DNA from: an uncultured beta proteobacterium
GTDB taxonomy: Bacteria > Pseudomonadota > Gammaproteobacteria > Burkholderiales > Usitatibacteraceae
Assembly (NCBI GenBank): GCA_963792865.1
Contig: CAWBYB010000004.1
Location: 3,826-67,825, forward strand
Reading direction: 5' to 3'
Length of the DNA stretch: 64,000 bases
Shown piece after piece: positions 1 to 64,000 of the stretch. The translations under genes and the position numbers were made by a program. Numbering within the stretch: position 1 is the stretch's first letter; each line of letters starts with the position of its first letter. The notes beneath the pieces are model-generated. The model made no database searches. It had not been told where the DNA came from and saw only the letters and a program-made list of their open reading frames with translations.

Positions 1-44
1 CGCTGCATTGCGCCGCGCCCCCAACTGTGATTACGCTCCCATCC

Positions 45-1208
45 ATGATCGACGTCGCCACGCTCCTGGTCTTTCTCGCCGTCAGCGACCTGGTACTGGC
101 CGTGGTGGTGGCGACGGGAAGCGGCCATCGCCCCAAGGACGGCGCCGCCCACTGGAGCGCCTCGCTCGCGGTGCGGGCGCTCGCTTTCGCCCTGTTCGCC
201 CCGAAGGCCGGTCCCCACGAAGGCGTGCTCGCCATCGCCTCCGGGCTGCTCGCCCTGTCCCTCACCCTGCAGGCCGGCGCGCTGCTCGCGTTCGCGCGGC
301 GCAGCCTGCCTTCGTGGGTACACACGGCGGTGATCGCCTGCGTGGCCGTGCCGTTCGCGCTGCTCGCGGGGGACACGGGCGCGGCGATTCTCTTCGGCGG
401 CCTGGTCTTCGGCACCCTGCTCTCGGGGCTCGCGATCCTGGCCTGGCAGATCCGCCAGCCGGGCGCGGGCGCCCCGCGGCTGCTGATCGCCAGCTGCTAC
501 GCGATGGCCGCCTTCGCCTGCTACCTGCGGGGGGTGGGTTCCCTGTTCGCCGCCGATCCGTCGCTCGCGTTCGTGACGCCCTCCGGCTTCCAGGCGGCCA
601 CGTTCCTCGCCGCCACGGGCGCCGCGCTGGCGAGCACCTACGCGTTCCTGCTCCTGCACAAGGCCCGCGCGGACGCCGAGGCGACCCGGCTCGCGACGAT
701 GGATCCCCTCACCGGCACCTACAACCGGCGCACCTTCCACGAGATCGCCGAGCGCGAGCTCGCGCGCGCCCGGCGTGCCGGGCAGCCGCTGTCGATCATC
801 ATGCTCGACATCGACCATTTCCGCGCCGTGAACGAGAAGCACGGCCATCGCGTCGGCGACGCGCTGCTGCAGCGCCTCGCGGAGGTGCTGCGCTCGGCGC
901 TGCGCCAGGAGGACATGGTGGTGCGCTTCGGGGGCGAGGAGTTCGTGGTGCTGCTGCCCGAGGTGCCGGGGCCGGGCGCGGTCGTCGTGGCGGGCCGCAT
1001 CCGCAAGGCGGTGGCCGCGCAGGAGATCGAGCTGGATGCGCTGCGGCTCTCGGTCACCGTGAGCGCCGGGGTGTCCGCGCGCCTCGACGAGGGCCCGGAG
1101 AGCGTCGATACCCTCATCGCCCGCGCCGAGGAGGCGCTCGCGCTCGCCAAGCGCCGCGGGCGCAACCGGGTGGTCGCCCTGTCCCTCGGCCGTTCGATCG
1201 CGGCCTGA
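45..1208 (+). CDS. Membrane-anchored diguanylate cyclase (GGDEF)
   Basis: Multiple hydrophobic N-terminal helices, then DPLTGTYNRR, MLDIDHF, RxxD I-site (RQED) and RFGGEEF; ATG at 45 preferred over GTG at 27. Confidence 0.92.
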   Translation: MIDVATLLVFLAVSDLVLAVVVATGSGHRPKDGAAHWSASLAVRALAFALFAPKAGPHEGVLAIASGLLALSLTLQAGALLAFARRSLPSWVHTAVIACVAVPFALLAGDTGAAILFGGLVFGTLLSGLAILAWQIRQPGAGAPRLLIASCYAMAAFACYLRGVGSLFAADPSLAFVTPSGFQAATFLAATGAALASTYAFLLLHKARADAEATRLATMDPLTGTYNRRTFHEIAERELARARRAGQPLSIIMLDIDHFRAVNEKHGHRVGDALLQRLAEVLRSALRQEDMVVRFGGEEFVVLLPEVPGPGAVVVAGRIRKAVAAQEIELDALRLSVTVSAGVSARLDEGPESVDTLIARAEEALALAKRRGRNRVVALSLGRSIAA

Positions 1209-1239
1209 AGCCTTCGCGCCGCCGCGCGGCGCGCCACCG

Positions 1240-1896
1240 ATGACCAGCCTCCTCTACATCGCCGACCCGCTTTGCTCCTGGTGCTACGGCTTCGGGCCCG
1301 AGTTGAGCCGCCTGCTCGAACGCCATCCCGGGATGGGCCTGGAGCTGCTGATGGGCGGCCTGCGCCCGTACAACACCGAGCCGATGAGCGCGGCATTCAA
1401 GGACATGCTGCGCGGCCACTGGCGCCACGTGGCCGAGGCGAGCGGCCTGGCGTTCTCCGAGGCGGCGCTCGAGCGCGAAGGGTTCGTGTACGACACCGAG
1501 CCTGCCTGCCGCGCGGTCGTCGCCGCCCGCGAGGCGCAGCCCGCGCTCGCCTTCGCCTTCTTCGAAGCGGTGCAGCGCGCGTTCTATCGCGATGGGCGCG
1601 ACGCGACCGACGAGGAGGTGCTCGCCGCGATCGCCGGCGAATGCGGCTACGATCGCGACGCGCTGCTCGCCGGGATGCGCTCCGAGGCGGCGCGCAGCCT
1701 CACGCGCGGCGATTTCGCCGCCGCGCAGAAGCTCGGCGTCACCGGCTTTCCGACTCTCGCCGCGTCCGTCGACGACCAGCTCTACCTCGTCACTTCGGGC
1801 TACGTCACCGCCGAGGTTCTCGAGGATCGGCTCGTGCAGATCGAACGCCTCGTGCGCGAGCGCGCCGGGAATCCGCCCGCCGCCGGCGTTGCGTAA
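1240..1896 (+). CDS. DsbA-family thioredoxin-fold protein
   Basis: YIADPLCSWCYGF CxxC motif and GVTGFPTL cis-Pro loop. Confidence 0.88.
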   Translation: MTSLLYIADPLCSWCYGFGPELSRLLERHPGMGLELLMGGLRPYNTEPMSAAFKDMLRGHWRHVAEASGLAFSEAALEREGFVYDTEPACRAVVAAREAQPALAFAFFEAVQRAFYRDGRDATDEEVLAAIAGECGYDRDALLAGMRSEAARSLTRGDFAAAQKLGVTGFPTLAASVDDQLYLVTSGYVTAEVLEDRLVQIERLVRERAGNPPAAGVA

Positions 1897-3160
1897 GACG
1901 GCGGAGCGCGCGCGGCCGAAGCCGCCCGCGCCCATCGCGGCGCGGTGGCTGTTCGCGCTGCTGCTGGTCGCCGCGGGCGCGGCGGCGGCCCAGGCCCTGC
2001 CCTCGGCGCGCCAGCGCGCCGGCGACTTCGACGCGATGCGCAACGCCATCGAGCGCGGCTACGCGTACCTGGACGAGGCCGGCGGGGCATGGAAGCGCGC
2101 GCGCGCCGGATGGCGGGCGCGCGCGGTGCACGCGCGCACGCGCGATGAGTTCCTCGCCGCGCTCGAAGGCATGCTCGACACGCTGCACGACGATCACGTC
2201 TCGCTCTCCGAGCGCTCCGGCGGCGCATCCGCCCCGCGCCCGCCGTCGCAGGCCGATCTCTGGGCGCACTGGCGGCGCGGCGAAGCCGTGATCGACGCGG
2301 TGCGCACCTTCGGCGACGCGGACGTGGCCGGCGTCGTTCCCGGGCAAGTGCTCGCGCGCATCGACGGCGTGGACGCGGACGAGGCGGTGCGGCGCATGGT
2401 GGGCGAATCCGCGCCGGCCGCGGCGCGCGACTGGGCGCTGCGCCGCCTGCTGGCCGGACCCGCCGAAGGCGTGCTGCGCCTCGAAGTGCGCGACCCCCGG
2501 GGCCCGCATGCGCTCGCCGTGGAACACACGCGCACCGCCGCCTCGAACGGCGCGCCGATCCTCGCGCGGCGCATCGGCGAGCGGCGCGACCTGGGATACC
2601 TGCGCGTGAAGCACGCAGATGAGGACGCGCGCTTCGTCGAGCACTTCGATGAGGCGCTTGCCTACCTGAGGCGCACGCGCGCGCTCATCGTCGACCTGCG
2701 CGAGACTTCGGGCCCCGCGTCCGGGCCGGTCGTGGCCGCCCTGCTCGCGCGCTTCGCGCCGGCGGGAACGCCGTGGCAGCGGCGCGTCCCGCGCAACGCG
2801 GGCGCGACGACCGACGCCGTGCCGCAAGGACCGCTGCGGCGCGCGGGCCCGCTGGTGGTGCTCGTGGATCACTGGACCGCGGGCGAGGCCGAGGCCTTCG
2901 CCGCGGGACTGCGCGCGGCCGCGGGCGCGCGCCTCATCGGCACGCCCATGGCGGGACTGCGCGGCGAGCTGCGCGAAGTGCGCCTGCCGCACAGCCGGGT
3001 CGTGGTGCGCTTTCCGGCGGAGAAGGTGTTGCTGCCCGACGGCACGCCGCGCGAATCCCTGCAGCCCGACATCGCGGTGGACCTGGCCGCGCCCAAGGGC
3101 GGGCCCGGAGACCCCATCCTCTACCAGGCGCTCAAGTTCCTCGAGCGGCCGCGCGCCTAG
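1889..3160 (+). CDS. S41-family peptidase-like secreted protein with degenerate active site
   Basis: Signal-like N-terminus, LHDDH, PDZ-like segment, GYLRV, IVDLR, VVLVDHWTAGEAE, QPDI; TTG at 1889 overlaps the upstream stop (start uncertain). Confidence 0.75.
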   Translation: MRKTAERARPKPPAPIAARWLFALLLVAAGAAAAQALPSARQRAGDFDAMRNAIERGYAYLDEAGGAWKRARAGWRARAVHARTRDEFLAALEGMLDTLHDDHVSLSERSGGASAPRPPSQADLWAHWRRGEAVIDAVRTFGDADVAGVVPGQVLARIDGVDADEAVRRMVGESAPAAARDWALRRLLAGPAEGVLRLEVRDPRGPHALAVEHTRTAASNGAPILARRIGERRDLGYLRVKHADEDARFVEHFDEALAYLRRTRALIVDLRETSGPASGPVVAALLARFAPAGTPWQRRVPRNAGATTDAVPQGPLRRAGPLVVLVDHWTAGEAEAFAAGLRAAAGARLIGTPMAGLRGELREVRLPHSRVVVRFPAEKVLLPDGTPRESLQPDIAVDLAAPKGGPGDPILYQALKFLERPRA

Positions 3161-3564
3161 TCGCGCCGCGCCTTTTCCTGCACGCGCCGGTCGAAGCGCT
3201 CGAGGTTCACGACCACGCGCTCGTGGGTGCCCTCGCCGATCAGCTCGCGCTCGTCTTCCGCGCGCACCTTGAAATGGATGGTGCGCCCGTCCACGCGCAG
3301 CACCTCGGCGGTCGCGCGCACGCGCATTCCCACGGGCGTGGCGGCGATGTGCGAGATGTCCAAGTGCGTGCCCAGGCTCTGGTGGTCCTCGGGCAGGGAC
3401 TGCTCGACCGCGGCGAGCGCGGCGGCCTCGATGAGGTTGATCATCACCGGCGTGGCGAGCACGCGGATGCGCCCGCTGCCGATGCGCGGGGCGGTGTGCT
3501 GCTCGCCGACGACCATCTCGGCGGTGCCGGTAAGCCCTGCGGGAAGGTTGAGATCGAGCGCCAT
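3157..3564 (-). CDS. Hot-dog-fold thioesterase (fluoroacetyl-CoA thioesterase FlK-like)
   Basis: VLATPVMINLIEAA and SLGTHLDISHIAATPVG (Thr/Glu/His pattern). Confidence 0.88.
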   Translation of the reverse strand: MALDLNLPAGLTGTAEMVVGEQHTAPRIGSGRIRVLATPVMINLIEAAALAAVEQSLPEDHQSLGTHLDISHIAATPVGMRVRATAEVLRVDGRTIHFKVRAEDERELIGEGTHERVVVNLERFDRRVQEKARRD

Positions 3565-3620
3565 GGGCGCCATTATCAGCCACGCGGGACGAACCTGCGC
3601 GCGTTGCTATGATCCCCGCC

Positions 3621-5444
3621 ATGTCCGTCTCGCTCCCGACCGCCGATTTCCAGCGCAATGCCGACGGCACGCCGTACTCGCCCGAGTTCGAGGACGTCTA
3701 CCATTCCAGCCACGGCGGGCTCGCGCAGGCGCGCCACGTCTTCCTCGGCGGCAACGGGCTGCCGCGGCGCTGGGGCGGGCGCGAGTCGTTCGCCATCGTG
3801 GAGACGGGCTTCGGCATCGGGCTGAATTTCCTCGCGGCGTGGGATGCGTGGCGCGCCGATGCGAGCCGGCCGCGCCGCCTGCACTTCGTCTCGGTCGAGC
3901 ATCGGCCGTTCGCCGCGCGCGACCTTGCCGCCGCGCTCGCGCCGTTCGGCGAGCTCGCAGAGCTCGCGCGCGCCCTCCAGGCGGTCTGGCCCCCGCCGCT
4001 CGCGGGCTTCCACCGCCTGCACTTCGATGGCGGGCGCGTGATCCTCACGCTCCTGCTGGGCGATGCGCTCGAGCTGCTGCCCCAGCTCGTCGCGCGCGCC
4101 GACGCGTACTTCCTCGACGGATTCGCGCCGGCGCGCAATCCGCGCCTGTGGTCGCCGGAGATCGTGCGCGAGCTCGCGCGGCTCGCAGCGCCCGACGCGA
4201 CGCTCGCCACCTGGAGCGTCGCGGGGGGCGTGCGCGCCGCCCTGGCCGGCGCGGGGTTCCACGTGGAGAAGCGCCCCGGGTTCGCGGCCAAGCGCGAGAT
4301 GCTCGTGGGCTCGAGGCAGGACGCGGCGCGCGCGCCGGTCGGCACCGCGCAGCGCGCCGCGCTCATCGTGGGCGCGGGCCTCGCCGGCACGATCGCGGCC
4401 GAACGGCTCGCCGCGCGCGACTGGGACGTGGCGCTCATCGACGCGCGCGCCGAGCGCAGCGCACCCTCCGCGGGCCTCGTGCGCCCCATCGCCAACCTGC
4501 GCGACGCGCTCAACGCCCGCATCTCGCGCAGCGCCTTCCTGTACGCGCTGCAGCACTTCCGCGCGCTGCAGCACGACGGCTATCACCTGGTCTGGAACCG
4601 CTGCGGCGTGCTGCAGGTGGCCGGGGACGACGACGAGGCGCAGCGCTTCGCGGCGATCGCGGGCTCACAAGGTTACCCCGCGGAATTCCTCGAATACGTC
4701 GACGCCGCCCGCGCCCGCGAGATCGCCGGGCGCGCGGTGCGCGGCGCCGGCTGGTGGATCGCCTCGGGCGCCGTGGTGTCTCCCGCGAGCCTCGGGGTCG
4801 CGAGCCTCGCGCGCGCCGGTGAGCGCGTGCGTCGCATCGCGCGGGCCCACGTGCATCGCCTGGCGCGCGAGGGGGGCCTGTGGCGCGCGTTCGACGCGGA
4901 CGAACGCCTGATCGCCGAAGCACCGGTCGCCGTGCTCGCCAACGCCAACGACGCGAAGCGCCTCGCGCCCGAGGCGCGCCTGCGCCTGTCGCTGGTGCGC
5001 GGGCAGGTCACCTACCTGCCGCCCGCGCCGTCGCGCACGCTCGAGGTGGTCGTGAGCGGATCGGGCTACGTGGCACCCATCCCCGACGGCGGCCACTGCG
5101 TGGGGGCGAGCTACCAGCACGACGATCCCGATGACGCCGTGCGCGCCGTGGACCATCGCGAGAACCTCGCGCGCGCCGAGTCGATGCTGCCGGGCTTCGC
5201 CGCGGACCTGCATCCGATCGCCCTCGCCGGGTGGACGGGCTTTCGCGCCACCGTGACGGACCGCCTGCCGATCTACGGCGCCACCGGGCAGGAAGGCCTG
5301 TATGCCGCGACCGGCCTGGGCTCGCGCGGCCTGCTGTGGGCGCCGCTCGGGGCGGAGCTGCTCGCGAGCGCGCTCGAGGGCGAGCCGCTGCCGCTGCCGC
5401 GCGACTACGCCGGCGCCATCTCGCCGCGCCGGTTCCTGTCCTGA
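3621..5444 (+). CDS. mnmC: Bifunctional tRNA mnm5s2U34 methyltransferase / FAD-dependent oxidoreductase
   Basis: FEDVYHS, ETGFGIGLNFL, FLDGFAPARNPRLW, GAGLAG FAD motif, RGQVT, GLGSRG. Confidence 0.95.
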   Translation: MSVSLPTADFQRNADGTPYSPEFEDVYHSSHGGLAQARHVFLGGNGLPRRWGGRESFAIVETGFGIGLNFLAAWDAWRADASRPRRLHFVSVEHRPFAARDLAAALAPFGELAELARALQAVWPPPLAGFHRLHFDGGRVILTLLLGDALELLPQLVARADAYFLDGFAPARNPRLWSPEIVRELARLAAPDATLATWSVAGGVRAALAGAGFHVEKRPGFAAKREMLVGSRQDAARAPVGTAQRAALIVGAGLAGTIAAERLAARDWDVALIDARAERSAPSAGLVRPIANLRDALNARISRSAFLYALQHFRALQHDGYHLVWNRCGVLQVAGDDDEAQRFAAIAGSQGYPAEFLEYVDAARAREIAGRAVRGAGWWIASGAVVSPASLGVASLARAGERVRRIARAHVHRLAREGGLWRAFDADERLIAEAPVAVLANANDAKRLAPEARLRLSLVRGQVTYLPPAPSRTLEVVVSGSGYVAPIPDGGHCVGASYQHDDPDDAVRAVDHRENLARAESMLPGFAADLHPIALAGWTGFRATVTDRLPIYGATGQEGLYAATGLGSRGLLWAPLGAELLASALEGEPLPLPRDYAGAISPRRFLS

Positions 5445-5448
5445 AGGC

Positions 5449-5790
5449 TCAGCGCGCGCTTACCGCGCGCCCCGGCGCGAGATCGGCTCCCGGGCGGCGC
5501 ACCACCTCGTCGCGCTCGGCCAGTCCCGCCACCACCTCCGCGTAGGACGCGTCGCGCCCGCCCAGCGAGACCGGGGCCTCGTTCACGCGGCCGCCCTCGA
5601 CCTCCCAGGCGAACCAGCGATTGCCGCGGCGCACGAGGGCGTCCAGGGGCACGCGCAGGACGTCGGCGCGTGCGCCCACCGCCCCGCGCCCCACCCGCGC
5701 CACGTCCACCGGCACCGCGCGCGGCCAGAGCCAGCAGGCCGCGCCGGCCGCGAGGAGCGCGCTCAGGGCGAGCCAGGCACGGGCTCGCAC
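5449..5790 (-). CDS. Small protein resembling joined N- and C-terminal ends of an efflux membrane-fusion protein
   Basis: GTG preceded by GGAGG; TM segment + VPVDVARVGRG fused to VLRVPLDALVR...VSLG...AEVVAGLAERDEVV; 113 aa. Confidence 0.65.
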   Translation of the reverse strand: MRARAWLALSALLAAGAACWLWPRAVPVDVARVGRGAVGARADVLRVPLDALVRRGNRWFAWEVEGGRVNEAPVSLGGRDASYAEVVAGLAERDEVVRRPGADLAPGRAVSAR

Positions 5791-5910
5791 CGCACCTCCG
5801 TCTTCACGGGGTCCGCGACGAAGGGCTGCTCGCCCCTTGCCCACGCGATGCTGGCGGAATGAACGTGCAAGGCCTTGACCCGTCGGCGGCAACACCCCAC
5901 TGTAGCGTCG

Positions 5911-5925
5911 TTCGCGGCCCGCGAA
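5911..5925. promoter_or_regulatory. Palindromic LysR-type site TTCGC-N5-GCGAA upstream of the LysR gene
   Basis: TTCGCggcccGCGAA (T-N11-A core), just downstream of a TTGACC-17-CACTGT promoter candidate at 5875-5903. Confidence 0.55.
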
Positions 5926-5944
5926 CAAGCCAACCCCAGGCAAC

Positions 5945-6829
5945 GTGCGCCCCGACCTCTCCTCGCTCGCGCTCTTCATCCGCGTGGCGGAAGCGAAGAG
6001 CATCACGAAGGCCGCGGCCGCGAGCCATATCGCGCTCGCCGCGGCGAGCCGGCGCATCGCCCAGCTCGAGGACCAGTTCGGCGTCGAGCTGCTGCGCCGC
6101 TCCGCGCGCGGGGTCGACCTCACCGCGGCCGGCGAGGCGCTGCTCTACCACGCGCGCCAGATGATGGACCAGGTCGACCAGATGCGCGCCGAGATCTCGG
6201 ACTACACCATGGGCGCCAAGGGCATGGTGCGCATGCAGGCCAACGCCTCCGCCCTCGCCCAGTACCTGCCCGAGGACCTCGCGTCGTTCTCGGCGGCGCA
6301 CCCGGCGATCAAGGTCTCGCTCGGCGAGGAGCGCAGCTCCGCCATCGTGGCGGCGCTGCTCGCCGGCAGCGCCGACGTGGGTATCGTGATGGAGGGGGCC
6401 GAGGGCGCCGACGCGCTGCAGCGCTTCGACTACCGCGCCGATACCCTCGTGGCGGTCCTGCCGGTGAAGCACCCGGTGCGCGCCAGGAGCGTCGCCTTCG
6501 AGAAGCTGCTCGACCACGATTTCGTGGGCCTCGAGAGCAACACCGTGATCTCGCGTCTGTGCGCCCACCAGGCCGCGCTCGCCGGCAAGCCGCTGCGCCT
6601 GCGCATGCAGGTGAAGAGCTTCGCGGTCGTCGTGCGCTTCGTCCAGGCCGGCCTGGGCATCGGCGTGCTGCCGCTGGCAGCGGTCCAGGCCTTCGCCCGC
6701 TCGATGGGCCTGCGCACGGTGCGCCTGACCGATTCCTGGGCCACGCGGCGCATGTACGTCGCCGTGCGCCAGTACGATGCCCTGCCCGCCGCCGCCCGGC
6801 AGCTGGTCGACCACCTGGTGGGGACCTGA
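5945..6829 (+). CDS. LysR-family transcriptional regulator
   Basis: N-terminal HTH ([24 protein letters not shown]...[12 protein letters not shown]), 294 aa. Confidence 0.95.
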
Positions 6830-6833
6830 GGCC

Positions 6834-6848
6834 TTCGCAATCCGCGAA
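6834..6848. promoter_or_regulatory. Second TTCGC-N5-GCGAA palindrome upstream of aceA
   Basis: GCCTTCGCaatccGCGAAGGC at 6831-6851; same half-sites as 5911-5925. Confidence 0.55.
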
Positions 6849-6942
6849 GGCTTGCTTGCCGACATACCAATTCTCCCGGCACCGTCCCGGATGTTCTGAT
6901 GCGGGTGAGCCCGCATCCGCGCGGCACCGACCTGGAGAATCC

Positions 6943-8265
6943 ATGAGCCGCGACCTCGAAATCGCCCGCATCAAGAAGGACTGGACCGACAATCCCCGCT
7001 GGAACGGCGTGAAGCGCGGGTACGGCGCCGAGGACGTCTACCGCCTGCGCGGCAGCGTGCAGGTCGAGCACACCCTCGCCCGCCGCGGCGCGGAGAAGCT
7101 CTGGCGCCTCATGCAGGAGCGTCCGTTCGTGAACTCCCTGGGGGCGCTCACCGGCAACCAGGCGATGCAGCAGGTGCGCGCCGGCGTGCCGGCGGTCTAT
7201 CTTTCGGGCTGGCAGGTCGCCGCCGACGCGAACGACAGCCTGGCCATGTATCCCGACCAGTCGCTCTACGCGACCACGAGCGTGCCCACGGTCGTGCGGC
7301 GCATCAACGCGGCCCTCACGCGCTGCGACCAGATAGACCACGCCGAGGGCAAGCACGACGTCGACTGGTTCGCCCCCATCGTGGCCGACGCGGAAGCGGG
7401 CTTCGGCGGAGTGCTCAACGCCTTCGAGCTCATGAAGGCCATGATCGAGGCCGGGGCCGCGGGCGTGCATTTCGAGGACCAGCTCGCGAGCGTGAAGAAG
7501 TGCGGCCACATGGGCGGCAAGGTGCTCGTGCCGACCCAGGAGGCGGTGCAGAAGCTCGTCGCCGCCCGCCTGGCCGCCGACGTGATGGGCGTTCCCACCA
7601 TCCTGCTCGCGCGCACCGACGCCGAGGCCGCCGACCTCATCACCAGCGAGGTGGACGAGAACGACCAGCCCTTCCTCACCGGCGAGCGCACCAGCGAGGG
7701 CTTCTACCGCACGCGCAAGGGCTTCGACCAGGCGCTCTCGCGCGGCATCGCCTACGCCGAGTACGCCGACCTGGTGTGGTGCGAGACCGGCAAGCCCGAC
7801 CTCGATTTCGCCCGCCGCTTCGCCGAGGGCGTGCGCGCGAAGTTCCCCGACAAGATGCTCGCCTACAACTGCTCGCCGTCGTTCAACTGGAAGAAGAACC
7901 TGGACGACGCGACGATCGCGAAGTTCCAGCGCGAGCTGGGCGCCATGGGCTACAAGTTCCAGTTCATCACCCTCGCCGGCTTCCACGCGCTGAACTACGG
8001 CATGTTCGACCTGGCCTACGGCTACGCGCGCGACAACATGACCGCCTTCGTCGAGCTGCAGCAGAAGGAGTTCGCCGCGGCCGAGCGCGGCTTCACCGCC
8101 GTCAAGCACCAGCGCGAGGTCGGCACCGGCTACTTCGACGAGGTGACGCAAGTGATCCAGGCGGGCAAGTCCTCCACGACCGCGCTCGCGGGATCGACCG
8201 AGGACGAGCAGTTCTTCGTGCAACCCACGCCGCTGCGCCCCGGGCACGCGGCCGCGGCGGATTGA
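6943..8265 (+). CDS. aceA: Isocitrate lyase
   Basis: [26 protein letters not shown] signature, YNCSPSFNW; GGAG RBS. Confidence 0.98.
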
Positions 8266-8269
8266 GGAG

Positions 8270-9901
8270 ATGGCCATGAGACGCGACGACTTCCGCATTC
8301 CCGGCATCCAGCTCCCCCCGGAGCAGCCGAACCTCTTCGACCGCATCCTCACCCCGCCCGCGATCGGCTTCGTCGCGCACCTGCACCGCAAGTACGAGGC
8401 GCGCCGGCGCGAGCTGATGGCCGCGCGCAGCGCGCGCCAGGCGCGGCTGGACGCGGGCGAGACGTTCACCTTCCCGCCCGAGACCCGGTCGATCCGCGAA
8501 GCGAGCTGGACCATCGCCCCGATACCCGCCGACCTGCAGGACCGGCGCGTCGAGATCACGGGGCCGGCCGAGCGCAAGATGGTGATCAACGCCCTCAACT
8601 CGGGCGCCTCCACCTTCATGGCGGACTTCGAGGATTCGCTCACGCCGAGCTGGGACAACGTGGTGCGCGGGCAGATCAACCTGCGCCAGGCGATCGACCG
8701 CACCATCGGCTTCAAGAGCGCCGAGGGCAAGACCTACCAGCTCAACGAGAAGACCGCGACCCTCATCGTGCGCCCGCGCGGCTGGCACCTGCTCGAGCGG
8801 CACATGCTGGTGGACGGCGAGCCGGTTTCCGCCTCGCTCTTCGATTTCGGCCTGTACTTCTTCCACAATGCGGAGAAGCTCGTGGCCAACGGCAGCGGCC
8901 CGTACTTCTACCTGCCGAAGATCGAGGGCCACCTCGAGGCGCGCCTGTGGGACCACGTGTTCAACGAGGCCGAGAGCCGCATGCACCTGCCGCGCGGCAC
9001 GATCAAGGCCACGGTGCTGATCGAGACGCTGCCCGCCGCCTTCGAGATGGACGAGATCCTGTACGAGCTGCGCGAGCACTCCGCGGGACTGAACTGCGGG
9101 CGCTGGGACTACATCTTCAGCTGCATCAAGAAGCTGCGCCGGCACGACTTCGTGTTCGCCGACCGCGCGCTGGTGACGATGGGCAGCCCCTTCCTGCGCG
9201 CCTACTGCCAGCTGCTCGTGAAGACCTGCCACCGCCGCAACGCCCACGCGATGGGCGGAATGGCCGCGCAGATCCCGATCAAGGGCGACGCCGCGGCGAA
9301 CGACGCGGCCATGGCGAAGGTCGTGGCCGACAAGGAGCGCGAGGCGAACGACGGCTTCGACGGGACCTGGGTCGCGCACCCGGGCCTGGTTGGGGTCGCC
9401 AAGGAGGTCTTCGACCGCGTGATGCCCGAGGCCAACCAGATCGGGCGCAAGCGCGAGGACGTGTGCGTGAAGGCGAGGGACCTGCTCGCGTTCGAGCCGC
9501 AGTCGCCGATCTCGGAGGCGGGCCTGCGCACCAACGTGAACGTGAGCCTGCAGTACATCGGCTCCTGGCTCGCGGGCCAGGGCTGCGTGCCGATCAACCA
9601 TCTCATGGAAGACGCGGCCACCGCCGAGATCTCGCGCTCGCAGGTCTGGCAGTGGATCCGCAGCCCGAAAGGAGTGCTCGAGGACGGCCGCAAGGTCACG
9701 CTCGAGATGTTCCGCGCGATTCTGGGGGAGGAGCTGAGAAGAGTCTCGGGCGTACCGGGGGCCTCGGGCCTCCGGTACGACGAGGCCGCTTGGCTGCTCG
9801 ACCGCCTGGTCGCGAGCGACGAGTTCGCCGACTTCCTCACCGAGCCGGCCTACGAGATGGTGGCCTCCCTGCCGATGGCGCAGGAGATGGCGGCAGCGTA
9901 A
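8270..9901 (+). CDS. aceB: Malate synthase A
   Basis: [42 protein letters not shown]. Confidence 0.97.
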
Positions 9902-9904
9902 GGC

Positions 9905-10507
9905 TCAGCGCGCTGGGGCGGGGGGCGGCTCCCGCCCCAGCGCGCGTATGGCTTCGGCGATCTGCTCCGACATGCGCGCGATGGCGCGGCTGTGCGCCGC
10001 CGCGAGCGCCGCGTAGTCGCCCCCCTGCGCGCGCTCGCGCAGCTCCGAGCGCCCGGCGTGCGTCGCCCCGTCGGCGCGGCGCACGGACCAGCTCGCTTCG
10101 AGCAGCGTGCCCTCGCCGAGCGTCGATCGGAAGCCCGACACCGCCACGCTCACCCGGTAGTCGAAGCGCCCGGCGACCGCCTGCGAGGTCGTTACCCGCG
10201 CGCCGCCGAGCTGCGCCGCGAGATCGCTCGAGACGATCTCGGCGATGCCGTCCTGCAGCGGCGAGGCCCAGCGATGCTGGTCATCGACCACCACCTCGTT
10301 CGCGTGCGAGTTGAGGACGAACTGCGGCCGGTCGACGACGTCGGGAATGGCGACCGGCGCGACCAGCACCGACACGCCGGCGCTCGCGGGTCCCGGCTCG
10401 CCCAGCGCATCGAGCACGAAGTAGCGCGGCTCGGGCGCCGTGGTACACGCGGCGGCGAGCAGCGCGGCCGCGAGCGGCCGCCAGGGCGCGAAGGATGGGA
10501 GCTTCAT
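9905..10507 (-). CDS. pqiC: PqiC-family lipoprotein
   Basis: Lipobox LAAAC, VDRPQFV, HRWASPL; downstream of pqiB. Confidence 0.85.
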   Translation of the reverse strand: MKLPSFAPWRPLAAALLAAACTTAPEPRYFVLDALGEPGPASAGVSVLVAPVAIPDVVDRPQFVLNSHANEVVVDDQHRWASPLQDGIAEIVSSDLAAQLGGARVTTSQAVAGRFDYRVSVAVSGFRSTLGEGTLLEASWSVRRADGATHAGRSELRERAQGGDYAALAAAHSRAIARMSEQIAEAIRALGREPPPAPAR

Positions 10508-12177
10508 TCGGGGGCAGCCTCCTGGCGTCCGCGCAGGATCGATTCCGGATGCCGCTCGAGCGAATCGGCGAGCGCGCGCAGCGAGCGCGCCGCGCGGCTG
10601 AGCTCGCGCAGCGCATCCCGCAGCTCGATTTGCGCGGGCGCTTCCGGCCCGACGAGGTTCGCCGAAGCCGCGTCCAGCGTGCGCTCGGCCGTGCGCAGCG
10701 CGTTGCTCGCGTCCTGCATCGTGGCCGCGAATTTCGGCAGCGCATGCTCGTCGACATGGCGCAGCACGCCGTCCATGGTCTTCAGCGTCGTGCGCGCCTC
10801 GGCCATCAGCCGGCGGGCGTCGCCCGTCATCTGGTCGAGCGGGAGCTTGTCGAGCTTGTCGAGGAGCGCCGCCACCCTTTCCTGCAGCGCGGGCAGCACG
10901 CTGGGAACGACCGGCAGCTCCTGGGGCTCGCGATCCCAGCTCAGGCGCACGGCGGGCGCGTGCGGAAAATATTCGAAGGCCACGTAGCGCTGGCCGGTGA
11001 TCAGGCTCGCCGAGCGCAGCTGCGCGCGCAGCCCATAGCGCATGACGAGCTCCCGCATGAAGGCGTGGCGCGTCGCGGGGGTGCGGTCGATCTGCCGGGC
11101 GACCGCGACCTGCGAGGCCGGCAGGCGCTCGATCAGGCGCCGCGGCGAGAGCGTGATCTCGACCCGCCCGCGCGCGCGCTTCGTCCCGCTTTCGAACTCC
11201 AGCCCGACGCGCGTGACCTCGCCCGCGGGAATGCCGAGGAAGGTCACCGCCGATCCCGTGACGATCCCGTCCAGCGGCTCGTCGAAATAAAGGACATAGG
11301 GGCGCTCGTCCGGATCGGGCTGCTTCATGGCCGTCGCCCGATCGTGGTACGCGGTGAATACCGCGCCGTCGGCGGCACGCTCCTCGTTGCGGTCCGACGG
11401 GCGATTGTCGAAGGCGATGCCTCCGATCAGGACCGAAACGAACGACTCCGTGCGCAGGCGCAGCCCCTCGGCGCCCACCGACACGTCGAGCCCGCTCGCA
11501 TTCCAGAACCGGGTGGACGGATGGACGTGCGCATCGTACGGCGCGTTCACGAAGATCTTCAGGTCGACCGCGCGCCCGTCGGGCGTGAGCTCGTAGCCCG
11601 TGACCTGGCCGGCCTGCAGGCCCCGGAAATACACCGGCAGGCCCACGTCGACGTGATCCGCATCGGAGGCGTGCAGGGTGAAATGGCGCCCCGGCGTGCC
11701 GGTGTCGATCACGCGCGCGTCCTCGAGGCCCGTGAACCGGCGCTCGTCTTCGCTCGAGCGCCCGCGGTCGAAGCCGATGTAGCTGCCCGACAGCAGCGTG
11801 GAGAGCCCCGACACCTCGCTCAGGGTGACGCGCGGGCGCACGATCCAGAAGGTCGCGCCCTGCGTCATCAGGCCCTCGGCCTCCTTGGCGATCTTGGCGG
11901 TGACCTCCACCTTGTCGTAGTCCTTCGACAGATGCACGGCGGTGACCAGGCCGATGGTGACGTCCTTGTACTTGATCGGCGTCTTGCCCGCTTCCACCCC
12001 GCTCGCGGACTTGAAGGAGATCGTGATGGTCGGGCCTTCGCGCGACAGGTGCTCGACGGCGAGCCCGATCGCGACCGCCGCGGCGATCGCGGGAATGATC
12101 CAGACCTTCGAGATCGGAAGGCGGGCGCGCGCGACGACCTGCGCCTGCGGCAGGTCCGCGTCGTCAAGCTCGGTCAT
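10504..12177 (-). CDS. pqiB: PqiB MCE-domain intermembrane transport protein
   Basis: WIIP, GPTITISF, GKTPIKYKDV, FWIVRP, TLLSGSYI, RFWNASG, SLITGQRYV. Confidence 0.92.
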   Translation of the reverse strand: MTELDDADLPQAQVVARARLPISKVWIIPAIAAAVAIGLAVEHLSREGPTITISFKSASGVEAGKTPIKYKDVTIGLVTAVHLSKDYDKVEVTAKIAKEAEGLMTQGATFWIVRPRVTLSEVSGLSTLLSGSYIGFDRGRSSEDERRFTGLEDARVIDTGTPGRHFTLHASDADHVDVGLPVYFRGLQAGQVTGYELTPDGRAVDLKIFVNAPYDAHVHPSTRFWNASGLDVSVGAEGLRLRTESFVSVLIGGIAFDNRPSDRNEERAADGAVFTAYHDRATAMKQPDPDERPYVLYFDEPLDGIVTGSAVTFLGIPAGEVTRVGLEFESGTKRARGRVEITLSPRRLIERLPASQVAVARQIDRTPATRHAFMRELVMRYGLRAQLRSASLITGQRYVAFEYFPHAPAVRLSWDREPQELPVVPSVLPALQERVAALLDKLDKLPLDQMTGDARRLMAEARTTLKTMDGVLRHVDEHALPKFAATMQDASNALRTAERTLDAASANLVGPEAPAQIELRDALRELSRAARSLRALADSLERHPESILRGRQEAAPE

Positions 12178-12802
12178 TCGCGCGCCCCGCGCCGGCGGCG
12201 TCCCACAGCAGACGCGGATCGAAAGCCATCGCGGCGAACATCGTGAGCACCGCCGTGGCCGCGAAGAACGGCACTCCCGGTCCCGGCCTCACCGACATGA
12301 GCGCGCCCAGCTGCACCAGGGCGACCACGAACGCGTCGACGAAGACATCGAGCATCGACCAGCGCCCGATGAACGCGACCAGGCGATACAGGCGCGTGCT
12401 CTGGCGCAGGTCCGTGACGATCCCCCGCTTGACGACGACCAGCAGCGTGGCGAGCACCGCGATCTTGCCCAGGGGAATCATCACGCTCGCGACGAGCACG
12501 ATCAGCGCGAGGATCCACGAGCCCGATTGGTACAGCCGGACCACGCCGCCCAGGATGGTGTCCGCCTCGGTCCCGCCCAGCGTCGTCGTGTCGAGCACCG
12601 GCAGGATGTTGGCCGGGAAGTAGCAGATCGCGGCCGCCACCAGGAGCGCGGCCGTCCGGTCGATCGATTCGGGGTGCCGCGAGCGCAGGCGCACGCCGCA
12701 ACGCGGGCACGACGCGTGCGCGCCGCTCCATTTCGAGAGCCACCCGCACCTGCGGCACGTCGCCAGGCCGCGATCGGCGGCGGTGGGCATCCCGGCGCTC
12801 AC
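12164..12802 (-). CDS. pqiA: Paraquat-inducible protein A (second copy/half)
   Basis: CxxC...CPRC, PANILP, IGRWSMLDVF, FDPRLLW; GTGA overlap with the upstream gene. Confidence 0.9.
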   Translation of the reverse strand: MSAGMPTAADRGLATCRRCGWLSKWSGAHASCPRCGVRLRSRHPESIDRTAALLVAAAICYFPANILPVLDTTTLGGTEADTILGGVVRLYQSGSWILALIVLVASVMIPLGKIAVLATLLVVVKRGIVTDLRQSTRLYRLVAFIGRWSMLDVFVDAFVVALVQLGALMSVRPGPGVPFFAATAVLTMFAAMAFDPRLLWDAAGAGRANDRA

Positions 12803-13398
12803 CGGGCCCACCGGATCCGCGCCCACAGCGCGGCCGGATTCACCGCCGCGCGCAGCCATGCGATCAGCACCGCCAGCGCCGCCACCGCGTACATGCCCTC
12901 GCCGGGCGACGCATGGGCCAGCTCCGAGATCTTCACGTAGGCGACCAGCGTGCCGAGCAGCATCACTTCGGCCATCACCCAGGGATGCAGGGAATCGGCC
13001 CAGCGCAGGAACACGCCCGCCCAGCGCGGGGCCGGGTCGCGGCGAACGGCGAGCAGCGTGACGAGCATCAGGACGAGGTAAGCGCCCGGCGCGACGATCG
13101 AGCAGATCGCGATCACGATCGCGGCGACCTCGCTGCCCTCGACCCACATCTCCCACGCGACTCCCGGCAAGGTCGCGCTCGAGAAGCGGCCGAGCTCGGA
13201 CAAACCCATCAACGGGGCGGTGTTGGCGATGCCGAAGGCGATGAGCGCGGCCACCACGATCGCGAGCCACGCCTCCGGCACGCGCGCTTCCGGCACGCTC
13301 AGCGCGCCGCCGCATCGCACGCAGCGCGCCCTCGCGCCGGGAGCCAGGGGCTCGGCGGCATGCAGGAGGTCGCAGTCCCGACACGCTACGGCATTCAT
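12799..13398 (-). CDS. pqiA: Paraquat-inducible protein A (first copy/half)
   Basis: ACRDCD...CVRCG, PWVMAEVMLLG...VAYVKI; GGAGG RBS. Confidence 0.88.
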   Translation of the reverse strand: MNAVACRDCDLLHAAEPLAPGARARCVRCGGALSVPEARVPEAWLAIVVAALIAFGIANTAPLMGLSELGRFSSATLPGVAWEMWVEGSEVAAIVIAICSIVAPGAYLVLMLVTLLAVRRDPAPRWAGVFLRWADSLHPWVMAEVMLLGTLVAYVKISELAHASPGEGMYAVAALAVLIAWLRAAVNPAALWARIRWAR

Positions 13399-13552
13399 CG
13401 GCGGCCTCCACCGCTGGCGCTGCACCTTGACATCGCGAAAAAATCATATCACGCAGGCCGCAGCCCGGCCGGAGCCTTCCGGCCACGGTCCGTTGACACT
13501 GAAACGGCCTAGAATCGGGTCACTCCCCACCACGATGGGTGCGTGACCGCTC

Positions 13553-13837
13553 ATGAGCCTCGTCCTGCAGGTAATGCTGCACATCAAGCCGGAAGACGTC
13601 GACGCCTTCATGGCAAAGCTGCAGGTGAACGCGGCGGCGGCGCGGCGCGAGCCGGGTTGCCGCCAGTTCGACGTGCTGGTCGATCCCGCCGACGCGACGC
13701 AGGTCATGCTCTACGAGGTGTACGACGACGAGAAGGCCTTCGAGGCGCACCAGCAGGGCGCGGCTTTCAAATCATACGTCGCGGATGCGGTGCCGCTGCT
13801 CGAATCGCGCGAACGCCGCTTCTGGAGGCGGGCATAA
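13553..13837 (+). CDS. Antibiotic biosynthesis monooxygenase / putative quinol monooxygenase
   Basis: EPGCRQFDV, LYEVYDDEKAFEAH; 94 aa. Confidence 0.85.
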   Translation: MSLVLQVMLHIKPEDVDAFMAKLQVNAAAARREPGCRQFDVLVDPADATQVMLYEVYDDEKAFEAHQQGAAFKSYVADAVPLLESRERRFWRRA

Positions 13838-13867
13838 CCGCCCCATTTCCGTGGCCTCGGACCCGAG

Positions 13868-13919
13868 TTATCCACATTCCTGGTGAGCGTATTGAATAGG
13901 GCCGCTTCCGCCCTAAAAT
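13868..13919 (+). promoter_or_regulatory. DnaA box plus sigma-70 promoter upstream of uvrA
   Basis: TTATCCACA at 13868-13876; TTGAAT (13892-13897), 16-bp spacer, TAAAAT (13914-13919). Confidence 0.6.
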
Positions 13920-13970
13920 AGCGGTAGCCTCTTCGATTCAGCCGCTCGCGCGGCTCCCGTCGCGATCTCC

Positions 13971-19716
<5,746 letters not shown>

Positions 19717-19733
19717 CGGTCGCGGAGGGATCC

Positions 19734-21548
19734 TTGAAGGCCGGGAATCTGGCGACGGGGTTGCTGCTCAGCCTGGCGCTCACGCACTGCGCGGCGCCGG
19801 CGCATTCCGCGCCGCGCGAGAAGGTCCTGCGCTACGCCTTCGAGATCGCCGAGACGAGCTTCGATCCCCAGCGCATCAGCGACGTGTACTCGGACATCGT
19901 GAATTCCGGCATGTTCGAGGCCCCGCTCACCTACGACTACCTCGCGCGCCCGCTCAAGCTCAAGCCCGAGACCGCGGCGTCGCTGCCGCAGGTGAGCGCC
20001 GACGGCACCACGTACACGATCCACATTCGGCCGGGCATCTATTTCGCGGACGACCCGGCGTTCGGTGGGAAGAAGCGCGAGCTGGTCGCCGCGGACTACA
20101 TCTACGCGATGAAGCGGGTGCTCGATCCCAAGGTGCGCGCCTCGCAGATCGCGGAGATCGAGCCCTACGTGGTCGGCGCCGAGGAGGCCGCGACCCGCGC
20201 GCGCAAGGAAGACCGCTTCGACTACGACGCGCCGATCGAGGGCCTCGAGGTCCTCGACCGCTACACTTTCCAGGTAAAGCTCAAGCAGCCGCTCTTCGTC
20301 TTCATCTACAACTTCGCCGACTGCCGCATCACCTGCGCCGTCGCGCGCGAGGTCGCCGAGCGCTACGGTGACGACATCGGCTCGCACCCGGTGGGAACGG
20401 GGCCGTGGCGTCTCGCGTTCTGGAAGCGCTCCTCGAAGATGGTATTCGAGCGCAACCCCAACTTCCGCGAGGAGCGCTGGGACGCCGAGCCGAACGCGGA
20501 CGACGAGCGCGGCCAGCGCATCAAGGCACGGCTCGAAGGCCGGCGCATCCCCATGATCGACCGCGTCGAGATCTCGGTCATCGAGGAGACGCAGCCGCGC
20601 TGGCTCTCGTTCCTGAACGGCGAGATGGATCTCCTGTGGCTCGTGCCCGAGGAGTTCTCCTACCAGGCGTTCCCGAACAACAGGCTCGCCCCCGGCCTCG
20701 CCAGGCGGGGCATCGGGATGCAGCAGTCGCCCAACCTCGACCTCACCTACGCCTACTTCAACATGCAGGACCCCGTGGTCGGCGGCTACACGCCCGAGAA
20801 GGTGGCCCTGCGCCGCGCCATCGCGCTCTCGTACAAGGTCGAGGACGAGATCGCGATCATCCGCAAGGGACAGGCGATTCCCGCCGAGACGCCCTACAGC
20901 CCCGGGGTCGCGGGCTACGACCCCAACTTCCACACCACGGCCAACGAGTACAACGTCGCCAAGGCCAAGGCGCTGCTGGACATGTTCGGCTACGTGGACC
21001 GCAACGGCGACGGCTACCGCGAGCTGCCCGACGGCAGCCCGCTCGTGCTGCACCGCTCCTCCACTCCCACCGAGGCCGACCAGCAATACGACGAGCTGTG
21101 GAAGCGCAGCCTGGACGACATCGGCATCCGCATGGAGGTGACCAAGGGCAAGTGGCCCGACCTGCTCAAGGCCGCGCGCCTGGGCAAGCTGCAGTTCTGG
21201 CAGCTGGGCGGCAGCGCCTCGTCGCCCGACGCCGATACCTGGCTCACCGCGCTCTACGGGAAGAACCTCGAGAACAACCTCGCGCGCTTCCAGCTGCCCG
21301 CCTACGACCGGCTCTACGAGCAGGCGCGCTCGATGCCCGACAGCCCCGAGCGCACGCGGATCTACCAGCAGATGACGAAGCTCGTGGTGTCCTACGTGCC
21401 GTGGAAGATCAACGTGCACCGCATCCGCACGTCGATGTGGTATCCGCAGCTCGTGGGGTTCGTGCGCTCGCCGATGCTGGTGTACAACTTCTGGAAGTAC
21501 GTCGACATCGACCTCACGCGCGAGCCGGATCGCGCGCAGCCGCGCTAG
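19734..21548 (+). CDS. ABC transporter substrate-binding protein, family 5 (peptide/nickel-type)
   Basis: Signal peptide, ETSFDP, PVGTGPW, FNMQDPVVGGYTPEKVALRRAI; TTG after GGAGG. Confidence 0.88.
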   Translation: MKAGNLATGLLLSLALTHCAAPAHSAPREKVLRYAFEIAETSFDPQRISDVYSDIVNSGMFEAPLTYDYLARPLKLKPETAASLPQVSADGTTYTIHIRPGIYFADDPAFGGKKRELVAADYIYAMKRVLDPKVRASQIAEIEPYVVGAEEAATRARKEDRFDYDAPIEGLEVLDRYTFQVKLKQPLFVFIYNFADCRITCAVAREVAERYGDDIGSHPVGTGPWRLAFWKRSSKMVFERNPNFREERWDAEPNADDERGQRIKARLEGRRIPMIDRVEISVIEETQPRWLSFLNGEMDLLWLVPEEFSYQAFPNNRLAPGLARRGIGMQQSPNLDLTYAYFNMQDPVVGGYTPEKVALRRAIALSYKVEDEIAIIRKGQAIPAETPYSPGVAGYDPNFHTTANEYNVAKAKALLDMFGYVDRNGDGYRELPDGSPLVLHRSSTPTEADQQYDELWKRSLDDIGIRMEVTKGKWPDLLKAARLGKLQFWQLGGSASSPDADTWLTALYGKNLENNLARFQLPAYDRLYEQARSMPDSPERTRIYQQMTKLVVSYVPWKINVHRIRTSMWYPQLVGFVRSPMLVYNFWKYVDIDLTREPDRAQPR

Positions 21549-23177
21549 CCGCGCCGGCAGGCAACACGTAGTCCTTGAGCTGCTGGCGCAGGGTGAGCTT
21601 CGAGAGCTTGCCGGTCGCGGTGTGGGGAAGCTGGTCCACGAAGACCACGTCGTCGGGCAGCCACCACTTCGCCACCTTGCCCTGGTAGTACTCGAGCAGC
21701 TCCTCGCGCGTCACCTCCGCGCCCGGCTTCTTCACCACCACCAGCAGCGGGCGCTCGTCCCACTTGGGATGGTGCACGCCGATCACGGCGGCCTCCATCA
21801 CGCCGGGATGGCCCATGGCCACGTTCTCGAGGTCGATCGAGCTGATCCACTCGCCGCCCGACTTGATCACGTCCTTGGAGCGGTCGGTGATCTGCAGGTA
21901 GCCGTCGGGATCGATGGTGGCCACGTCGCCGGTGGGGAACCACCCGCCGGGGCGCAGCGGATCGCCGCCCTCGCCGCGGAAGTACTCGCGCACGATCCAC
22001 GGCCCCTTCACCAGCAGGTCGCCGAAGGCCTTCCCGTCGCGCGCCAGCTCCGCGCCCTGCGCGTCCACGATCTTCATGTCCACGCCGAACACGGGGCGCC
22101 CCTGCTTGAGCGAGAGCTCGAAGCGCGCCTGCGCCGGGAGCGCGTCGTGCTTGAGCTTGGGCGAGTTGATCGTCCCCACCGGGCTCATCTCGGTCATGCC
22201 CCAGCCGTGCTGGACCTTGATCCCGAACTCGTCGTTGAGGCAGCGCACCATCGCGGGGGGACCGCCGAGCCGCCGATCACCACCTTCTCGAGCGTCGAGA
22301 ACTTCAGCCCGTGCTGCTTCATGTGATTGATGACGCCGAGCCACACCGTCGGCACGCCCGAGGAACGGTTCACCTTCTCGGTCTCGAACAGCTCGTACAG
22401 GCTCGCCCCGTCCAGGCCCGGGCCGGGGAACACCAGCTTGGCCCCGACCAGCGGGGCGGCATACGGGATGCCCCAGGCATTGACGTGGAACATGGGCACG
22501 ATCGGCAGGATCGCGCTGCGCGAGGACAGGTCGGTCGCGTCGGGCAGCGAGATCGCGTACGCGTGCAGCACGGTCGAGCGGTGGCTGAAGAGCACGCCCT
22601 TCGGGTTGCCGGTGGTGCCCGAGGTGTAGCACAGGCCGGACGCAGTGTTCTCGTCGAAGGTGGGCCAGTCGAAGCCGTCGCTTTCGGCCGCGAGGAGCTC
22701 CTCGTAGCAGAGCAGGTTCGGGATCCGCGCCGCGGGCATGTGGGCGCGGTCCGTCATCGCGATCCAGCCCTTCACGACCTTGCAGGCGGCGGCCATCTTC
22801 TCCACCAGGGGTGCGAACGTGAGGTCGAAGCAGACATAGGCGTCCTCGGCGTGGCCCGCGATGTAGGCGATCTGCTCGGGAAAGAGCCGCGGGTTGATGG
22901 TGTGGATCACCGAGCCCATGCCCGAGACCGCGAAATACAGCTCGAAATGGCGGAATCCGTTCCAGGCGAGGGTGCCGACCCGGTCCCCGGGCTTCACCCC
23001 CAGGCGCGTGAGCGCGTTGGCCAGCCGCCGGGTCCGGCCATGGGCCTGCCGGTAGGTATAGCGGTGGACCGGGCCCTCGCAGGTCCGGGAGACGATCTCC
23101 GTGTCCCCGTGGTAGCGGTCGGCGTGCCCCAGGAGCGAGGCGACGAGCAAGGGTTCATCCATCATCAGGCCGAACAT
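21514..23177 (-). CDS. Acyl-CoA ligase (DmdB/AlkK-like medium/long-chain), one frameshift
   Basis: [40 protein letters not shown]; frame change in the G6 run at 22255-22260. Confidence 0.9.
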
Positions 23178-23273
23178 GGGCTCCTCCGCTTGTCAGGGCC
23201 TCGGCACACCGTTAGCATCGCCTCTCCACAACGGCCCGGGTTTTCCGGGCCACCTATAACACGAGGAGGCCCC

Positions 23274-24506
23274 ATGCGCGAGATTCTCCATCGTATCGGG
23301 ATGAGCGGCCTGGCGTTGGCCGCGATGCTGGCGGCGGGCGGTGCCGCGGCGGACCTGAAGATAGCCTACATCGACCCGCTCTCGGGCGGCGCCGCGAGCG
23401 CCGGGATCAACGCCCAGAAGCACATGTTCTTCTTCATCGACCGGATCAACGCCGCCGGTGGACTCAACGGCCAGAAGATCACGTTGCTCTCGTACGACAA
23501 CAAGGTGAATCCGCAGGAATCGCTCATCGTCCTGCAGAAGGCGATCGACGAGGGGGCGCGCATCGTCATGCAGGGCAACGGCAGCTCCGTGGCCCACGCC
23601 ATCACCAACGCCGTGCTCAAGCACAACGAGCGCAATCCCGGCAAGGAGGTCCTGTTCTTCAACTACGCCGCCATCGACCCGGCGCTCACCAACGAGGAAT
23701 GCAACTTCTGGCACTTCCGCTTCGACGCCGACGTGGACATGAAGATGGCCGCCTTCGGCGACGTGATCGAAAAGGACAAGAGCATCCACAAGGTCTACCT
23801 CATCAACCAGAACTACTCCTTCGGCAAGGCGGTCGCGGCGGCGGCGCACCGCATCCTCGCGGCCAAGCGCCCCGACGTGCAGATCGTGGGCGACGAGCTG
23901 CACCCGCTGCAGAAGGTGCACGACTTCTCGCCCTACATCGCCAAGATCAAGGCGAGCGGGGCCGACACCGTGATCACCGGCAACTGGAGCAACGACATGC
24001 TGCTCCTGTTCAAGGCCGGCCATGACGCGGGGCTCAAGGTGAAATGGTTCACTTACTACGGCGGCGGCCTGGGCTCGGTCCCGGCGATCGGCCACGACGG
24101 CGTGGGCTACCTGAAGCAGGTGACCGAGCACCACAAGAACGTCCTGCCCTACCTGCTGCCCGAGGAGGTCGCGTTCCACAAGCGCTTCCACGAGAAGTCC
24201 GACGAGCTCTACTACTGGCGCGTCCGCAACATGTTCGCGCTGCTCAAGGCCGCCGCGGCGAAAGCGAAGTCCAACGACCCGGTCAAGATCGCCCGTGCGC
24301 TCGAGGGCCTGAAGCTCGACACGCCGCTGGGGCCGATGGAGATGCGCGCCGACAACCACCAGCTCCTGCAGCCGCTGTTCGTCTCGACGCTGTCCGACAA
24401 GGTGAAGTTCGACGTGGAGCACAGCGGGCTGGGCTTCGTCACCGACGAGAAGATCCCCGCGAACGACACCGCGATGCCCACCACCTGCAAGATGCAGCGG
24501 CCCTAG
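23274..24506 (+). CDS. Branched-chain amino acid-type ABC substrate-binding protein
   Basis: Signal peptide, IAYIDPLSG, CNFWHFRFDA, DFSPYIAKIKASGAD; AGGAGG RBS. Confidence 0.9.
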   Translation: MREILHRIGMSGLALAAMLAAGGAAADLKIAYIDPLSGGAASAGINAQKHMFFFIDRINAAGGLNGQKITLLSYDNKVNPQESLIVLQKAIDEGARIVMQGNGSSVAHAITNAVLKHNERNPGKEVLFFNYAAIDPALTNEECNFWHFRFDADVDMKMAAFGDVIEKDKSIHKVYLINQNYSFGKAVAAAAHRILAAKRPDVQIVGDELHPLQKVHDFSPYIAKIKASGADTVITGNWSNDMLLLFKAGHDAGLKVKWFTYYGGGLGSVPAIGHDGVGYLKQVTEHHKNVLPYLLPEEVAFHKRFHEKSDELYYWRVRNMFALLKAAAAKAKSNDPVKIARALEGLKLDTPLGPMEMRADNHQLLQPLFVSTLSDKVKFDVEHSGLGFVTDEKIPANDTAMPTTCKMQRP

Positions 24507-24540
24507 ACTTCCCACCCCTTCCGGAGCGAGCGAGGCCGCC

Positions 24541-25491
24541 GTGCGCGAGCTCGTCACCTTCTCGCTCCTGAACGGGGTGGTGTACGGCCTGCTGCTCTTC
24601 ATGCTGTCCTCCGGGCTCACGCTCATCTTCAGCATGATGGGCGTGCTCAACTTCGCCCACGCGAGCGTCTTCATGCTGGGCGCGTACTTCTCCTGGCAGA
24701 TCTCGCGCTGGATCGGGTTCGTGCCGGCGCTGGTGCTGGCCCCGCTCGTGTGCGCCCTGGTGGGCGCGGCGATCGAGCGCTACGGGCTGCGCCGGGTGCA
24801 CCGGCAGGGCCACGTCGCCGAGATCCTCTTCACCTTCGGCCTCGCCTACGTGATCGGCGAGCTGGTCATCATGGCGTGGGGGCGCGACCCGATCGAGAAC
24901 CACGTCCCGGCGATACTCGACTTCGCGGCCTTCCACCTCTACGGGACGAGCTACCCGTTCTACAAGGTGCTGATGACCGCGATCTCGATCGGCATGTTCG
25001 TGTTCCTCTACCTCGCGTTCAAGCGCACGCGCGTGGGCCTGGTGATCCAGGCCGCGCTCACGCACCCGCAGATGGTGGGCGCCCTGGGCCACGACGTGCC
25101 GCGCCTCTTCGTGCTCGTGTTCGCCGTGGGCAGCGCGCTCGCGGGGCTCGCGGGTGTGATCGGCGGCTTCGCGCTCCTCACCGAGCCCAACATGGCCAAC
25201 GCGCTGGGGCCGATCGTCTTCGTGGTCGTGGTGGTGGGCGGCCTGGGCTCGATCCCGGGCGCGTTCATCGCCTCGATGCTGATCGGCATCCTGCAGACCT
25301 TCGCGGTCGCGCTGGACTACTCGCTGCTCGACCTCTTCCGCGCGCTCGGGATCGCGGTGGACCCGGCCTCGATGCTGCGCGACGTCTACGCGGTGAAGAT
25401 CGACCAGGCGGCTCCCATCATCCCCTACCTGCTCCTCGTGCTCGTGCTGATCGTGCGGCCGCGCGGCCTCATGGGCACGCGCGATACATGA
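24541..25491 (+). CDS. Liv-type ABC permease (LivH-like)
   Basis: GLTLIFSMMGVLNFAH, VVVVGGLGSIPGA, RPRGLMG. Confidence 0.92.
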   Translation: MRELVTFSLLNGVVYGLLLFMLSSGLTLIFSMMGVLNFAHASVFMLGAYFSWQISRWIGFVPALVLAPLVCALVGAAIERYGLRRVHRQGHVAEILFTFGLAYVIGELVIMAWGRDPIENHVPAILDFAAFHLYGTSYPFYKVLMTAISIGMFVFLYLAFKRTRVGLVIQAALTHPQMVGALGHDVPRLFVLVFAVGSALAGLAGVIGGFALLTEPNMANALGPIVFVVVVVGGLGSIPGAFIASMLIGILQTFAVALDYSLLDLFRALGIAVDPASMLRDVYAVKIDQAAPIIPYLLLVLVLIVRPRGLMGTRDT

Positions 25492-26738
25492 GCCGGCCGA
25501 GCCTGCCGGGCGCCTGGATCGGCGCCGCCGCCCTGCTCGCCGTCGCGCCCTGGATTCCGGGGCTGCAGAGCGACTTCGGCCGCTCGCTGCTCTCGCAGAT
25601 GGGCATCGCCGCGGTGTTCGCGCTCTCCTACAGCCTGCTGCTCGGCCAGATCGGGCTGCTCTCCTTCGGCCACGCGGTGTACTTCGGCCTCGGCGGCTAC
25701 GCGGCGATCCACCTGCTGCGCGCGGTCAACGCCGGCCTGCCGATCCCGCTGCCGCTGGTGCCCGCGGCCGGCGCGATCGCGGGCCTCGGCTTCGGCATCG
25801 TCTTCGGCGCCCTCACCACCCGGCGCGGCGGCACCATCTTCGCGCTCATCTCGCTCGGCGTGGGCGAGCTGGTGCACGCGGCCTCGCTCCTGCTGCCGTC
25901 GTTCTTCGGCGGCGAAGAGGGCGTCACCGCGAGCCGCACCAAGGCGCCCCATTTCCTCGGCATGGATTTCGCCTCCCAGCTGCAGGTGTACTACGTCATC
26001 GCCGCGTGGCTGCTCGTGGCCGCGCTCGCGATCCGCGCGTTCATGCGCACGCCCGTGGGTCGGCTGTGCAACGCGGTACGCGACAATCCCGAGCGCGTCG
26101 AGTTCGTCGGCTACAACCCGCAGCGCATCCGCTTCATCGGGTTCAGCTTCGCGGCGGCGATCGCCGGGCTCGCGGGCGGGCTGCACGCGATCAACTACGA
26201 GATCGTCGCGGCCGAAGCGGTCGGCGCCACGCGCTCGGGCGCGGTGCTGCTCATGGTCTACATCGGGGGCGTGGGCCACTTCATCGGCGCGATCCTGGGC
26301 GCCGTCGCCATCACCTGGCTGCAGGTGAGCCTCTCGGACTACACCACCGCGTGGCTGCTCTACCTCGGCCTCATCTTCATGGGCATCGTGATCTACGTGC
26401 CGGGCGGACTCGCGGGGCTGCTCATGATGCACCTGGCGGCGCTGCGCGCCCGCGCGCTGGCGCCCATCGCGCGCTCCTACCTCGTGGCGGCCCTGCCCGC
26501 GCTCGCGCTCACCGTCGGCGCCGTGACCCTGATCGAGATCGTCTATCGCCGCTCGACGCAGCCCGAGCAGGGCGCGCTGATGAAGCTCTTCTGGATTCCC
26601 ATGGACACGGCACGGCCCTGGCCCTGGCTGGGGGCGGCGGCGCTGGCGGCCGCGGGATGCCTGCTGCTGCGCCTGGCATGGCCGCGCGTGGCCGCCGCCT
26701 GGCAGCGCGCCGGCGAGGAGATCCACGCCCGTGGCTGA
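25488..26738 (+). CDS. Liv-type ABC permease (LivM-like)
   Basis: GLLSFGHAVYFG, AVRDNPERVEFVG, VYIGGVGHF; ATGA overlap. Confidence 0.9.
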   Translation: MSRPSLPGAWIGAAALLAVAPWIPGLQSDFGRSLLSQMGIAAVFALSYSLLLGQIGLLSFGHAVYFGLGGYAAIHLLRAVNAGLPIPLPLVPAAGAIAGLGFGIVFGALTTRRGGTIFALISLGVGELVHAASLLLPSFFGGEEGVTASRTKAPHFLGMDFASQLQVYYVIAAWLLVAALAIRAFMRTPVGRLCNAVRDNPERVEFVGYNPQRIRFIGFSFAAAIAGLAGGLHAINYEIVAAEAVGATRSGAVLLMVYIGGVGHFIGAILGAVAITWLQVSLSDYTTAWLLYLGLIFMGIVIYVPGGLAGLLMMHLAALRARALAPIARSYLVAALPALALTVGAVTLIEIVYRRSTQPEQGALMKLFWIPMDTARPWPWLGAAALAAAGCLLLRLAWPRVAAAWQRAGEEIHARG

Positions 26739-27519
26739 GCCGCGCGCCGCCGCATCCGCCGACGCCCGCCCCCCGTGCGCGCTCGAGCTCGCCGGCGTGC
26801 ACAAGAGCTTCGGCGTGACGCCCATCATCCGCGGCGTGTCGCTCGAGATCGCGCGCGGCGAGCGCCACGCCATCATCGGGCCCAACGGCGCGGGCAAGTC
26901 CACGCTCTTCAACCTCGTGAGCGGGCGCATCGCGCCCACGCGCGGCTCGATCCGCCTCGACGGCGAGGAGATCGCGGGCAAGCGCGCCTACCGCATCGCC
27001 CGGCGCGGCCTCGCCCGCAGCTTCCAGGTGACCAATATCTTCCCGCGCCTCACGGTGCACGAGAACATCCGCTGCGGCGTGCTGTGGCCGCTGGGCTATC
27101 GCTACGACTTCCTGCGCCCCATCGACCGGCTGCGCGACGCCAACGAGCGCGCCGAGCGCACCCTCGAGCAGATCCACCTCACCGCGCGCCGCGACACGCC
27201 CGCGGGCGTGCTCACCTATGCCGAGCAGCGCGCGCTCGAGATCGGCATCACCATCGCCGGGGGCGCAAGCGTGATCCTGCTCGACGAGCCCACGGCCGGC
27301 ATGAGCCGCGGCGAGACCGAGCACGCGGTGGAGCTCATCCGCTCGGTCACGCGCGAGCGCACGCTCGTCATGGTCGAGCACGACATGGGGGTGGTCTTCG
27401 GCCTCGCGGACCGCATCTCCGTGCTCGTGTACGGGCAGATCGTGGCCACCGGCACGCCGGCGGAGATCCGCGAGAACGAGGCCGTGCGCACCGCCTACCT
27501 GGGAAGCGCCGATGCTTGA
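26731..27519 (+). CDS. Liv-type ABC ATPase (LivG-like)
   Basis: GPNGAGKST, LLDEPTAG, VEHDM. Confidence 0.92.
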   Translation: MAEPRAAASADARPPCALELAGVHKSFGVTPIIRGVSLEIARGERHAIIGPNGAGKSTLFNLVSGRIAPTRGSIRLDGEEIAGKRAYRIARRGLARSFQVTNIFPRLTVHENIRCGVLWPLGYRYDFLRPIDRLRDANERAERTLEQIHLTARRDTPAGVLTYAEQRALEIGITIAGGASVILLDEPTAGMSRGETEHAVELIRSVTRERTLVMVEHDMGVVFGLADRISVLVYGQIVATGTPAEIRENEAVRTAYLGSADA

Positions 27520-28207
27520 GGTGGAGGAGCTGCACGCCTACTACGGCAAGAGCCACATCCTGCAGGGCGTAACCTTCCACGTGCGCCCGGGCGAGATCGT
27601 GAGCCTGCTCGGGCGCAACGGCGCCGGACGCTCCACCACCATCAAGACCATCATGGGCGAGGTGGCGCCGTCGGGGGCGATCCGCTTCAAGGGCGCGCGC
27701 ATCGACGGGCTCAAGCCCCACGAGATCGCGCGCCGGGGGCTGGGCTACGTGCCGGAGAACCGCGAGATCTTTCCCTCGCTCACCGTGCGCGAGAACCTGC
27801 TGCTCGGCATGAAGTCCGCCAAGCCGCGCGGGCGCTGGTCCCTGGAGGACATGTACGCGCTCTTCCCGATCCTGAGCGAGCGCGCCGAGGCGCCCGGCGG
27901 GGTGCTGTCCGGAGGCGAGCAGCAGATGCTCACGATCTGCCGCACGCTCATGGGAGACCCGGACCTCATCATGGTGGACGAGCCCACGGAGGGCCTCGCC
28001 CCGCGCCTGGTGGCGCTGGTGCGCGAGCTGCTCGAGAAGATCGCGGCGCGCGGGGTGGCGATCCTGCTGATCGAGCAGAAGCTCACCATCGCGCTCAGCA
28101 TCTCCCATCGGCTGTACGTGATGGGCCAGGGGCGTATCGTATTCGAAGGCACGCCGGGGGAGCTGCGCTCCGACGCGGCGGTGCGCCGGGAATGGCTGGA
28201 AGTCTGA
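27512..28207 (+). CDS. Liv-type ABC ATPase (LivF-like)
   Basis: GRNGAGRST, LSGGEQQ, VDEPTEGLAP. Confidence 0.92.
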   Translation: MLEVEELHAYYGKSHILQGVTFHVRPGEIVSLLGRNGAGRSTTIKTIMGEVAPSGAIRFKGARIDGLKPHEIARRGLGYVPENREIFPSLTVRENLLLGMKSAKPRGRWSLEDMYALFPILSERAEAPGGVLSGGEQQMLTICRTLMGDPDLIMVDEPTEGLAPRLVALVRELLEKIAARGVAILLIEQKLTIALSISHRLYVMGQGRIVFEGTPGELRSDAAVRREWLEV

Positions 28208-28217
28208 GGAGCCCGAC

Positions 28218-30308
28218 ATGAGCGAACCCTACGCGGTGCGCGGCGCGGTGGCCGTGATCACCCTCGACAACCCTCCGGTGAACGGGCTGGGCCACGGGCT
28301 GCGCACCGCGATCGTCGCCGGCGTGGACGCGGCGCAGCGCGACGAGCGCGTGAAGGCGATCGTCCTGGTCGGGGCGGGAAAGAGGATGTTCTCGGGCGGC
28401 GCCGACATCAAGGAATTCAACACGCCGAAGGCGCTGGCCGAGCCCACGCTGCACACCGTGATCCGCGTGGTCGAGTCGAGCGCCAAGCCCGTGATCGCCG
28501 CGATCGGCGGCACCTGCATGGGCGGCGGCCTCGAGCTCTCGCTCGCCTGCCACTACCGCGTCGCCGTGCCCGAGGCCGAGGTGGCGCTGCCGGAAGTGAA
28601 GATCGGCCTCATCCCCGGCGCCGGCGGCACCCAGCGCCTGCCGCGCGCGGTGGGCGTGGAGACGGCGCTCAACATGATCGTGTCCGGGGCCTCGGTCCCG
28701 GCCGCACAGCTCAAGGACACCGCGCTCTTCGACGCGATGGCCGACGGCGAGGCGCTCGACGGCGCGCTCGCGCTCGCGGGCAAGGTGGCCGACGCCCGCC
28801 CGCTGCCGCGGGTGCGGGACCGCAATGCCGCGCATCCCGACGCGGAGGCCTTCTTCCAGTTCGCGCGCAATACCGTGGGCGCGATGGTGAAGCACTATCC
28901 GGCGCCGCTCAAGTGCGTGGATGCGGTGGCCGCGTCCGTCTCGCAGCCGTTCGAGGACGGCCTGCGCCGCGAGCGCGAGCTCTTCCTGGAGATGATCCAG
29001 TCGCCCGAGTCGCGCGCGCTCCGGCACGCCTTCTTCGGCGAGCGCGCGGCGGCGAAGATTCCCGACGTGCCCCCGGACACGCCCGTGCGCAAGGTGGAAT
29101 CGGTGGCGGTCATCGGCGCAGGCACCATGGGCGGCGGCATCGCGATGAACTTCCTCAATGCCGGCCTCCCCGTGACGATCCTGGAAACCAAGCAGGAGGC
29201 CCTCGACCGGGGGCTCGCCACGATCCGGCGCAACTACGAAGGCAACGTGAAGCGCGGCAAGCTCACGCCCGAGAAGCTCGAGCAGCGCATGAAGCTGCTC
29301 AGGCCCACGCTCTCCTACGACGACGTGAAGGGCGCCGACCTCGTGATCGAGGCGGTGTTCGAGGAGATGGGCGTGAAGGAGGCCGTGTTCCGCAAGTTGG
29401 ACGAGGTGATGAAGCCCGGCGCGATCCTCGCCACCAACACTTCCACGCTCGATGTGAACCGCATCGCGGGGATCACCCGGCGCCCGCAGGACGTGGTCGG
29501 CATGCACTTCTTCAGCCCGGCCAACGTCATGAGGCTGCTGGAGGTCGTGCGCGGCGCGAAGACCGCGAAGGACGTGCTGGCCACGGTGATGCAGGTGGCG
29601 AAGAAGATCCGCAAGACCGCGGTGGTATCGGGCGTGTGCGACGGCTTCATCGGCAACCGGATGGTCGAGCACTACCTGCGCCAGGCGCTGTTCCTGCTCG
29701 AGGAAGGCGCCTCTGCCCGGCAGGTGGACGGCGCGTTGGAGAAGTTCGGCATGGCGATGGGCCCTTTCCGGATGAGCGACCTCGCGGGCAACGACATCGG
29801 CTGGGCGATCCGCAAGCGCCGCTACCAGGAAAAGCCCGGCATGGTCTATTCGCGCATCGCCGATCGCCTGTGCGAGATGGGGCGCTTCGGCCAGAAGACC
29901 GGCGCCGGCTGGTACCGCTACGAACCCGGGCGTCGCGACGCGATCCCGGATCCCGCGGTGGACGCGATGATCGCCGAGTACCGCAAGGAGCACGGCATCG
30001 CGCCGCGCGCGATCGACGCGGACGAGATCGTCGAGCGCTGCGTCTACGCCCTGGTGAACGAAGGCGCGCGCATCCTCGAGGAGGGCATCGCCTCGCGCGC
30101 CTCCGACATCGACATGGTGTACCTCACCGGCTACGGCTTCCCGATGCACCGCGGGGGCCCGATGCTCTACGCCGACATGACGGGCCTGTACAACGTCGCG
30201 CGCAGCATGGAGCGCTTCGCCGCCAATCCCCACGGCGATCCCGCGTTCTGGAAACCGGCGCCGCTGCTCGCGCGGCTCGCCGCCGAAGGCAAGACGTTCA
30301 ACGCCTGA
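28218..30308 (+). CDS. Enoyl-CoA hydratase / 3-hydroxyacyl-CoA dehydrogenase (PimF-like)
   Basis: [42 protein letters not shown]. Confidence 0.93.
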
Positions 30309-30321
30309 CCCGGAGCCCGCC

Positions 30322-31504
30322 ATGACCGACGCAGTCATCGTTTCCACCGCCCGCACCGGACTCGCGAAATCGTGGCGGGGCGCCCTCAACCTCACCCACG
30401 GCGCCACCATGGGCGGGCACGTCGTGCGCCACGCCATCGAACGCGCCGGCATCGACCCGGCGTCCGTCGAGGACGTGCTCATGGGATGCGCCTATCCCGA
30501 GGGCGCGACCGGGGCCAACATCGCGCGCCAGATCGCGCTGCGGGCCGGCTGCCCGGTGAGCGTGGCGGGCGTCACCGTGAACCGCTTCTGCTCCTCGGGG
30601 CTGCAGACGATCGCCATGGCCGCGCAGCGCGTGCTCGCGGGCGAGAGCGAGGTCTACGTCGCGGGCGGCGTGGAATCGATCTCGTGCGTGCAGAACGAGT
30701 CCAACCGCCACATGATCCGCGAGGGCTGGCTCGCCGAGCACAAGCCCGAGCTCTACTGGACGATGCTGCAGACCGCGGAGAACGTCGCGAAGCGCTACGG
30801 CATCCCGCGCGAGAAGCAGGACGAATACGGCGCGCGGAGCCAGCAGCGCGCGGCGGCCGCTGCGGCGGCGGCGGGGAAATTCGACGCCGAGATCGTGCCG
30901 ATCACGGTGCGCATGGGGGTGGCCGACAAGGACTCGGGGCGCCTGTACGCGAAGGAGGTCACGCTCGCGGCCGACGAGGGCATCCGCGCCGATACCACCT
31001 ACGAGGGGGTGTCGAAGATCCGCCCCGCGCTCCCCGGTGGCGTCATCGCGGCCGGCAACGCGAGCCAGTTCTCCGACGGCGCCTCGGCGTGCGTGGTGAT
31101 GAGCGAGCGCGCCGCCGCGAAATCGGGAGCGAAGCCGCTCGGCATCTTCCGCGGCTTCGCGGTGGCCGGCTGCGAGCCCGACGAGATGGGCATCGGGCCG
31201 GTGTTCGCGGTGCCGAAGCTGCTCGCGCGCGCCGGCAAGAAAGTCGACCGACATCGACCTGTGGGAGCTGAACGAAGCCTTCGCGGTGCAGGTGATCTAC
31301 TGCCGCGACAAGCTCGGCATCCCCGACGATCGCCTCAACGTGAACGGCGGCGCGATCGCGGTCGGCCATCCCTACGGCGTCTCGGGCTCGCGGCTCACCG
31401 GCCATGCCCTGATCGAGGGCAAGCGGCGCGGCGCGAAGCTCGTCGTCGTCACCATGTGCATCGGCGGCGGGATGGGTGCGGCCGGATTGTTCGAGGTGCT
31501 CTGA
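30322..31504 (+). CDS. Acetyl-CoA C-acyltransferase (thiolase, PimB-like), one frameshift
   Basis: [17 protein letters not shown], then NEAFA...GHPYG...CIGGGMG in the next frame after an extra base at ~31249. Confidence 0.92.
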
Positions 31505-31587
31505 TTTCGCGACGTGCGGCGGCCGCTCGTCAGTGGCCTGCTTGTCTCGAACCATTGAAGCTGTTTCATTCCAGCGAGGAGGAAACC

Positions 31588-32247
31588 ATGGCGGGCAAGA
31601 TGACGGACCAGTACCTGGCCAACAACAAGCAGTACGCGGGCGGGCAGGCGACGCACAAGCCCGGCTACCCCGGCAAGCAGCCGATCAATCCCGCCAAGCA
31701 CGTCGCGGTGGTCGCGTGCATGGACGCGCGCCTGGACGTGGAGGACCTGCTCGGCCTGCAGACGGGAGACGCGCACATCATCCGCAACGCGGGCGGGGTG
31801 GTGACCGACGATGCGATCCGCTGCCTCATCATCTCGCACCACCTGCTCAATACCAACGAGATCATCCTCATCCACCACACGCGCTGCGGCATGCTCGCCT
31901 TCACCGACGACCTGCTGAAGGCCGGCCTCGAGGGCGACCCGGCGGCCGAGAAGCTGCTGGGCCAGGCCACCTCGCGCCCCTTCATGAGCTGCAGGAAGTG
32001 CGCGTCGACGCCGTCCCAGTTCCACGCCTTCCGCGGCGCGATCGAGCCGCTCGACGCGCCGCGCAACGCGAAGCAGACCGAGCGCCTCGAATGGGACGTG
32101 CGCCGAGGGATCTCGGCGATCATGAACCACCCGTGGATCCCGACCAGCGGGCCCGACGCGATCACCGTGCGCGGATTCATCTACGACGTGGATACCGGCA
32201 AGCTCGAGGAGGTGAGCTACCCGGGGCCGATGGGGTCGATCGGTTGA
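31588..32247 (+). CDS. Beta-class carbonic anhydrase (clade D-like)
   Basis: VACMDAR, IRNAGG, HHTRCG Zn ligands, GFIYDVDTG; GAGGAGG RBS. Confidence 0.88.
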
Positions 32248-33125
32248 CGCGCTTCCACGGGGTCTTCCCGTACATCGTCTCGCCGATCGATGCGACAGGC
32301 GAGGTGAAGTCGGAAGTCCTCGCGCGCCTGTGCGAGGATCTCATCGCCGCCGGCGTGCACGGCCTCACCCCGCTCGGCTCCACCGGGGAGTTCGCCTACC
32401 TGTCATGGCCGCAGCGCCGGCGCGTGGTCGAGGTCGTGGTCGCGGCCGCGAAGGGCCGCGTGCCGGTCGTGGCCGGCGTCGCCGCGACCACGATTGCCGA
32501 TGCCGTCTTCCAGGCGCGCGAGCTCGAGCGCCTGGGCTGCAGCGGCATCCTCGCCATCCTCGAGGCGTACTTCCCGATCGCCGACGAAGGCGTGTATGCG
32601 TACTTCAAATCCGTCGCCGAGGCGGTGTCGATTCCGGTCGTGCTCTACACCAACCCGAATTTCCAGCGCTCGGACCTGGGCCTCCCCGTGATCGAGCGCC
32701 TGAGCCGCATCGCGAACATTCGCTACATCAAGGACGCGTCCTCGAACACCGGCCGGCTGCTCTCGATCCTCAACGCCGTGGAGGGCAGGATGCAGGTGTT
32801 CGCCGCCTCATCGCACATTCCGGCATGCGTGATGCTGATCGGCGGGGTGGGCTGGATGGCAGGCCCGGCGTGCGTCGCGCCGAAGCAGAGCGTCGAGCTC
32901 TACGAGCTTTGCCGGGGCGGCCACTGGGCGGCGGCCATGGAGCGCCAGCGTGCGCTGTGGGCGCTGAACCAGGCGTTCGCCCGCTACAACCTCGCGGCGT
33001 GCATCAAGGGCGGCCTCGAGCTGCAGGGATACGCGGTCGGCGCTCCGCTGGCGCCGCAGGCGCCGCTGCCGCCCGAAGGGATCGAGGAAGTCCGGCGCGC
33101 CCTGGCGGCGATCGGGGCGCTGTAG
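32244..33125 (+). CDS. Dihydrodipicolinate synthase-family lyase
   Basis: LGSTGEF, LYTNP, IKDASS Schiff-base Lys; TTGA overlap. Confidence 0.88.
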
Positions 33126-33231
33126 CGCGGCCGCCTGGCCGGCCTCGCGGTAACAGATCTTCACAACTGCGGGCGCCGGATCGCCGGGATCGGAGGTCCC
33201 TGCGCGCGCCAACGGCGATACAATGCCGTCC

Positions 33232-33981
33232 ATGAAGCGCGCCCTCGCCTATCGGCTGGCCGCGCCGCTTTGCATGCTGGCGGCGACGGGAGCGTTCGCG
33301 CAGCTCTCGATCGATCCGCCGAATCCGACGACGCTCGACACCGTCCGCCTGCGCTATACCCACGTGGGGTGCACCGATCCGGATACGGTGCAGGTCTCCC
33401 AGAGCGCCAATCGCATCACGGTGTTCGCCGCTCGCCGCCTGGCGATCGATTGCGGGACGGTCCGGGGCTTCTACGAGGATTACACGCTCGGGCGCCTTCC
33501 GTCGGGCGAATACGACGCCTCGCTCATCGTGAACCCGCCCGCCGGGACGCTCGGGCCGAGCGTCCCCGTCGGCCCGATCCACGTTTCGGTGTCGCCGGTG
33601 GCCGCAGGCACGCTGCGCCCGCACGACAACTACACCGACATGTGGTGGAACCCGCGCGAGCCGGGATGGGCCCTCACGGTGGACCAGATCGAGGAAAAGC
33701 TCTTCATGGTGTGGGTCACCTACGACGACGCGGGCAACGCCACCTGGCTCGTCGTTCCGGGCGGCTCGTGGTCGCGGGACGCGGATGGTCGGCTGCGCTT
33801 CGGCGGAACGGCGTACCGAACCACCGGACCCGCCTGGAAGGTGCCCTACGATCCCGCGGCGATGAGCGTCAAGCCTGCAGGGACCGCGGGCTTCTCGCCG
33901 CTGGACGCGAGCCACGGGATCTTCTCCTACACCATCGACGGCACCAGCGGCTCGAAGATGGTCGAGCGCTTCCGCTTCTGA
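33232..33981 (+). CDS. Secreted hypothetical protein with a WWNPxEPGW-type C-terminal domain
   Basis: Signal peptide ending AFA, Cys pair, DMWWNPREPGW...WVTYDDAGNATWL. Confidence 0.7.
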   Translation: MKRALAYRLAAPLCMLAATGAFAQLSIDPPNPTTLDTVRLRYTHVGCTDPDTVQVSQSANRITVFAARRLAIDCGTVRGFYEDYTLGRLPSGEYDASLIVNPPAGTLGPSVPVGPIHVSVSPVAAGTLRPHDNYTDMWWNPREPGWALTVDQIEEKLFMVWVTYDDAGNATWLVVPGGSWSRDADGRLRFGGTAYRTTGPAWKVPYDPAAMSVKPAGTAGFSPLDASHGIFSYTIDGTSGSKMVERFRF

Positions 33982-33997
33982 GCCCGGGAAGGAAATC

Positions 33998-34468
33998 GTG
34001 ATCCGGTACCTGCTCGCATTCGCCCTGTCGGCCTTGGTTCCCGTGATCGCCGTCGCGAACGACCAGGTCGCGCTCGACGAGTGCATCGCTTCGTGGGGGA
34101 AGGCATCGCCATTCAAGAAGGGCACGCCGGCCGCCGGCGTCATCGCAACCGGCGTCAAGGTATTCGGCATCGGCCGAGGCTCGGCGGGCGACGATCCGGT
34201 GACCGCCAAGCCTCGGCTGGTCCTGGTGCGGCCCGCGGTCAATGTATTGGGCAAGAGCACGATCCGGCTCGCGAATCCCAGGGGCTGGTATTGCTTCCGG
34301 TCCAACGTGACCGTCGCGGGCAAGATCGCGATCGAGGCCCAGTGCGACGCCCACGTCGCCAGCGCGCGCGCGGAGGGCACGACCGTGGGCGCGGCCGACG
34401 AGAGCAACAAGGGCGTGGCGGTCTTCGGCGTGCTGCGCGTAAGGCGCTTCGGCTGCAAGGAAAAGTAG
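33998..34468 (+). CDS. Secreted hypothetical protein with four Cys
   Basis: GGAAGG RBS, signal peptide, basic beta-rich body. Confidence 0.65.
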   Translation: MIRYLLAFALSALVPVIAVANDQVALDECIASWGKASPFKKGTPAAGVIATGVKVFGIGRGSAGDDPVTAKPRLVLVRPAVNVLGKSTIRLANPRGWYCFRSNVTVAGKIAIEAQCDAHVASARAEGTTVGAADESNKGVAVFGVLRVRRFGCKEK

Positions 34469-34505
34469 GTGCGTCGCCCCGAATGACCGCGACGGACCGC
34501 GGCGC

Positions 34506-35507
34506 TCAGGCGAGCTTCACGAGCTGCTTGCCGAAGTTGCCGCCCGCGAGCAGCGAGATGAGCCCCTGCGGGGCGTTTTCCAGCCCCTCCACGACCGACT
34601 CCTTGTAGCGCAGCTTGCCGGCGGCCAGGCGTGCGCCGAGGTCCGCGAGCGCCTCGCCGTAGCGCTCCTTCCAGTCGAACACGATCATCCCCTGCATCTT
34701 GATGCGGTTCACCAGGATCGAGCGCAGGTTCTGGTGGCCGTAGGGCTGCGTCGCGTTGTACTCGGCGATGAGGCCGCACAGGACGATGCGCGAATGCACG
34801 TTCATCACGCGCAGCAGCGTGTCGAGCATCTCCCCGCCGACGTTCTCGAAGTACACGTCGACGCCCTGCGGGCACGCGGCGCGCAGCTGGTCGACGAGCT
34901 TGCCCTCCTTGTAGTCGATGCACGCATCGAAACCCAGCTCGCCCACGACGTAGTCGCACTTCTTCCGGCCGCCGGCGATGCCCACCACGCGGCAGCCCTC
35001 GCTCTTCGCGAGCTGGCCGACCACGCTGCCCACCGCGCCCGAGGCCGCCGAGACCACCACCGTCTCGCCCGCCTTGGGCGCGCCGATCTCGAACAGCCCG
35101 AACCACGCCGTGATGCCGGGCATGCCGAGGATGCCCAGGTAGTACGAGGCGGGAACGCGCGCGGTGTCGACGAGGTTGAGCTCCTTGCCCTTCGCCACGC
35201 CGTGGAGCTGCCAGCCCAGCGCCGTGAGCACCTTGTCGCCGGCCCGGAAGCCCGGGTGGCGCGACGCGACCACTTCGCCCACGGTCTGGCCGGCCATCAC
35301 CGCGCCGATCGCCACGGGCGGCACGTACGACTTCGCCTCGCTCATGCGCCCGCGCATGTACGGATCGAGCGAGAGCCACTCGTTCCTCACCAGCACCTCG
35401 CCCTCGCCGGGGGCGGGCACGGGCGTCTCGACCAGGCGGAAATTATCGGGAGTCACCGCGCCCTGCGGGCGGCTCGCGAGCACGATCTGGCGGTTCGTCG
35501 TCGTCAT
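34506..35507 (-). CDS. NADP-dependent oxidoreductase (alkenal/prostaglandin reductase family)
   Basis: LSLDPYMRGRM, VSAASGAVGS, DVYFENVGG, NFGKQLV. Confidence 0.92.
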   Translation of the reverse strand: MTTTNRQIVLASRPQGAVTPDNFRLVETPVPAPGEGEVLVRNEWLSLDPYMRGRMSEAKSYVPPVAIGAVMAGQTVGEVVASRHPGFRAGDKVLTALGWQLHGVAKGKELNLVDTARVPASYYLGILGMPGITAWFGLFEIGAPKAGETVVVSAASGAVGSVVGQLAKSEGCRVVGIAGGRKKCDYVVGELGFDACIDYKEGKLVDQLRAACPQGVDVYFENVGGEMLDTLLRVMNVHSRIVLCGLIAEYNATQPYGHQNLRSILVNRIKMQGMIVFDWKERYGEALADLGARLAAGKLRYKESVVEGLENAPQGLISLLAGGNFGKQLVKLA

Positions 35508-35508
35508 G

Positions 35509-36642
35509 TCAGGAATTCCTCGCGAAGCGTTCGAGGTGGTGGTCCGCGTCGCCGAACGCGTGTGCGATCGCGGTAAGACGGCGGAAGGTGTGGCTCACCT
35601 TCAGCTCGTCGCTCATGCCCATGCCGCCGTGCAGCTGCACCGATTCCTGGCTCACGTGGCGGCAGGCGTCGGCGATCTTGATCTTGGCCGCGCTCACGAC
35701 GCGCTTCCTTTGCGCGGGGTCCTGCTCGACGTCCACGCGCGCGCAGGCAAGGCTCGCCATCGAGCGCGCCTGCTCGTAGCTCACCACCATGTCCACCATG
35801 CGGTGCTGCAGCGCCTGGAACGAGCCGATCGCAACGCCGAACTGCTTGCGCGTCTTCAGGTACTCGAGCGTCGCGTCGCACGCGTACTTCATCGCGCCCA
35901 CCGCCTCGGCGCACAGCAGCGCGACGGCGAAGTCGCTCACCTCCTCGATCAACGCGAGCGCCGCGCCCTCGGCCCCGATCCTCGCCCCGGCCGGCACGGC
36001 GACCGAGCGCAGCGTGACGTCGGCCGCGCGCATCCCGTCGAGCGTGCGGAAGGCCTGCATCGAGACGCCCGGCGCTTTCGCGTCGACCAGGAAAAGGCTT
36101 ATCCCCGCCGCCTCGCCGGGCGCGCCGGAGGTGCGCGCCGACACGACGAGCCGCTGGGCGCAGGGCGCGTGCACCACGGCACGCTTCACGCCGTCGATCA
36201 CGTAGTCGTCGCGCTCCTTCCTCGCGCGCGTGGCGACGTGCGCGAGATCGTAGCGCGCGCCGTCCTCGGTCTGTGCGAACGCCATCGCGAGGCGCCCGTC
36301 GACGACGGCGGGGATCAGCTCGCGCTGCTGCCCCTCGCTGCCGGCGCGCGCCACGAACCGGGCGCCGAGGACGGTGGAAAGGTAGGGCTCGACCAGGAGC
36401 GCGTCGCCCATGGCCTCCATCACGCTCATCATGTCCACCGCGCGCCCGCCGAAGCCGCCCAGCTCCGCCGGCAGCGGGAGCCCGAGCAGCCCGATCCCGG
36501 CGAGCTTCGCCCACACTTCGGGGCTGTACCCTTCCTCCGAGGCGAGGATGCGCCGGCGCGCCTCGAAGCCGTAGTCCTGCGCGACGAAGCGCCGCACCGA
36601 GTCGGAAACGAGCTGCTGCTCTTCGCTGTAGTCGAATTTCAT
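35509..36642 (-). CDS. Acyl-CoA dehydrogenase (PimD-like subunit)
   Basis: TRKQFGVAIGSFQALQHR, VQLHGGMG, FGDADHH. Confidence 0.9.
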   Translation of the reverse strand: MKFDYSEEQQLVSDSVRRFVAQDYGFEARRRILASEEGYSPEVWAKLAGIGLLGLPLPAELGGFGGRAVDMMSVMEAMGDALLVEPYLSTVLGARFVARAGSEGQQRELIPAVVDGRLAMAFAQTEDGARYDLAHVATRARKERDDYVIDGVKRAVVHAPCAQRLVVSARTSGAPGEAAGISLFLVDAKAPGVSMQAFRTLDGMRAADVTLRSVAVPAGARIGAEGAALALIEEVSDFAVALLCAEAVGAMKYACDATLEYLKTRKQFGVAIGSFQALQHRMVDMVVSYEQARSMASLACARVDVEQDPAQRKRVVSAAKIKIADACRHVSQESVQLHGGMGMSDELKVSHTFRRLTAIAHAFGDADHHLERFARNS

Positions 36643-36652
36643 CGTGCCTCCC

Positions 36653-37783
36653 TCACAGCCCCAGGCTCATCTTGGCGATGATGTTGCGCTGGATCTCGTT
36701 GGAGCCCGCGTAGATCGAGGTCTTGCGGAAATTGCAGTAGCGCGGCTCGTAGGGGCGCGCGAGCGGACCCGCCGCGTCCATCATGAGCTCGGTGAGCGCC
36801 TGCTGGATCTCGGTGCCGCGGATCTTGAGCATCGAGACCTCGGCCCCCGGCGCGCGCCCGCCGCGCAGCTGGTCGAGGAAGCGCAGGTTCGTGATCTCGA
36901 GCGCCATCAGCTCGACCTCGACGCGCGTCACCCGGTCGCGGAAGCGCACGTCCTCGGCGAGCGGCCTGCCGTCCTTCGCCTGCGTCGCGGCGAACGCCTT
37001 GAGGTTCTCCAGCTCGCGGCGCGATGCGCCCACGCGGGCGGTATTCATGCGCTCGTGGCCCAGCAGGTACTTGGCCACGGTCCAGCCCTTGCCTTCCTCG
37101 TGCACGAGGTTGTCGACCGGCACCTTCACGTCGTCGAAGAACACCTCGTTCACCTCGTGGCCGCCGTCCATGAGGATCAGCGGGCGCACCGTGATCCCCG
37201 GCGTCTTCATGTCGATCAGCAGGAACGAGATCCCCTCCTGCTTCTTCGCCCCCGGGTCGGTGCGCACCAGGCAGAAGATCCAGTCGCCGTAGTGGGCGAG
37301 CGTGGTCCAGGTCTTCTGGCCGTTCACGACGTAGTGGCCGCCTTCGCGCACGGCGCGCGTCTTGAGCGAGGCGAGGTCGGATCCCGAGCCGGGCTCCGAA
37401 TAGCCCTGGCACCAGAAGTCCTCGCCGTCGTAGATGCGGGGCAGGAAGCGCTGCTGCTGGGCGGGCGTGCCGAAGCGCAGCAGCACCGGCGCGCACATGG
37501 TCAGGCCGAACGGCATGAGCGGCGGCGCCCCCGCATAGCCGCACTCCTCCTCGAAGATGTAGCGCTGCACCACGTCCCAGTCGGTGCCGCCCCATTCGCG
37601 CGGCCACGAGGGCGCGACCCATTTCTGCTTGGCGAGGATGCCGTGCCAGCGCAGGAGGTCTTCCTTGGTGAGGTCCGCGTAGGCGGCGACCTTGTCGCGC
37701 AGGTCCGCGGGCAGGTTGGCGCGCAGCCAGCCGCGCACCTGGTCGCGGAAGGCGAGCTCCTCGGGAGAATAGTTGAGGTCCAT
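36653..37783 (-). CDS. Acyl-CoA dehydrogenase (PimC-like subunit)
   Basis: WCQGYSEPGSGSDLASL, NGQKTWT, IYAGSNEIQRNII. Confidence 0.92.
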   Translation of the reverse strand: MDLNYSPEELAFRDQVRGWLRANLPADLRDKVAAYADLTKEDLLRWHGILAKQKWVAPSWPREWGGTDWDVVQRYIFEEECGYAGAPPLMPFGLTMCAPVLLRFGTPAQQQRFLPRIYDGEDFWCQGYSEPGSGSDLASLKTRAVREGGHYVVNGQKTWTTLAHYGDWIFCLVRTDPGAKKQEGISFLLIDMKTPGITVRPLILMDGGHEVNEVFFDDVKVPVDNLVHEEGKGWTVAKYLLGHERMNTARVGASRRELENLKAFAATQAKDGRPLAEDVRFRDRVTRVEVELMALEITNLRFLDQLRGGRAPGAEVSMLKIRGTEIQQALTELMMDAAGPLARPYEPRYCNFRKTSIYAGSNEIQRNIIAKMSLGL

Positions 37784-37910
37784 GGGCGTCCTTTCCATGC
37801 GCAGTCTAATCCAGCCGCAGCCATCGATCCGGGGCCGCCGCCGGTGTTAAGCTGATTCGCCCCCACGCAGGAGGATCCATGAAGACGACCGCAGCGACGA
37901 GACCCCGCCC

Positions 37911-38690
37911 ATGAGCCTGCACCAGCTCCTCGACCTCAAGGGGCGCCAGGCGCTCGTGACCGGTGGATCCCGCGGCCTGGGACTGCAGATGGCCGAGGCG
38001 CTGGGCGAGATGGGCGCGCGGGTGGCGCTCACCGCGCGCAAGCCCGACGAGCTCGCCCACGCGGTGGCGCACCTGGCCGCCCTGGGCATCGATGCCGTGC
38101 CGCTCGCCTGCGACATGTCCGACGCCGGCGCGATCCCGCCGATGGTCGAGCAGGCGGTGGCGAAGCTGGGCCCGATCGACATCCTGGTCAACAACGCCGG
38201 CACCACCTGGGGCGCCGACGTGGTCGACCATCCGCTGGAGGCGTGGAAGAAGGTGCTCGATCTCAACCTCACGGCGATGTTCGTGACGAGCCAGGAAGTA
38301 GGCCGGCGCTGCATGGTGCCGCGCCGCCAGGGCAAGGTGATCAACATCGCCTCGATCCTGGGCCTGGTGGGCGGGGGCGATGCCGGGCGTCCCGGCACCA
38401 TCGCGTACAACACGAGCAAGGGCGGCGTGGTGAGCTTCACGCGCTCGCTCGCCGCGGAGTGGGCGCGCTACAACATCAACGTGAACGCGATCGCGCCGGG
38501 GTTCTTTCCCACCAAGATGACCAAGGGGCTGGTCGAGCTGCTGGGCGACCGGCTCGCCGCGAAGGCGCCCTTGAACCGCGTGGGCGGGCCGGAGGACCTG
38601 AAGGGAATCACCGCGCTCCTCGCCTCCGACGCGTGCGCGTTCATCACCGGCCAGATCGTGGCGGTGGACGGCGGCGTGACCGCGGTCTAG
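37911..38690 (+). CDS. SDR-family oxidoreductase
   Basis: TGGSRGLG, NNAG, YNTSK, VDGG. Confidence 0.93.
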   Translation: MSLHQLLDLKGRQALVTGGSRGLGLQMAEALGEMGARVALTARKPDELAHAVAHLAALGIDAVPLACDMSDAGAIPPMVEQAVAKLGPIDILVNNAGTTWGADVVDHPLEAWKKVLDLNLTAMFVTSQEVGRRCMVPRRQGKVINIASILGLVGGGDAGRPGTIAYNTSKGGVVSFTRSLAAEWARYNINVNAIAPGFFPTKMTKGLVELLGDRLAAKAPLNRVGGPEDLKGITALLASDACAFITGQIVAVDGGVTAV

Positions 38691-38694
38691 GGCG

Positions 38695-39765
38695 ATGGGC
38701 GATTTCGAGGCGTACATCGGCACGCGGCCGGTTGCGCAGGCGCATCGCTTCGACGTGGCCGCCCTCGAGCGCTACCTGCGCGAGCACGTGGCGGGCTTCG
38801 CCGGCCCGCTCTCGGTGGAGCAGTTCAAGGGCGGGCAATCCAATCCCACGTTCCGGCTGGTGGCAGGCAGCGGGACGTACGTGATGCGCCGCAAGCCGCC
38901 GGGCAAGCTGCTGCCCTCCGCCCACGCCGTCGACCGCGAGTACCGCGTGATCACGGCACTCGCGGGCAGCGGCGTCCCGGTCGCGCGCACCTATGCCCTG
39001 TGCACCGACGAATCGGTGATCGGCGCGATGTTCTACATCATGGATTGCGTCGAAGGGCGCGTGCTCTGGGATCCGCAGCTTCCCGGCATGTCGGGCGCCG
39101 AGCGCCGCGCGATCTTCGACGAGACCAACCGGGTGATCGCCGCCCTGCATCGCGTGGACTACGCGGCGATCGGGCTGGCGGATTACGGCAAGCCCGGCAA
39201 CTACTTCCAGCGCCAGATCGACCGCTGGAGCCGCCAGTACAAGGCCTCGGAGACGGAGAAGATCGAGGCGATGGACCGCCTGATCGAGTGGCTGCCGGGC
39301 AACATCCCGGCGGGCGACGCGACCACCATCGTCCACGGCGACTACCGCATCGACAACATGGTGTTCCACCCGACCGCGCCGCGCGTGCTCGCCGTGCTCG
39401 ACTGGGAGCTCTCCACCCTCGGGCATCCGATGGCGGACTTCTCCTACCACATGATGGCCTGGCGCCTGTCGTCGACGGAATTCCGCGGGCTGCGCGGCTG
39501 CGACCTCGCGGCCATGGGCATCCCGCCGGAGGAGGAATACCTCGCGCGCTACCTCGAGCGCACCGGCACCGCGCGGCCGAGCGCCAAGGACTGGAACTTC
39601 TGCATGGCGTACAACATGTTCCGCGCCGCCGCCATCTTCCAGGGCGTGATGGCGCGCGCGGTCGCCGGCAATGCCGCGAGCGCCCAGGCGGTGGAGACCG
39701 GCAAGCGCGCCCGCCCGATGGCGGAACTGGGCTGGAAACAGGTGGAGCAACTCGACCAGGCATGA
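38695..39765 (+). CDS. Phosphotransferase (APH / ACAD10-11 N-terminal-like)
   Basis: [33 protein letters not shown]. Confidence 0.92.
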
Positions 39766-39778
39766 CGAGAGGAACGAA

Positions 39779-40985
39779 ATGGATTTCGACTATTCCCCGA
39801 AGGTAAAGGAACTCCAGCAGCGCCTCGCTGCCTTCATGGAGGCGCACGTGTATCCCAACGAGCAGCGCTTCTTCGACGAGGTGGACGCGGGCGATCGCTG
39901 GCAGCCCACGCGCCTGGTGGAGGAGCTCAAGGCGCGCGCCAAGTCCGCCGGCCTCTGGAACCTCTTCCTGCCGGAATCCGGGCGCGGCGCGGGCCTCACC
40001 AACCTCGAGTACGCGCCGCTGTGCGAGATCATGGGCCGCGTGCACTGGGCGCCGGAGGTGTTCAACTGCTCCGCGCCCGACACCGGCAACATGGAAGTGC
40101 TCGAGCGCTACGGCACGCCCGAGCAGAAGCAGCGCTGGCTCGAGCCGCTGCTCGCGGGCGAGATCCGCTCCGGGTTCGCGATGACCGAGCCCGCGGTGGC
40201 CTCCTCCGACGCGACCAACATCCAGAGCTCGATCGTGCGCGACGGCGACGACTACGTGATCAACGGCCGCAAGTGGTGGACCTCGGGCGCGGGCGATCCG
40301 CGCTGCAAGGTCTTCATCTTCATGGGCAAGACCGAGCCCGGGCGCCGACAAGCATCACCAGCAGTCGATGATCCTGGTGCCGCGGGATGCTCCCGGCGTG
40401 AAGCTCGTGCGCCACCTCCCGGTCTTCGGCTACGACGACGCGCCCCACGGCCACATGGAAGTCGACTTCGAGGACGTGCGCGTGCCGGCGGCGAACCTGC
40501 TGCTGGGCGAGGGACGCGGCTTCGAGATCGCGCAGGGCCGCCTCGGGCCGGGGCGCATCCACCACTGCATGCGCCTCATCGGGGTGGCCGAGCGCGCCCT
40601 CGAGAAGATGTGCCGGCGCGTGAAGTCGCGCGTCGCCTTCGGCCGCCCGATCGCCGAGCAGAGCGTGACCCTCGAGCGCATCGCGGATGCGCGCATCATG
40701 ATCGACCAGGCGCGGCTGCTCACCCTGAAGGCCGCGTGGATGATGGACACCGCCGGCAACAAGGTGGCGCGCGCCGAGATCGCGATGATCAAGGTCGCCG
40801 CGCCCGTGATGGCCTGCCAGGTGCTCGACTGGGCGATCCAGGCCCACGGCGGCGCGGGCGTGTGCGAGGACTTCGGCCTCGCGCGTGCCTATGCGAACGC
40901 GCGCACGCTGCGCCTGGCCGATGGCCCCGACGAGGTGCACCGCAACCAGATCGGGCGCATCGAGCTCGCGAAGCATGCCGCCTAG
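39779..40985 (+). CDS. Acyl-CoA dehydrogenase (ACAD10/11-type), one frameshift
   Basis: [21 protein letters not shown], then [13 protein letters not shown] and DGPDEVH after an extra C at ~40338. Confidence 0.9.
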
Positions 40986-41021
40986 GCCCGCGTCCCGGGC
41001 GAGCGCGCGGGCCATCGCGCC

Positions 41022-42596
41022 ATGAAGATCGAGGATCGGCTCACCCGTCCCTTCGGCGACTTCGCCGAGCTGATCCGCGACCACGCCGCCGCGCGCCCGC
41101 GCCATCCGGCGATCATCCACGGCGAGCGCACGATCGACTACCGCGAGCTCGACGCGCTGGTCGATCGCGTGGCGGCCACGCTCGAGCGCGCGGGAGTGGC
41201 CCCGCGCCAGTCGGTCGCGATCTGCGCGGCGAGCTCGATCGAGTACCTCGCGGTCTTCCTTGGCGCGCTGCGCGCGGGCGTGGCGGCCGCACCCATCGCG
41301 CCATCGCTCACCCCCGAGAGCATCGCCGCGATGTCGATCGACGCCGGTGCGTGCCTGCTCTTCGTCGACCGCACCGTCGCCGACGCGCTCGGCTCGCGCG
41401 TGACGGCGCCCCGCGTGCGTCTCGACGGGGGGCCCGCGCTCGACGGCTGGCTCGCGCCATTCGATCCGCGGCCGGGCGCGGTGCGCATCGCGCCGGACTG
41501 GCCGTTCAACATCATCTATTCCTCGGGCACGACGGGCGAGCCGAAGGGAATCGTGCAGCCGCACGGCATGCGCTGGCTGCACGTGCAGCGCGGCCCGTCG
41601 TACGGCTACGATGCCGACGCGGTGACGCTCGTCTCCACGCCGCTGCACTCGAACACCACGCTCGTGGCGCTGTTCCCGACGCTGGCGCTGGGCGCAACGA
41701 CGGTGCTGATGGACAAGTTCGACGCAGCGGGATTCCTCGCGCTCGCCCAGAAGCACCGCGTGAGCCATGCAATGCTCGTGCCGGTGCAATACCGGCGCAT
41801 CATGGCCCTTGCCGATTTCGCCCGCTACGATCTCGCGTCCTTCCGCATGAAGTTCTCCACCAGCGCCCCGTTCGAGGCAGGGCTCAAGGCCGACGTGCTC
41901 GCGCGCTGGCCCGGCGGGCTCATCGAGTACTACGGCATGACCGAGGGCGGAGGCACCTGCGTGCTCGCCGCGCACCTGCATCCCGACAAGCTGCACACCG
42001 TGGGACAGCCGGCGCCGGGCCACGACATCCGCGTGATCGACGACGCGGGGCGCGAGCTGCCGCGCGGGGAGGCGGGCGAAATCGTCGGCCACTCCGGCGC
42101 GATGATGACCGGTTACCACAACCGGCCCGAGCGCACCGCCGAGGCGGAGTGGTTCGACAAGGCGGGCCGGCGCTACATCCGCACCGGCGACGTCGGCCGC
42201 TTCGACGATGACGGCTTCCTCGAGCTGCTCGACCGCAAGAAGGACCTCGTGATCTCCGGCGGCTTCAACGTCTATCCGGGCGACCTCGAAGCGGTGGCGC
42301 GCGCGCATCCGGCGGTCGCCGAGGTGGCGGTGGCGGGCGTGCCCTCGGCGCGCTGGGGCGAGACTCCGGTGGCGTTCGTGGTGCCCCGCGAGGGCTCGCA
42401 TGCCGACGCCGGGGAGATCCTCGCGTGGTGCAACGAGCGCCTGGGCAAGGTACAGCGGCTGGCGGCGGTCGAGCTGGTCGAAGGCCTGCCGCGCAGCCCG
42501 ATCGGCAAGGTGCTCAAGCGCGTGCTGCGCGACGATTTCGTACGCCGCCACCCGCGGGGCGCCGACATCGGCGCGCCCGGCGAGTCCCGGCGATGA
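41022..42596 (+). CDS. Class I adenylate-forming enzyme (acyl-CoA ligase)
   Basis: [35 protein letters not shown]. Confidence 0.9.
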
Positions 42597-44033
42597 GACG
42601 CCTGCTCGTGATCAGCGCGACCGCATGCCTCGCCGGCGCGTGCGCGAGCCCGGGCGGCATCGACACCACCGCGTCGGTGGCCGACCCGGCGGCGCTGCAG
42701 GCCGCCCGGTCCCTGGCCGGCGCGCCCGCCTCGGGGCCGCCCGTGGCGGCCGACTGGTGGAAGCGCTACGGCGATGCGCAGCTCGACGCGCTCATGGCCG
42801 AAGCGCTCGCCGGCAATCCTTCGCTCGGCATCGTGCGCGCGCGGGTCGGGCAGGCGCAGGCGCTCGCCGACAACGCGCACCTCGCCCTCACATCCACGTA
42901 CGTCGGGTCCGTCGAATCGAGCCGGCAGCGCCTGTCCGAGAACGGCCTGGTACCGCCGCCCTACGGAGGCGCGTGGATCTGGCAGAACCAGGCGATGCTC
43001 GACTACCGGCACGCATTCGATTTCTGGGGCCGCAATCGCCACGCGTACGAGGCCGCGCTGGGGCAGGTGAAAGCCGCCGAGGTGGATGCGCAAGCGGCGC
43101 GGACCCTGCTCGAAGCCGGCGTCGCGCGCGCCTACCTCCGCCTTGCCGCCGCGTTCGAGCAGCGCGACATCGGCAAGGCCACGCTCGCGCAGCGCGAGCA
43201 GATCCTCGCGCTCGCTCGCGCCCGCTACGATGCGGGCCTCGATTCCCGCGTCGGGGTGCGCGAGGCCGAAGGCGCGGTGCCGCAGGCGCGCGCCGAGATC
43301 CTCGCCGACGAGCAGGCGATCACGCTCGCGCGCAACCAGCTCGCCGCCCTCGTGGGGCAAGGGCCGGACCGCGGCCTCGCGCTGCGCCGGCCGGTCCTGC
43401 GCGACGCGGGCGTGGCGCTGCCCTCGACGCTTCCCGCCGACCTCGTGGGCCGCCGGCCCGACGTGGTGGCGCAGCGCCTGAGGATCGAGGCGTCGGCGCA
43501 GGGCATCGAGAGCGCGCACGCCGCGTTCTACCCCAACATCGACCTCACGGCCTTCGCGGGACTGCAGGCGCTCGACTTCGCCACCTTCCTGCGGACCGGC
43601 AGCCTCACGGTGGGGGCGGGTCCCGCGATCCATCTGCCGATCTTCGAGCGCGCCAAGCTGCGCGCCGACCTCGCGGCGCGAGCCGCCCAATGGGACCTCG
43701 ACGTGGCGCAATACAACCAGACGATCGTCGACGCCCTGCGCGAGGTGGTCGACGAGTACGCCACGCTGCGCGCGCTCGAGGCGCGCGAGCGGCAGGTCGC
43801 CGCCGCCCTGCGCTCGGCCAATCAGGCTCGCGCGCTGTCGAGCGCGCGCTATCGCGCGGGCGTGCGGCGACCGGCTCGAGGTGCTCTCCGCCGAGGGCCG
43901 GGCGCTCTCCCTGCGGGCGCTGCGGGCCGACCTGCGCGCGCTCCTGCGCGACACCGAGGTGGCGCTCATCCGCGCGCTCGGCGGCGGCTACGATCCGTCC
44001 ACCTCCCCGGCGCCCTCGGGCGCCCCACGCTGA
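42593..44033 (+). CDS. Efflux outer-membrane factor lipoprotein (NodT family), one frameshift
   Basis: Lipobox LAGAC, WWKRYGD, RRPDVVA, FYPNIDL; C-terminal LIRALGGG in the shifted frame after ~43865. Confidence 0.85.
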
Positions 44034-44059
44034 ACCCATCGCTCCCGGGATCCCACGCC

Positions 44060-45274
44060 ATGGCCTCCAATCCTCCCGCCCCCGGGCACTCCGAAGACGT
44101 TGCGACGAAGGAAGGCAGGCGCACGCGCCTGCTGCTCATCGTCGCGGCGATCTTCGCGCTCGCGGGGCTCGCGTGGTTCGCCTGGTACATGGTCGTGGGC
44201 CGTTGGTACGAATTCACGGACGACGCCTATGTGAACGGCGACGTGGTGCAGATCACGCCGCAAGTCGCGGGCACCGTGGTGATGGTGGCGGCCGACGACA
44301 CCGAGCGCGTGCAAGCGGGCCAGGTGCTCGTGCGCCTGGACGCGGCCGATGCGCGCATCGCGCTCGCCCAGGCCGAGGCGAACCTCGCGCGCGCCGTGCG
44401 GCAGGTGCGCACGCTCTACTCGAACACGGGGCAGTCCAGCGCCGCAGTCGCGCAGCGCGCGAGCGACCTGCAGCGCGCGCGCGCCGACCTCGCGCGGCGC
44501 GAGCAGCTCGCCTCCATCGGCGGGGTCTCGAAGGAGGAGATCCAGCACGCCTCCGAGGCGGTGGTGGGCGCAGAGGCTGCGCTGCGCGCGGCAAAGGAGC
44601 AGCTCGCCTCGGCCAGCGCGCTCGTGGACCGCACCACGCTCGAGGATCACCCTGACGTGCAGGCGGCGGCCACCCGGGTGCACCAGGCCTACCTCGACGA
44701 CGCGCGCACGCGGATCCTCGCGCCGGTGGCGGGCGTGGTCGCGCGGCGCAGCGTGCAGCTGGGTCAGCGCGTGGCCGCCGGCACGCCCCTCATGGCGGTG
44801 GTGCCGCTCGAGGATGTCTGGGTCGACGCCAACTTCAAGGAGGGCCAGATGCGCGACCTGCGCGTGGGGCAGTCGGCGAAGATCGAATCCGACCTCTACG
44901 GCGGGCACCTGGAGTACCACGGGCGCATCGTCGGCTTCGGCGCCGGCACGGGCGCGGCGTTCGCGCTGCTCCCGGCGCAGAACGCCACCGGCAACTGGAT
45001 CAAAGTCGTCCAGCGCATCCCGGTGCGCATCGCGCTCGATCCCCGGGAGGTGCGCGCGCATCCGCTGCAGGTGGGACTGTCGATGAGCGTGGAAGTCGAC
45101 ACCCACTCGCGCGAAGGCGAGCGGCTGCCGAGCGTGGCGGCGGCCCCCGCCACGAAGCAGGAGACCCGCGTCTTCGACGCGCTGATCGCGCAGGCCGATG
45201 CGCGCGTCGCGCAGATCATCGCCCAAAACACCGGCAAGCCGGTGGCGGCGAGCGAGCATGGCGAGCATCGCTGA
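44060..45274 (+). CDS. emrA: EmrA-family membrane fusion protein
   Basis: TDDAYV, WVDANFKE, LLPAQNATGNWIKVVQRIPV. Confidence 0.92.
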   Translation: MASNPPAPGHSEDVATKEGRRTRLLLIVAAIFALAGLAWFAWYMVVGRWYEFTDDAYVNGDVVQITPQVAGTVVMVAADDTERVQAGQVLVRLDAADARIALAQAEANLARAVRQVRTLYSNTGQSSAAVAQRASDLQRARADLARREQLASIGGVSKEEIQHASEAVVGAEAALRAAKEQLASASALVDRTTLEDHPDVQAAATRVHQAYLDDARTRILAPVAGVVARRSVQLGQRVAAGTPLMAVVPLEDVWVDANFKEGQMRDLRVGQSAKIESDLYGGHLEYHGRIVGFGAGTGAAFALLPAQNATGNWIKVVQRIPVRIALDPREVRAHPLQVGLSMSVEVDTHSREGERLPSVAAAPATKQETRVFDALIAQADARVAQIIAQNTGKPVAASEHGEHR

Positions 45275-46826
45275 AGCGCCGCGCGGCGCGGCGGCGTCCC
45301 GCGCGGAGGGACCGTACTACACGGGCGCGATGCGCGTCGTGCTCACGCTGATCCTCGCGCTGGCGAACCTGATGGAGGTCCTCGACATCACGATCGCCAA
45401 CGTGTCCATCCCGACCATCACCGGCGAGATGGGTGCGGCGCCGAGCCAGGGCGCGTGGATCATCACCTCATACGCGGTGGCCAATGCGATCACGGTCCCC
45501 ATCACCGGCTGGCTCGCCGAGCGCATCGGGCAGGTGCGACTCTTCGTGACCGCGATCGTGCTCTTCACCGCGTCGTCCTTCCTGTGCGCGATGGCGGTGA
45601 GCCTGCCGATGCTCATCACCTTTCGCGTGGTCCAGGGCGCGGTGGCGGGATTCATGATCCCGCTCTCCCAGTCGCTCATGATGATGAACTACCCGCCCAG
45701 CAAGCGCTCGATGGCGCTGGCGATCTGGGCGATGACGGTCACCGTCGGCCCCATCATCGGCCCGATCCTCGGCGGATGGATCACGAGCAACTACCACTGG
45801 TCGTGGATCTTCCTCATCAACATCCCGGTGGGACTGTTCGCCGCGTTCGGCACCTGGCAGCTGCTCTCCGACCACGAGACGCCCACGCACCGCGTGCCGA
45901 TCGATTACGTTGGCATCGTGCTGCTCGTGACGTGGGTAGGTTCGCTGCAGATCATGTTCGACAAGGGCAACGAGCTCGACTGGTTCGCCTCGCGCTTCAT
46001 CGTGGGCCTCGCGGTCACGGCCGTGATCGGCTTCACCTTCTTCCTGGTGTGGGAGCTGAACAACGACCATCCCATCGTCGATCTCACGCTGCTCGCCAAC
46101 CGCAACTTCACCCTCGGGGTGCTCACGCTCTCCCTCGGCTTCGCGCTCTTCTTCGGGATGACGCTGCTGCTGCCGCTGTGGCTGCAGACGCAGCTGGGGT
46201 ACACGTCGGAATGGGCCGGCTTCGTGCTCGCCCCCGGCGGGATCTTCGCCGTGCTGCTCTCGCCGGTGGTCGGCAAGACGCTGCCGAAGGCCGGCCCGCG
46301 ACTGTACGCGAGCATCGGCATCGCCACCATGGGGCTGCTCGCCTTCATGCGCGCGCAATTCAACACCGAGAGCGACTACTGGACCATCGCCACCCCGCAG
46401 ATCCTGCAGGGCATCGGGATCGCCTTCTTCTTCGCCCCGCTCATCAGCATCTCGCTCGGCGGCGTTCCCAACGCGAAGATCGCGCGCGCGGCCGGACTGC
46501 AGAACTTCATGCGCATGATGGCGGGCAGCTTCGGGGCGTCGCTCATCATCGCGGCCTGGGACCACCGCCAGGCGCTGCACCACACGCGCCTCGCGGAGCA
46601 CCTGGGCCTCGGCGATCCCCAGGTCGCGGGTTTCCTCGGCAAGGCGGCGGCCGCCGGATTCGGCGGCGCGCAGCCCCACGGCCTGCTCGAGGGCCTGCTC
46701 GAGAACCAGGCCTACATGCTCGCCACCAACGACATCTTCTGGCTCTGCGGGATCCTGTTCATGATCCTGGTGCCGCTCATCTGGACCACGCGGCCGCCCT
46801 TCGGGCAGGCCGGGGCGGCCCACTAG
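45258..46826 (+). CDS. emrB: DHA2-family MFS efflux permease
   Basis: LDITIANVSIP, WIITSYAVANAI, WIFLINIPVG, DKGNELDWF. Confidence 0.92.
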   Translation: MASIAEAPRGAAASRAEGPYYTGAMRVVLTLILALANLMEVLDITIANVSIPTITGEMGAAPSQGAWIITSYAVANAITVPITGWLAERIGQVRLFVTAIVLFTASSFLCAMAVSLPMLITFRVVQGAVAGFMIPLSQSLMMMNYPPSKRSMALAIWAMTVTVGPIIGPILGGWITSNYHWSWIFLINIPVGLFAAFGTWQLLSDHETPTHRVPIDYVGIVLLVTWVGSLQIMFDKGNELDWFASRFIVGLAVTAVIGFTFFLVWELNNDHPIVDLTLLANRNFTLGVLTLSLGFALFFGMTLLLPLWLQTQLGYTSEWAGFVLAPGGIFAVLLSPVVGKTLPKAGPRLYASIGIATMGLLAFMRAQFNTESDYWTIATPQILQGIGIAFFFAPLISISLGGVPNAKIARAAGLQNFMRMMAGSFGASLIIAAWDHRQALHHTRLAEHLGLGDPQVAGFLGKAAAAGFGGAQPHGLLEGLLENQAYMLATNDIFWLCGILFMILVPLIWTTRPPFGQAGAAH

Positions 46827-47410
46827 GCGGCGGACAGGCGTTCGAGGCGCGCCCTGGTGCGCGGCCACTCCGACCGGATGATCGAGAAGTAGACCGTGTC
46901 GCGCATGCGATCCTGCCACGGGATCACCATGTGGCTGCGGAAGGTGCCCTCCTCCACCGCGCCGATGCGCGCGATCGCCGCGCGCGACTTCGCGTTGAGC
47001 GCGTCGGTCTTGAGCTCCACGCGGTTCGCCCCGAGCGTGTCGAAAGCGTGGGTCAGCAGCAGCAGCTTCGCCTCGGTGTTCGCGCCCGTGCGCTGATGCG
47101 AAGCCGTGAGCCACGTCCAGCCGATCTCGAGGCGGCGGTGCACGGGCTCGATGTTGGCGTAGCGCGTGCTGCCGATCACCTCGCCCGAGGCCTGGGCGAC
47201 GATTACGAACGGCATCGATGCGCCGCGCGCGCGCTCCTCGAGCGCCGTTTCCACATAGGCGTGCATGTCGCGCGCATCCCGCACGGGCGACGGGATCCAC
47301 CGCCACAGCTCGGGATCCAGGCCGACGCGGGCCAGGGCGTCCACATGGTCGATGGCCATCGGCTCCAGGCGCACCACGCGGCCCCGCAGCGTGACCGGCT
47401 CCACCTTCAT
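46823..47410 (-). CDS. GNAT-family N-acetyltransferase (RimJ/RimL-like)
   Basis: LEIGWTW, NTEAKLLLL, RVELKTD, RDTVYFSI. Confidence 0.88.
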   Translation of the reverse strand: MKVEPVTLRGRVVRLEPMAIDHVDALARVGLDPELWRWIPSPVRDARDMHAYVETALEERARGASMPFVIVAQASGEVIGSTRYANIEPVHRRLEIGWTWLTASHQRTGANTEAKLLLLTHAFDTLGANRVELKTDALNAKSRAAIARIGAVEEGTFRSHMVIPWQDRMRDTVYFSIIRSEWPRTRARLERLSAA

Positions 47411-47687
47411 CTCGGCACGCGCTTGCATCTGGCCCGGGCTCGTTCCTTCGGATCGGCGAACCGGGAAATATACCTTGTCGGGGGGGCGAAAAAACCCCAC
47501 GAAAACAATGGGAATTCCGCCGGCGTGCAGGTATAATGCCGTCTCAGGTGCGCAAGGCGTTTCATCCGGTTAGCGCCGCCACCCATTCGCGGTTCAGTTC
47601 CGATCCCCGAATTCCCAAAGCAATTTTCGTCTGCCTGAACCGGTTTCGAAGGCGAGTCCTTCGCGGGCCGATCATCAGGAGACCGAC

Positions 47688-49249
47688 ATCAGTACGTCCT
47701 TCGAAAGCCTTGGGCTGCTGCCCGAGCTGCTTCGCGCCGTCGCGGAGCAAGGCTACACAGAGACCACCCCCATCCAGGCGCAAGCCATCCCCGTGATCCT
47801 CGCCGGCCGAGACCTCCTCGGCGCCGCGCAGACTGGCACCGGCAAGACCGCCGGGTTCGCGCTCCCCCTGCTGCAGCGCCTGGCTCCCCTCGCGACCAAG
47901 AGCTTCTCGCCGGCGCTGCACCCGGTGCGCTGCCTGATCCTCACGCCCACGCGCGAGCTCGCAATCCAGGTGCACGAGAGCGTGCAGACCTATGGCAAGT
48001 ACGTCCCCCTGCGCTCCTTCTGCGTGTATGGAGGCGTGAACATCAACCCGCAGATCGACGCCCTCAAGAAAGGCGTGGAGATCCTGGTCGCCACGCCGGG
48101 TCGGCTCCTCGACCTGGTCGGGCAGAAGGCGGTCAACCTGGGCAAGGTGCAGATCCTGGTCCTGGACGAGGCCGACCGCATGCTCGACATGGGCTTCATC
48201 CCCGACATCAAGCGCATCATCGCGCTGCTGCCGAAGCCGCCGATGCGCCAGACGCTGCTCTTCTCGGCCACCTTCCCCGAGGAGATCCGGAAATTCTCCG
48301 CGCAGTTCCTCTCGGATCCGGCGACCGTGGAAGTCGCGCGGCGCAATACGCCGGCCGAGCTCGTGACGCAGTACGTCTACAACATCGACGCCAACCGCAA
48401 GCGCGAGCTGCTCTCGCACCTCGTGCGCAAGCACGACTGGGCGCAGGTGCTCGTCTTCTGCAAGACCAAGCACGGGGCGAACCGCCTCGCCTCGCAGCTG
48501 CAGCGCGACCGCATCAACGCCGACGCGATCCACGGCAACAAGAGCCAGAACGCGCGCATCCGCGCCCTCGAGGACTTCAAGGCCGGCAAGGTGAAGGTGC
48601 TCGTTGCCACCGACATCGCCGCGCGCGGCCTGGACATCGAGGAGCTTCCCCACGTCGTGAACTTCGACCTGCCCCACGTGCCCGAGGACTACGTGCACCG
48701 CATCGGACGCACGGGCCGCGCGGGCGCCACGGGCGAGGCGCTCTCGCTCGTCGCGGGCGAGGACCGGCAGCTGCTCGCCGCGATCGAGCGGCTCATCAAC
48801 CGCAAGATCGAGGTGCGCCTGGCCGAGGGCTTCGACCCCGGGCGGCGTCCCGAATCCAACGAGGAAGCGCGTCGCGCCCCGCCGCGCGGGCGCCCCGAAG
48901 GCAAGGGCCGCGGGGAAGGCCAGCAAGCGCGCCGCGAAGCAAGGGGAGCGGGGAAGGCCAGCAAGCGCGCCGCGAAGGCAAGGCAGGCGCCTCCGAGGGT
49001 CGCGGCCAGTCGCGTCCCGAGGGCCGTCCGCCGCGCGGGCGCGGCGAAGGCCGGCGCGAGGACCGCGCCCCACGCGATGCCACGTCGCCCGCGCCGCGCA
49101 CTTCCGGCAATTCCGGCGGCATGGACTTCAACAAGCCCTACGAGCCCTCGCCGACGGCCGCCGCGGCAGACCAGTCCGACCAGGCCACGGCACGCAGGAA
49201 GGCTCCGGCCGCCGTGCCGGCGCTCTTCCGCCGCAAGGCCGCGGCGTAG
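47688..49249 (+). CDS. rhlE: DEAD-box RNA helicase; probable ATC start, one frameshift in the C-terminal tail
   Basis: Q motif (FESLGL...GYTETTPIQ) upstream of the GTG at 47793, [28 protein letters not shown]; tail MDFNKPYEP...KAAA* in the shifted frame. Confidence 0.88.
48897..48982 (+). repeat. ~39-bp tandem repeat in the rhlE low-complexity tail ([13 protein letters not shown])
   Basis: GGGGAAGGCCAGCAAGCGCGCCGCGAAG occurs twice; the second unit lacks one G near 48939. Confidence 0.7.
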
Positions 49250-49351
49250 CCGCTCGCGGGCTGTCCCGCGGGCGCCCCCGGGCCCGCTGGGGTAAGATTC
49301 CGGCACCATCATCCCGAGACCCGCGCCAAAAGTGCGGGTCTCTTGCTTCCG

Positions 49352-52042
49352 ATGCGCGACGCCGTTCCCCAAGCCATCAGCCTCGAGGATTATTCGCCTC
49401 CGGCCTTCCTCATCGAGACGGTCGACCTCGAGGTCGACATCCGCTCCGCGCAGGCGACGGTGCGCTCGACGCTCAAGGTGGCGCGCAACCCGGCCCATCG
49501 GGCCGAGGGGGCGCCGCTGGTACTCGACGGCAGCGGGCTCGAGCTGCTCTCCGTCGCGATCGATGCGCGGGCGCTCGAGCCGTCGGAATATCGCGTGGAT
49601 GCCGCGCACCTCACGATCGCCTCGGTGCCCGACGCGTTCGTCCTCGAGACCGCGGTGCGCTTCGATCCCTGGAAGAACACCAAGCTCGAGGGTCTGTACG
49701 CGACCGCGAGCGGGCTCGTGACGCAATGCGAGGCGGAAGGCTTCCGGCACATCACCTATTTCGCCGATCGCCCGGACATCATGGCGCGCTACGCCGTCAC
49801 GCTGTGCGCCGACGCCGCGCGCTTCCCGCGCCTGCTCGCCAATGGCAACCTCGTGGCGCAGGGCGCCGGCGAGCCCGCGGGATGGTTCGCGCAGGCGCCG
49901 GGAAGCGCCGGGCGCCACTGGGCGAAGTGGGACGACCCGTTCCCGAAACCGAGCTACCTCTTCGCGATGGTGGCCGCGGATCTCGAGCTGCTCGAGGACC
50001 GCACCACGACGCGCTCGGGCAAGAGCGCCCTGCTGCAGCTCTACGTGGAGCCGGGCAAGCTCGACCAGGCCGGCTTCGCGATGCAGGCGCTCAAGAAATG
50101 CATGCGCTGGGACGAGGAGGTATTCGGGCTCGAGCTCGACCTCGAGCGCTTCATGATCGTCGCCGTGTCCGACTTCAACGCCGGGGCGATGGAGAACAAG
50201 GGCCTGAACATCTTCAACGCGAAATACATCCTCGCGCGCGCCGATACGGCCACCGACTGCGACTACTTCGGCGTCGACAAGGTGGTCGCCCACGAGTACT
50301 TCCACAACTGGACCGGCAACCGCGTCACCTGCCGCGACTGGTTCCAGCTCTCCCTGAAGGAAGGCCTCACCGTCTATCGCGACCAGGAATACAGCGCCTC
50401 GGAGTACTCGCGCCCGGTGGTGCGCATCCAGGAGGTGCGGGAGCTGCGCAACCACCAGTTTCCGGAGGACGCCGGGCCGATGGCGCACCCCGTGCGGCCC
50501 GAATCCTACGTCGAGGTGAGCAACTTCTACACCGCGACGGTGTACGAAAAGGGCGCGGAAGTCGTGCGCATGTACGCGACGATCCTGGGCAAGGACGGAT
50601 TCCGGCGCGGCATGGACCTGTACTTCCGGCGCCACGACGGCCAGGCGGTCACCTGCGACGACTTCCGGGCGGCGATGGCCGACGCCAACGGCGTGGAGCT
50701 GGGGCAGTTCGAACGGTGGTATTCGCAGGCCGGCACGCCGGTGGTCGACTGCCGCGGCGAGTACGACGCCGCCTCGCGGCGCTACGTCCTGCACCTGCGC
50801 CAGTCCTGCCCGCCCACGCCGGGCCAGCCGGCCAAGCGCCCGTTCGTGATTCCGATGGCCGTCGGCCTGGTGGATTCGCAGGGACACGACATGCCGCTGC
50901 ACGTCGAGGGCGGCACCGTGATCGAGACCCGCGGAAGCGGCTCCAGCGCGATCCTGCTCCTCACCGACGAGGAGCATCGCTACGTGTTCTCCGGGGTTTC
51001 CGAGGCGCCCGTGGCCTCCCTGCTGCGCGGCTTCTCGGCGCCGGTGCTGGTGCGCTGCGAGTACTCCGAAGCGCAGCTGATGCACCTGATGGCTTGCGAT
51101 TCCGACCCCTTCAATCGCTGGGAGGCCGGGCAGTCGCTCGCCACGCGCATCCTCCTGGCGGGCGTGGAGCGCATCCGTGCGGGCCGGCAGATGGACGTTC
51201 CCGCCGCCTACGCTGAAGCGATCGGCCGCACGCTCTCCGACGGATCGAAGGACCCGGCATTGGCGGCCGAGTGCCTGCAGCTGCCCTCGGAAGGCTATCT
51301 CGCCGAGTGCATGGAGGTCGCCGACCCGGATGCGATCCACGCGGCGCGCATGCACCTGCTGCGCGAGATCGCCACGCGCTATCGCACCCGCTTCGAGGGC
51401 GCGTTCCGGCATTTCTCGGGCGCCGGCCCGTACTCTCCCGACGCGGTCGCCTCGGGGCGCCGCGCGCTGCGCAACGTGGCGCTCGCGTACGTGAGCACCG
51501 CCGACGACGCCACCTCGCGCGCGCTCGCCTTCCTCGAATTCCGGCGCGCGGAGAACATGACCGACGCGATGGCCGCCCTCACGTGCCTCGCGAACTGCGC
51601 GGGCGCGGAGCGCGATCGCGCGCTCGCCATGTTCCACGACAAGTGGAAGGATGAGGCGCTGGTCATCGACAAATGGTTCCGAGTTCAGGCGTGCTCGTGG
51701 CTGCCGGGAACGCTGGATCGCGTGAAGGCCCTCGCCGCGCATCCGGCCTTCGACATCCGCAACCCCAATCGCGCCCGCGCGCTGCTGCACGCCTTCGCGA
51801 CGGAGAACCCGCTGCACTTCCACGCCGCCGACGGAAGCGGCTATCGGTGGATCGCCGAGCAGGTGGTGGCGCTGGATCGCCTCAACCCGAACGTCGCTTC
51901 CCGGCTCGCGCGCGCGTTCGATCGCTGGAAGAAGTTCGATGCCGGCCGGCAGGCGCACGCCCGAAGCGCGCTCGAGTCCATCCGCTCGGCCGATGGCCTC
52001 TCGGGCAACGTCGCCGAGGTCGTGGGGCGCGCGCTCGACTAG
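49352..52042 (+). CDS. pepN: Aminopeptidase N
   Basis: TQCEAEGFR, GAMENKG, HEYFHNWTGNRVT...KEG, YEKGAE, NPNRAR. Confidence 0.97.
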   Translation: MRDAVPQAISLEDYSPPAFLIETVDLEVDIRSAQATVRSTLKVARNPAHRAEGAPLVLDGSGLELLSVAIDARALEPSEYRVDAAHLTIASVPDAFVLETAVRFDPWKNTKLEGLYATASGLVTQCEAEGFRHITYFADRPDIMARYAVTLCADAARFPRLLANGNLVAQGAGEPAGWFAQAPGSAGRHWAKWDDPFPKPSYLFAMVAADLELLEDRTTTRSGKSALLQLYVEPGKLDQAGFAMQALKKCMRWDEEVFGLELDLERFMIVAVSDFNAGAMENKGLNIFNAKYILARADTATDCDYFGVDKVVAHEYFHNWTGNRVTCRDWFQLSLKEGLTVYRDQEYSASEYSRPVVRIQEVRELRNHQFPEDAGPMAHPVRPESYVEVSNFYTATVYEKGAEVVRMYATILGKDGFRRGMDLYFRRHDGQAVTCDDFRAAMADANGVELGQFERWYSQAGTPVVDCRGEYDAASRRYVLHLRQSCPPTPGQPAKRPFVIPMAVGLVDSQGHDMPLHVEGGTVIETRGSGSSAILLLTDEEHRYVFSGVSEAPVASLLRGFSAPVLVRCEYSEAQLMHLMACDSDPFNRWEAGQSLATRILLAGVERIRAGRQMDVPAAYAEAIGRTLSDGSKDPALAAECLQLPSEGYLAECMEVADPDAIHAARMHLLREIATRYRTRFEGAFRHFSGAGPYSPDAVASGRRALRNVALAYVSTADDATSRALAFLEFRRAENMTDAMAALTCLANCAGAERDRALAMFHDKWKDEALVIDKWFRVQACSWLPGTLDRVKALAAHPAFDIRNPNRARALLHAFATENPLHFHAADGSGYRWIAEQVVALDRLNPNVASRLARAFDRWKKFDAGRQAHARSALESIRSADGLSGNVAEVVGRALD

Positions 52043-52052
52043 CGCGCCAACG

Positions 52053-52077
52053 AAAACGGCCGCCCGAGGGCGGCCGT
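52053..52077 (-). terminator. Intrinsic terminator between the convergent pepN and small ORF
   Basis: Stem ACGGCCGCC-cgag-GGCGGCCGT with an A-tract at 52053-52056 (U-tail on the minus strand). Confidence 0.7.
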
Positions 52078-52099
52078 CGTCGGGCACAGCCGGGACGGA

Positions 52100-52228
52100 T
52101 CAGTTCTTCTTGATCGTCTCGAGCATCTTGAAGATGCCCTTGGGGGCGCCGTGGAAGAGGCGCTTGAACGCTTTCGGCAGGCAGCGGCGCTCGAGGGTAT
52201 TGCGGCGGACTCGTTTGCGTTCGGCCAT
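52100..52228 (-). CDS. Small basic protein, 42 aa (MAERKRVRRNTLERRCLPKAFKRLFHGAPKGIFKMLETIKKN)
   Basis: GGAG RBS, TATAAT at 52253-52258 (minus), own terminator, host-like codons. Confidence 0.65.
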   Translation of the reverse strand: MAERKRVRRNTLERRCLPKAFKRLFHGAPKGIFKMLETIKKN

Positions 52229-52271
52229 GAAGATCTCCAATGAGAACCGCTCATTATACCGGAGCGAGGCC

Positions 52272-53186
52272 TCAATCGAGCGGCTTCGGCTTGCCGTCGA
52301 CGATCTGGGCGGCGAGGCTCTGCCCATCCGGCATCACGAGCTGGCCGCGCGCGCGCTCCAGGCCCGACTCGAACGTGCCCTCGAAGCGGGTGCCGTCGGT
52401 GAGCCACAGGATGCCCTTGCCGTGGGGACTGCCCTGCCGCACTTCCCCCTGGTAGCGCACGCCGGTGTGGTAGCGAAAGGTCCCCTGCCCGGAGATCGCG
52501 CCCGCCACGATCTCGCCATCGTAGACATCGCCGTTCGCGAACCGATAGGTCCCCAGGCCGCTCGCCCTGCCGTCCACGAAGTCCGCCTCGAGGCTGTCGC
52601 CGTTGCTCCAATAGAAGCGGCCGTGACCCTCGATGCGGCCGCGGTCCATCTCGCCTTCGTAGCGGTCGCCGCCGTGGAAGCGATAGACCCCCACGCCCTG
52701 GGGCTTGCCCGCGACGAACGGGCCGTCGAACGAATCCCCGACCTTCGTCGTATACCGCCCCCGCCCCGCGATGGCGCCCGCCTTCACCTCGCCGTCGTAT
52801 ACGTCGCCGTTCGCGAGCCGGAAGCGGCCGGCGCCGTCGGGCTGGTCGCCGCGGAACTGCCCCTCGTATCGATCGCCGTTCGTCCAGGTGCAGGTGCCCT
52901 GCCCCTGCTTCACCCCGTCGCGGAAATCCCCGCTGTAGGTGAAGGCCTTCGTGATGATCTCGCCGCGCCCGTGGGGAATGGAGCCGCGCACCGCGCCGCG
53001 ATACACGGTGCCGTCGGTGAAGATCAGCTCACGCATTCCGGGCGCGAGAACGGGCGCGGGAGGCACCCCGATGGCGCGCGCGCATTCGCGATAGCCCAGG
53101 ATCGCAGCCGCCAGGACCAGCGCCATGAGCAGCGGCGGCGCACGCCTCGGCGGCGGCGCCACTTGAACGGCGGGTGGCGAGCTCAC
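52272..53186 (-). CDS. MORN-repeat protein with an N-terminal hydrophobic segment
   Basis: About ten 23-aa repeats YxGxxxxGxxxGxGxxxxxxGDx; GTGA overlap with the regulator stop (alternative ATG at 53126). Confidence 0.85.
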   Translation of the reverse strand: MSSPPAVQVAPPPRRAPPLLMALVLAAAILGYRECARAIGVPPAPVLAPGMRELIFTDGTVYRGAVRGSIPHGRGEIITKAFTYSGDFRDGVKQGQGTCTWTNGDRYEGQFRGDQPDGAGRFRLANGDVYDGEVKAGAIAGRGRYTTKVGDSFDGPFVAGKPQGVGVYRFHGGDRYEGEMDRGRIEGHGRFYWSNGDSLEADFVDGRASGLGTYRFANGDVYDGEIVAGAISGQGTFRYHTGVRYQGEVRQGSPHGKGILWLTDGTRFEGTFESGLERARGQLVMPDGQSLAAQIVDGKPKPLD

Positions 53187-54577
53187 TCCAGCTTGTGGCG
53201 CTTGATCTTGCGCCAGAGCGTGGACTTGTCGATGCCCAGGATGTCCGCGGTCGCGGCCCGGTTGCCGTTGTTCTCCCGCAGGGTCTTGGCGATGAAGAGC
53301 GCCTCGACTTCCTCCAGGCTTTGCGGGGAGGCGTTGTCCAGGGAATGCAGGCGCGGCTCCCTTTCCTCGAGCAGCTCCGCGGGCACCGAATCCACGTCGA
53401 GGATCTCGCCGGGAGCGAGGATCAGCATGCGCTGCACCACGTTCTCGAGCTCGCGGCCGTTGCCCGGCCAGTCGTGGCGCACCAGCGCGGCGAGCGCGTG
53501 GGTGCTGAATCCCCGCGCCGGCTTGCCCAGCCGGGCGGCATGCTTGGCGAGGAAGTAGCTCGCGAGCACCGGGATGTCGCCACGGCGCTCGCGCAGCGGC
53601 GGCAGGTGGACCTCGAGCACCTTGAGCCGATAGTAGAGGTCCATGCGAAACTCGCCCGCGCTCACCAGCTCGGGCAGCGGCCGGTTCGTCGCGGCCAGCA
53701 GGCGCACGTCGGTGCGCCGGGGCTCCGTGCTGCCCATCCGGAAGAACGAGCCGTCCTGCAGCACGCGCAGCAGCTTGGCCTGCAGCGAGGCCGGGGCGTT
53801 GTTGATCTCGTCCAGGCACAGGGTGCCGCCGTCGGCAACCTCGAACAACCCCGGCTTCGAGCGTCCGGCGCCCGTGAACGCCCCCGCCTGGTAGCCGAAC
53901 AGCTCGCTTTCGATGAGGCTGTCGGGAATCGCGGCGCAATTGATCGCGACGAAGGACTGGTCGCGCCGGCGGCTGAGGTCGTGGATCATCCGCGAGACGA
54001 TCTCCTTGCCGGTGCCCGACTCTCCCGTGATCAGCACCGCGCAGTCGTAGCCGGCGAACACCTCCACGAGGCGGCGCGCCTCGTCGATCGCCGGGCTCTT
54101 GCCCACGAGCCCGTCGCTTTCCCCGTGTGCGCGGCGCGACTCCCGCAGGCGGTGGTTCTCGCGATTGAGCAGCGCGTACTGCAGGGCGCGCTCGATGGTT
54201 CGCCGCAGGTCGTCGGGCTCGAAGGGCTTGCGCAGGTAGTCGTAGGCGCCCGACTTGAGCGCTTCCACCGCCGACTCTATGGTCCCGTGGCCGGTGATCA
54301 GCACGACCTCGGTGAGCGGGTTGCACTGCTTGGCGAATTTCAGCACGCGCAGGCCGTCGGCGTGCGGCATGCGCAGGTCCGTGAGCACCACCGCGACGTC
54401 CTGCTTCTCGAGCATATCGCCCGCGATGGCCGCGTTGCGTGCCGTCACCACCACCGCGGGCAGGGGCTCCAGCACCTCGGTGAGCAGGGTGCGCATCGCA
54501 TCGTCGTCCTCTACCACGAGGACCACGGCGCGCGCCGCCGCCCCGGGACGCAGCTCAGGCGTCAGCGCAGTGGCCAT
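53183..54577 (-). CDS. Sigma-54-dependent response regulator (NtrC/AtoC/ZraR type)
   Basis: REC (VEDD, TDLRMP), GESGTGKE, GAFTGA, WPGNGRELEN, Fis-type HTH. Confidence 0.95.
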   Translation of the reverse strand: MATALTPELRPGAAARAVVLVVEDDDAMRTLLTEVLEPLPAVVVTARNAAIAGDMLEKQDVAVVLTDLRMPHADGLRVLKFAKQCNPLTEVVLITGHGTIESAVEALKSGAYDYLRKPFEPDDLRRTIERALQYALLNRENHRLRESRRAHGESDGLVGKSPAIDEARRLVEVFAGYDCAVLITGESGTGKEIVSRMIHDLSRRRDQSFVAINCAAIPDSLIESELFGYQAGAFTGAGRSKPGLFEVADGGTLCLDEINNAPASLQAKLLRVLQDGSFFRMGSTEPRRTDVRLLAATNRPLPELVSAGEFRMDLYYRLKVLEVHLPPLRERRGDIPVLASYFLAKHAARLGKPARGFSTHALAALVRHDWPGNGRELENVVQRMLILAPGEILDVDSVPAELLEEREPRLHSLDNASPQSLEEVEALFIAKTLRENNGNRAATADILGIDKSTLWRKIKRHKLE

Positions 54578-56009
54578 GGAGTACGGCTTCGGCAAGGGGC
54601 AGCTTGAGGACGAACCGCGCCCCGCCGCGGTAGGTGGAATCGCAATGCAGCGTGCCGCCGATTCCCATGACGATCGACTGGCTGATCGCGAGGCCCAGCC
54701 CCGTACCCTCGCTGCCCCCCTTCGTCGTGAAGAACGGATTGAACACGCGGCTGTGAACCCCCGCGGGAATGCCCGGCCCGTTGTCGGTGACCGTCACCAC
54801 CGCGCTCGCACCTTCCACCCGGGTCCCGACCACCACCCGAGGGCGCGGAATGGCGCCGGCGCTCGCCTGCAGGGCATTCGTGATCACGTTCACCAGCACG
54901 ATGTCGAGCTGGCCGGAGCCGCCCAGCACGGGCGGGCTCTCGCACAGGTCCACCTCGATCGGCACGTTGAAGTTGTTGCGCCGGCAATCGCAGATGGTCG
55001 CGACGACGTCCCGGATCACCACGTTGATGTCGCAGGTCTCCGGCGCGCAGCGCTCCTTGCGCGCGTAGGTCAGCAGGCTGTCGATGATCCGCGCGCAACG
55101 CTTCGCTTCGCTGTAGATCGCCTGGCCGTACTGCGCGCGTTTCGCCTCGCTCGTGCCGCCGGCGTTCAGCAGCTGGGCATAGCCCACGATGGTCCCGAGC
55201 GGGGTGTTGAGCTCGTGCGCGACGCCGCCCGCGAGCTGTCCCATGGCGACGTATTTCTCCGACTGGTGGGTCACCTCCTGAAGGCGCCGGTAGTCGGTGA
55301 CGTCCTGGAGCATGAGGACGGCGCACGGATCCCGCGCGTCCGGGGAATGCTTGAAGAAAGTGACGCTCAACGTGAAGTGGCGCCTCGCCTCCGCGTCGCC
55401 GAGCACGATCTCGCGATTGCTCACCTGCTGCTCGTACAGGAAGGCCTCGCGCAGCAGCTCCCTGCCCTCGTCGTCGAGCTTCAGCAGGTCGAAGAGGTTG
55501 CGGCCCCGCAGGTCGGTCCCCGCGAGCCCGAAGAGGGCCTCCGCGCGATCGTTCGACGTGGTCACGCAGAAATCGACGTCCACGGCGAGCATCACGCAGG
55601 GCAATCCGCGCAGGATGGCATCGTAGCGGTTGCGCTCCCCGATGATCCAGAGTTGCGAGCGCTCCATCTCCTCGAACAGGGTGCTCAGCCGCTGCGCGAG
55701 GACGTTGTAGTCCGCGACGATGGTTCCGGGGTATGACTGCCCGGGACGATCCGCCGGCTCCAGGTGGCCTTCCAGCGCGCGGCGAATCGCGCGATGCAGC
55801 AACGGCAGGTTGCGATTCCCGGCGCGGAACCCCATGGCCAGGCCGACCGCCAGGGAAATCGCGATGGCGAAAGGGCCGAGCAACCGGCCGGGTAAGGGCA
55901 GGCTCGCCCAGGTCGCCCACGAGACCACGGCGAGGACCAGTGCCACGCCGACAGCCAGCACCAGCGGCCAGACGGGCGCGCGCGCGCGTTCCACGCGCGC
56001 CGGCACCAT
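54555..56009 (-). CDS. PAS-domain sensor histidine kinase
   Basis: Two TM helices, PAS, GVAHELNTP H-box, NVITNA, DNGPG, PFFTTK, GTGLGL. Confidence 0.92.
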   Translation of the reverse strand: MVPARVERARAPVWPLVLAVGVALVLAVVSWATWASLPLPGRLLGPFAIAISLAVGLAMGFRAGNRNLPLLHRAIRRALEGHLEPADRPGQSYPGTIVADYNVLAQRLSTLFEEMERSQLWIIGERNRYDAILRGLPCVMLAVDVDFCVTTSNDRAEALFGLAGTDLRGRNLFDLLKLDDEGRELLREAFLYEQQVSNREIVLGDAEARRHFTLSVTFFKHSPDARDPCAVLMLQDVTDYRRLQEVTHQSEKYVAMGQLAGGVAHELNTPLGTIVGYAQLLNAGGTSEAKRAQYGQAIYSEAKRCARIIDSLLTYARKERCAPETCDINVVIRDVVATICDCRRNNFNVPIEVDLCESPPVLGGSGQLDIVLVNVITNALQASAGAIPRPRVVVGTRVEGASAVVTVTDNGPGIPAGVHSRVFNPFFTTKGGSEGTGLGLAISQSIVMGIGGTLHCDSTYRGGARFVLKLPLAEAVLHGHCADA

Positions 56010-56224
56010 GCCCTCGATCAGATCGCCACTGGCCCGCAAGAAACCTCCCCCCGCTCTCGACGGCGCGGCGCGGGACGATCCTGGTATTGTTCCCTGCGAA
56101 TCCCCCGGCCGGCGACGCAACAAGTCACCCGAGACGGATCCATTAAATCATATCGGCGCGGAGCCGGATGAGGGGCGGCGGAGGGCCCGCGACCCGGGGC
56201 GCGGGCGCGCCCGGCGCTCGCCGC

Positions 56225-57337
56225 TCACTTCCCTTGGACCGAAAGCGATGGGCGCAGCCGCGCCATCGAACGCCCCACCCACTGGATGGCTCCCCAGACG
56301 ATGAGCACGCCGACCAGTATCGCGCTGCCAAGCGCCAGCCAGCCGGGCAGGATGGGCGTGAGGCCCGTGGCCAGGTCGCCGAACTCGAGGCTGGTCAGGG
56401 GATCCAGCTTGGGCCGGTAATCCACGAGCAGGAGATTCACCACCCAGCCCGCGAGAATGGACAGGGAGACGACTCCGCCCACGTAGATGGCCACGGTCCG
56501 CGTGCCGAGCACCCGCTGCAGCGCGATGATCTCCGGCAGGTTGGTCGCCGCCCCGGTCACCAGGAACACGATCGCCGCGCCGGGGCCGGCGCCCGCGGCG
56601 AGCATCGCGGCGACCAGCGGGATATGCGCCACCGCGCAGACGTAGATGCTGGCGCCGAAGAGCGCGACCATCAGCAGCGAGGCAAGCGGCGCGGCGCCTC
56701 CCAGGTGGCTCGAGATCCAGCCGGAAGGAGCGAGGACCCCGAGCAGTCCCGCGAGCACGATGCCGATCCCGATGTAGAAGCCGAGCGTCGGGCCCAGCTC
56801 CCCGAACCCCCACTTGAAGGCGCGCGTCAGGCGCGCGCCCAGGCTCGCGGCGGAGGCAGGCCGGGACGCGGCGGGCTCGGAGCAGCAGCACGATTGCAGG
56901 CGCACCGCGGTCGGATTCATGCCCGTGTCGCCCCACCTCTCGGCCATGTAGCCCACGACGATCGGCGCGCTCAGCCCGAAGATCACGTAGGCGAGGGTGA
57001 GCTGCGGGCCGAGCAGCGCATAGGACAGGACGACGGCGGCCGGATTGATCACCGGCGTCGCGATGGTGAACGCGATGACGGCGGCCAGCCGCACGCCGCC
57101 CAGGAAGAAGCTCACCGCCAGGGGGATCACGCCGCAACTGCAGATCGGCAGCGTGGCGCCCAGCGCCATGCTGGCGAGCACGCCCGCGCCGCCCGACTCG
57201 CGCATCGCCCGCTGGACCCTTCCGGTGTCCATGAACTCATGGATGAGCCCACCCGCCAGGAGGCTCACGAGAATCCAGAACCCGGCCTCCTGCAGCAGAC
57301 CGGCGGCCAGCAGTGCCATTTCGCGAAGGACTTGCAT
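56225..57337 (-). CDS. DUF318 / ArsP-family permease
   Basis: LPICSCGVIP, ATPVINP, IYVCAVAHIP, FLVTGAATN; extra SCCCS in the central loop. Confidence 0.88.
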   Translation of the reverse strand: MQVLREMALLAAGLLQEAGFWILVSLLAGGLIHEFMDTGRVQRAMRESGGAGVLASMALGATLPICSCGVIPLAVSFFLGGVRLAAVIAFTIATPVINPAAVVLSYALLGPQLTLAYVIFGLSAPIVVGYMAERWGDTGMNPTAVRLQSCCCSEPAASRPASAASLGARLTRAFKWGFGELGPTLGFYIGIGIVLAGLLGVLAPSGWISSHLGGAAPLASLLMVALFGASIYVCAVAHIPLVAAMLAAGAGPGAAIVFLVTGAATNLPEIIALQRVLGTRTVAIYVGGVVSLSILAGWVVNLLLVDYRPKLDPLTSLEFGDLATGLTPILPGWLALGSAILVGVLIVWGAIQWVGRSMARLRPSLSVQGK

Positions 57338-57368
57338 CAGCGCGCCATTGCCGTCGCGGCCATTCCGG

Positions 57369-57806
57369 TCACCCGGCGCGGCGCTCGAGAGCGCCCAACT
57401 GGGCGAACGCGGTCCTCAACTCGGCCTCCAGGTCGTGCATCAGGTCGGCGGGACACATGAGCCGCCCGCCCGACTGGCACTGCGAGGCGGCGTTCAGCAG
57501 GGCGTTCGTGAGGATCATCGAGCGTTGCAGCTGGAGCAGCCCGGGCGGCGGATTGGGGATGGCGCGCACGATCTCGCGCAGCCGCTCCCGATGCGCCTCG
57601 ATCTCGCGCCGGAAATCGGCAGCGCTCGCATGTTCCTTGGCCTCCCTCGCGAGGACCGCCGATCGCTCGATCCATGCGCGCTCCGCCAGCAGCGTTCGCT
57701 TGGCCAGGGCCTGGCGCACAGGAATCCACGCCAGCAGGCAGGTCGCGGCCGCCATGATCCATCGCCGCCGGGCCGGGCGCCGCGGGCCCGTGGTCCGGGA
57801 AAGCAC
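57369..57806 (-). CDS. Small exported helical protein of unknown function
   Basis: RRRWIMAAATCLLAW...ALA (Tat/Sec-like signal), amphipathic helices, CQSGGRLMC; start uncertain. Confidence 0.55.
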   Translation of the reverse strand: MLSRTTGPRRPARRRWIMAAATCLLAWIPVRQALAKRTLLAERAWIERSAVLAREAKEHASAADFRREIEAHRERLREIVRAIPNPPPGLLQLQRSMILTNALLNAASQCQSGGRLMCPADLMHDLEAELRTAFAQLGALERRAG

Positions 57807-57844
57807 GCCGCCCCGATGCGCGTGCGAGAGAAGCGCGATCCGCT

Positions 57845-58576
57845 TCAGGACGGGCGTTGGCCGAAACGACGCGCATCCTCCGCCGCATACGAGGCGACGG
57901 CCTTGTCGGCCTTGCAGCTCGCGCCGAGCCTCGCGACCACCTCCCCGAGCTTGCTCACGGGGATCGCGCACGTCATCTCGTTGTTCGTCATGCCCGTTCG
58001 CGTGCGGCTCAGCATGCACCCGACGCTGAGCGCCACCTGCCCCATCTCCTTGGCGATCGGGATGATGTGGCATTGCGGCTTGCCTTCGAAGCGGATGTCG
58101 GGCATCGCATCATGCAGCGACATGGCCTGCTTCCCGTTGACCCGCAGGAAGACGACATCGGGATCGAACTTCGTGTCGCCGAGCGGTCCGTAGACCACGC
58201 ACTTCGGGCGCTGCTTCACCACCGGGATGCCGGGAAACATCTCCGGGGCGACCCATTGGGCCTCGACCAGGGCCTTCACGTCGGACTTCGTCGCCGCCGC
58301 GTCGAGCCCGACGAACCCGTGCGTGAGGCTGCCCACGCTGCAATTGGCATGGTCCTCGGCACAGGTGTGGAACGTGCGGTCGACGGCCTTCATCCAGAAC
58401 ACGCACCCCGCCGATACCTTCCCCGTGCGCCCATCGGACGTCGGCTGCGGCATGGCGCCCTCGTAGCGCGGCATCCCCGCCGGCTCCTCCTGCGTGAACG
58501 TGATCGCCAGCGGTGGCGAGCCCAGCGTCAGCAGGTCGGTCAATGCGCCTGCAATGGCCTTGTAGTCGTGCTTCAT
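57845..58576 (-). CDS. DUF169-family protein
   Basis: GCVFW, HANCSVG, YGPL...PDVV, PQC, SVGCMLSR...EM...IP; AGGAG RBS. Confidence 0.8.
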   Translation of the reverse strand: MKHDYKAIAGALTDLLTLGSPPLAITFTQEEPAGMPRYEGAMPQPTSDGRTGKVSAGCVFWMKAVDRTFHTCAEDHANCSVGSLTHGFVGLDAAATKSDVKALVEAQWVAPEMFPGIPVVKQRPKCVVYGPLGDTKFDPDVVFLRVNGKQAMSLHDAMPDIRFEGKPQCHIIPIAKEMGQVALSVGCMLSRTRTGMTNNEMTCAIPVSKLGEVVARLGASCKADKAVASYAAEDARRFGQRPS

Positions 58577-58607
58577 GTAGTGGCTCCTGTTCCGTCGCCT
58601 TGCGAAG

Positions 58608-60599
58608 CTAGCAGCCGCCGCAGGGATTGCAAACTCCTCCGCCGCCCCCACCGCCGCCGCCCCCACCGCCACCACTGCCGCCGCTGCTCGAGGTCGTCGA
58701 CGTGGAAGTCGGCTGCGCCTTATAGCTCGCGAACGCGAAGCCGGTCGCGTTGCCCGGCAACGTAATGACGTCGACCAGCTTGCGTGAGGCCACGTCGATC
58801 ACGTCGACGCTGTTGTTGCGCAGCTGGTAGAACTTCTTGCCGTTGGGCCCGAAGCTGCCGCTGAACGCGCTCGGCAGCGCCATGGTCTCCTTGATCTTGT
58901 AGGGCGCGCCGATGCCGGTCAAGTCCACGATCTGGAATCCATCGATCGCGCCGAAGCCGGTTCCCGTGAGCAGCCAGACCTCGTCGCTGAACAGGACGTA
59001 GTCGGTTCCGCTGCCTTGCTTCCTTGCGATGTTCGCCTCGCTGGTACCGGCGCGGCCGTTGAGACCGTTCAGGATGTAGCCCGGGCCCGGGTCGGAGGCG
59101 TTGACCTTCTTCAGGTACGCGCTGGTGACGTCCTGGCTCACGCCCGACCCGCTGTCCGCGGGCAGCGCCACGTACTGGTAGTCGACGTTCTTCGCCACGC
59201 CCCCGGTGCTCACGTAGCTCACCGAGACCGCATAGGTGGTGCCGTTCACGAAGGGCGCGCTGCCGATGTCGGTCGCGAGGACATACTTGAGGTTGGTCAC
59301 CAGGCGCTGCACCTCGAAAACATTCGACGGGTTGGTCACGTCCCAGATGCTTTCGCTGTTGTCACCCTCGTTCTCCACGGTCATGAAGAACTCGTTGCCC
59401 ACGTTGCGGTTGAGCAGCGAGGCCATCCAGGGGCCCGTGCGCTGGCCCGAGGAACTGAAAGCCGCGGAACCCTTGCCGCCCGCGGAAACCGGCGCGGCGG
59501 ACCGGCTGATCACCGGGACCGGGACCTGGACCACTTGCGGGCTCGCCGTGTCGATCTTGCCCATGTTCACGCCGGTGATCGTGTCGCCGTTCACGTCGGG
59601 CCACCAGGTCCACACCTCGCCGGCGGCGTTGCGCAGCGCCGTCGAGTCGCACGGCTCGCTGTAGGTGTTCTTGTCGGTTTCGGAAGTTCCCCCCGAGGCG
59701 CGGTTGTAGTTGGTCTTGCCGGGAGCCGTCCCGCCGGCGGGCGTGTACAGGCCCGCGAAATGCGCCACCACGCTGTTGTTCTGGTCCTTGACCACGCCCA
59801 GGCGCGGATAGACGAAACGCACCGGGTACCCGAAGGTGGGCGAGTTGGGATCGGTATCGAGGAAGTAGGCGTGGTCGCCGATGCGCTCCGCGACCATGGT
59901 GAGCTTGCCGTCGGGCGCGGGCTCGATGCCTACCGGCGTGTAGCCCATGTTGTGGAAGGGCGGCGCCACCGCGATGGCCTTGGCCATCAGGTCCGAGCCC
60001 AGCTTGGTGTCGATGCCGCTGCGCGAAGAGCGCACCGCGCATATGTCGATGACGCGGGCCTCCTCGTAGGTGAGGCTCGTCCGGTTGAAGTACTTCTGCA
60101 GGGTGGCCCTCTGCTTCGCCGCGGCGGCGTCGCCCTGTGCGACCTCGAGCGCCAGTGCCTTCTGGTCCACGATGCCCGGGCCGATCGTTCCTTCGCGGTT
60201 GCCCTGGACGGAAGGCGCGTTGTATGGGCGCGGGAGCACCTGCAGCGTGTTGGGATCGATGCCCCACACCAGGGCCCCGGCATCCACCCAGATGGGCCCG
60301 TCGTAGAACGCCTGCTTGTGGGTCCCGCCCGAGCCGGAGACGCCAACGACGGCCGTCTTCATGATCTGGTCCGAGTCGAGGTCGACGCGCGCAATGCTGT
60401 CGCCGGTGCCGTCGCCGTCCGAATCGTAGAAGACGAACAGTGCCGGGGTGAGGACCGGCTGCGTCGCGGTATTGAACTGCAGGGTGCCGCTGCTCTCCCC
60501 GCCGGAGCAACCCGCCAGCGCGAGCGCCGCGGCGAAGGTGGCGGCGAGCGGCCACCACATGCGATGTTCCCGATCAACGCGGATGAGTTGGTCCTTCAT
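58608..60599 (-). CDS. Large lipoprotein, probable beta-propeller, with a Ser/Thr/Gly linker and C-terminal CNPCGGC
   Basis: GGAGG RBS, lipobox LAGC, blade-like repeats (APDGK, FGPNGKKFY, VDVIDVASRKLVDVI), 663 aa. Confidence 0.8.
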   Translation of the reverse strand: MKDQLIRVDREHRMWWPLAATFAAALALAGCSGGESSGTLQFNTATQPVLTPALFVFYDSDGDGTGDSIARVDLDSDQIMKTAVVGVSGSGGTHKQAFYDGPIWVDAGALVWGIDPNTLQVLPRPYNAPSVQGNREGTIGPGIVDQKALALEVAQGDAAAAKQRATLQKYFNRTSLTYEEARVIDICAVRSSRSGIDTKLGSDLMAKAIAVAPPFHNMGYTPVGIEPAPDGKLTMVAERIGDHAYFLDTDPNSPTFGYPVRFVYPRLGVVKDQNNSVVAHFAGLYTPAGGTAPGKTNYNRASGGTSETDKNTYSEPCDSTALRNAAGEVWTWWPDVNGDTITGVNMGKIDTASPQVVQVPVPVISRSAAPVSAGGKGSAAFSSSGQRTGPWMASLLNRNVGNEFFMTVENEGDNSESIWDVTNPSNVFEVQRLVTNLKYVLATDIGSAPFVNGTTYAVSVSYVSTGGVAKNVDYQYVALPADSGSGVSQDVTSAYLKKVNASDPGPGYILNGLNGRAGTSEANIARKQGSGTDYVLFSDEVWLLTGTGFGAIDGFQIVDLTGIGAPYKIKETMALPSAFSGSFGPNGKKFYQLRNNSVDVIDVASRKLVDVITLPGNATGFAFASYKAQPTSTSTTSSSGGSGGGGGGGGGGGGGVCNPCGGC
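58635..58715 (-). repeat. Low-complexity poly-Gly/Ser/Thr linker
   Basis: Encodes PTSTSTTSSSGGS followed by a long Gly run with mixed GGN codons. Confidence 0.85.
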
Positions 60600-60682
60600 T
60601 TTCCTGCCTCCTTGCATCGTATGCATCCCGGGCGTGGACCCGGTTGACGAGTATCGCCTGCGCTCTGGCGGCGCTCCGAACC

Positions 60683-61894
60683 TCAGAAGATGAACTGCAG
60701 TGCCAGCGTCGTATGGTCGTAATCCCGCAGCGAAGGGTCAGTCGGATGCTGCTTGTCGAACTTGATCTTCGCGTACTCCAGGCTGAGCCTCAGGTTCTGG
60801 CCGTTGATGTAGTAGTTGACGCCGAGCCCGTCCCACTTCTGGGAGAAGTATCCGCTGTCGACCCCGTATTTCGATCGCTCGTAACGGAAGTAGGGCTGGA
60901 GCCTGCCGATGCCGACCTTGTTCGGAAACAGGTAGGCCCCCTTCACGTAGTAAGCCTTCAGCTCGGAGGCCACCGAAAGCGAGGGATCGGGATCCTCGTT
61001 GATCGCATTGCCGGTGTTGTAGTCGAAGTACGCCGTCGACAGGACGTAGGTTCCGCCCGCCGTGGGGTACTCCATCATCGCGTCCACGGTCCACGCCTTG
61101 TAGTTCTTGATGTCGGTGCGCTGCGTGTAGTTGCCATAGGCCACGTTCGCCTGGTAGTCGTAGGCGGCGCCGATCGTGAGTACCTTCTTGGTACCCAGGT
61201 AATTGCTGTGATAGCCGTAGTCCGTCTCGGGGTCCCACAGCGACAGGTGCACCCGCGCGGTGAGACGCGGCGACTTCTTCGGGACCACGTCGCCCTGGCG
61301 GCCGTCGGCCACCATCAAGCGGTACTGGAATTTCCCGTCGGCGAGGTTGCCCCACAGGGAGACGCCGTCGTCGCGCGTGCCGCCCTGAGCCCCGAAGGGC
61401 GAATAGGCGATCACCTCGGCGCGGTCGATGCTGAGCGGCTCCATGCAGGCTTCGAGGTTCTCGCGGCTGAACGTGTTCTTGAATCGGCCGGCGATCAGGC
61501 GCAGTCCGTCGGTGTAGTCGACCGTGAGGTAGGCGTCGCGGTAGTAGATCGACTTGTCGGCGTTGCCCTGCTTGTCGTCGTTGCCTGACTCGATCTGGAC
61601 GTAGTACCCGACCAGGTCGTTGGCCTGGCCCGCGAACAACAGGCGATTGCGGCGAAAGAAATTATCGTAGGTGCGGCCGTTGTCGGTCGATGACGTGTAG
61701 CTCTGTTCCTGCGACCAGAACTGGAACGCGTAGCTGATCGTGATGTAGCCCTCGTCCCCGAACGGAATGGTCGGGCCCGCGAAGGCGCTCGGCGCGGCAC
61801 CTGCGGCGAGAGCGAGCGCGGAGCAAAGCGCCAGGTGGTTCATCGTGTCGCGGGCTCGCGCGGCGTTGGTCCCCTTGCGGTTCTTCACGGTCAT
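60683..61894 (-). CDS. Outer-membrane porin, ExtI-like (phosphate-selective porin superfamily)
   Basis: Signal peptide, FRRNRL, SRENLEAC.PL.IDR, TRDDGVSLWGN, DPETDYGY...YLG.KKVLTIG, C-terminal LQFIF beta-signal; resembles Geobacter ExtI from recall. Confidence 0.8.
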   Translation of the reverse strand: MTVKNRKGTNAARARDTMNHLALCSALALAAGAAPSAFAGPTIPFGDEGYITISYAFQFWSQEQSYTSSTDNGRTYDNFFRRNRLLFAGQANDLVGYYVQIESGNDDKQGNADKSIYYRDAYLTVDYTDGLRLIAGRFKNTFSRENLEACMEPLSIDRAEVIAYSPFGAQGGTRDDGVSLWGNLADGKFQYRLMVADGRQGDVVPKKSPRLTARVHLSLWDPETDYGYHSNYLGTKKVLTIGAAYDYQANVAYGNYTQRTDIKNYKAWTVDAMMEYPTAGGTYVLSTAYFDYNTGNAINEDPDPSLSVASELKAYYVKGAYLFPNKVGIGRLQPYFRYERSKYGVDSGYFSQKWDGLGVNYYINGQNLRLSLEYAKIKFDKQHPTDPSLRDYDHTTLALQFIF

Positions 61895-62463
61895 TTCCCC
61901 CCTCCGGAAGCGATCTGATAGGTCTTCAGCAGGGTGGGCGCATCGCCCGACTTGTGGCACTTGGTGCATGCCTCGGGCTTGGTCCGCGGATCCTTCGCCA
62001 GGTTGGCGTGGGCGAGATCCTTCTTGATGATCCGGGGATTTCCGCCATGGCATCCGACGCAATCATCGTTGACCGTCATGTGGTCCGTGTGCCAGGGATT
62101 GGACTTCTTGTCCATCTTCGGCGCCTCGGCGCGGGTGCCGTTGTGGCACTTGAAGCACGAGGAAGCCCCGAGGCCGCAGGCATTGGCGATGGAGATGGGC
62201 GCCAGCGCGAAGGCCCGGTCGCGAACCGCGTCCAGCGCCTCGCTGCCCCAGGCCGCCGTCTGCGTGCCGGATACCGGCGGTGCGGCGCGGGATTGTCCCG
62301 CAGTTGCCCGCGCCTGGATGGCGCGCGTTTCCGGCTGCGAGAGCGAGACGAACGAACTCCAGGCCACGGCGAGTACCCAGATCGCGGCCACGGCACCTGC
62401 ACCCATGGATACCTTGCGGGCGACCTTGCGGAAGATCGGCCCGATCCCCTTCATTCGATCCAT
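61891..62463 (-). CDS. Membrane-anchored triheme cytochrome c
   Basis: CFKCH, CVGCH, CTKCH; N-terminal TM helix; GAGGAG RBS; ATGA-coupled to the porin. Confidence 0.85.
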   Translation of the reverse strand: MDRMKGIGPIFRKVARKVSMGAGAVAAIWVLAVAWSSFVSLSQPETRAIQARATAGQSRAAPPVSGTQTAAWGSEALDAVRDRAFALAPISIANACGLGASSCFKCHNGTRAEAPKMDKKSNPWHTDHMTVNDDCVGCHGGNPRIIKKDLAHANLAKDPRTKPEACTKCHKSGDAPTLLKTYQIASGGGK

Positions 62464-62564
62464 TTGCTCCTCCTCGCGTGCCTGTTGTTCGGGTCAGAGG
62501 GCCTCGAACTCGCCCTGCCGACGGTCCCGGATGCCTCGGCGTCGCCCCCGGGTACGTTTTCTAT

Positions 62565-62849
62565 CTAACGGCTGGCCTGCGCGCGCTCTTCCTGCGCCTT
62601 CTTGATCGCGGCTTCCGACGTTCCCCCCGATGCGCAGTCACAAGCGCAAGTGCCGTCCTTGCCACGGAACTTCAGCCGGGACTTCCTCACGCTCTTGTCG
62701 GCCGAGGCCCGGGTGGCGGCCGGGACGCCCTGCGCCGGCGCGACGGCTTTCTGCGCGGCGTCCGCGGGCGCAGCGGCGGCTGCCAGGCACTGCGTCGCGG
62801 CAAGGCCGAGGCCTATCGCGAGCAGGTATCGAAACGATCGTCCCATCAT
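62565..62849 (-). CDS. Small secreted protein with a CACDC motif
   Basis: GGGAG RBS, signal peptide, Ala/Pro linker, RLKFRGKDGTCACDCASGGTSE; 94 aa. Confidence 0.7.
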   Translation of the reverse strand: MMGRSFRYLLAIGLGLAATQCLAAAAAPADAAQKAVAPAQGVPAATRASADKSVRKSRLKFRGKDGTCACDCASGGTSEAAIKKAQEERAQASR

Positions 62850-62950
62850 CGTGGCTCCCGGGATCAACAAGTCGAGGCGATTGCGCCAACCGAAGCTGTA
62901 CCGCTGAACGAACCAATTTATTGCGCACGATCAAAGTTGCGCTTGACCAA

Positions 62951-62966
62951 AGCATGATTTGTGCCG
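62951..62966 (-). promoter_or_regulatory. Sigma-54 (-24/-12) promoter
   Basis: Minus strand CGGCAC-AAATC-ATGCT, exact GG-N10-GC spacing. Confidence 0.75.
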
Positions 62967-63022
62967 CGCACTTCGCGATCGCGTCACAGGCGAGGCCGGT
63001 GCGAAGCGAGACCATCCCGCCA

Positions 63023-63065
63023 TTGCACAAACGCAAGGATTCACTCGAACGATGCCAATCTGCAA
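63023..63065. promoter_or_regulatory. Paired upstream activator-like sites (T/A)TGC-N6-GCAA
   Basis: TTGCacaaacGCAA at 63023-63036 and ATGCcaatctGCAA at 63052-63065, about 60-100 bp upstream of the -24 box. Confidence 0.55.
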
Positions 63066-63083
63066 TCGCGGGCGTACCCGACA

Positions 63084-64000
63084 CTACCGCGGCGGAATCG
63101 GCCTGCTCAATCGATACAGCTCGTAGCCGCCGCCAGTCTGCGCCAGCGCCTCGCGCAACAGAGGAACGGCGTCGGGAGGCAATCGACCCTTCCTTTCCAG
63201 AACGCTTCGAAACAGGCGCTCGTAATGCTTGCCCGGAGAGACGATCACCTGCAGCTCGACCTTCCATCCCTTCTCCTGCGGGGCGGGGAACCGTCCCCCG
63301 AACAGCAAGCGTCCGCCGGGAGCGATGCGCGTGTCCGAGATCTCGTGCTTGAGATCCAGATCGACGTGCCTGCCGATCACCTGCCGAGCGAGCTCCGTGC
63401 GGGCACGGCCGCTCGCATCCACCAGGCGCAGGCTGGCCACCACTTCGGGCACGACGTAGGTGGGAAAGTAGTGCCCGGCGCCAATGTTGGCGAGCCGCCC
63501 CTGGACCCAAATGACTTCCTTGCCGCGGCGCCGCACCTCGAGAGAAACGGTGAGTGCCTTGCGCACCATGTCCGCATCGTGGATTCCGCGCCACAGGTGC
63601 CGGCCGCCGGGCATGTGACAGGACTGGCACGATCTTCCTTGCCGCGCCGCAGGGCTCGCCCGCCATTCGACGAAGGTGTTCTCGAGGAGCTTGCCGTTCA
63701 CGCTGGGTCCGTCGGCGGGGAATTGATGGCAGACCGCGCAGAAGCGGCTGTCCCGGAATCCGGCGTCCGGCGTGAAGCCCCCATGCGGCAGGGCGGCAGC
63801 ATCGCTGGCGCGCTCGGCGCCGCCCCGGGCAGGAGGGCCGTAGCGCGCATGTCCTCGCACGTGACAGGCGGCGCATACGAGGCCTTCACGATGCAAGTCC
63901 GGCGCGACATAAGGCGGCGGCGGCGTGGCGGGAACGTGCGCCCAATGCATCTCCACGGCGAGCAGCGCCTTTTGCTCCGCGAGCGGTGCGTGGCAGCGCA
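63084..64000 (-). CDS. Multiheme cytochrome c (c554-like), 5' end outside the window
   Basis: Truncated xRCHAP at the window edge, then CAACH, CAVCH, CQSCHMP, GHYFPT. Confidence 0.85.
   Translation of the reverse strand, partial: RCHAPLAEQKALLAVEMHWAHVPATPPPPYVAPDLHREGLVCAACHVRGHARYGPPARGGAERASDAAALPHGGFTPDAGFRDSRFCAVCHQFPADGPSVNGKLLENTFVEWRASPAARQGRSCQSCHMPGGRHLWRGIHDADMVRKALTVSLEVRRRGKEVIWVQGRLANIGAGHYFPTYVVPEVVASLRLVDASGRARTELARQVIGRHVDLDLKHEISDTRIAPGGRLLFGGRFPAPQEKGWKVELQVIVSPGKHYERLFRSVLERKGRLPPDAVPLLREALAQTGGGYELYRLSRPIPPR

Follow-up and report, generated by a model that had tools for sequence, protein, structure and literature searches.

The final part of the window (the whole 64,000-nt stretch of DNA that was analyzed) holds a conserved, real two-operon module that is larger than first noted: the cluster runs ∼3.6 kb beyond the window end, into a divergent tusA-yeeE-tusA-dsrEFH-like (YTD-type) operon. 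It is built from known modules (Geobacter ext, YTD/DsrEFH type II, and a SAO-like permease) around an uncharacterized lipoprotein family, and a literature search covering few subscription journals found no paper that describes the cluster or the lipoprotein. Judging from the sequence, we lean on balance toward reading it as a sigma-54-controlled route that imports sulfane sulfur or polysulfide to feed Dsr oxidation, plus an add-on that exports a soft metal(loid) entering along with the sulfur. The features are as follows, with L001 coordinates for those outside the window.

52272..53126, minus strand: MORN-repeat protein, a neighbor only, outside the system
53183..54577, minus strand: sigma-54-dependent response regulator (family match)
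54555..56009, minus strand: PAS histidine kinase with two membrane helices and hardly any periplasmic domain; four Cys conserved 8/8
56225..57337, minus strand: ArsP_1/DUF318 permease, SaoE-like (PF03773, 139 bits, cut-off 32.3); motifs CSC, CCC, YVC
57369..57755, minus strand: small exported protein with CxxGGxxxCP, both Cys 12/12; GTG start at 57806 possible
57845..58576, minus strand: DUF169 protein (PF02596); seven Cys columns conserved in full-length relatives
58608..60599, minus strand: 663-aa lipoprotein; beta-propeller (YVTN-like) carrying large insertions, Gly/Ser linker, NPCGG(C) tail
60683..61894, minus strand: ExtI-family porin (NF040900, 330.5 bits, cut-off 150); invariant Cys150
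61891..62463, minus strand: triheme cytochrome c; N-terminal hydrophobic segment, non-heme Cys96 invariant (10/10)
62565..62846, minus strand: small secreted protein of 93 aa; CxCxC module conserved at the C-terminus, no family
62952..62965, minus strand: sigma-54 -24/-12 site (GG-N10-GC), preceding the CACDC protein, triheme, porin, and lipoprotein genes
63051..63067, minus strand: 17-bp motif GATTGCA(A/G)ATTGGCATC, 85 nt ahead of the sigma-54 site
63084..64000, starting at L001:1354, minus strand: pentaheme cytochrome c, 414 aa; five CxxCH and an Ig-like domain, cut by the window end
L001:1492-1508, plus strand, outside the window: second 17-bp motif, ahead of the YTD-type operon
L001:1563-1576, plus strand, outside the window: second sigma-54 site, ahead of the YTD-type operon
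L001:1726-1977, plus strand, outside the window: TusA-like gene
L001: about 1965-3423, plus strand, outside the window: YeeE-family transporter, split by a one-base insertion
L001:3461-3718, plus strand, outside the window: TusA/YeeD
L001:3896-4198, plus strand, outside the window: DsrE-like gene
L001:4206-4636, plus strand, outside the window: two small DsrF/H-like genes

The sequence-only reading of this DNA had described one co-oriented series, and all 11 window genes indeed share the minus strand and follow the order that it gave. HMM searches agreed with its family calls (ExtI, DUF169, ArsP_1, PAS/HisKA kinase, sigma-54 activator, and MORN), and its "multiheme cytochrome" is present, now corrected to a 414-aa pentaheme protein that starts 328 bases past the window end, with the divergent sulfur-relay operon beyond. 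The expected co-occurrence of the genes was borne out by neighborhood analysis, with a near-complete cluster in 7 of 26 loci and most remaining loci ending at contig ends. A three-gene minimal core, considered from L006 and L010, was dropped because contig ends truncate both loci. The MORN protein had been counted as a member, a place that it loses, as it adjoins the lipoprotein in only two of the 26 loci (the present one and its closest relative). Cys-rich products had also been emphasized; the additional ones mostly characterize the betaproteobacterial group, and while the lipoprotein does end in CNPCGGC, the conserved part is NPCG(G) alone. The reported dip in GC is not distinctive: the GC content is 0.678 in the locus and 0.706 in the remainder of the window, but values this low occur in 14.5% of genome windows of the same length, which leaves a recent foreign origin unsupported. 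Because GC3 is 0.88-0.93 for eight of the 11 genes, the dip mostly reflects protein composition.

Both operons carry the same control elements. The sigma-54 promoter proposed from the window alone is a near-consensus GG-N10-GC site, found at that place in L005 and L009 as well, and rpoN is present in the host genome. The 17-bp motif occurs only twice in the genome (with at most two mismatches), once at each of the two promoters, compared with one match across 12 shuffled genomes. It is likely the binding site of the sigma-54 activator. Allowing at most three mismatches, we found it in the host and in three close betaproteobacterial loci, and not in the other loci examined, in a search that excluded rhodanese-type loci. 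The kinase and the activator would switch on both operons, through the motif and sigma-54 site that the two have in common.

The divergent operon has the order yeeE, tusA, dsrE, and two small genes, as in YTD/DsrEFH type II clusters (PMC13293266; PMC12998232), in which three small proteins pass sulfur from TusA to DsrC (PMC13293266). Another common trait is the lack of detectable similarity to the type I DsrEFH of the host, and Cys63 of the DsrE-like protein (invariant, 8/8) is a candidate counterpart of the active-site Cys67 of the cable-bacterium DsrE; the nearest Atlas clusters are mostly from Nitrospirota and Pseudomonadota, like subtype 1. Our locus differs in having an extra TusA-like gene in front, a co-regulated outer-membrane module, and type I DsrEFH in the same host. 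No porin-cytochrome-lipoprotein partner is described in the accessible parts of these papers (PMC13293266; PMC12998232). Sequence search gave no PDB match for the DsrE/F-like proteins. ExtI and the DsrE-like gene lie on one contig, about 5-7.5 kb apart, in all 21 ExtI genomes of the host family. Two points count against the preferred reading here: the relay is a second one, since the host already has type I DsrEFH, and yeeE is frameshifted both in the present assembly and in L005.

The genomic context also points to sulfur oxidation. The host carries dsrA, soxB, and a dsrABEFHC-type operon. Within its family, dsrA is found in 6/6 propeller genomes versus 39/143 overall (hypergeometric 3e-4, an overstated value because kin are not independent); in a second order, the figures are 8/8 versus 74/103, with little contrast. 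This amounts to 14/14 propeller genomes over two clades, and dsrA is also present in 19 of the 21 ExtI genomes. Against the preferred reading, only 14 of the 113 dsrA genomes examined carry the propeller. Among the neighbors, with names recognized from motifs, are sat in L002 and L003 and sox genes 6.5 kb away in G406. The cluster hosts are uncultured bacteria that likely oxidize sulfur. The substrate had been left open among S, Se, Te, and As species; because the YTD-type operon is co-regulated, dsrA accompanies every propeller genome, and the pentaheme cytochrome is homologous to MccSep, we narrow it toward sulfur and keep a soft metal for the add-on only.

By analogy with Geobacter ExtI, to whose family the porin belongs, the module could take up or reduce Se/Te oxyanions, an explanation that we find quite improbable. 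Selenite/tellurite reduction is the only tested ExtI phenotype in the accessible part of the Geobacter study (PMC5877670). In the same direction, the best-scoring model is YedE/FdhT for YeeE (125 bits, cut-off 350) and YedF for TusA, and selD exceeds its cut-off in 7/10 entries searched; as one genome is entered twice, these amount to 6/9 distinct carrier genomes. However, selA is present in only 2/9 carriers, and neither selA nor selD was found in the host, whose assembly (G000) is 74% complete. MccSep does reduce selenite, but it has a sevenfold preference for polysulfide (PMC13510729). A check for Cys-to-Sec (UGA) homologs, proposed with the sequence-only reading, found none, and the MccSep catalytic positions hold neither Sec nor Cys. 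We also considered Sec at the lipoprotein tail, where PCGG is followed by TGA-TAA in L006, L007, L008, and L010, by TGA-TAG in L021, and by TAG or TAA elsewhere. This candidate was rejected: the stops vary, no stem-loop is shared after PCGG, one genome with sel genes has TAG at this place, and three of the four TGA-TAA genomes (incomplete MAGs) yielded no selA, selB, or selD.

At the center of the module is the lipoprotein, which gave no family match over cut-off in profile searches, has no named family, and had no PDB match by sequence. Its predicted model and fold matches uphold the earlier assignment as a beta-propeller: ∼290 of 580 residues align to plain propellers, and the conserved insertions are large. 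C187 and C317 are invariant, and the EPCD and GPWM stretches are near-invariant. In a tree of 38 rows, with fragments and the permuted P0039 left out, the lipoproteins nearest to that of the window form one supported clade (98/99), separate from the gammaproteobacterial ones. The proposal that the propeller stands in for a rhodanese gained from the host family (143 genomes): the 21 ExtI genomes comprise 15 with an ExtH-like rhodanese lipoprotein and six with a propeller, with zero overlap (the ExtH-like query had no match in the 74% complete G000). In relatives the rhodanese fills the place of the lipoprotein with the same arm, as the C-terminal Gly/Ser linker and NPCG occur in the propeller and in both rhodaneses read. 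Since the split largely tracks genus (the sole exception is G428), the swap possibly represents one or two events only, and L024 carries both lipoproteins; the two points speak against the preferred reading. By analogy, from the complementary distribution and common tail, the propeller may work like a sulfur-loading rhodanese, although its fold is not that of a rhodanese and we identified no catalytic site in it. SoxY has a comparable swinging arm, with a C-terminal Cys on a flexible Gly-rich stretch. The likeness extends to a GGCGG end seen in L055, but the carrier folds are unrelated, and here the arm is NPCG(G) on a lipoprotein.

The propeller could instead be an enzyme that frees sulfur from an organosulfur compound (a methylated polysulfide, thiol, or thiocyanate-like substrate), whose organic or organometallic residue the permease would export. 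Seven-bladed propellers are known among periplasmic sulfur enzymes, such as methanethiol oxidase and thiocyanate dehydrogenase, and the large conserved insertions and the near-invariant stretches would suit a catalytic role. Neither enzyme was among the fold matches listed for the lipoprotein, which still allows for either. Nevertheless, the lipoprotein alignments show no invariant His for a copper site, and no copper-loading genes were seen in the loci; we judge this explanation very improbable. A further proposal, which we regard as doubtful, makes the propeller the first of a new class of sulfur transferases at the outer membrane, with no relation to rhodanese. Through it, Dsr sulfur oxidizers would take the sulfur off metal(loid)-sulfur species (thioarsenates, mercury thiolates, or mercury polysulfides) and send it to YeeE-TusA-DsrEFH as fuel, with the Cys-less MccSep homolog borrowing its active-site Cys from the triheme cytochrome or the arm and the permease expelling the metal(loid).

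The pentaheme cytochrome is, from its sequence profile (E 4e-11 to 9WT8), a homolog of the polysulfide reductase MccSep without the heme-ligating Cys239 and the catalytic Sec/Cys325. These align to L215 and V292, and no Cys occurs at the two columns or neighboring ones in any of 119 homologs, all of which keep the five heme motifs. This absence counts against the preferred reading, and it weakens the earlier proposal that the system redox-transforms its substrate; catalysis would therefore need another residue or a partner Cys, e.g., triheme C96. The match to NF040886 is 36 bits (cut-off 250). Thermochromatium tepidum cytochrome c552 (PDB 5ZE8) has the same pentaheme fold (304 residues, Z 22.6, rmsd 3.2) at 23% identity, but its Cys in the loop after heme 4 is missing here, where there is an invariant PTY motif instead. 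The porin and the triheme cytochrome found no PDB relative by sequence search, and the 93-aa secreted protein keeps its Cys columns in 11/12, 12/12, and 11/12 sequences. Complex prediction hints at a pairing of the triheme cytochrome with porin plus pentaheme: the score was 0.35, versus 0.05 for the best control. The mark applied (contact agreement between runs of 30% or more, with a partner pLDDT no lower than 55) was reached by 116 of 157 solved and 2 of 215 mismatched pairs, and at scores of 0.60 or below by only 18 solved pairs and both mismatched ones. The score fell to 0.02 with the porin kept and the pentaheme replaced. A conduit of the MtrAB/Pcc type, in which a cytochrome sits inside the porin, is a possible arrangement for which the prediction named no interface.

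The remaining genes form the add-on. In the host family, the SaoE-like permease is present in exactly the six propeller genomes. Its CSC motif, which is that of SaoE/SO_0444 exporters, is conserved 12/12, and it scores 267.6 bits against SaoE (NF040736), under the cut-off of 325. Wherever a locus has the permease or the small exported protein, the two are adjacent. A search of rhodanese-type genomes found no DUF169 gene in those tested, and the protein had no PDB match by sequence search. These genes, with their relatives' neighbors, open the way to a different balance, one that we consider unlikely: the propeller version would mainly handle a soft metal or metalloid (Hg, organomercury, As, or Cu/Zn) by thiol capture, MerB-like cleavage, and permease export, with the sulfur relay supplying or recycling sulfur. 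A MerB-like gene, presumably with Cys/Asp/Cys kept at MerB-like positions, occurs in 5/6 propeller versus 0/7 rhodanese-type genomes tested, a SaoD-like gene adjoins the propeller in 7/26 loci, and MerR-like regulators (106-125 bits, cut-off 150.85), with three Cys in what we take to be Hg-MerR spacing, lie beside the distant propellers of L027, L028, and L032. Propeller relatives that lack the tail have MerR-like genes as neighbors, and their loci showed neither porin nor cytochrome, a point against the preferred sulfur reading. However, the MerB-like gene is not linked to the cluster in G000, G538, and G428 and is missing from G528, and the loci examined showed no MerA, MerT/P, or ars genes. 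Moreover, the sigma-54 two-component control is common to the YTD operon, and every propeller genome has dsrA. A soft-metal role is supported only for the add-on, by the permease and by the MerB- and MerR-like genes of relatives. The SAO system (bioRxiv 10.1101/2022.07.06.499078) resembles it in a SaoE-like permease with CSC, SaoD- and MerB-like genes in relatives, and many Cys motifs. All matches here are under cut-off, and a locus-wide look revealed no SaoP/A/B/X importer, Sec-containing SaoL, or other selenoprotein; the hosts also differ from the anaerobic fermenters described.

With Geobacter extHIJKLMNOPQS (PMC5877670; PMC13510729), the module has in common the ExtI porin, the pentaheme family, a small secreted protein near the porin, and, in the 15 family relatives, the ExtH-like rhodanese. 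In contrast, a propeller here takes the place of the rhodanese, the pentaheme lacks C239 and U325, the genes have their own sigma-54 pair and are joined to YTD and a permease, and ExtM/N/O/P/Q/S are not in the locus (the triheme scores only 19/100 bits for ExtS and 14/800 for ExtM). The hosts are not S0 respirers but carry dsrA and sox. In our preferred sulfur-import reading, sulfane sulfur from polysulfide or S0 would cross both membranes: a sulfur anion would pass the ExtI porin and then be held by the Cys in the flexible NPCG arm of the lipoprotein. The triheme and pentaheme cytochromes might then adjust its redox state or chain length, the weakest step. From characterized relatives, sulfur would proceed from YeeE to TusA, to the DsrEFH-II-like proteins, and to DsrC/DsrAB, likely in the oxidative Dsr pathway, while the permease and DUF169 would bind and export what is left once the sulfur is gone, a metal(loid) or another residue.

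The route of sulfur across outer membrane and periplasm to the cytoplasmic Dsr system has been left open (PMC13510729, discussion), with outer-membrane transferases or porins yet to be identified (PMC13490349). ExtKL of Geobacter, the pentaheme homolog, is an S0-induced polysulfide reductase for which the authors leave outer-membrane entry open (PMC13510729). The locus gathers candidates for every step in what is likely one regulon, where the ext module known from sulfur reducers meets the YTD relay in likely sulfur oxidizers. It also presents a natural swap, in which rhodanese and propeller alternate as carriers of the same Cys arm and the permease comes with the propeller. Leads follow for DUF169, for the lipoprotein family, which has no name, and for the large branch of MccSep-like cytochromes without the Cys. 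Should the metal(loid)-sulfur reading prove true, sulfur oxidation would be linked to the mobilization of Hg or As.

The minus strand does carry all eleven genes that a sequence-only reading had assigned to one series. The porin scores above the ExtI family cut-off in a profile search, and family searches confirmed the DUF169, ArsP_1, kinase, sigma-54 activator and MORN identities; they gave no family match for the lipoprotein, the CACDC protein or the exported protein. The cytochrome heading the series does carry five CxxCH motifs, although its start lies 328 bases outside the window end. The DNA is only slightly less GC-rich (0.678 versus 0.706), and 14.5% of genome windows match such GC. 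A stronger composition anomaly (GC 0.56-0.63) is seen outside the window end at G000:C4:about 73,800-79,800, following a methyltransferase-like gene and a long glycosyltransferase-like one. Positions 42425-45274 of the window read as a single 949-aa frame in which an unusual linker joins an efflux outer-membrane lipoprotein to an EmrA-like protein, suggesting a frameshift near the junction. The host assembly (G000, 3.26 Mb), in which the window covers C4:3826-67825, is 74% complete; one further genome of its genus carries a locus matching L002, a relative's cluster.

The 663-aa lipoprotein is modeled by AlphaFold2 as the beta-propeller originally proposed (pLDDT 73, pTM 0.73), with the YVTN propeller 1l0q as top structural match (Z 26.8, rmsd 2.9, 292 aligned) and about half of the chain forming insertions outside it. 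Its family has few members (one search gave 36 proteins, another 9 representatives at E <=1e-10 among 1.84 billion), with named members from Usitatibacter, Rubrivivax, Sulfuricaulis, Thiogranum and Thiohalophilus, all annotated as hypothetical. C187 and C317 are invariant in homologue alignments, and 40 of 43 homologues have PC(G/A) inside the last 25 residues, preceded in those aligned by a Gly/Ser linker; a Cys-to-Sec check on this tail failed. In one homologue (P0039), circularly permuted so that the C-terminal blades come first, the NPC tail is retained. We regard it as very unlikely that the propeller is itself an organosulfur enzyme.

We counted neighbors in 26 lipoprotein-bearing loci, many on contigs that break off, excluding L019, L022, L023 and L026 as apparent duplicates and leaving the short loci L034-L049 unused. 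The lipoprotein's neighbors include the pentaheme cytochrome in 18, the triheme cytochrome, DUF169 (one a remnant), exported protein and permease in 14 each, CACDC in 13, the porin in 11, the sulfur-relay genes yeeE and dsrE-like in 11 each, kinase/activator in 9, a SaoD-like gene in 7, and MerB-like and MerR-like genes in 3 each. A near-complete set occurs in 7 of the 26, in three different gene orders, bearing out co-occurrence across genomes, and persists to 40% lipoprotein identity (L031). The MORN protein, adjoining in 2 of 26, is no longer counted as part of the system. A reduced cluster (L050, G629) has tusA, permease, exported protein, regulators, pentaheme, propeller and a SaoD-like gene, with no porin, triheme or yeeE adjoining.

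The system exceeds the window: a divergent operon belongs with the window genes.

G000:C4:66800-72500, past the window end: locus L001, with the divergent operon
L001:1726-1977: TusA-like protein
L001:about 1965-3423: YeeE-family transporter
L001:3461-3718: second TusA
L001, between second TusA and the next three: 43-aa peptide
L001:3896-4636: three small proteins

This is the YTD layout; in the YTD cluster, the trio of small proteins was shown to form a type II DsrEFH that hands sulfur from TusA to DsrC (PMC13293266). Cys63 of the DsrE-like protein is invariant; the protein's nearest Atlas clusters carry the DsrE-family name, and no similarity between it and the type I DsrEFH of the host was detectable. 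A 17-bp motif has exactly two copies at <=2 mismatches in the whole host genome, 85 and 54 nt upstream of the two operons' sigma-54 sites, with one match in total across 12 shuffled genomes, and recurs with a sigma-54 site in L002, L003 and L005 of relatives. Motif and sites at both operons point to one regulon, which would answer to the locus's own activator. Host yeeE is split by a one-base insertion (L001:2755-2762, outside the window end), likely an assembly error, since single indels also disrupt yeeE (another frameshift) and dsrA in the genome of L005 and the lipoprotein gene in L003; decay is the alternative. We lean towards a module in which sulfane sulfur, the putative substrate, would be taken in and, through chemical steps that are all putative, relayed to Dsr, while an added arm would export a metal(loid).

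The pentaheme and MccSep are homologues (E 4e-11), and the pentaheme's fold resembles 5ZE8 (Z 22.6, rmsd 3.2, 304 aligned). MccSep is described as a periplasmic polysulfide reductase requiring C239 and U325 (PMC13510729); these align to L215 and V292, with Cys at neither position in any of 119 pentaheme homologues, where P289-T290-Y291 is invariant instead. These Cys-less cytochromes are an uncharacterised branch. They are far commoner than the propeller (at least 120 matches; those listed are 49-91% identical). Invariant cysteines also occur in the triheme (the extra Cys96) and in the porin (Cys150). When porin, pentaheme and triheme were predicted as a complex, the triheme gained weak support, at 0.35 versus 0.05 for the best control, and 0.02 once the pentaheme was replaced (single runs 0.41, 0.01, 0.35). 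This mark was reached by 116 of 157 solved and 2 of 215 mismatched pairs, but at <=0.60 by only 18 solved pairs and both mismatches; run agreement is >=30% of contacts and partner pLDDT >=55. Triheme-pentaheme contact is a tentative lead.

In the host, dsrA, soxB and rpoN all score above cut-off; there is also a dsr operon that includes type I dsrEFH, its gene names and oxidative direction being taken from motifs and context. dsrA is present in 6/6 propeller genomes versus 39/143 of the host family (a tally including the unpublished G505), in 8/8 versus 74/103 in the order of G406, and in 19 of the 21 ExtI genomes; the module occurs in 14 of 113 dsrA genomes and is thus accessory. Host-family dsrA scores form two groups, one around 600 bits and one around 510-540 bits, and the higher group takes in all four propeller genomes whose dsrA is whole. 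Uptake of a Se/Te oxyanion, for which the ExtI phenotype speaks (PMC5877670), we hold improbable. Of 9 distinct carrier genomes (10 handles), 6 (7 handles) have selD and 2 have selA; neither gene was found in the 74% complete host assembly.

The permease is closest to SaoE (267.6 bits, cut-off 325) and retains CSC, a proposed marker of metal exporters (bioRxiv 10.1101/2022.07.06.499078). Distant tail-less propellers adjoin MerR-like regulators, subtilase, DUF547 and SaoD-like genes. The regulators have three Cys in what we take to be Hg-MerR spacing. Permease and neighborhood support a soft-metal role in the add-on but not in the core. Metal(loid) handling as the main job is a less probable alternative to sulfur import. 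L025, L027, L028 and L032, with propellers tail-less where the end is covered, a MerR-like regulator, subtilase plus P domain, an unknown 218-aa protein, DUF547, SaoD-like and rhodanese genes, are possibly a separate metal-responsive system. The host also has a stand-alone MerB-like gene, with no mer operon seen around it:

G000:C3:65764-66492 (L041): MerB-like gene, 67% identical to the cluster-adjacent one of L002

Gene content, synteny, shared promoter elements, complementarity with the rhodanese, association with dsrA and the missing catalytic residues are direct observations. Every module has a described relative. The locus is not a member of the Geobacter ext operon, but would work like ext plus YTD; the pentaheme falls outside MccSep and the locus outside SAO. 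A sulfur disproportionator has a similar arrangement, a porin gene adjoining periplasmic sulfur transferases and YeeE (PMC12142623). Literature searches, which also covered passages of PMC13490349, PMC12998232, PMC13047784 and PMC5322559, turned up no paper describing the combination or the lipoprotein; for individual modules, these genomes may appear in the supplements to PMC13293266 and PMC13510729.

The proposal that the propeller stands in for a rhodanese is upheld. ExtI occurs in 21 of 143 host-family genomes, all of them among the 22 that have the DsrE-like gene. These 21 are exactly the 15 with an ExtH-like rhodanese lipoprotein (99 bits on NF040901, cut-off 200) plus the 6 with the propeller, without overlap; the NPCG tail is common to the propeller and the two rhodaneses examined. 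A distant locus, L024, has both, and the split mostly tracks genus, with G428 an exception. The set of genomes with the permease is identical to the 6 with the propeller. A search for DUF169, run without a positive control, gave no match in 5/5 rhodanese-type genomes, and a MerB-like gene is present in 5/6 propeller genomes (unlinked in three) versus 0/7 rhodanese-type genomes tested.

L057:6230-7726 and L058:~5690-7188 (G417, G348): rhodanese-type island, with ExtH-like lipoprotein with NPCG tail, pentaheme, triheme, ExtI and two-component pair

In these two, out of six such loci retrieved, the order is rhodanese, pentaheme, a short stretch not covered, triheme, porin, then directly kinase, with nothing between, and activator; at its C-terminal end the rhodanese has NPCG preceded by a Gly/Ser linker. 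We found no description of this island in the literature; present in 15 family genomes, it offers a simpler test system.

Follow-up and report, generated by a model that had tools for sequence, protein, structure and literature searches.

A beta-propeller lipoprotein with an NPCGG tail replaces an ExtH-like rhodanese in the ExtI cassette of sulfur oxidizers

The window, i.e. the whole stretch of 64,000 nucleotides analyzed here, comes from an uncultured beta proteobacterium (GCA_963792865.1, CAWBYB010000004.1:3826-67825). It carries a gene for a lipoprotein of 663 residues, called P0001 below, among genes for a porin, cytochromes and a permease.

Results and Discussion

The features of the locus, with coordinates counted from the first letter of the window, are the following.

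58608..60599, minus strand: beta-propeller lipoprotein gene, 663 amino acids (P0001); ATG start, 55 homologues
60507..60599, minus strand: signal peptide of P0001, ending LAG-C31 (lipobox); from sequence, C31 in 50/52 aligned rows
58716..60455, minus strand: body of P0001, residues ~49-628, predicted to be a propeller of seven blades interrupted by helical and beta insertions; from model, fold search and DSSP strands
60039..60041, minus strand: C187, invariant cysteine; 52/52 rows, 10/11 in a remote alignment
59646..59657, minus strand: E315-P-C317-D318, invariant motif; C-D retained even in the most remote relatives
58635..58715, minus strand: 27-residue Ser/Thr/Gly-rich linker, Q629-G655, predicted disordered; from sequence and AlphaFold2
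58611..58631, minus strand: C657-N-P-C660-G-G-C663, with C657 and C663 as clade-specific additions; from alignment and tree
58614..58628, minus strand: N-P-C660-G-G, conserved tail core, common to ExtH-like rhodaneses (C660 at 58620-58622); from alignment
60683..61894, minus strand: ExtI-family porin whose single Cys (in RENLEAC, at 61445-61447) is invariant, start codon inferred; NF040900, 329.8 bits against a cut-off of 150
61891..62463, minus strand: small trihaem c-type cytochrome; three CxxCH, 14/23 loci
62565..62870, minus strand: small exported protein with CxCxC; from sequence, 12/23 loci
63084..64000, minus strand: pentahaem cytochrome (3' part, the gene extends past the window), distant MccSep/c552 relative; by homology
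57845..58576, minus strand: DUF169 protein; PF02596, E 4.8e-24, 13/23 loci
57369..57755, minus strand: unnamed small protein, motif C-x3-G-R-x2-C-P, start inferred; in all 6 propeller genomes and no other of the 143
56225..57337, minus strand: ArsP/SaoE-like permease with a CSC motif; PF03773, E 1.9e-40; SaoE 267.6 bits, below the cut-off of 325; 17/23 loci
53183..56123, minus strand: PAS histidine kinase and sigma-54 response regulator; 10/23 propeller loci, 14-15/25 long rhodanese loci

The initial annotation had described a lipoprotein with a Ser/Thr/Gly linker of about 27 residues and a CNPCGGC end before a TAG stop, and this is confirmed on the minus-strand reading frame of 663 residues. 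The chain ends in the order linker (Q629-G655), V656, C657-N-P-C660-G-G-C663 and stop, and its cysteines are six: 31, 187, 317, 657, 660 and 663. An assembly artefact is ruled out for the tail, because a contig from a second soil run covers positions 58064-58840 without gaps (62 letters differing) and a 93%-identical homologue has an identical C-terminal end. Pfam has no family for P0001, and NCBIfam gives no match near cut-off, only a weak one over the signal peptide, and holds no model for the NPCGG tail. A search of PDB sequences returned only scFv antibody linkers, which match the Gly run. In the literature searched, with subscription journals and Jahan 2019 lying outside its coverage, neither the propeller nor the NPCGG tail was found to be described.

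The AlphaFold2 model of P0001, based on an alignment of 52 rows (pLDDT 79.2, pTM 0.78), has an all-beta body with insertions and a tail (residues 634-663) that is disordered, with pLDDT below 50. The number of seven blades is our manual reading of the DSSP strand list of this model. The top structural match is the seven-bladed YVTN propeller 1l0q_A (Z 26.7, rmsd 3.0 Å, 292 residues aligned, 18% identity), and the propeller-like body proposed initially is thus supported by both model and fold search. The top matches are generic propellers; WD40 proteins match at Z 20-22, and Foldseek gives NirF and cd1 propellers with low TM-scores. Atlas neighbours are YncE/lactonase-like clusters (0.91-0.93), a weak lead with a recognition value under threshold. 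The YVTN repeat model TIGR02276 has no match in P0001 and one in the remote relative P0062. Thiocyanate dehydrogenase, methanethiol oxidase and tetrathionate hydrolase are not among the fold matches listed. The overall fold is thus common to P0001 and the YVTN/YncE seven-bladed propellers (1l0q, 3u4y; NirF/cd1), but about half of the 580-residue body consists of insertions, the identity is at most 18%, and the protein has invariant residues of its own and a Cys tail.

There are 55 close homologues, and a search of 50% representatives adds few, beyond which only generic propeller repeats appear. The named relatives come from records with the titles Usitatibacter, Rubrivivax, Sulfuricaulis, Thiogranum, Thiohalophilus (the propeller P0041 of a Thiohalophilus sp.), Thioalkalivibrio and Thiotrichales. 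The full-length alignment has 52 rows; the partial or aberrant matches P0009, P0028 and P0036, which end in an NPCG tail, and P0016, which ends in unrelated sequence, were excluded from it. C187, E315-P-C317-D318, P390-W-M392, R239, D242, Y220, E409 and R516 are invariant in 52/52 rows. More than 30 polar, aromatic and Cys residues are invariant across rows down to about 38% identity, and C317-D318 is retained in relatives at about 25% identity. From our reading of the topology, many of the invariant residues appear to lie at inner-strand starts or in adjoining loops, where they would form one face of the propeller. All six candidate ligand motifs named initially (THK, DIC, HNM, DH, EPCD and PWM) are present, and C187 of DIC, EPCD and PWM are found in every row, which also bears out the expected conservation of EPCD. 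The histidines of THK, HNM and DH, on the other hand, vary, and no histidine is invariant in the 52 rows (H94 36/52, H216 43/52, H243 45/52). Copper propeller enzymes, such as N2O reductase and thiocyanate dehydrogenase, have several invariant His ligands, and a protein of that type is rejected here on this ground.

The tail is present in 38 of the 52 rows, and [NS]-P-C-G, with C660, is kept in all 38. Ten of these tails have the exact CxxCxxC, five have three cysteines with other spacing and 23 have a single one; an exact GGC end occurs in 9/52 rows. In a FastTree tree, calculated from an alignment that leaves out the tails and without bootstrap, the three-Cys tails form one clade of 15 (support 99) nested among the one-Cys tails, so that CxxCxxC is a local elaboration and C660 is the conserved residue. 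C-x2-C-x2-C and GGC-COOH, put forward initially as features of the protein, are thus not features of the family, and the argument that three cysteines suit As, Hg or Fe-S binding holds for one derived clade only, the conserved cysteine being the middle one. The tail-less propellers (14 rows of the alignment, 16 in the tree) form a separate clade that retains all invariant core residues, which means that the arm is dispensable for the body's own role. Conservation of the tail was hence found in part: the motif is constant where there is a tail, but 14/52 rows have none and the number of cysteines varies. In a circularly permuted homologue the tail is still at the C-terminus.

The same tail is found on an unrelated lipoprotein. 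One locus, L008, carries a propeller and also an ExtH-like rhodanese lipoprotein (P0117), which ends in a Gly linker and LPPNPCG. Among 638 relatives of P0117, the best 120 each have an NPCG(G)-like end, and their final 15 residues contain exactly one Cys (120/120). A named carrier of the rhodanese is Thiohalobacter thiocyanaticus (P0178). Structure prediction gives P0117 a tandem rhodanese fold with an undocked tail, and the ExtH-like rhodaneses keep, within CETT, an invariant cysteine of the catalytic type. When the loci were scanned with a linker filter, the tail was found on the propeller and the rhodanese only. It is important to point out that in L115 an ExtH-like protein without tail adjoins an ExtI-like porin; as this protein and the tail-less propeller clade show, the body can do without the tail, and so can some ExtI pairs. 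Geobacter-type ExtH gives one weak match among 33 genomes.

The genes for ExtI, the trihaem cytochrome, the CxCxC protein and the pentahaem cytochrome precede the propeller gene, and those for DUF169, the two-Cys protein, the permease and the two-component pair come after it. Just outside the window are TusA, YeeE/YedE, TusA and small DsrE-like genes. A scan for sigma-54 motifs found no conserved site. Among 23 propeller loci, many of which are cut by contig ends and from which the remote L024 is left out, 18 have the pentahaem cytochrome, 17 the ArsP-like permease, 15 the small two-Cys protein, 13 ExtI and 12 YeeE. The corresponding numbers for the 25 rhodanese loci of at least 9 kb are 23 for the pentahaem cytochrome, 21 for ExtI and 23 for YeeE. 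The initially suggested link of the protein to the porin and the cytochromes is thereby upheld, the cassette of ExtI, pentahaem cytochrome and YeeE being the same as that of the tailed rhodanese. The ArsP-like, DUF169 and small two-Cys genes occur in 0/55 rhodanese loci, within flanks limited to 8 kb.

The distribution of the propeller is patchy, with 6/143 genomes of the window's family and 8/103 genomes of a second order. ExtI is found in 21 of the 143 family genomes, which are exactly the 15 rhodanese and the 6 propeller genomes, with no overlap; in the second order, ExtI is present in 11 genomes, a tailed lipoprotein in 11 and both in 10. The two lipoproteins occur together in L008 and in genome G001. 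ExtI was not found in G247, an incomplete genome with a tailed propeller, nor in G252, which has the tail-less type. All six propeller genomes carry dsrA, as compared to 39/143 in the family (the tally includes the unpublished genome G207), and soxB is present in 5/5 propeller genomes tested. These counts are not independent and are to be read as a pattern rather than as statistics, because the propeller genomes are few, related and partly incomplete.

The propeller thus replaces the ExtH-like rhodanese in a conserved ExtI cassette of sulfur-oxidizing hosts and has the tail in common with it. A swinging arm, as proposed initially, is plausible, but it rests on one cysteine rather than three and is a module of the cassette rather than of this protein.

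The closest known system is extHIJKL of Geobacter sulfurreducens, which is reported to comprise the rhodanese lipoprotein ExtH, the porin ExtI and the polysulfide reductase MccSep/ExtKL (PMC5877670, PMC13510729). The likeness extends to a true ExtI-family porin with one Cys, an adjoining lipoprotein, a small exported protein and an MccSep-type pentahaem cytochrome. The lipoprotein here, however, is a propeller and not a rhodanese, with no NF040901 (ExtH) match for P0001; the hosts are rDsr/Sox sulfur oxidizers, and YeeE/TusA/DsrE, ArsP-like and two-component genes are added. The pentahaem cytochrome has five CxxCH in 50/50 sequences and a profile E of 2e-12 to 9wt8. MccSep is reported to require C239 and U325 (PMC13510729). 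Both are missing here: C239/C240 align to L-E and the GHSIPDGU loop to GHYFPTYV, 46/50 sequences have no extra Cys, and NF040886 gives 36.3 against a cut-off of 250.

The comparison with SoxY, which is described as binding sulfur on the Cys of a C-terminal GGCGG swinging arm (PMC6067878), was already made in the initial annotation. It stands as far as the C-G-G core at the carboxy end is concerned, but the functional cysteine would be C660 and not that of the terminal GGC. In both proteins the C-terminus is free and flexible and bears a conserved Cys with Gly-Gly after it, and both are periplasm-side proteins of sulfur oxidizers. P0001 differs in having no SoxY domain (TIGR04488; NCBIfam) or SoxZ, and in being a membrane-anchored propeller with a 30-residue linker. 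Only CGG is common to the SoxY end, GGCGG, and the ends NPCGGC of P0001 and NPCGG of the family consensus. A separate SoxY is encoded elsewhere in the genome of the window (G000).

The interpretation that we favor, while placing it just short of probable, is that a cassette for sulfur uptake has exchangeable front ends, of which the propeller is one, and that C660 would carry a persulfide in the fashion of SoxY. The lipid anchor would hold the propeller at the outer membrane beside ExtI, and a pocket on the propeller face (C317-D318, K95, R239, Y220, W391, M392, E409 and R516) would take a sulfur atom from the substrate. The arm of about 30 residues could then pass the sulfur to the single ExtI cysteine and/or to the pentahaem cytochrome, which is without the catalytic Cys and Sec of MccSep. 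Onward delivery may take place via YeeE/TusA/DsrE to the cytoplasmic Dsr pathway; YeeE-like proteins are reported to import sulfur in a sulfur oxidizer (PMC11582611). The two extra cysteines of the three-Cys clade may be a later tuning of the arm. The family has no name, and its members may be enzymes, as proposed initially.

Several observations speak against this interpretation. AlphaFold2 predicts no docking of the arm onto its own body, in either the propeller or the ExtH-like rhodanese. There is a tail-less propeller clade, and L115 pairs a tail-less ExtH-like protein with an ExtI-like porin. C187 and C317 could be a mere structural disulfide. L008 and G001 carry both lipoproteins, and in the incomplete G247 no ExtI was found. 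Finally, no ars operon was seen among the 70 of 127 neighbours scanned and no mer operon was found around the propeller, and MerA is above cut-off in 0/5 propeller genomes, four of which are 99-100% complete.

As to the sulfur donor, a sulfur-metal(loid) compound such as thioarsenate is a doubtful candidate, suggested because ArsP/SaoE-like, MerB-like and SaoD-like genes accompany the propeller and not the rhodanese. More speculative still is a scheme in which NPCG(G)-COOH would be a portable persulfide arm of ExtI systems, carried by surface enzymes that can be exchanged for one another, and the propeller a new Cys-dependent sulfurtransferase fold that strips thioarsenates or metal-polysulfide complexes, the sulfur being handed through the porin Cys or in trans to the pentahaem cytochrome and an ArsP-type exporter removing the released metal(loid). 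The enzyme route of thioarsenate oxidation is described as unknown in PMC6620896.

An alternative that we consider unlikely, but that deserves serious attention, is that NPCG(G) is a docking or sorting tag, which threads the ExtI barrel, forms a disulfide between C660 and the porin Cys, or signals surface display, the propeller being cargo with a separate job. That two unrelated folds carry the same motif, in every case at the free C-terminus, and that it co-occurs almost perfectly with ExtI would fit such a tag. So would the porin cysteine, of which there is exactly one in 40/40 mature sequences and one reported in Geobacter ExtI (PMC5877670), and the altered localization of ExtH upon loss of ExtI (Jahan 2019, as reported in PMC8981825). 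In the tail-less-type loci L021 and L024 there is a different barrel protein, and in G252 ExtI was not found, but these loci are only two, one of them truncated and placed by tree. The tail found at the equivalent place in the remote relative P0063 is hydrophobic with a basic end, which also fits. The tail-less protein beside the porin in L115 argues against a tag, as do the close resemblance of the tail to the sulfur-carrying CGG end of SoxY and the extra cysteines in 15 rows, for which a tag has no need.

It is also conceivable, although we find it improbable, that the propeller is part of a module for the handling of heavy metals or organometals, with the Cys arm as an As(III), Hg(II) or Cu chaperone and sulfur transfer as incidental. 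ArsP is a methylarsenite exporter. Besides the 17 loci with an ArsP-like gene, 6 of the 23 have a SaoD-like, 5 a MerB-like and 1 a MerR-like gene, the latter directly upstream of the propeller in L021. The MerB-like neighbours retain CA-x-D and a later Cys, and the two invariant Cys and the Asp of the propeller are, as we presume, reminiscent of the MerB site. The three-Cys tails of 15 rows could be counted on the same side, but 23/38 propeller tails and all of the best 120 of 638 rhodanese tails have one Cys, no rhodanese locus has an ArsP-like gene, and 6/6 module genomes carry dsrA. Classical mercury resistance is rejected, MerA being above cut-off in none of the five genomes.

A precedent for such a module is the SAO system with SaoE, SaoD and SaoL (bioRxiv 2022.07.06.499078, where the phrase 'Organo-Arsenical Exporter' also occurs). 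The loci resemble it in the ArsP/SaoE-like permease with CSC and the SaoD/DsrE-like and MerB-like neighbours. All three models, however, score below cut-off (SaoE 267.6/325, SaoD 143.4/169, SaoL 68.3/140), there is no link to Sec machinery, and the hosts are diderm sulfur oxidizers and not fermenting anaerobes. No SaoP/A/B/X ABC importer is present among the neighbour genes scanned.

We regard it as quite improbable that the propeller has no catalytic role and acts as a scaffold or adhesin, stabilizing a porin-cytochrome complex or attaching cells to sulfur or mineral surfaces. The best fold match is indeed an archaeal surface-layer YVTN propeller, but at 18% identity and with WD40 proteins also matching, it is generic. 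Clusters of outer-membrane cytochromes are reported to have NHL propellers as neighbours (bioRxiv 2022.05.06.490989), and the lack of an invariant His would suit a scaffold as well. On the other side stand the polar, aromatic and Cys positions that never vary, over 30 in number and many of them, by our reading, at inner-strand starts and adjoining loops, and the fact that the propeller substitutes for an enzyme-type protein.

The weakest alternative is that of a selenoprotein family in which NPCGG-UGA is read as Sec and C663 is the Cys version; C663 does fall, in the alignment, where the one-Cys relatives have their stop, the end is CGG-TGA-TAA in four loci, and the Geobacter cassette is reported to contain a selenoprotein (PMC13510729), but the idea is hardly credible and Sec read-through is rejected, since the stop codon does not track selA: the three selA-positive propeller genomes, of the second lineage, have TAG (G049), TAA (G092) and TGA (G004), selA was not found in four of five TGA genomes or in any of the six propeller genomes of the window's family, the rhodanese tails have mixed stops (TGA 14, TAA 5, TAG 1), and TGA is the commonest stop anyway (1029/1665 long reading frames in G000). 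In a count from propeller genomes alone, selD is present in 4/5.

Conclusion

The propeller lipoproteins are a real, conserved and unnamed protein family, and their exchange with the rhodanese is a clear-cut natural substitution in a system whose kind is known. How sulfur oxidizers bring zero-valent or bound sulfur through the outer membrane is little understood. A swap of unrelated lipoproteins that keeps only a five-residue Cys tail singles out this tail as the part through which ExtI systems would work and opens its role to direct experiment, and the unnamed propeller family gains a genomic context that bears on its function.

Each mature ExtI porin carries a single cysteine (40 of 40 proteins), which in the window is encoded at 61445-61447, and this sole cysteine is found within an invariant R-E-N-L-E-x-C stretch. 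It is also retained in the ExtI-like porin of L115, whose gene is divergent from that of an ExtH-like rhodanese without any tail (L115:1441-2775).

Among the propellers, P0061 is circularly permuted and retains the C-terminal tail PPPNPCASP. The remote relatives P0063 and L024:213-1769 both keep the two cysteines C187 and C317; the former ends in an anchor-like tail, hydrophobic with a basic end, and the gene of the latter is followed by that of a dihaem cytochrome. At several loci (L005, L006, L009, L022), a short putative hairpin of the GATC(G/A)C-N4-GTGA(T/A)C type is located 20-30 bases 3' of the TGA stop codon. Apart from this hairpin, read-through of UGA as Sec at the end of the tail is unsupported.

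The genes adjoining that of the propeller include, in L008, L021 and L023, an S8 peptidase lipoprotein and a 210-residue partner. In L021, a MerR-like regulator is found immediately 5' of a propeller of the tail-less clade. These L021 features are at 5570-6013 and 3018-5516. The sat and apr genes adjoin the cassette in several genomes (L001, L004, L010, L012).

Further cassette genes of the present genome (G000) are the following:

Cassette genes at the window end and beyond it (locus L025)
window 63084-64000: pentahaem cytochrome
L025:4520-7436: divergent TusA, YeeE, TusA, 43-residue membrane peptide, three small DsrE/F/H-like proteins (labelled by resemblance alone, with no family match)

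Just past the window end (L025:4813-6223, contig C4), the YeeE/YedE gene is broken into two frames, with one surplus base compared with the close relative L015; this represents either an assembly error or a pseudogene.

The pentahaem cytochrome belongs to a large family, related to Thermochromatium c552 and to MccSep, the Geobacter polysulfide reductase. An invariant glutamate adjoins the position equivalent to C239 of MccSep, and the family may possess an open haem site.
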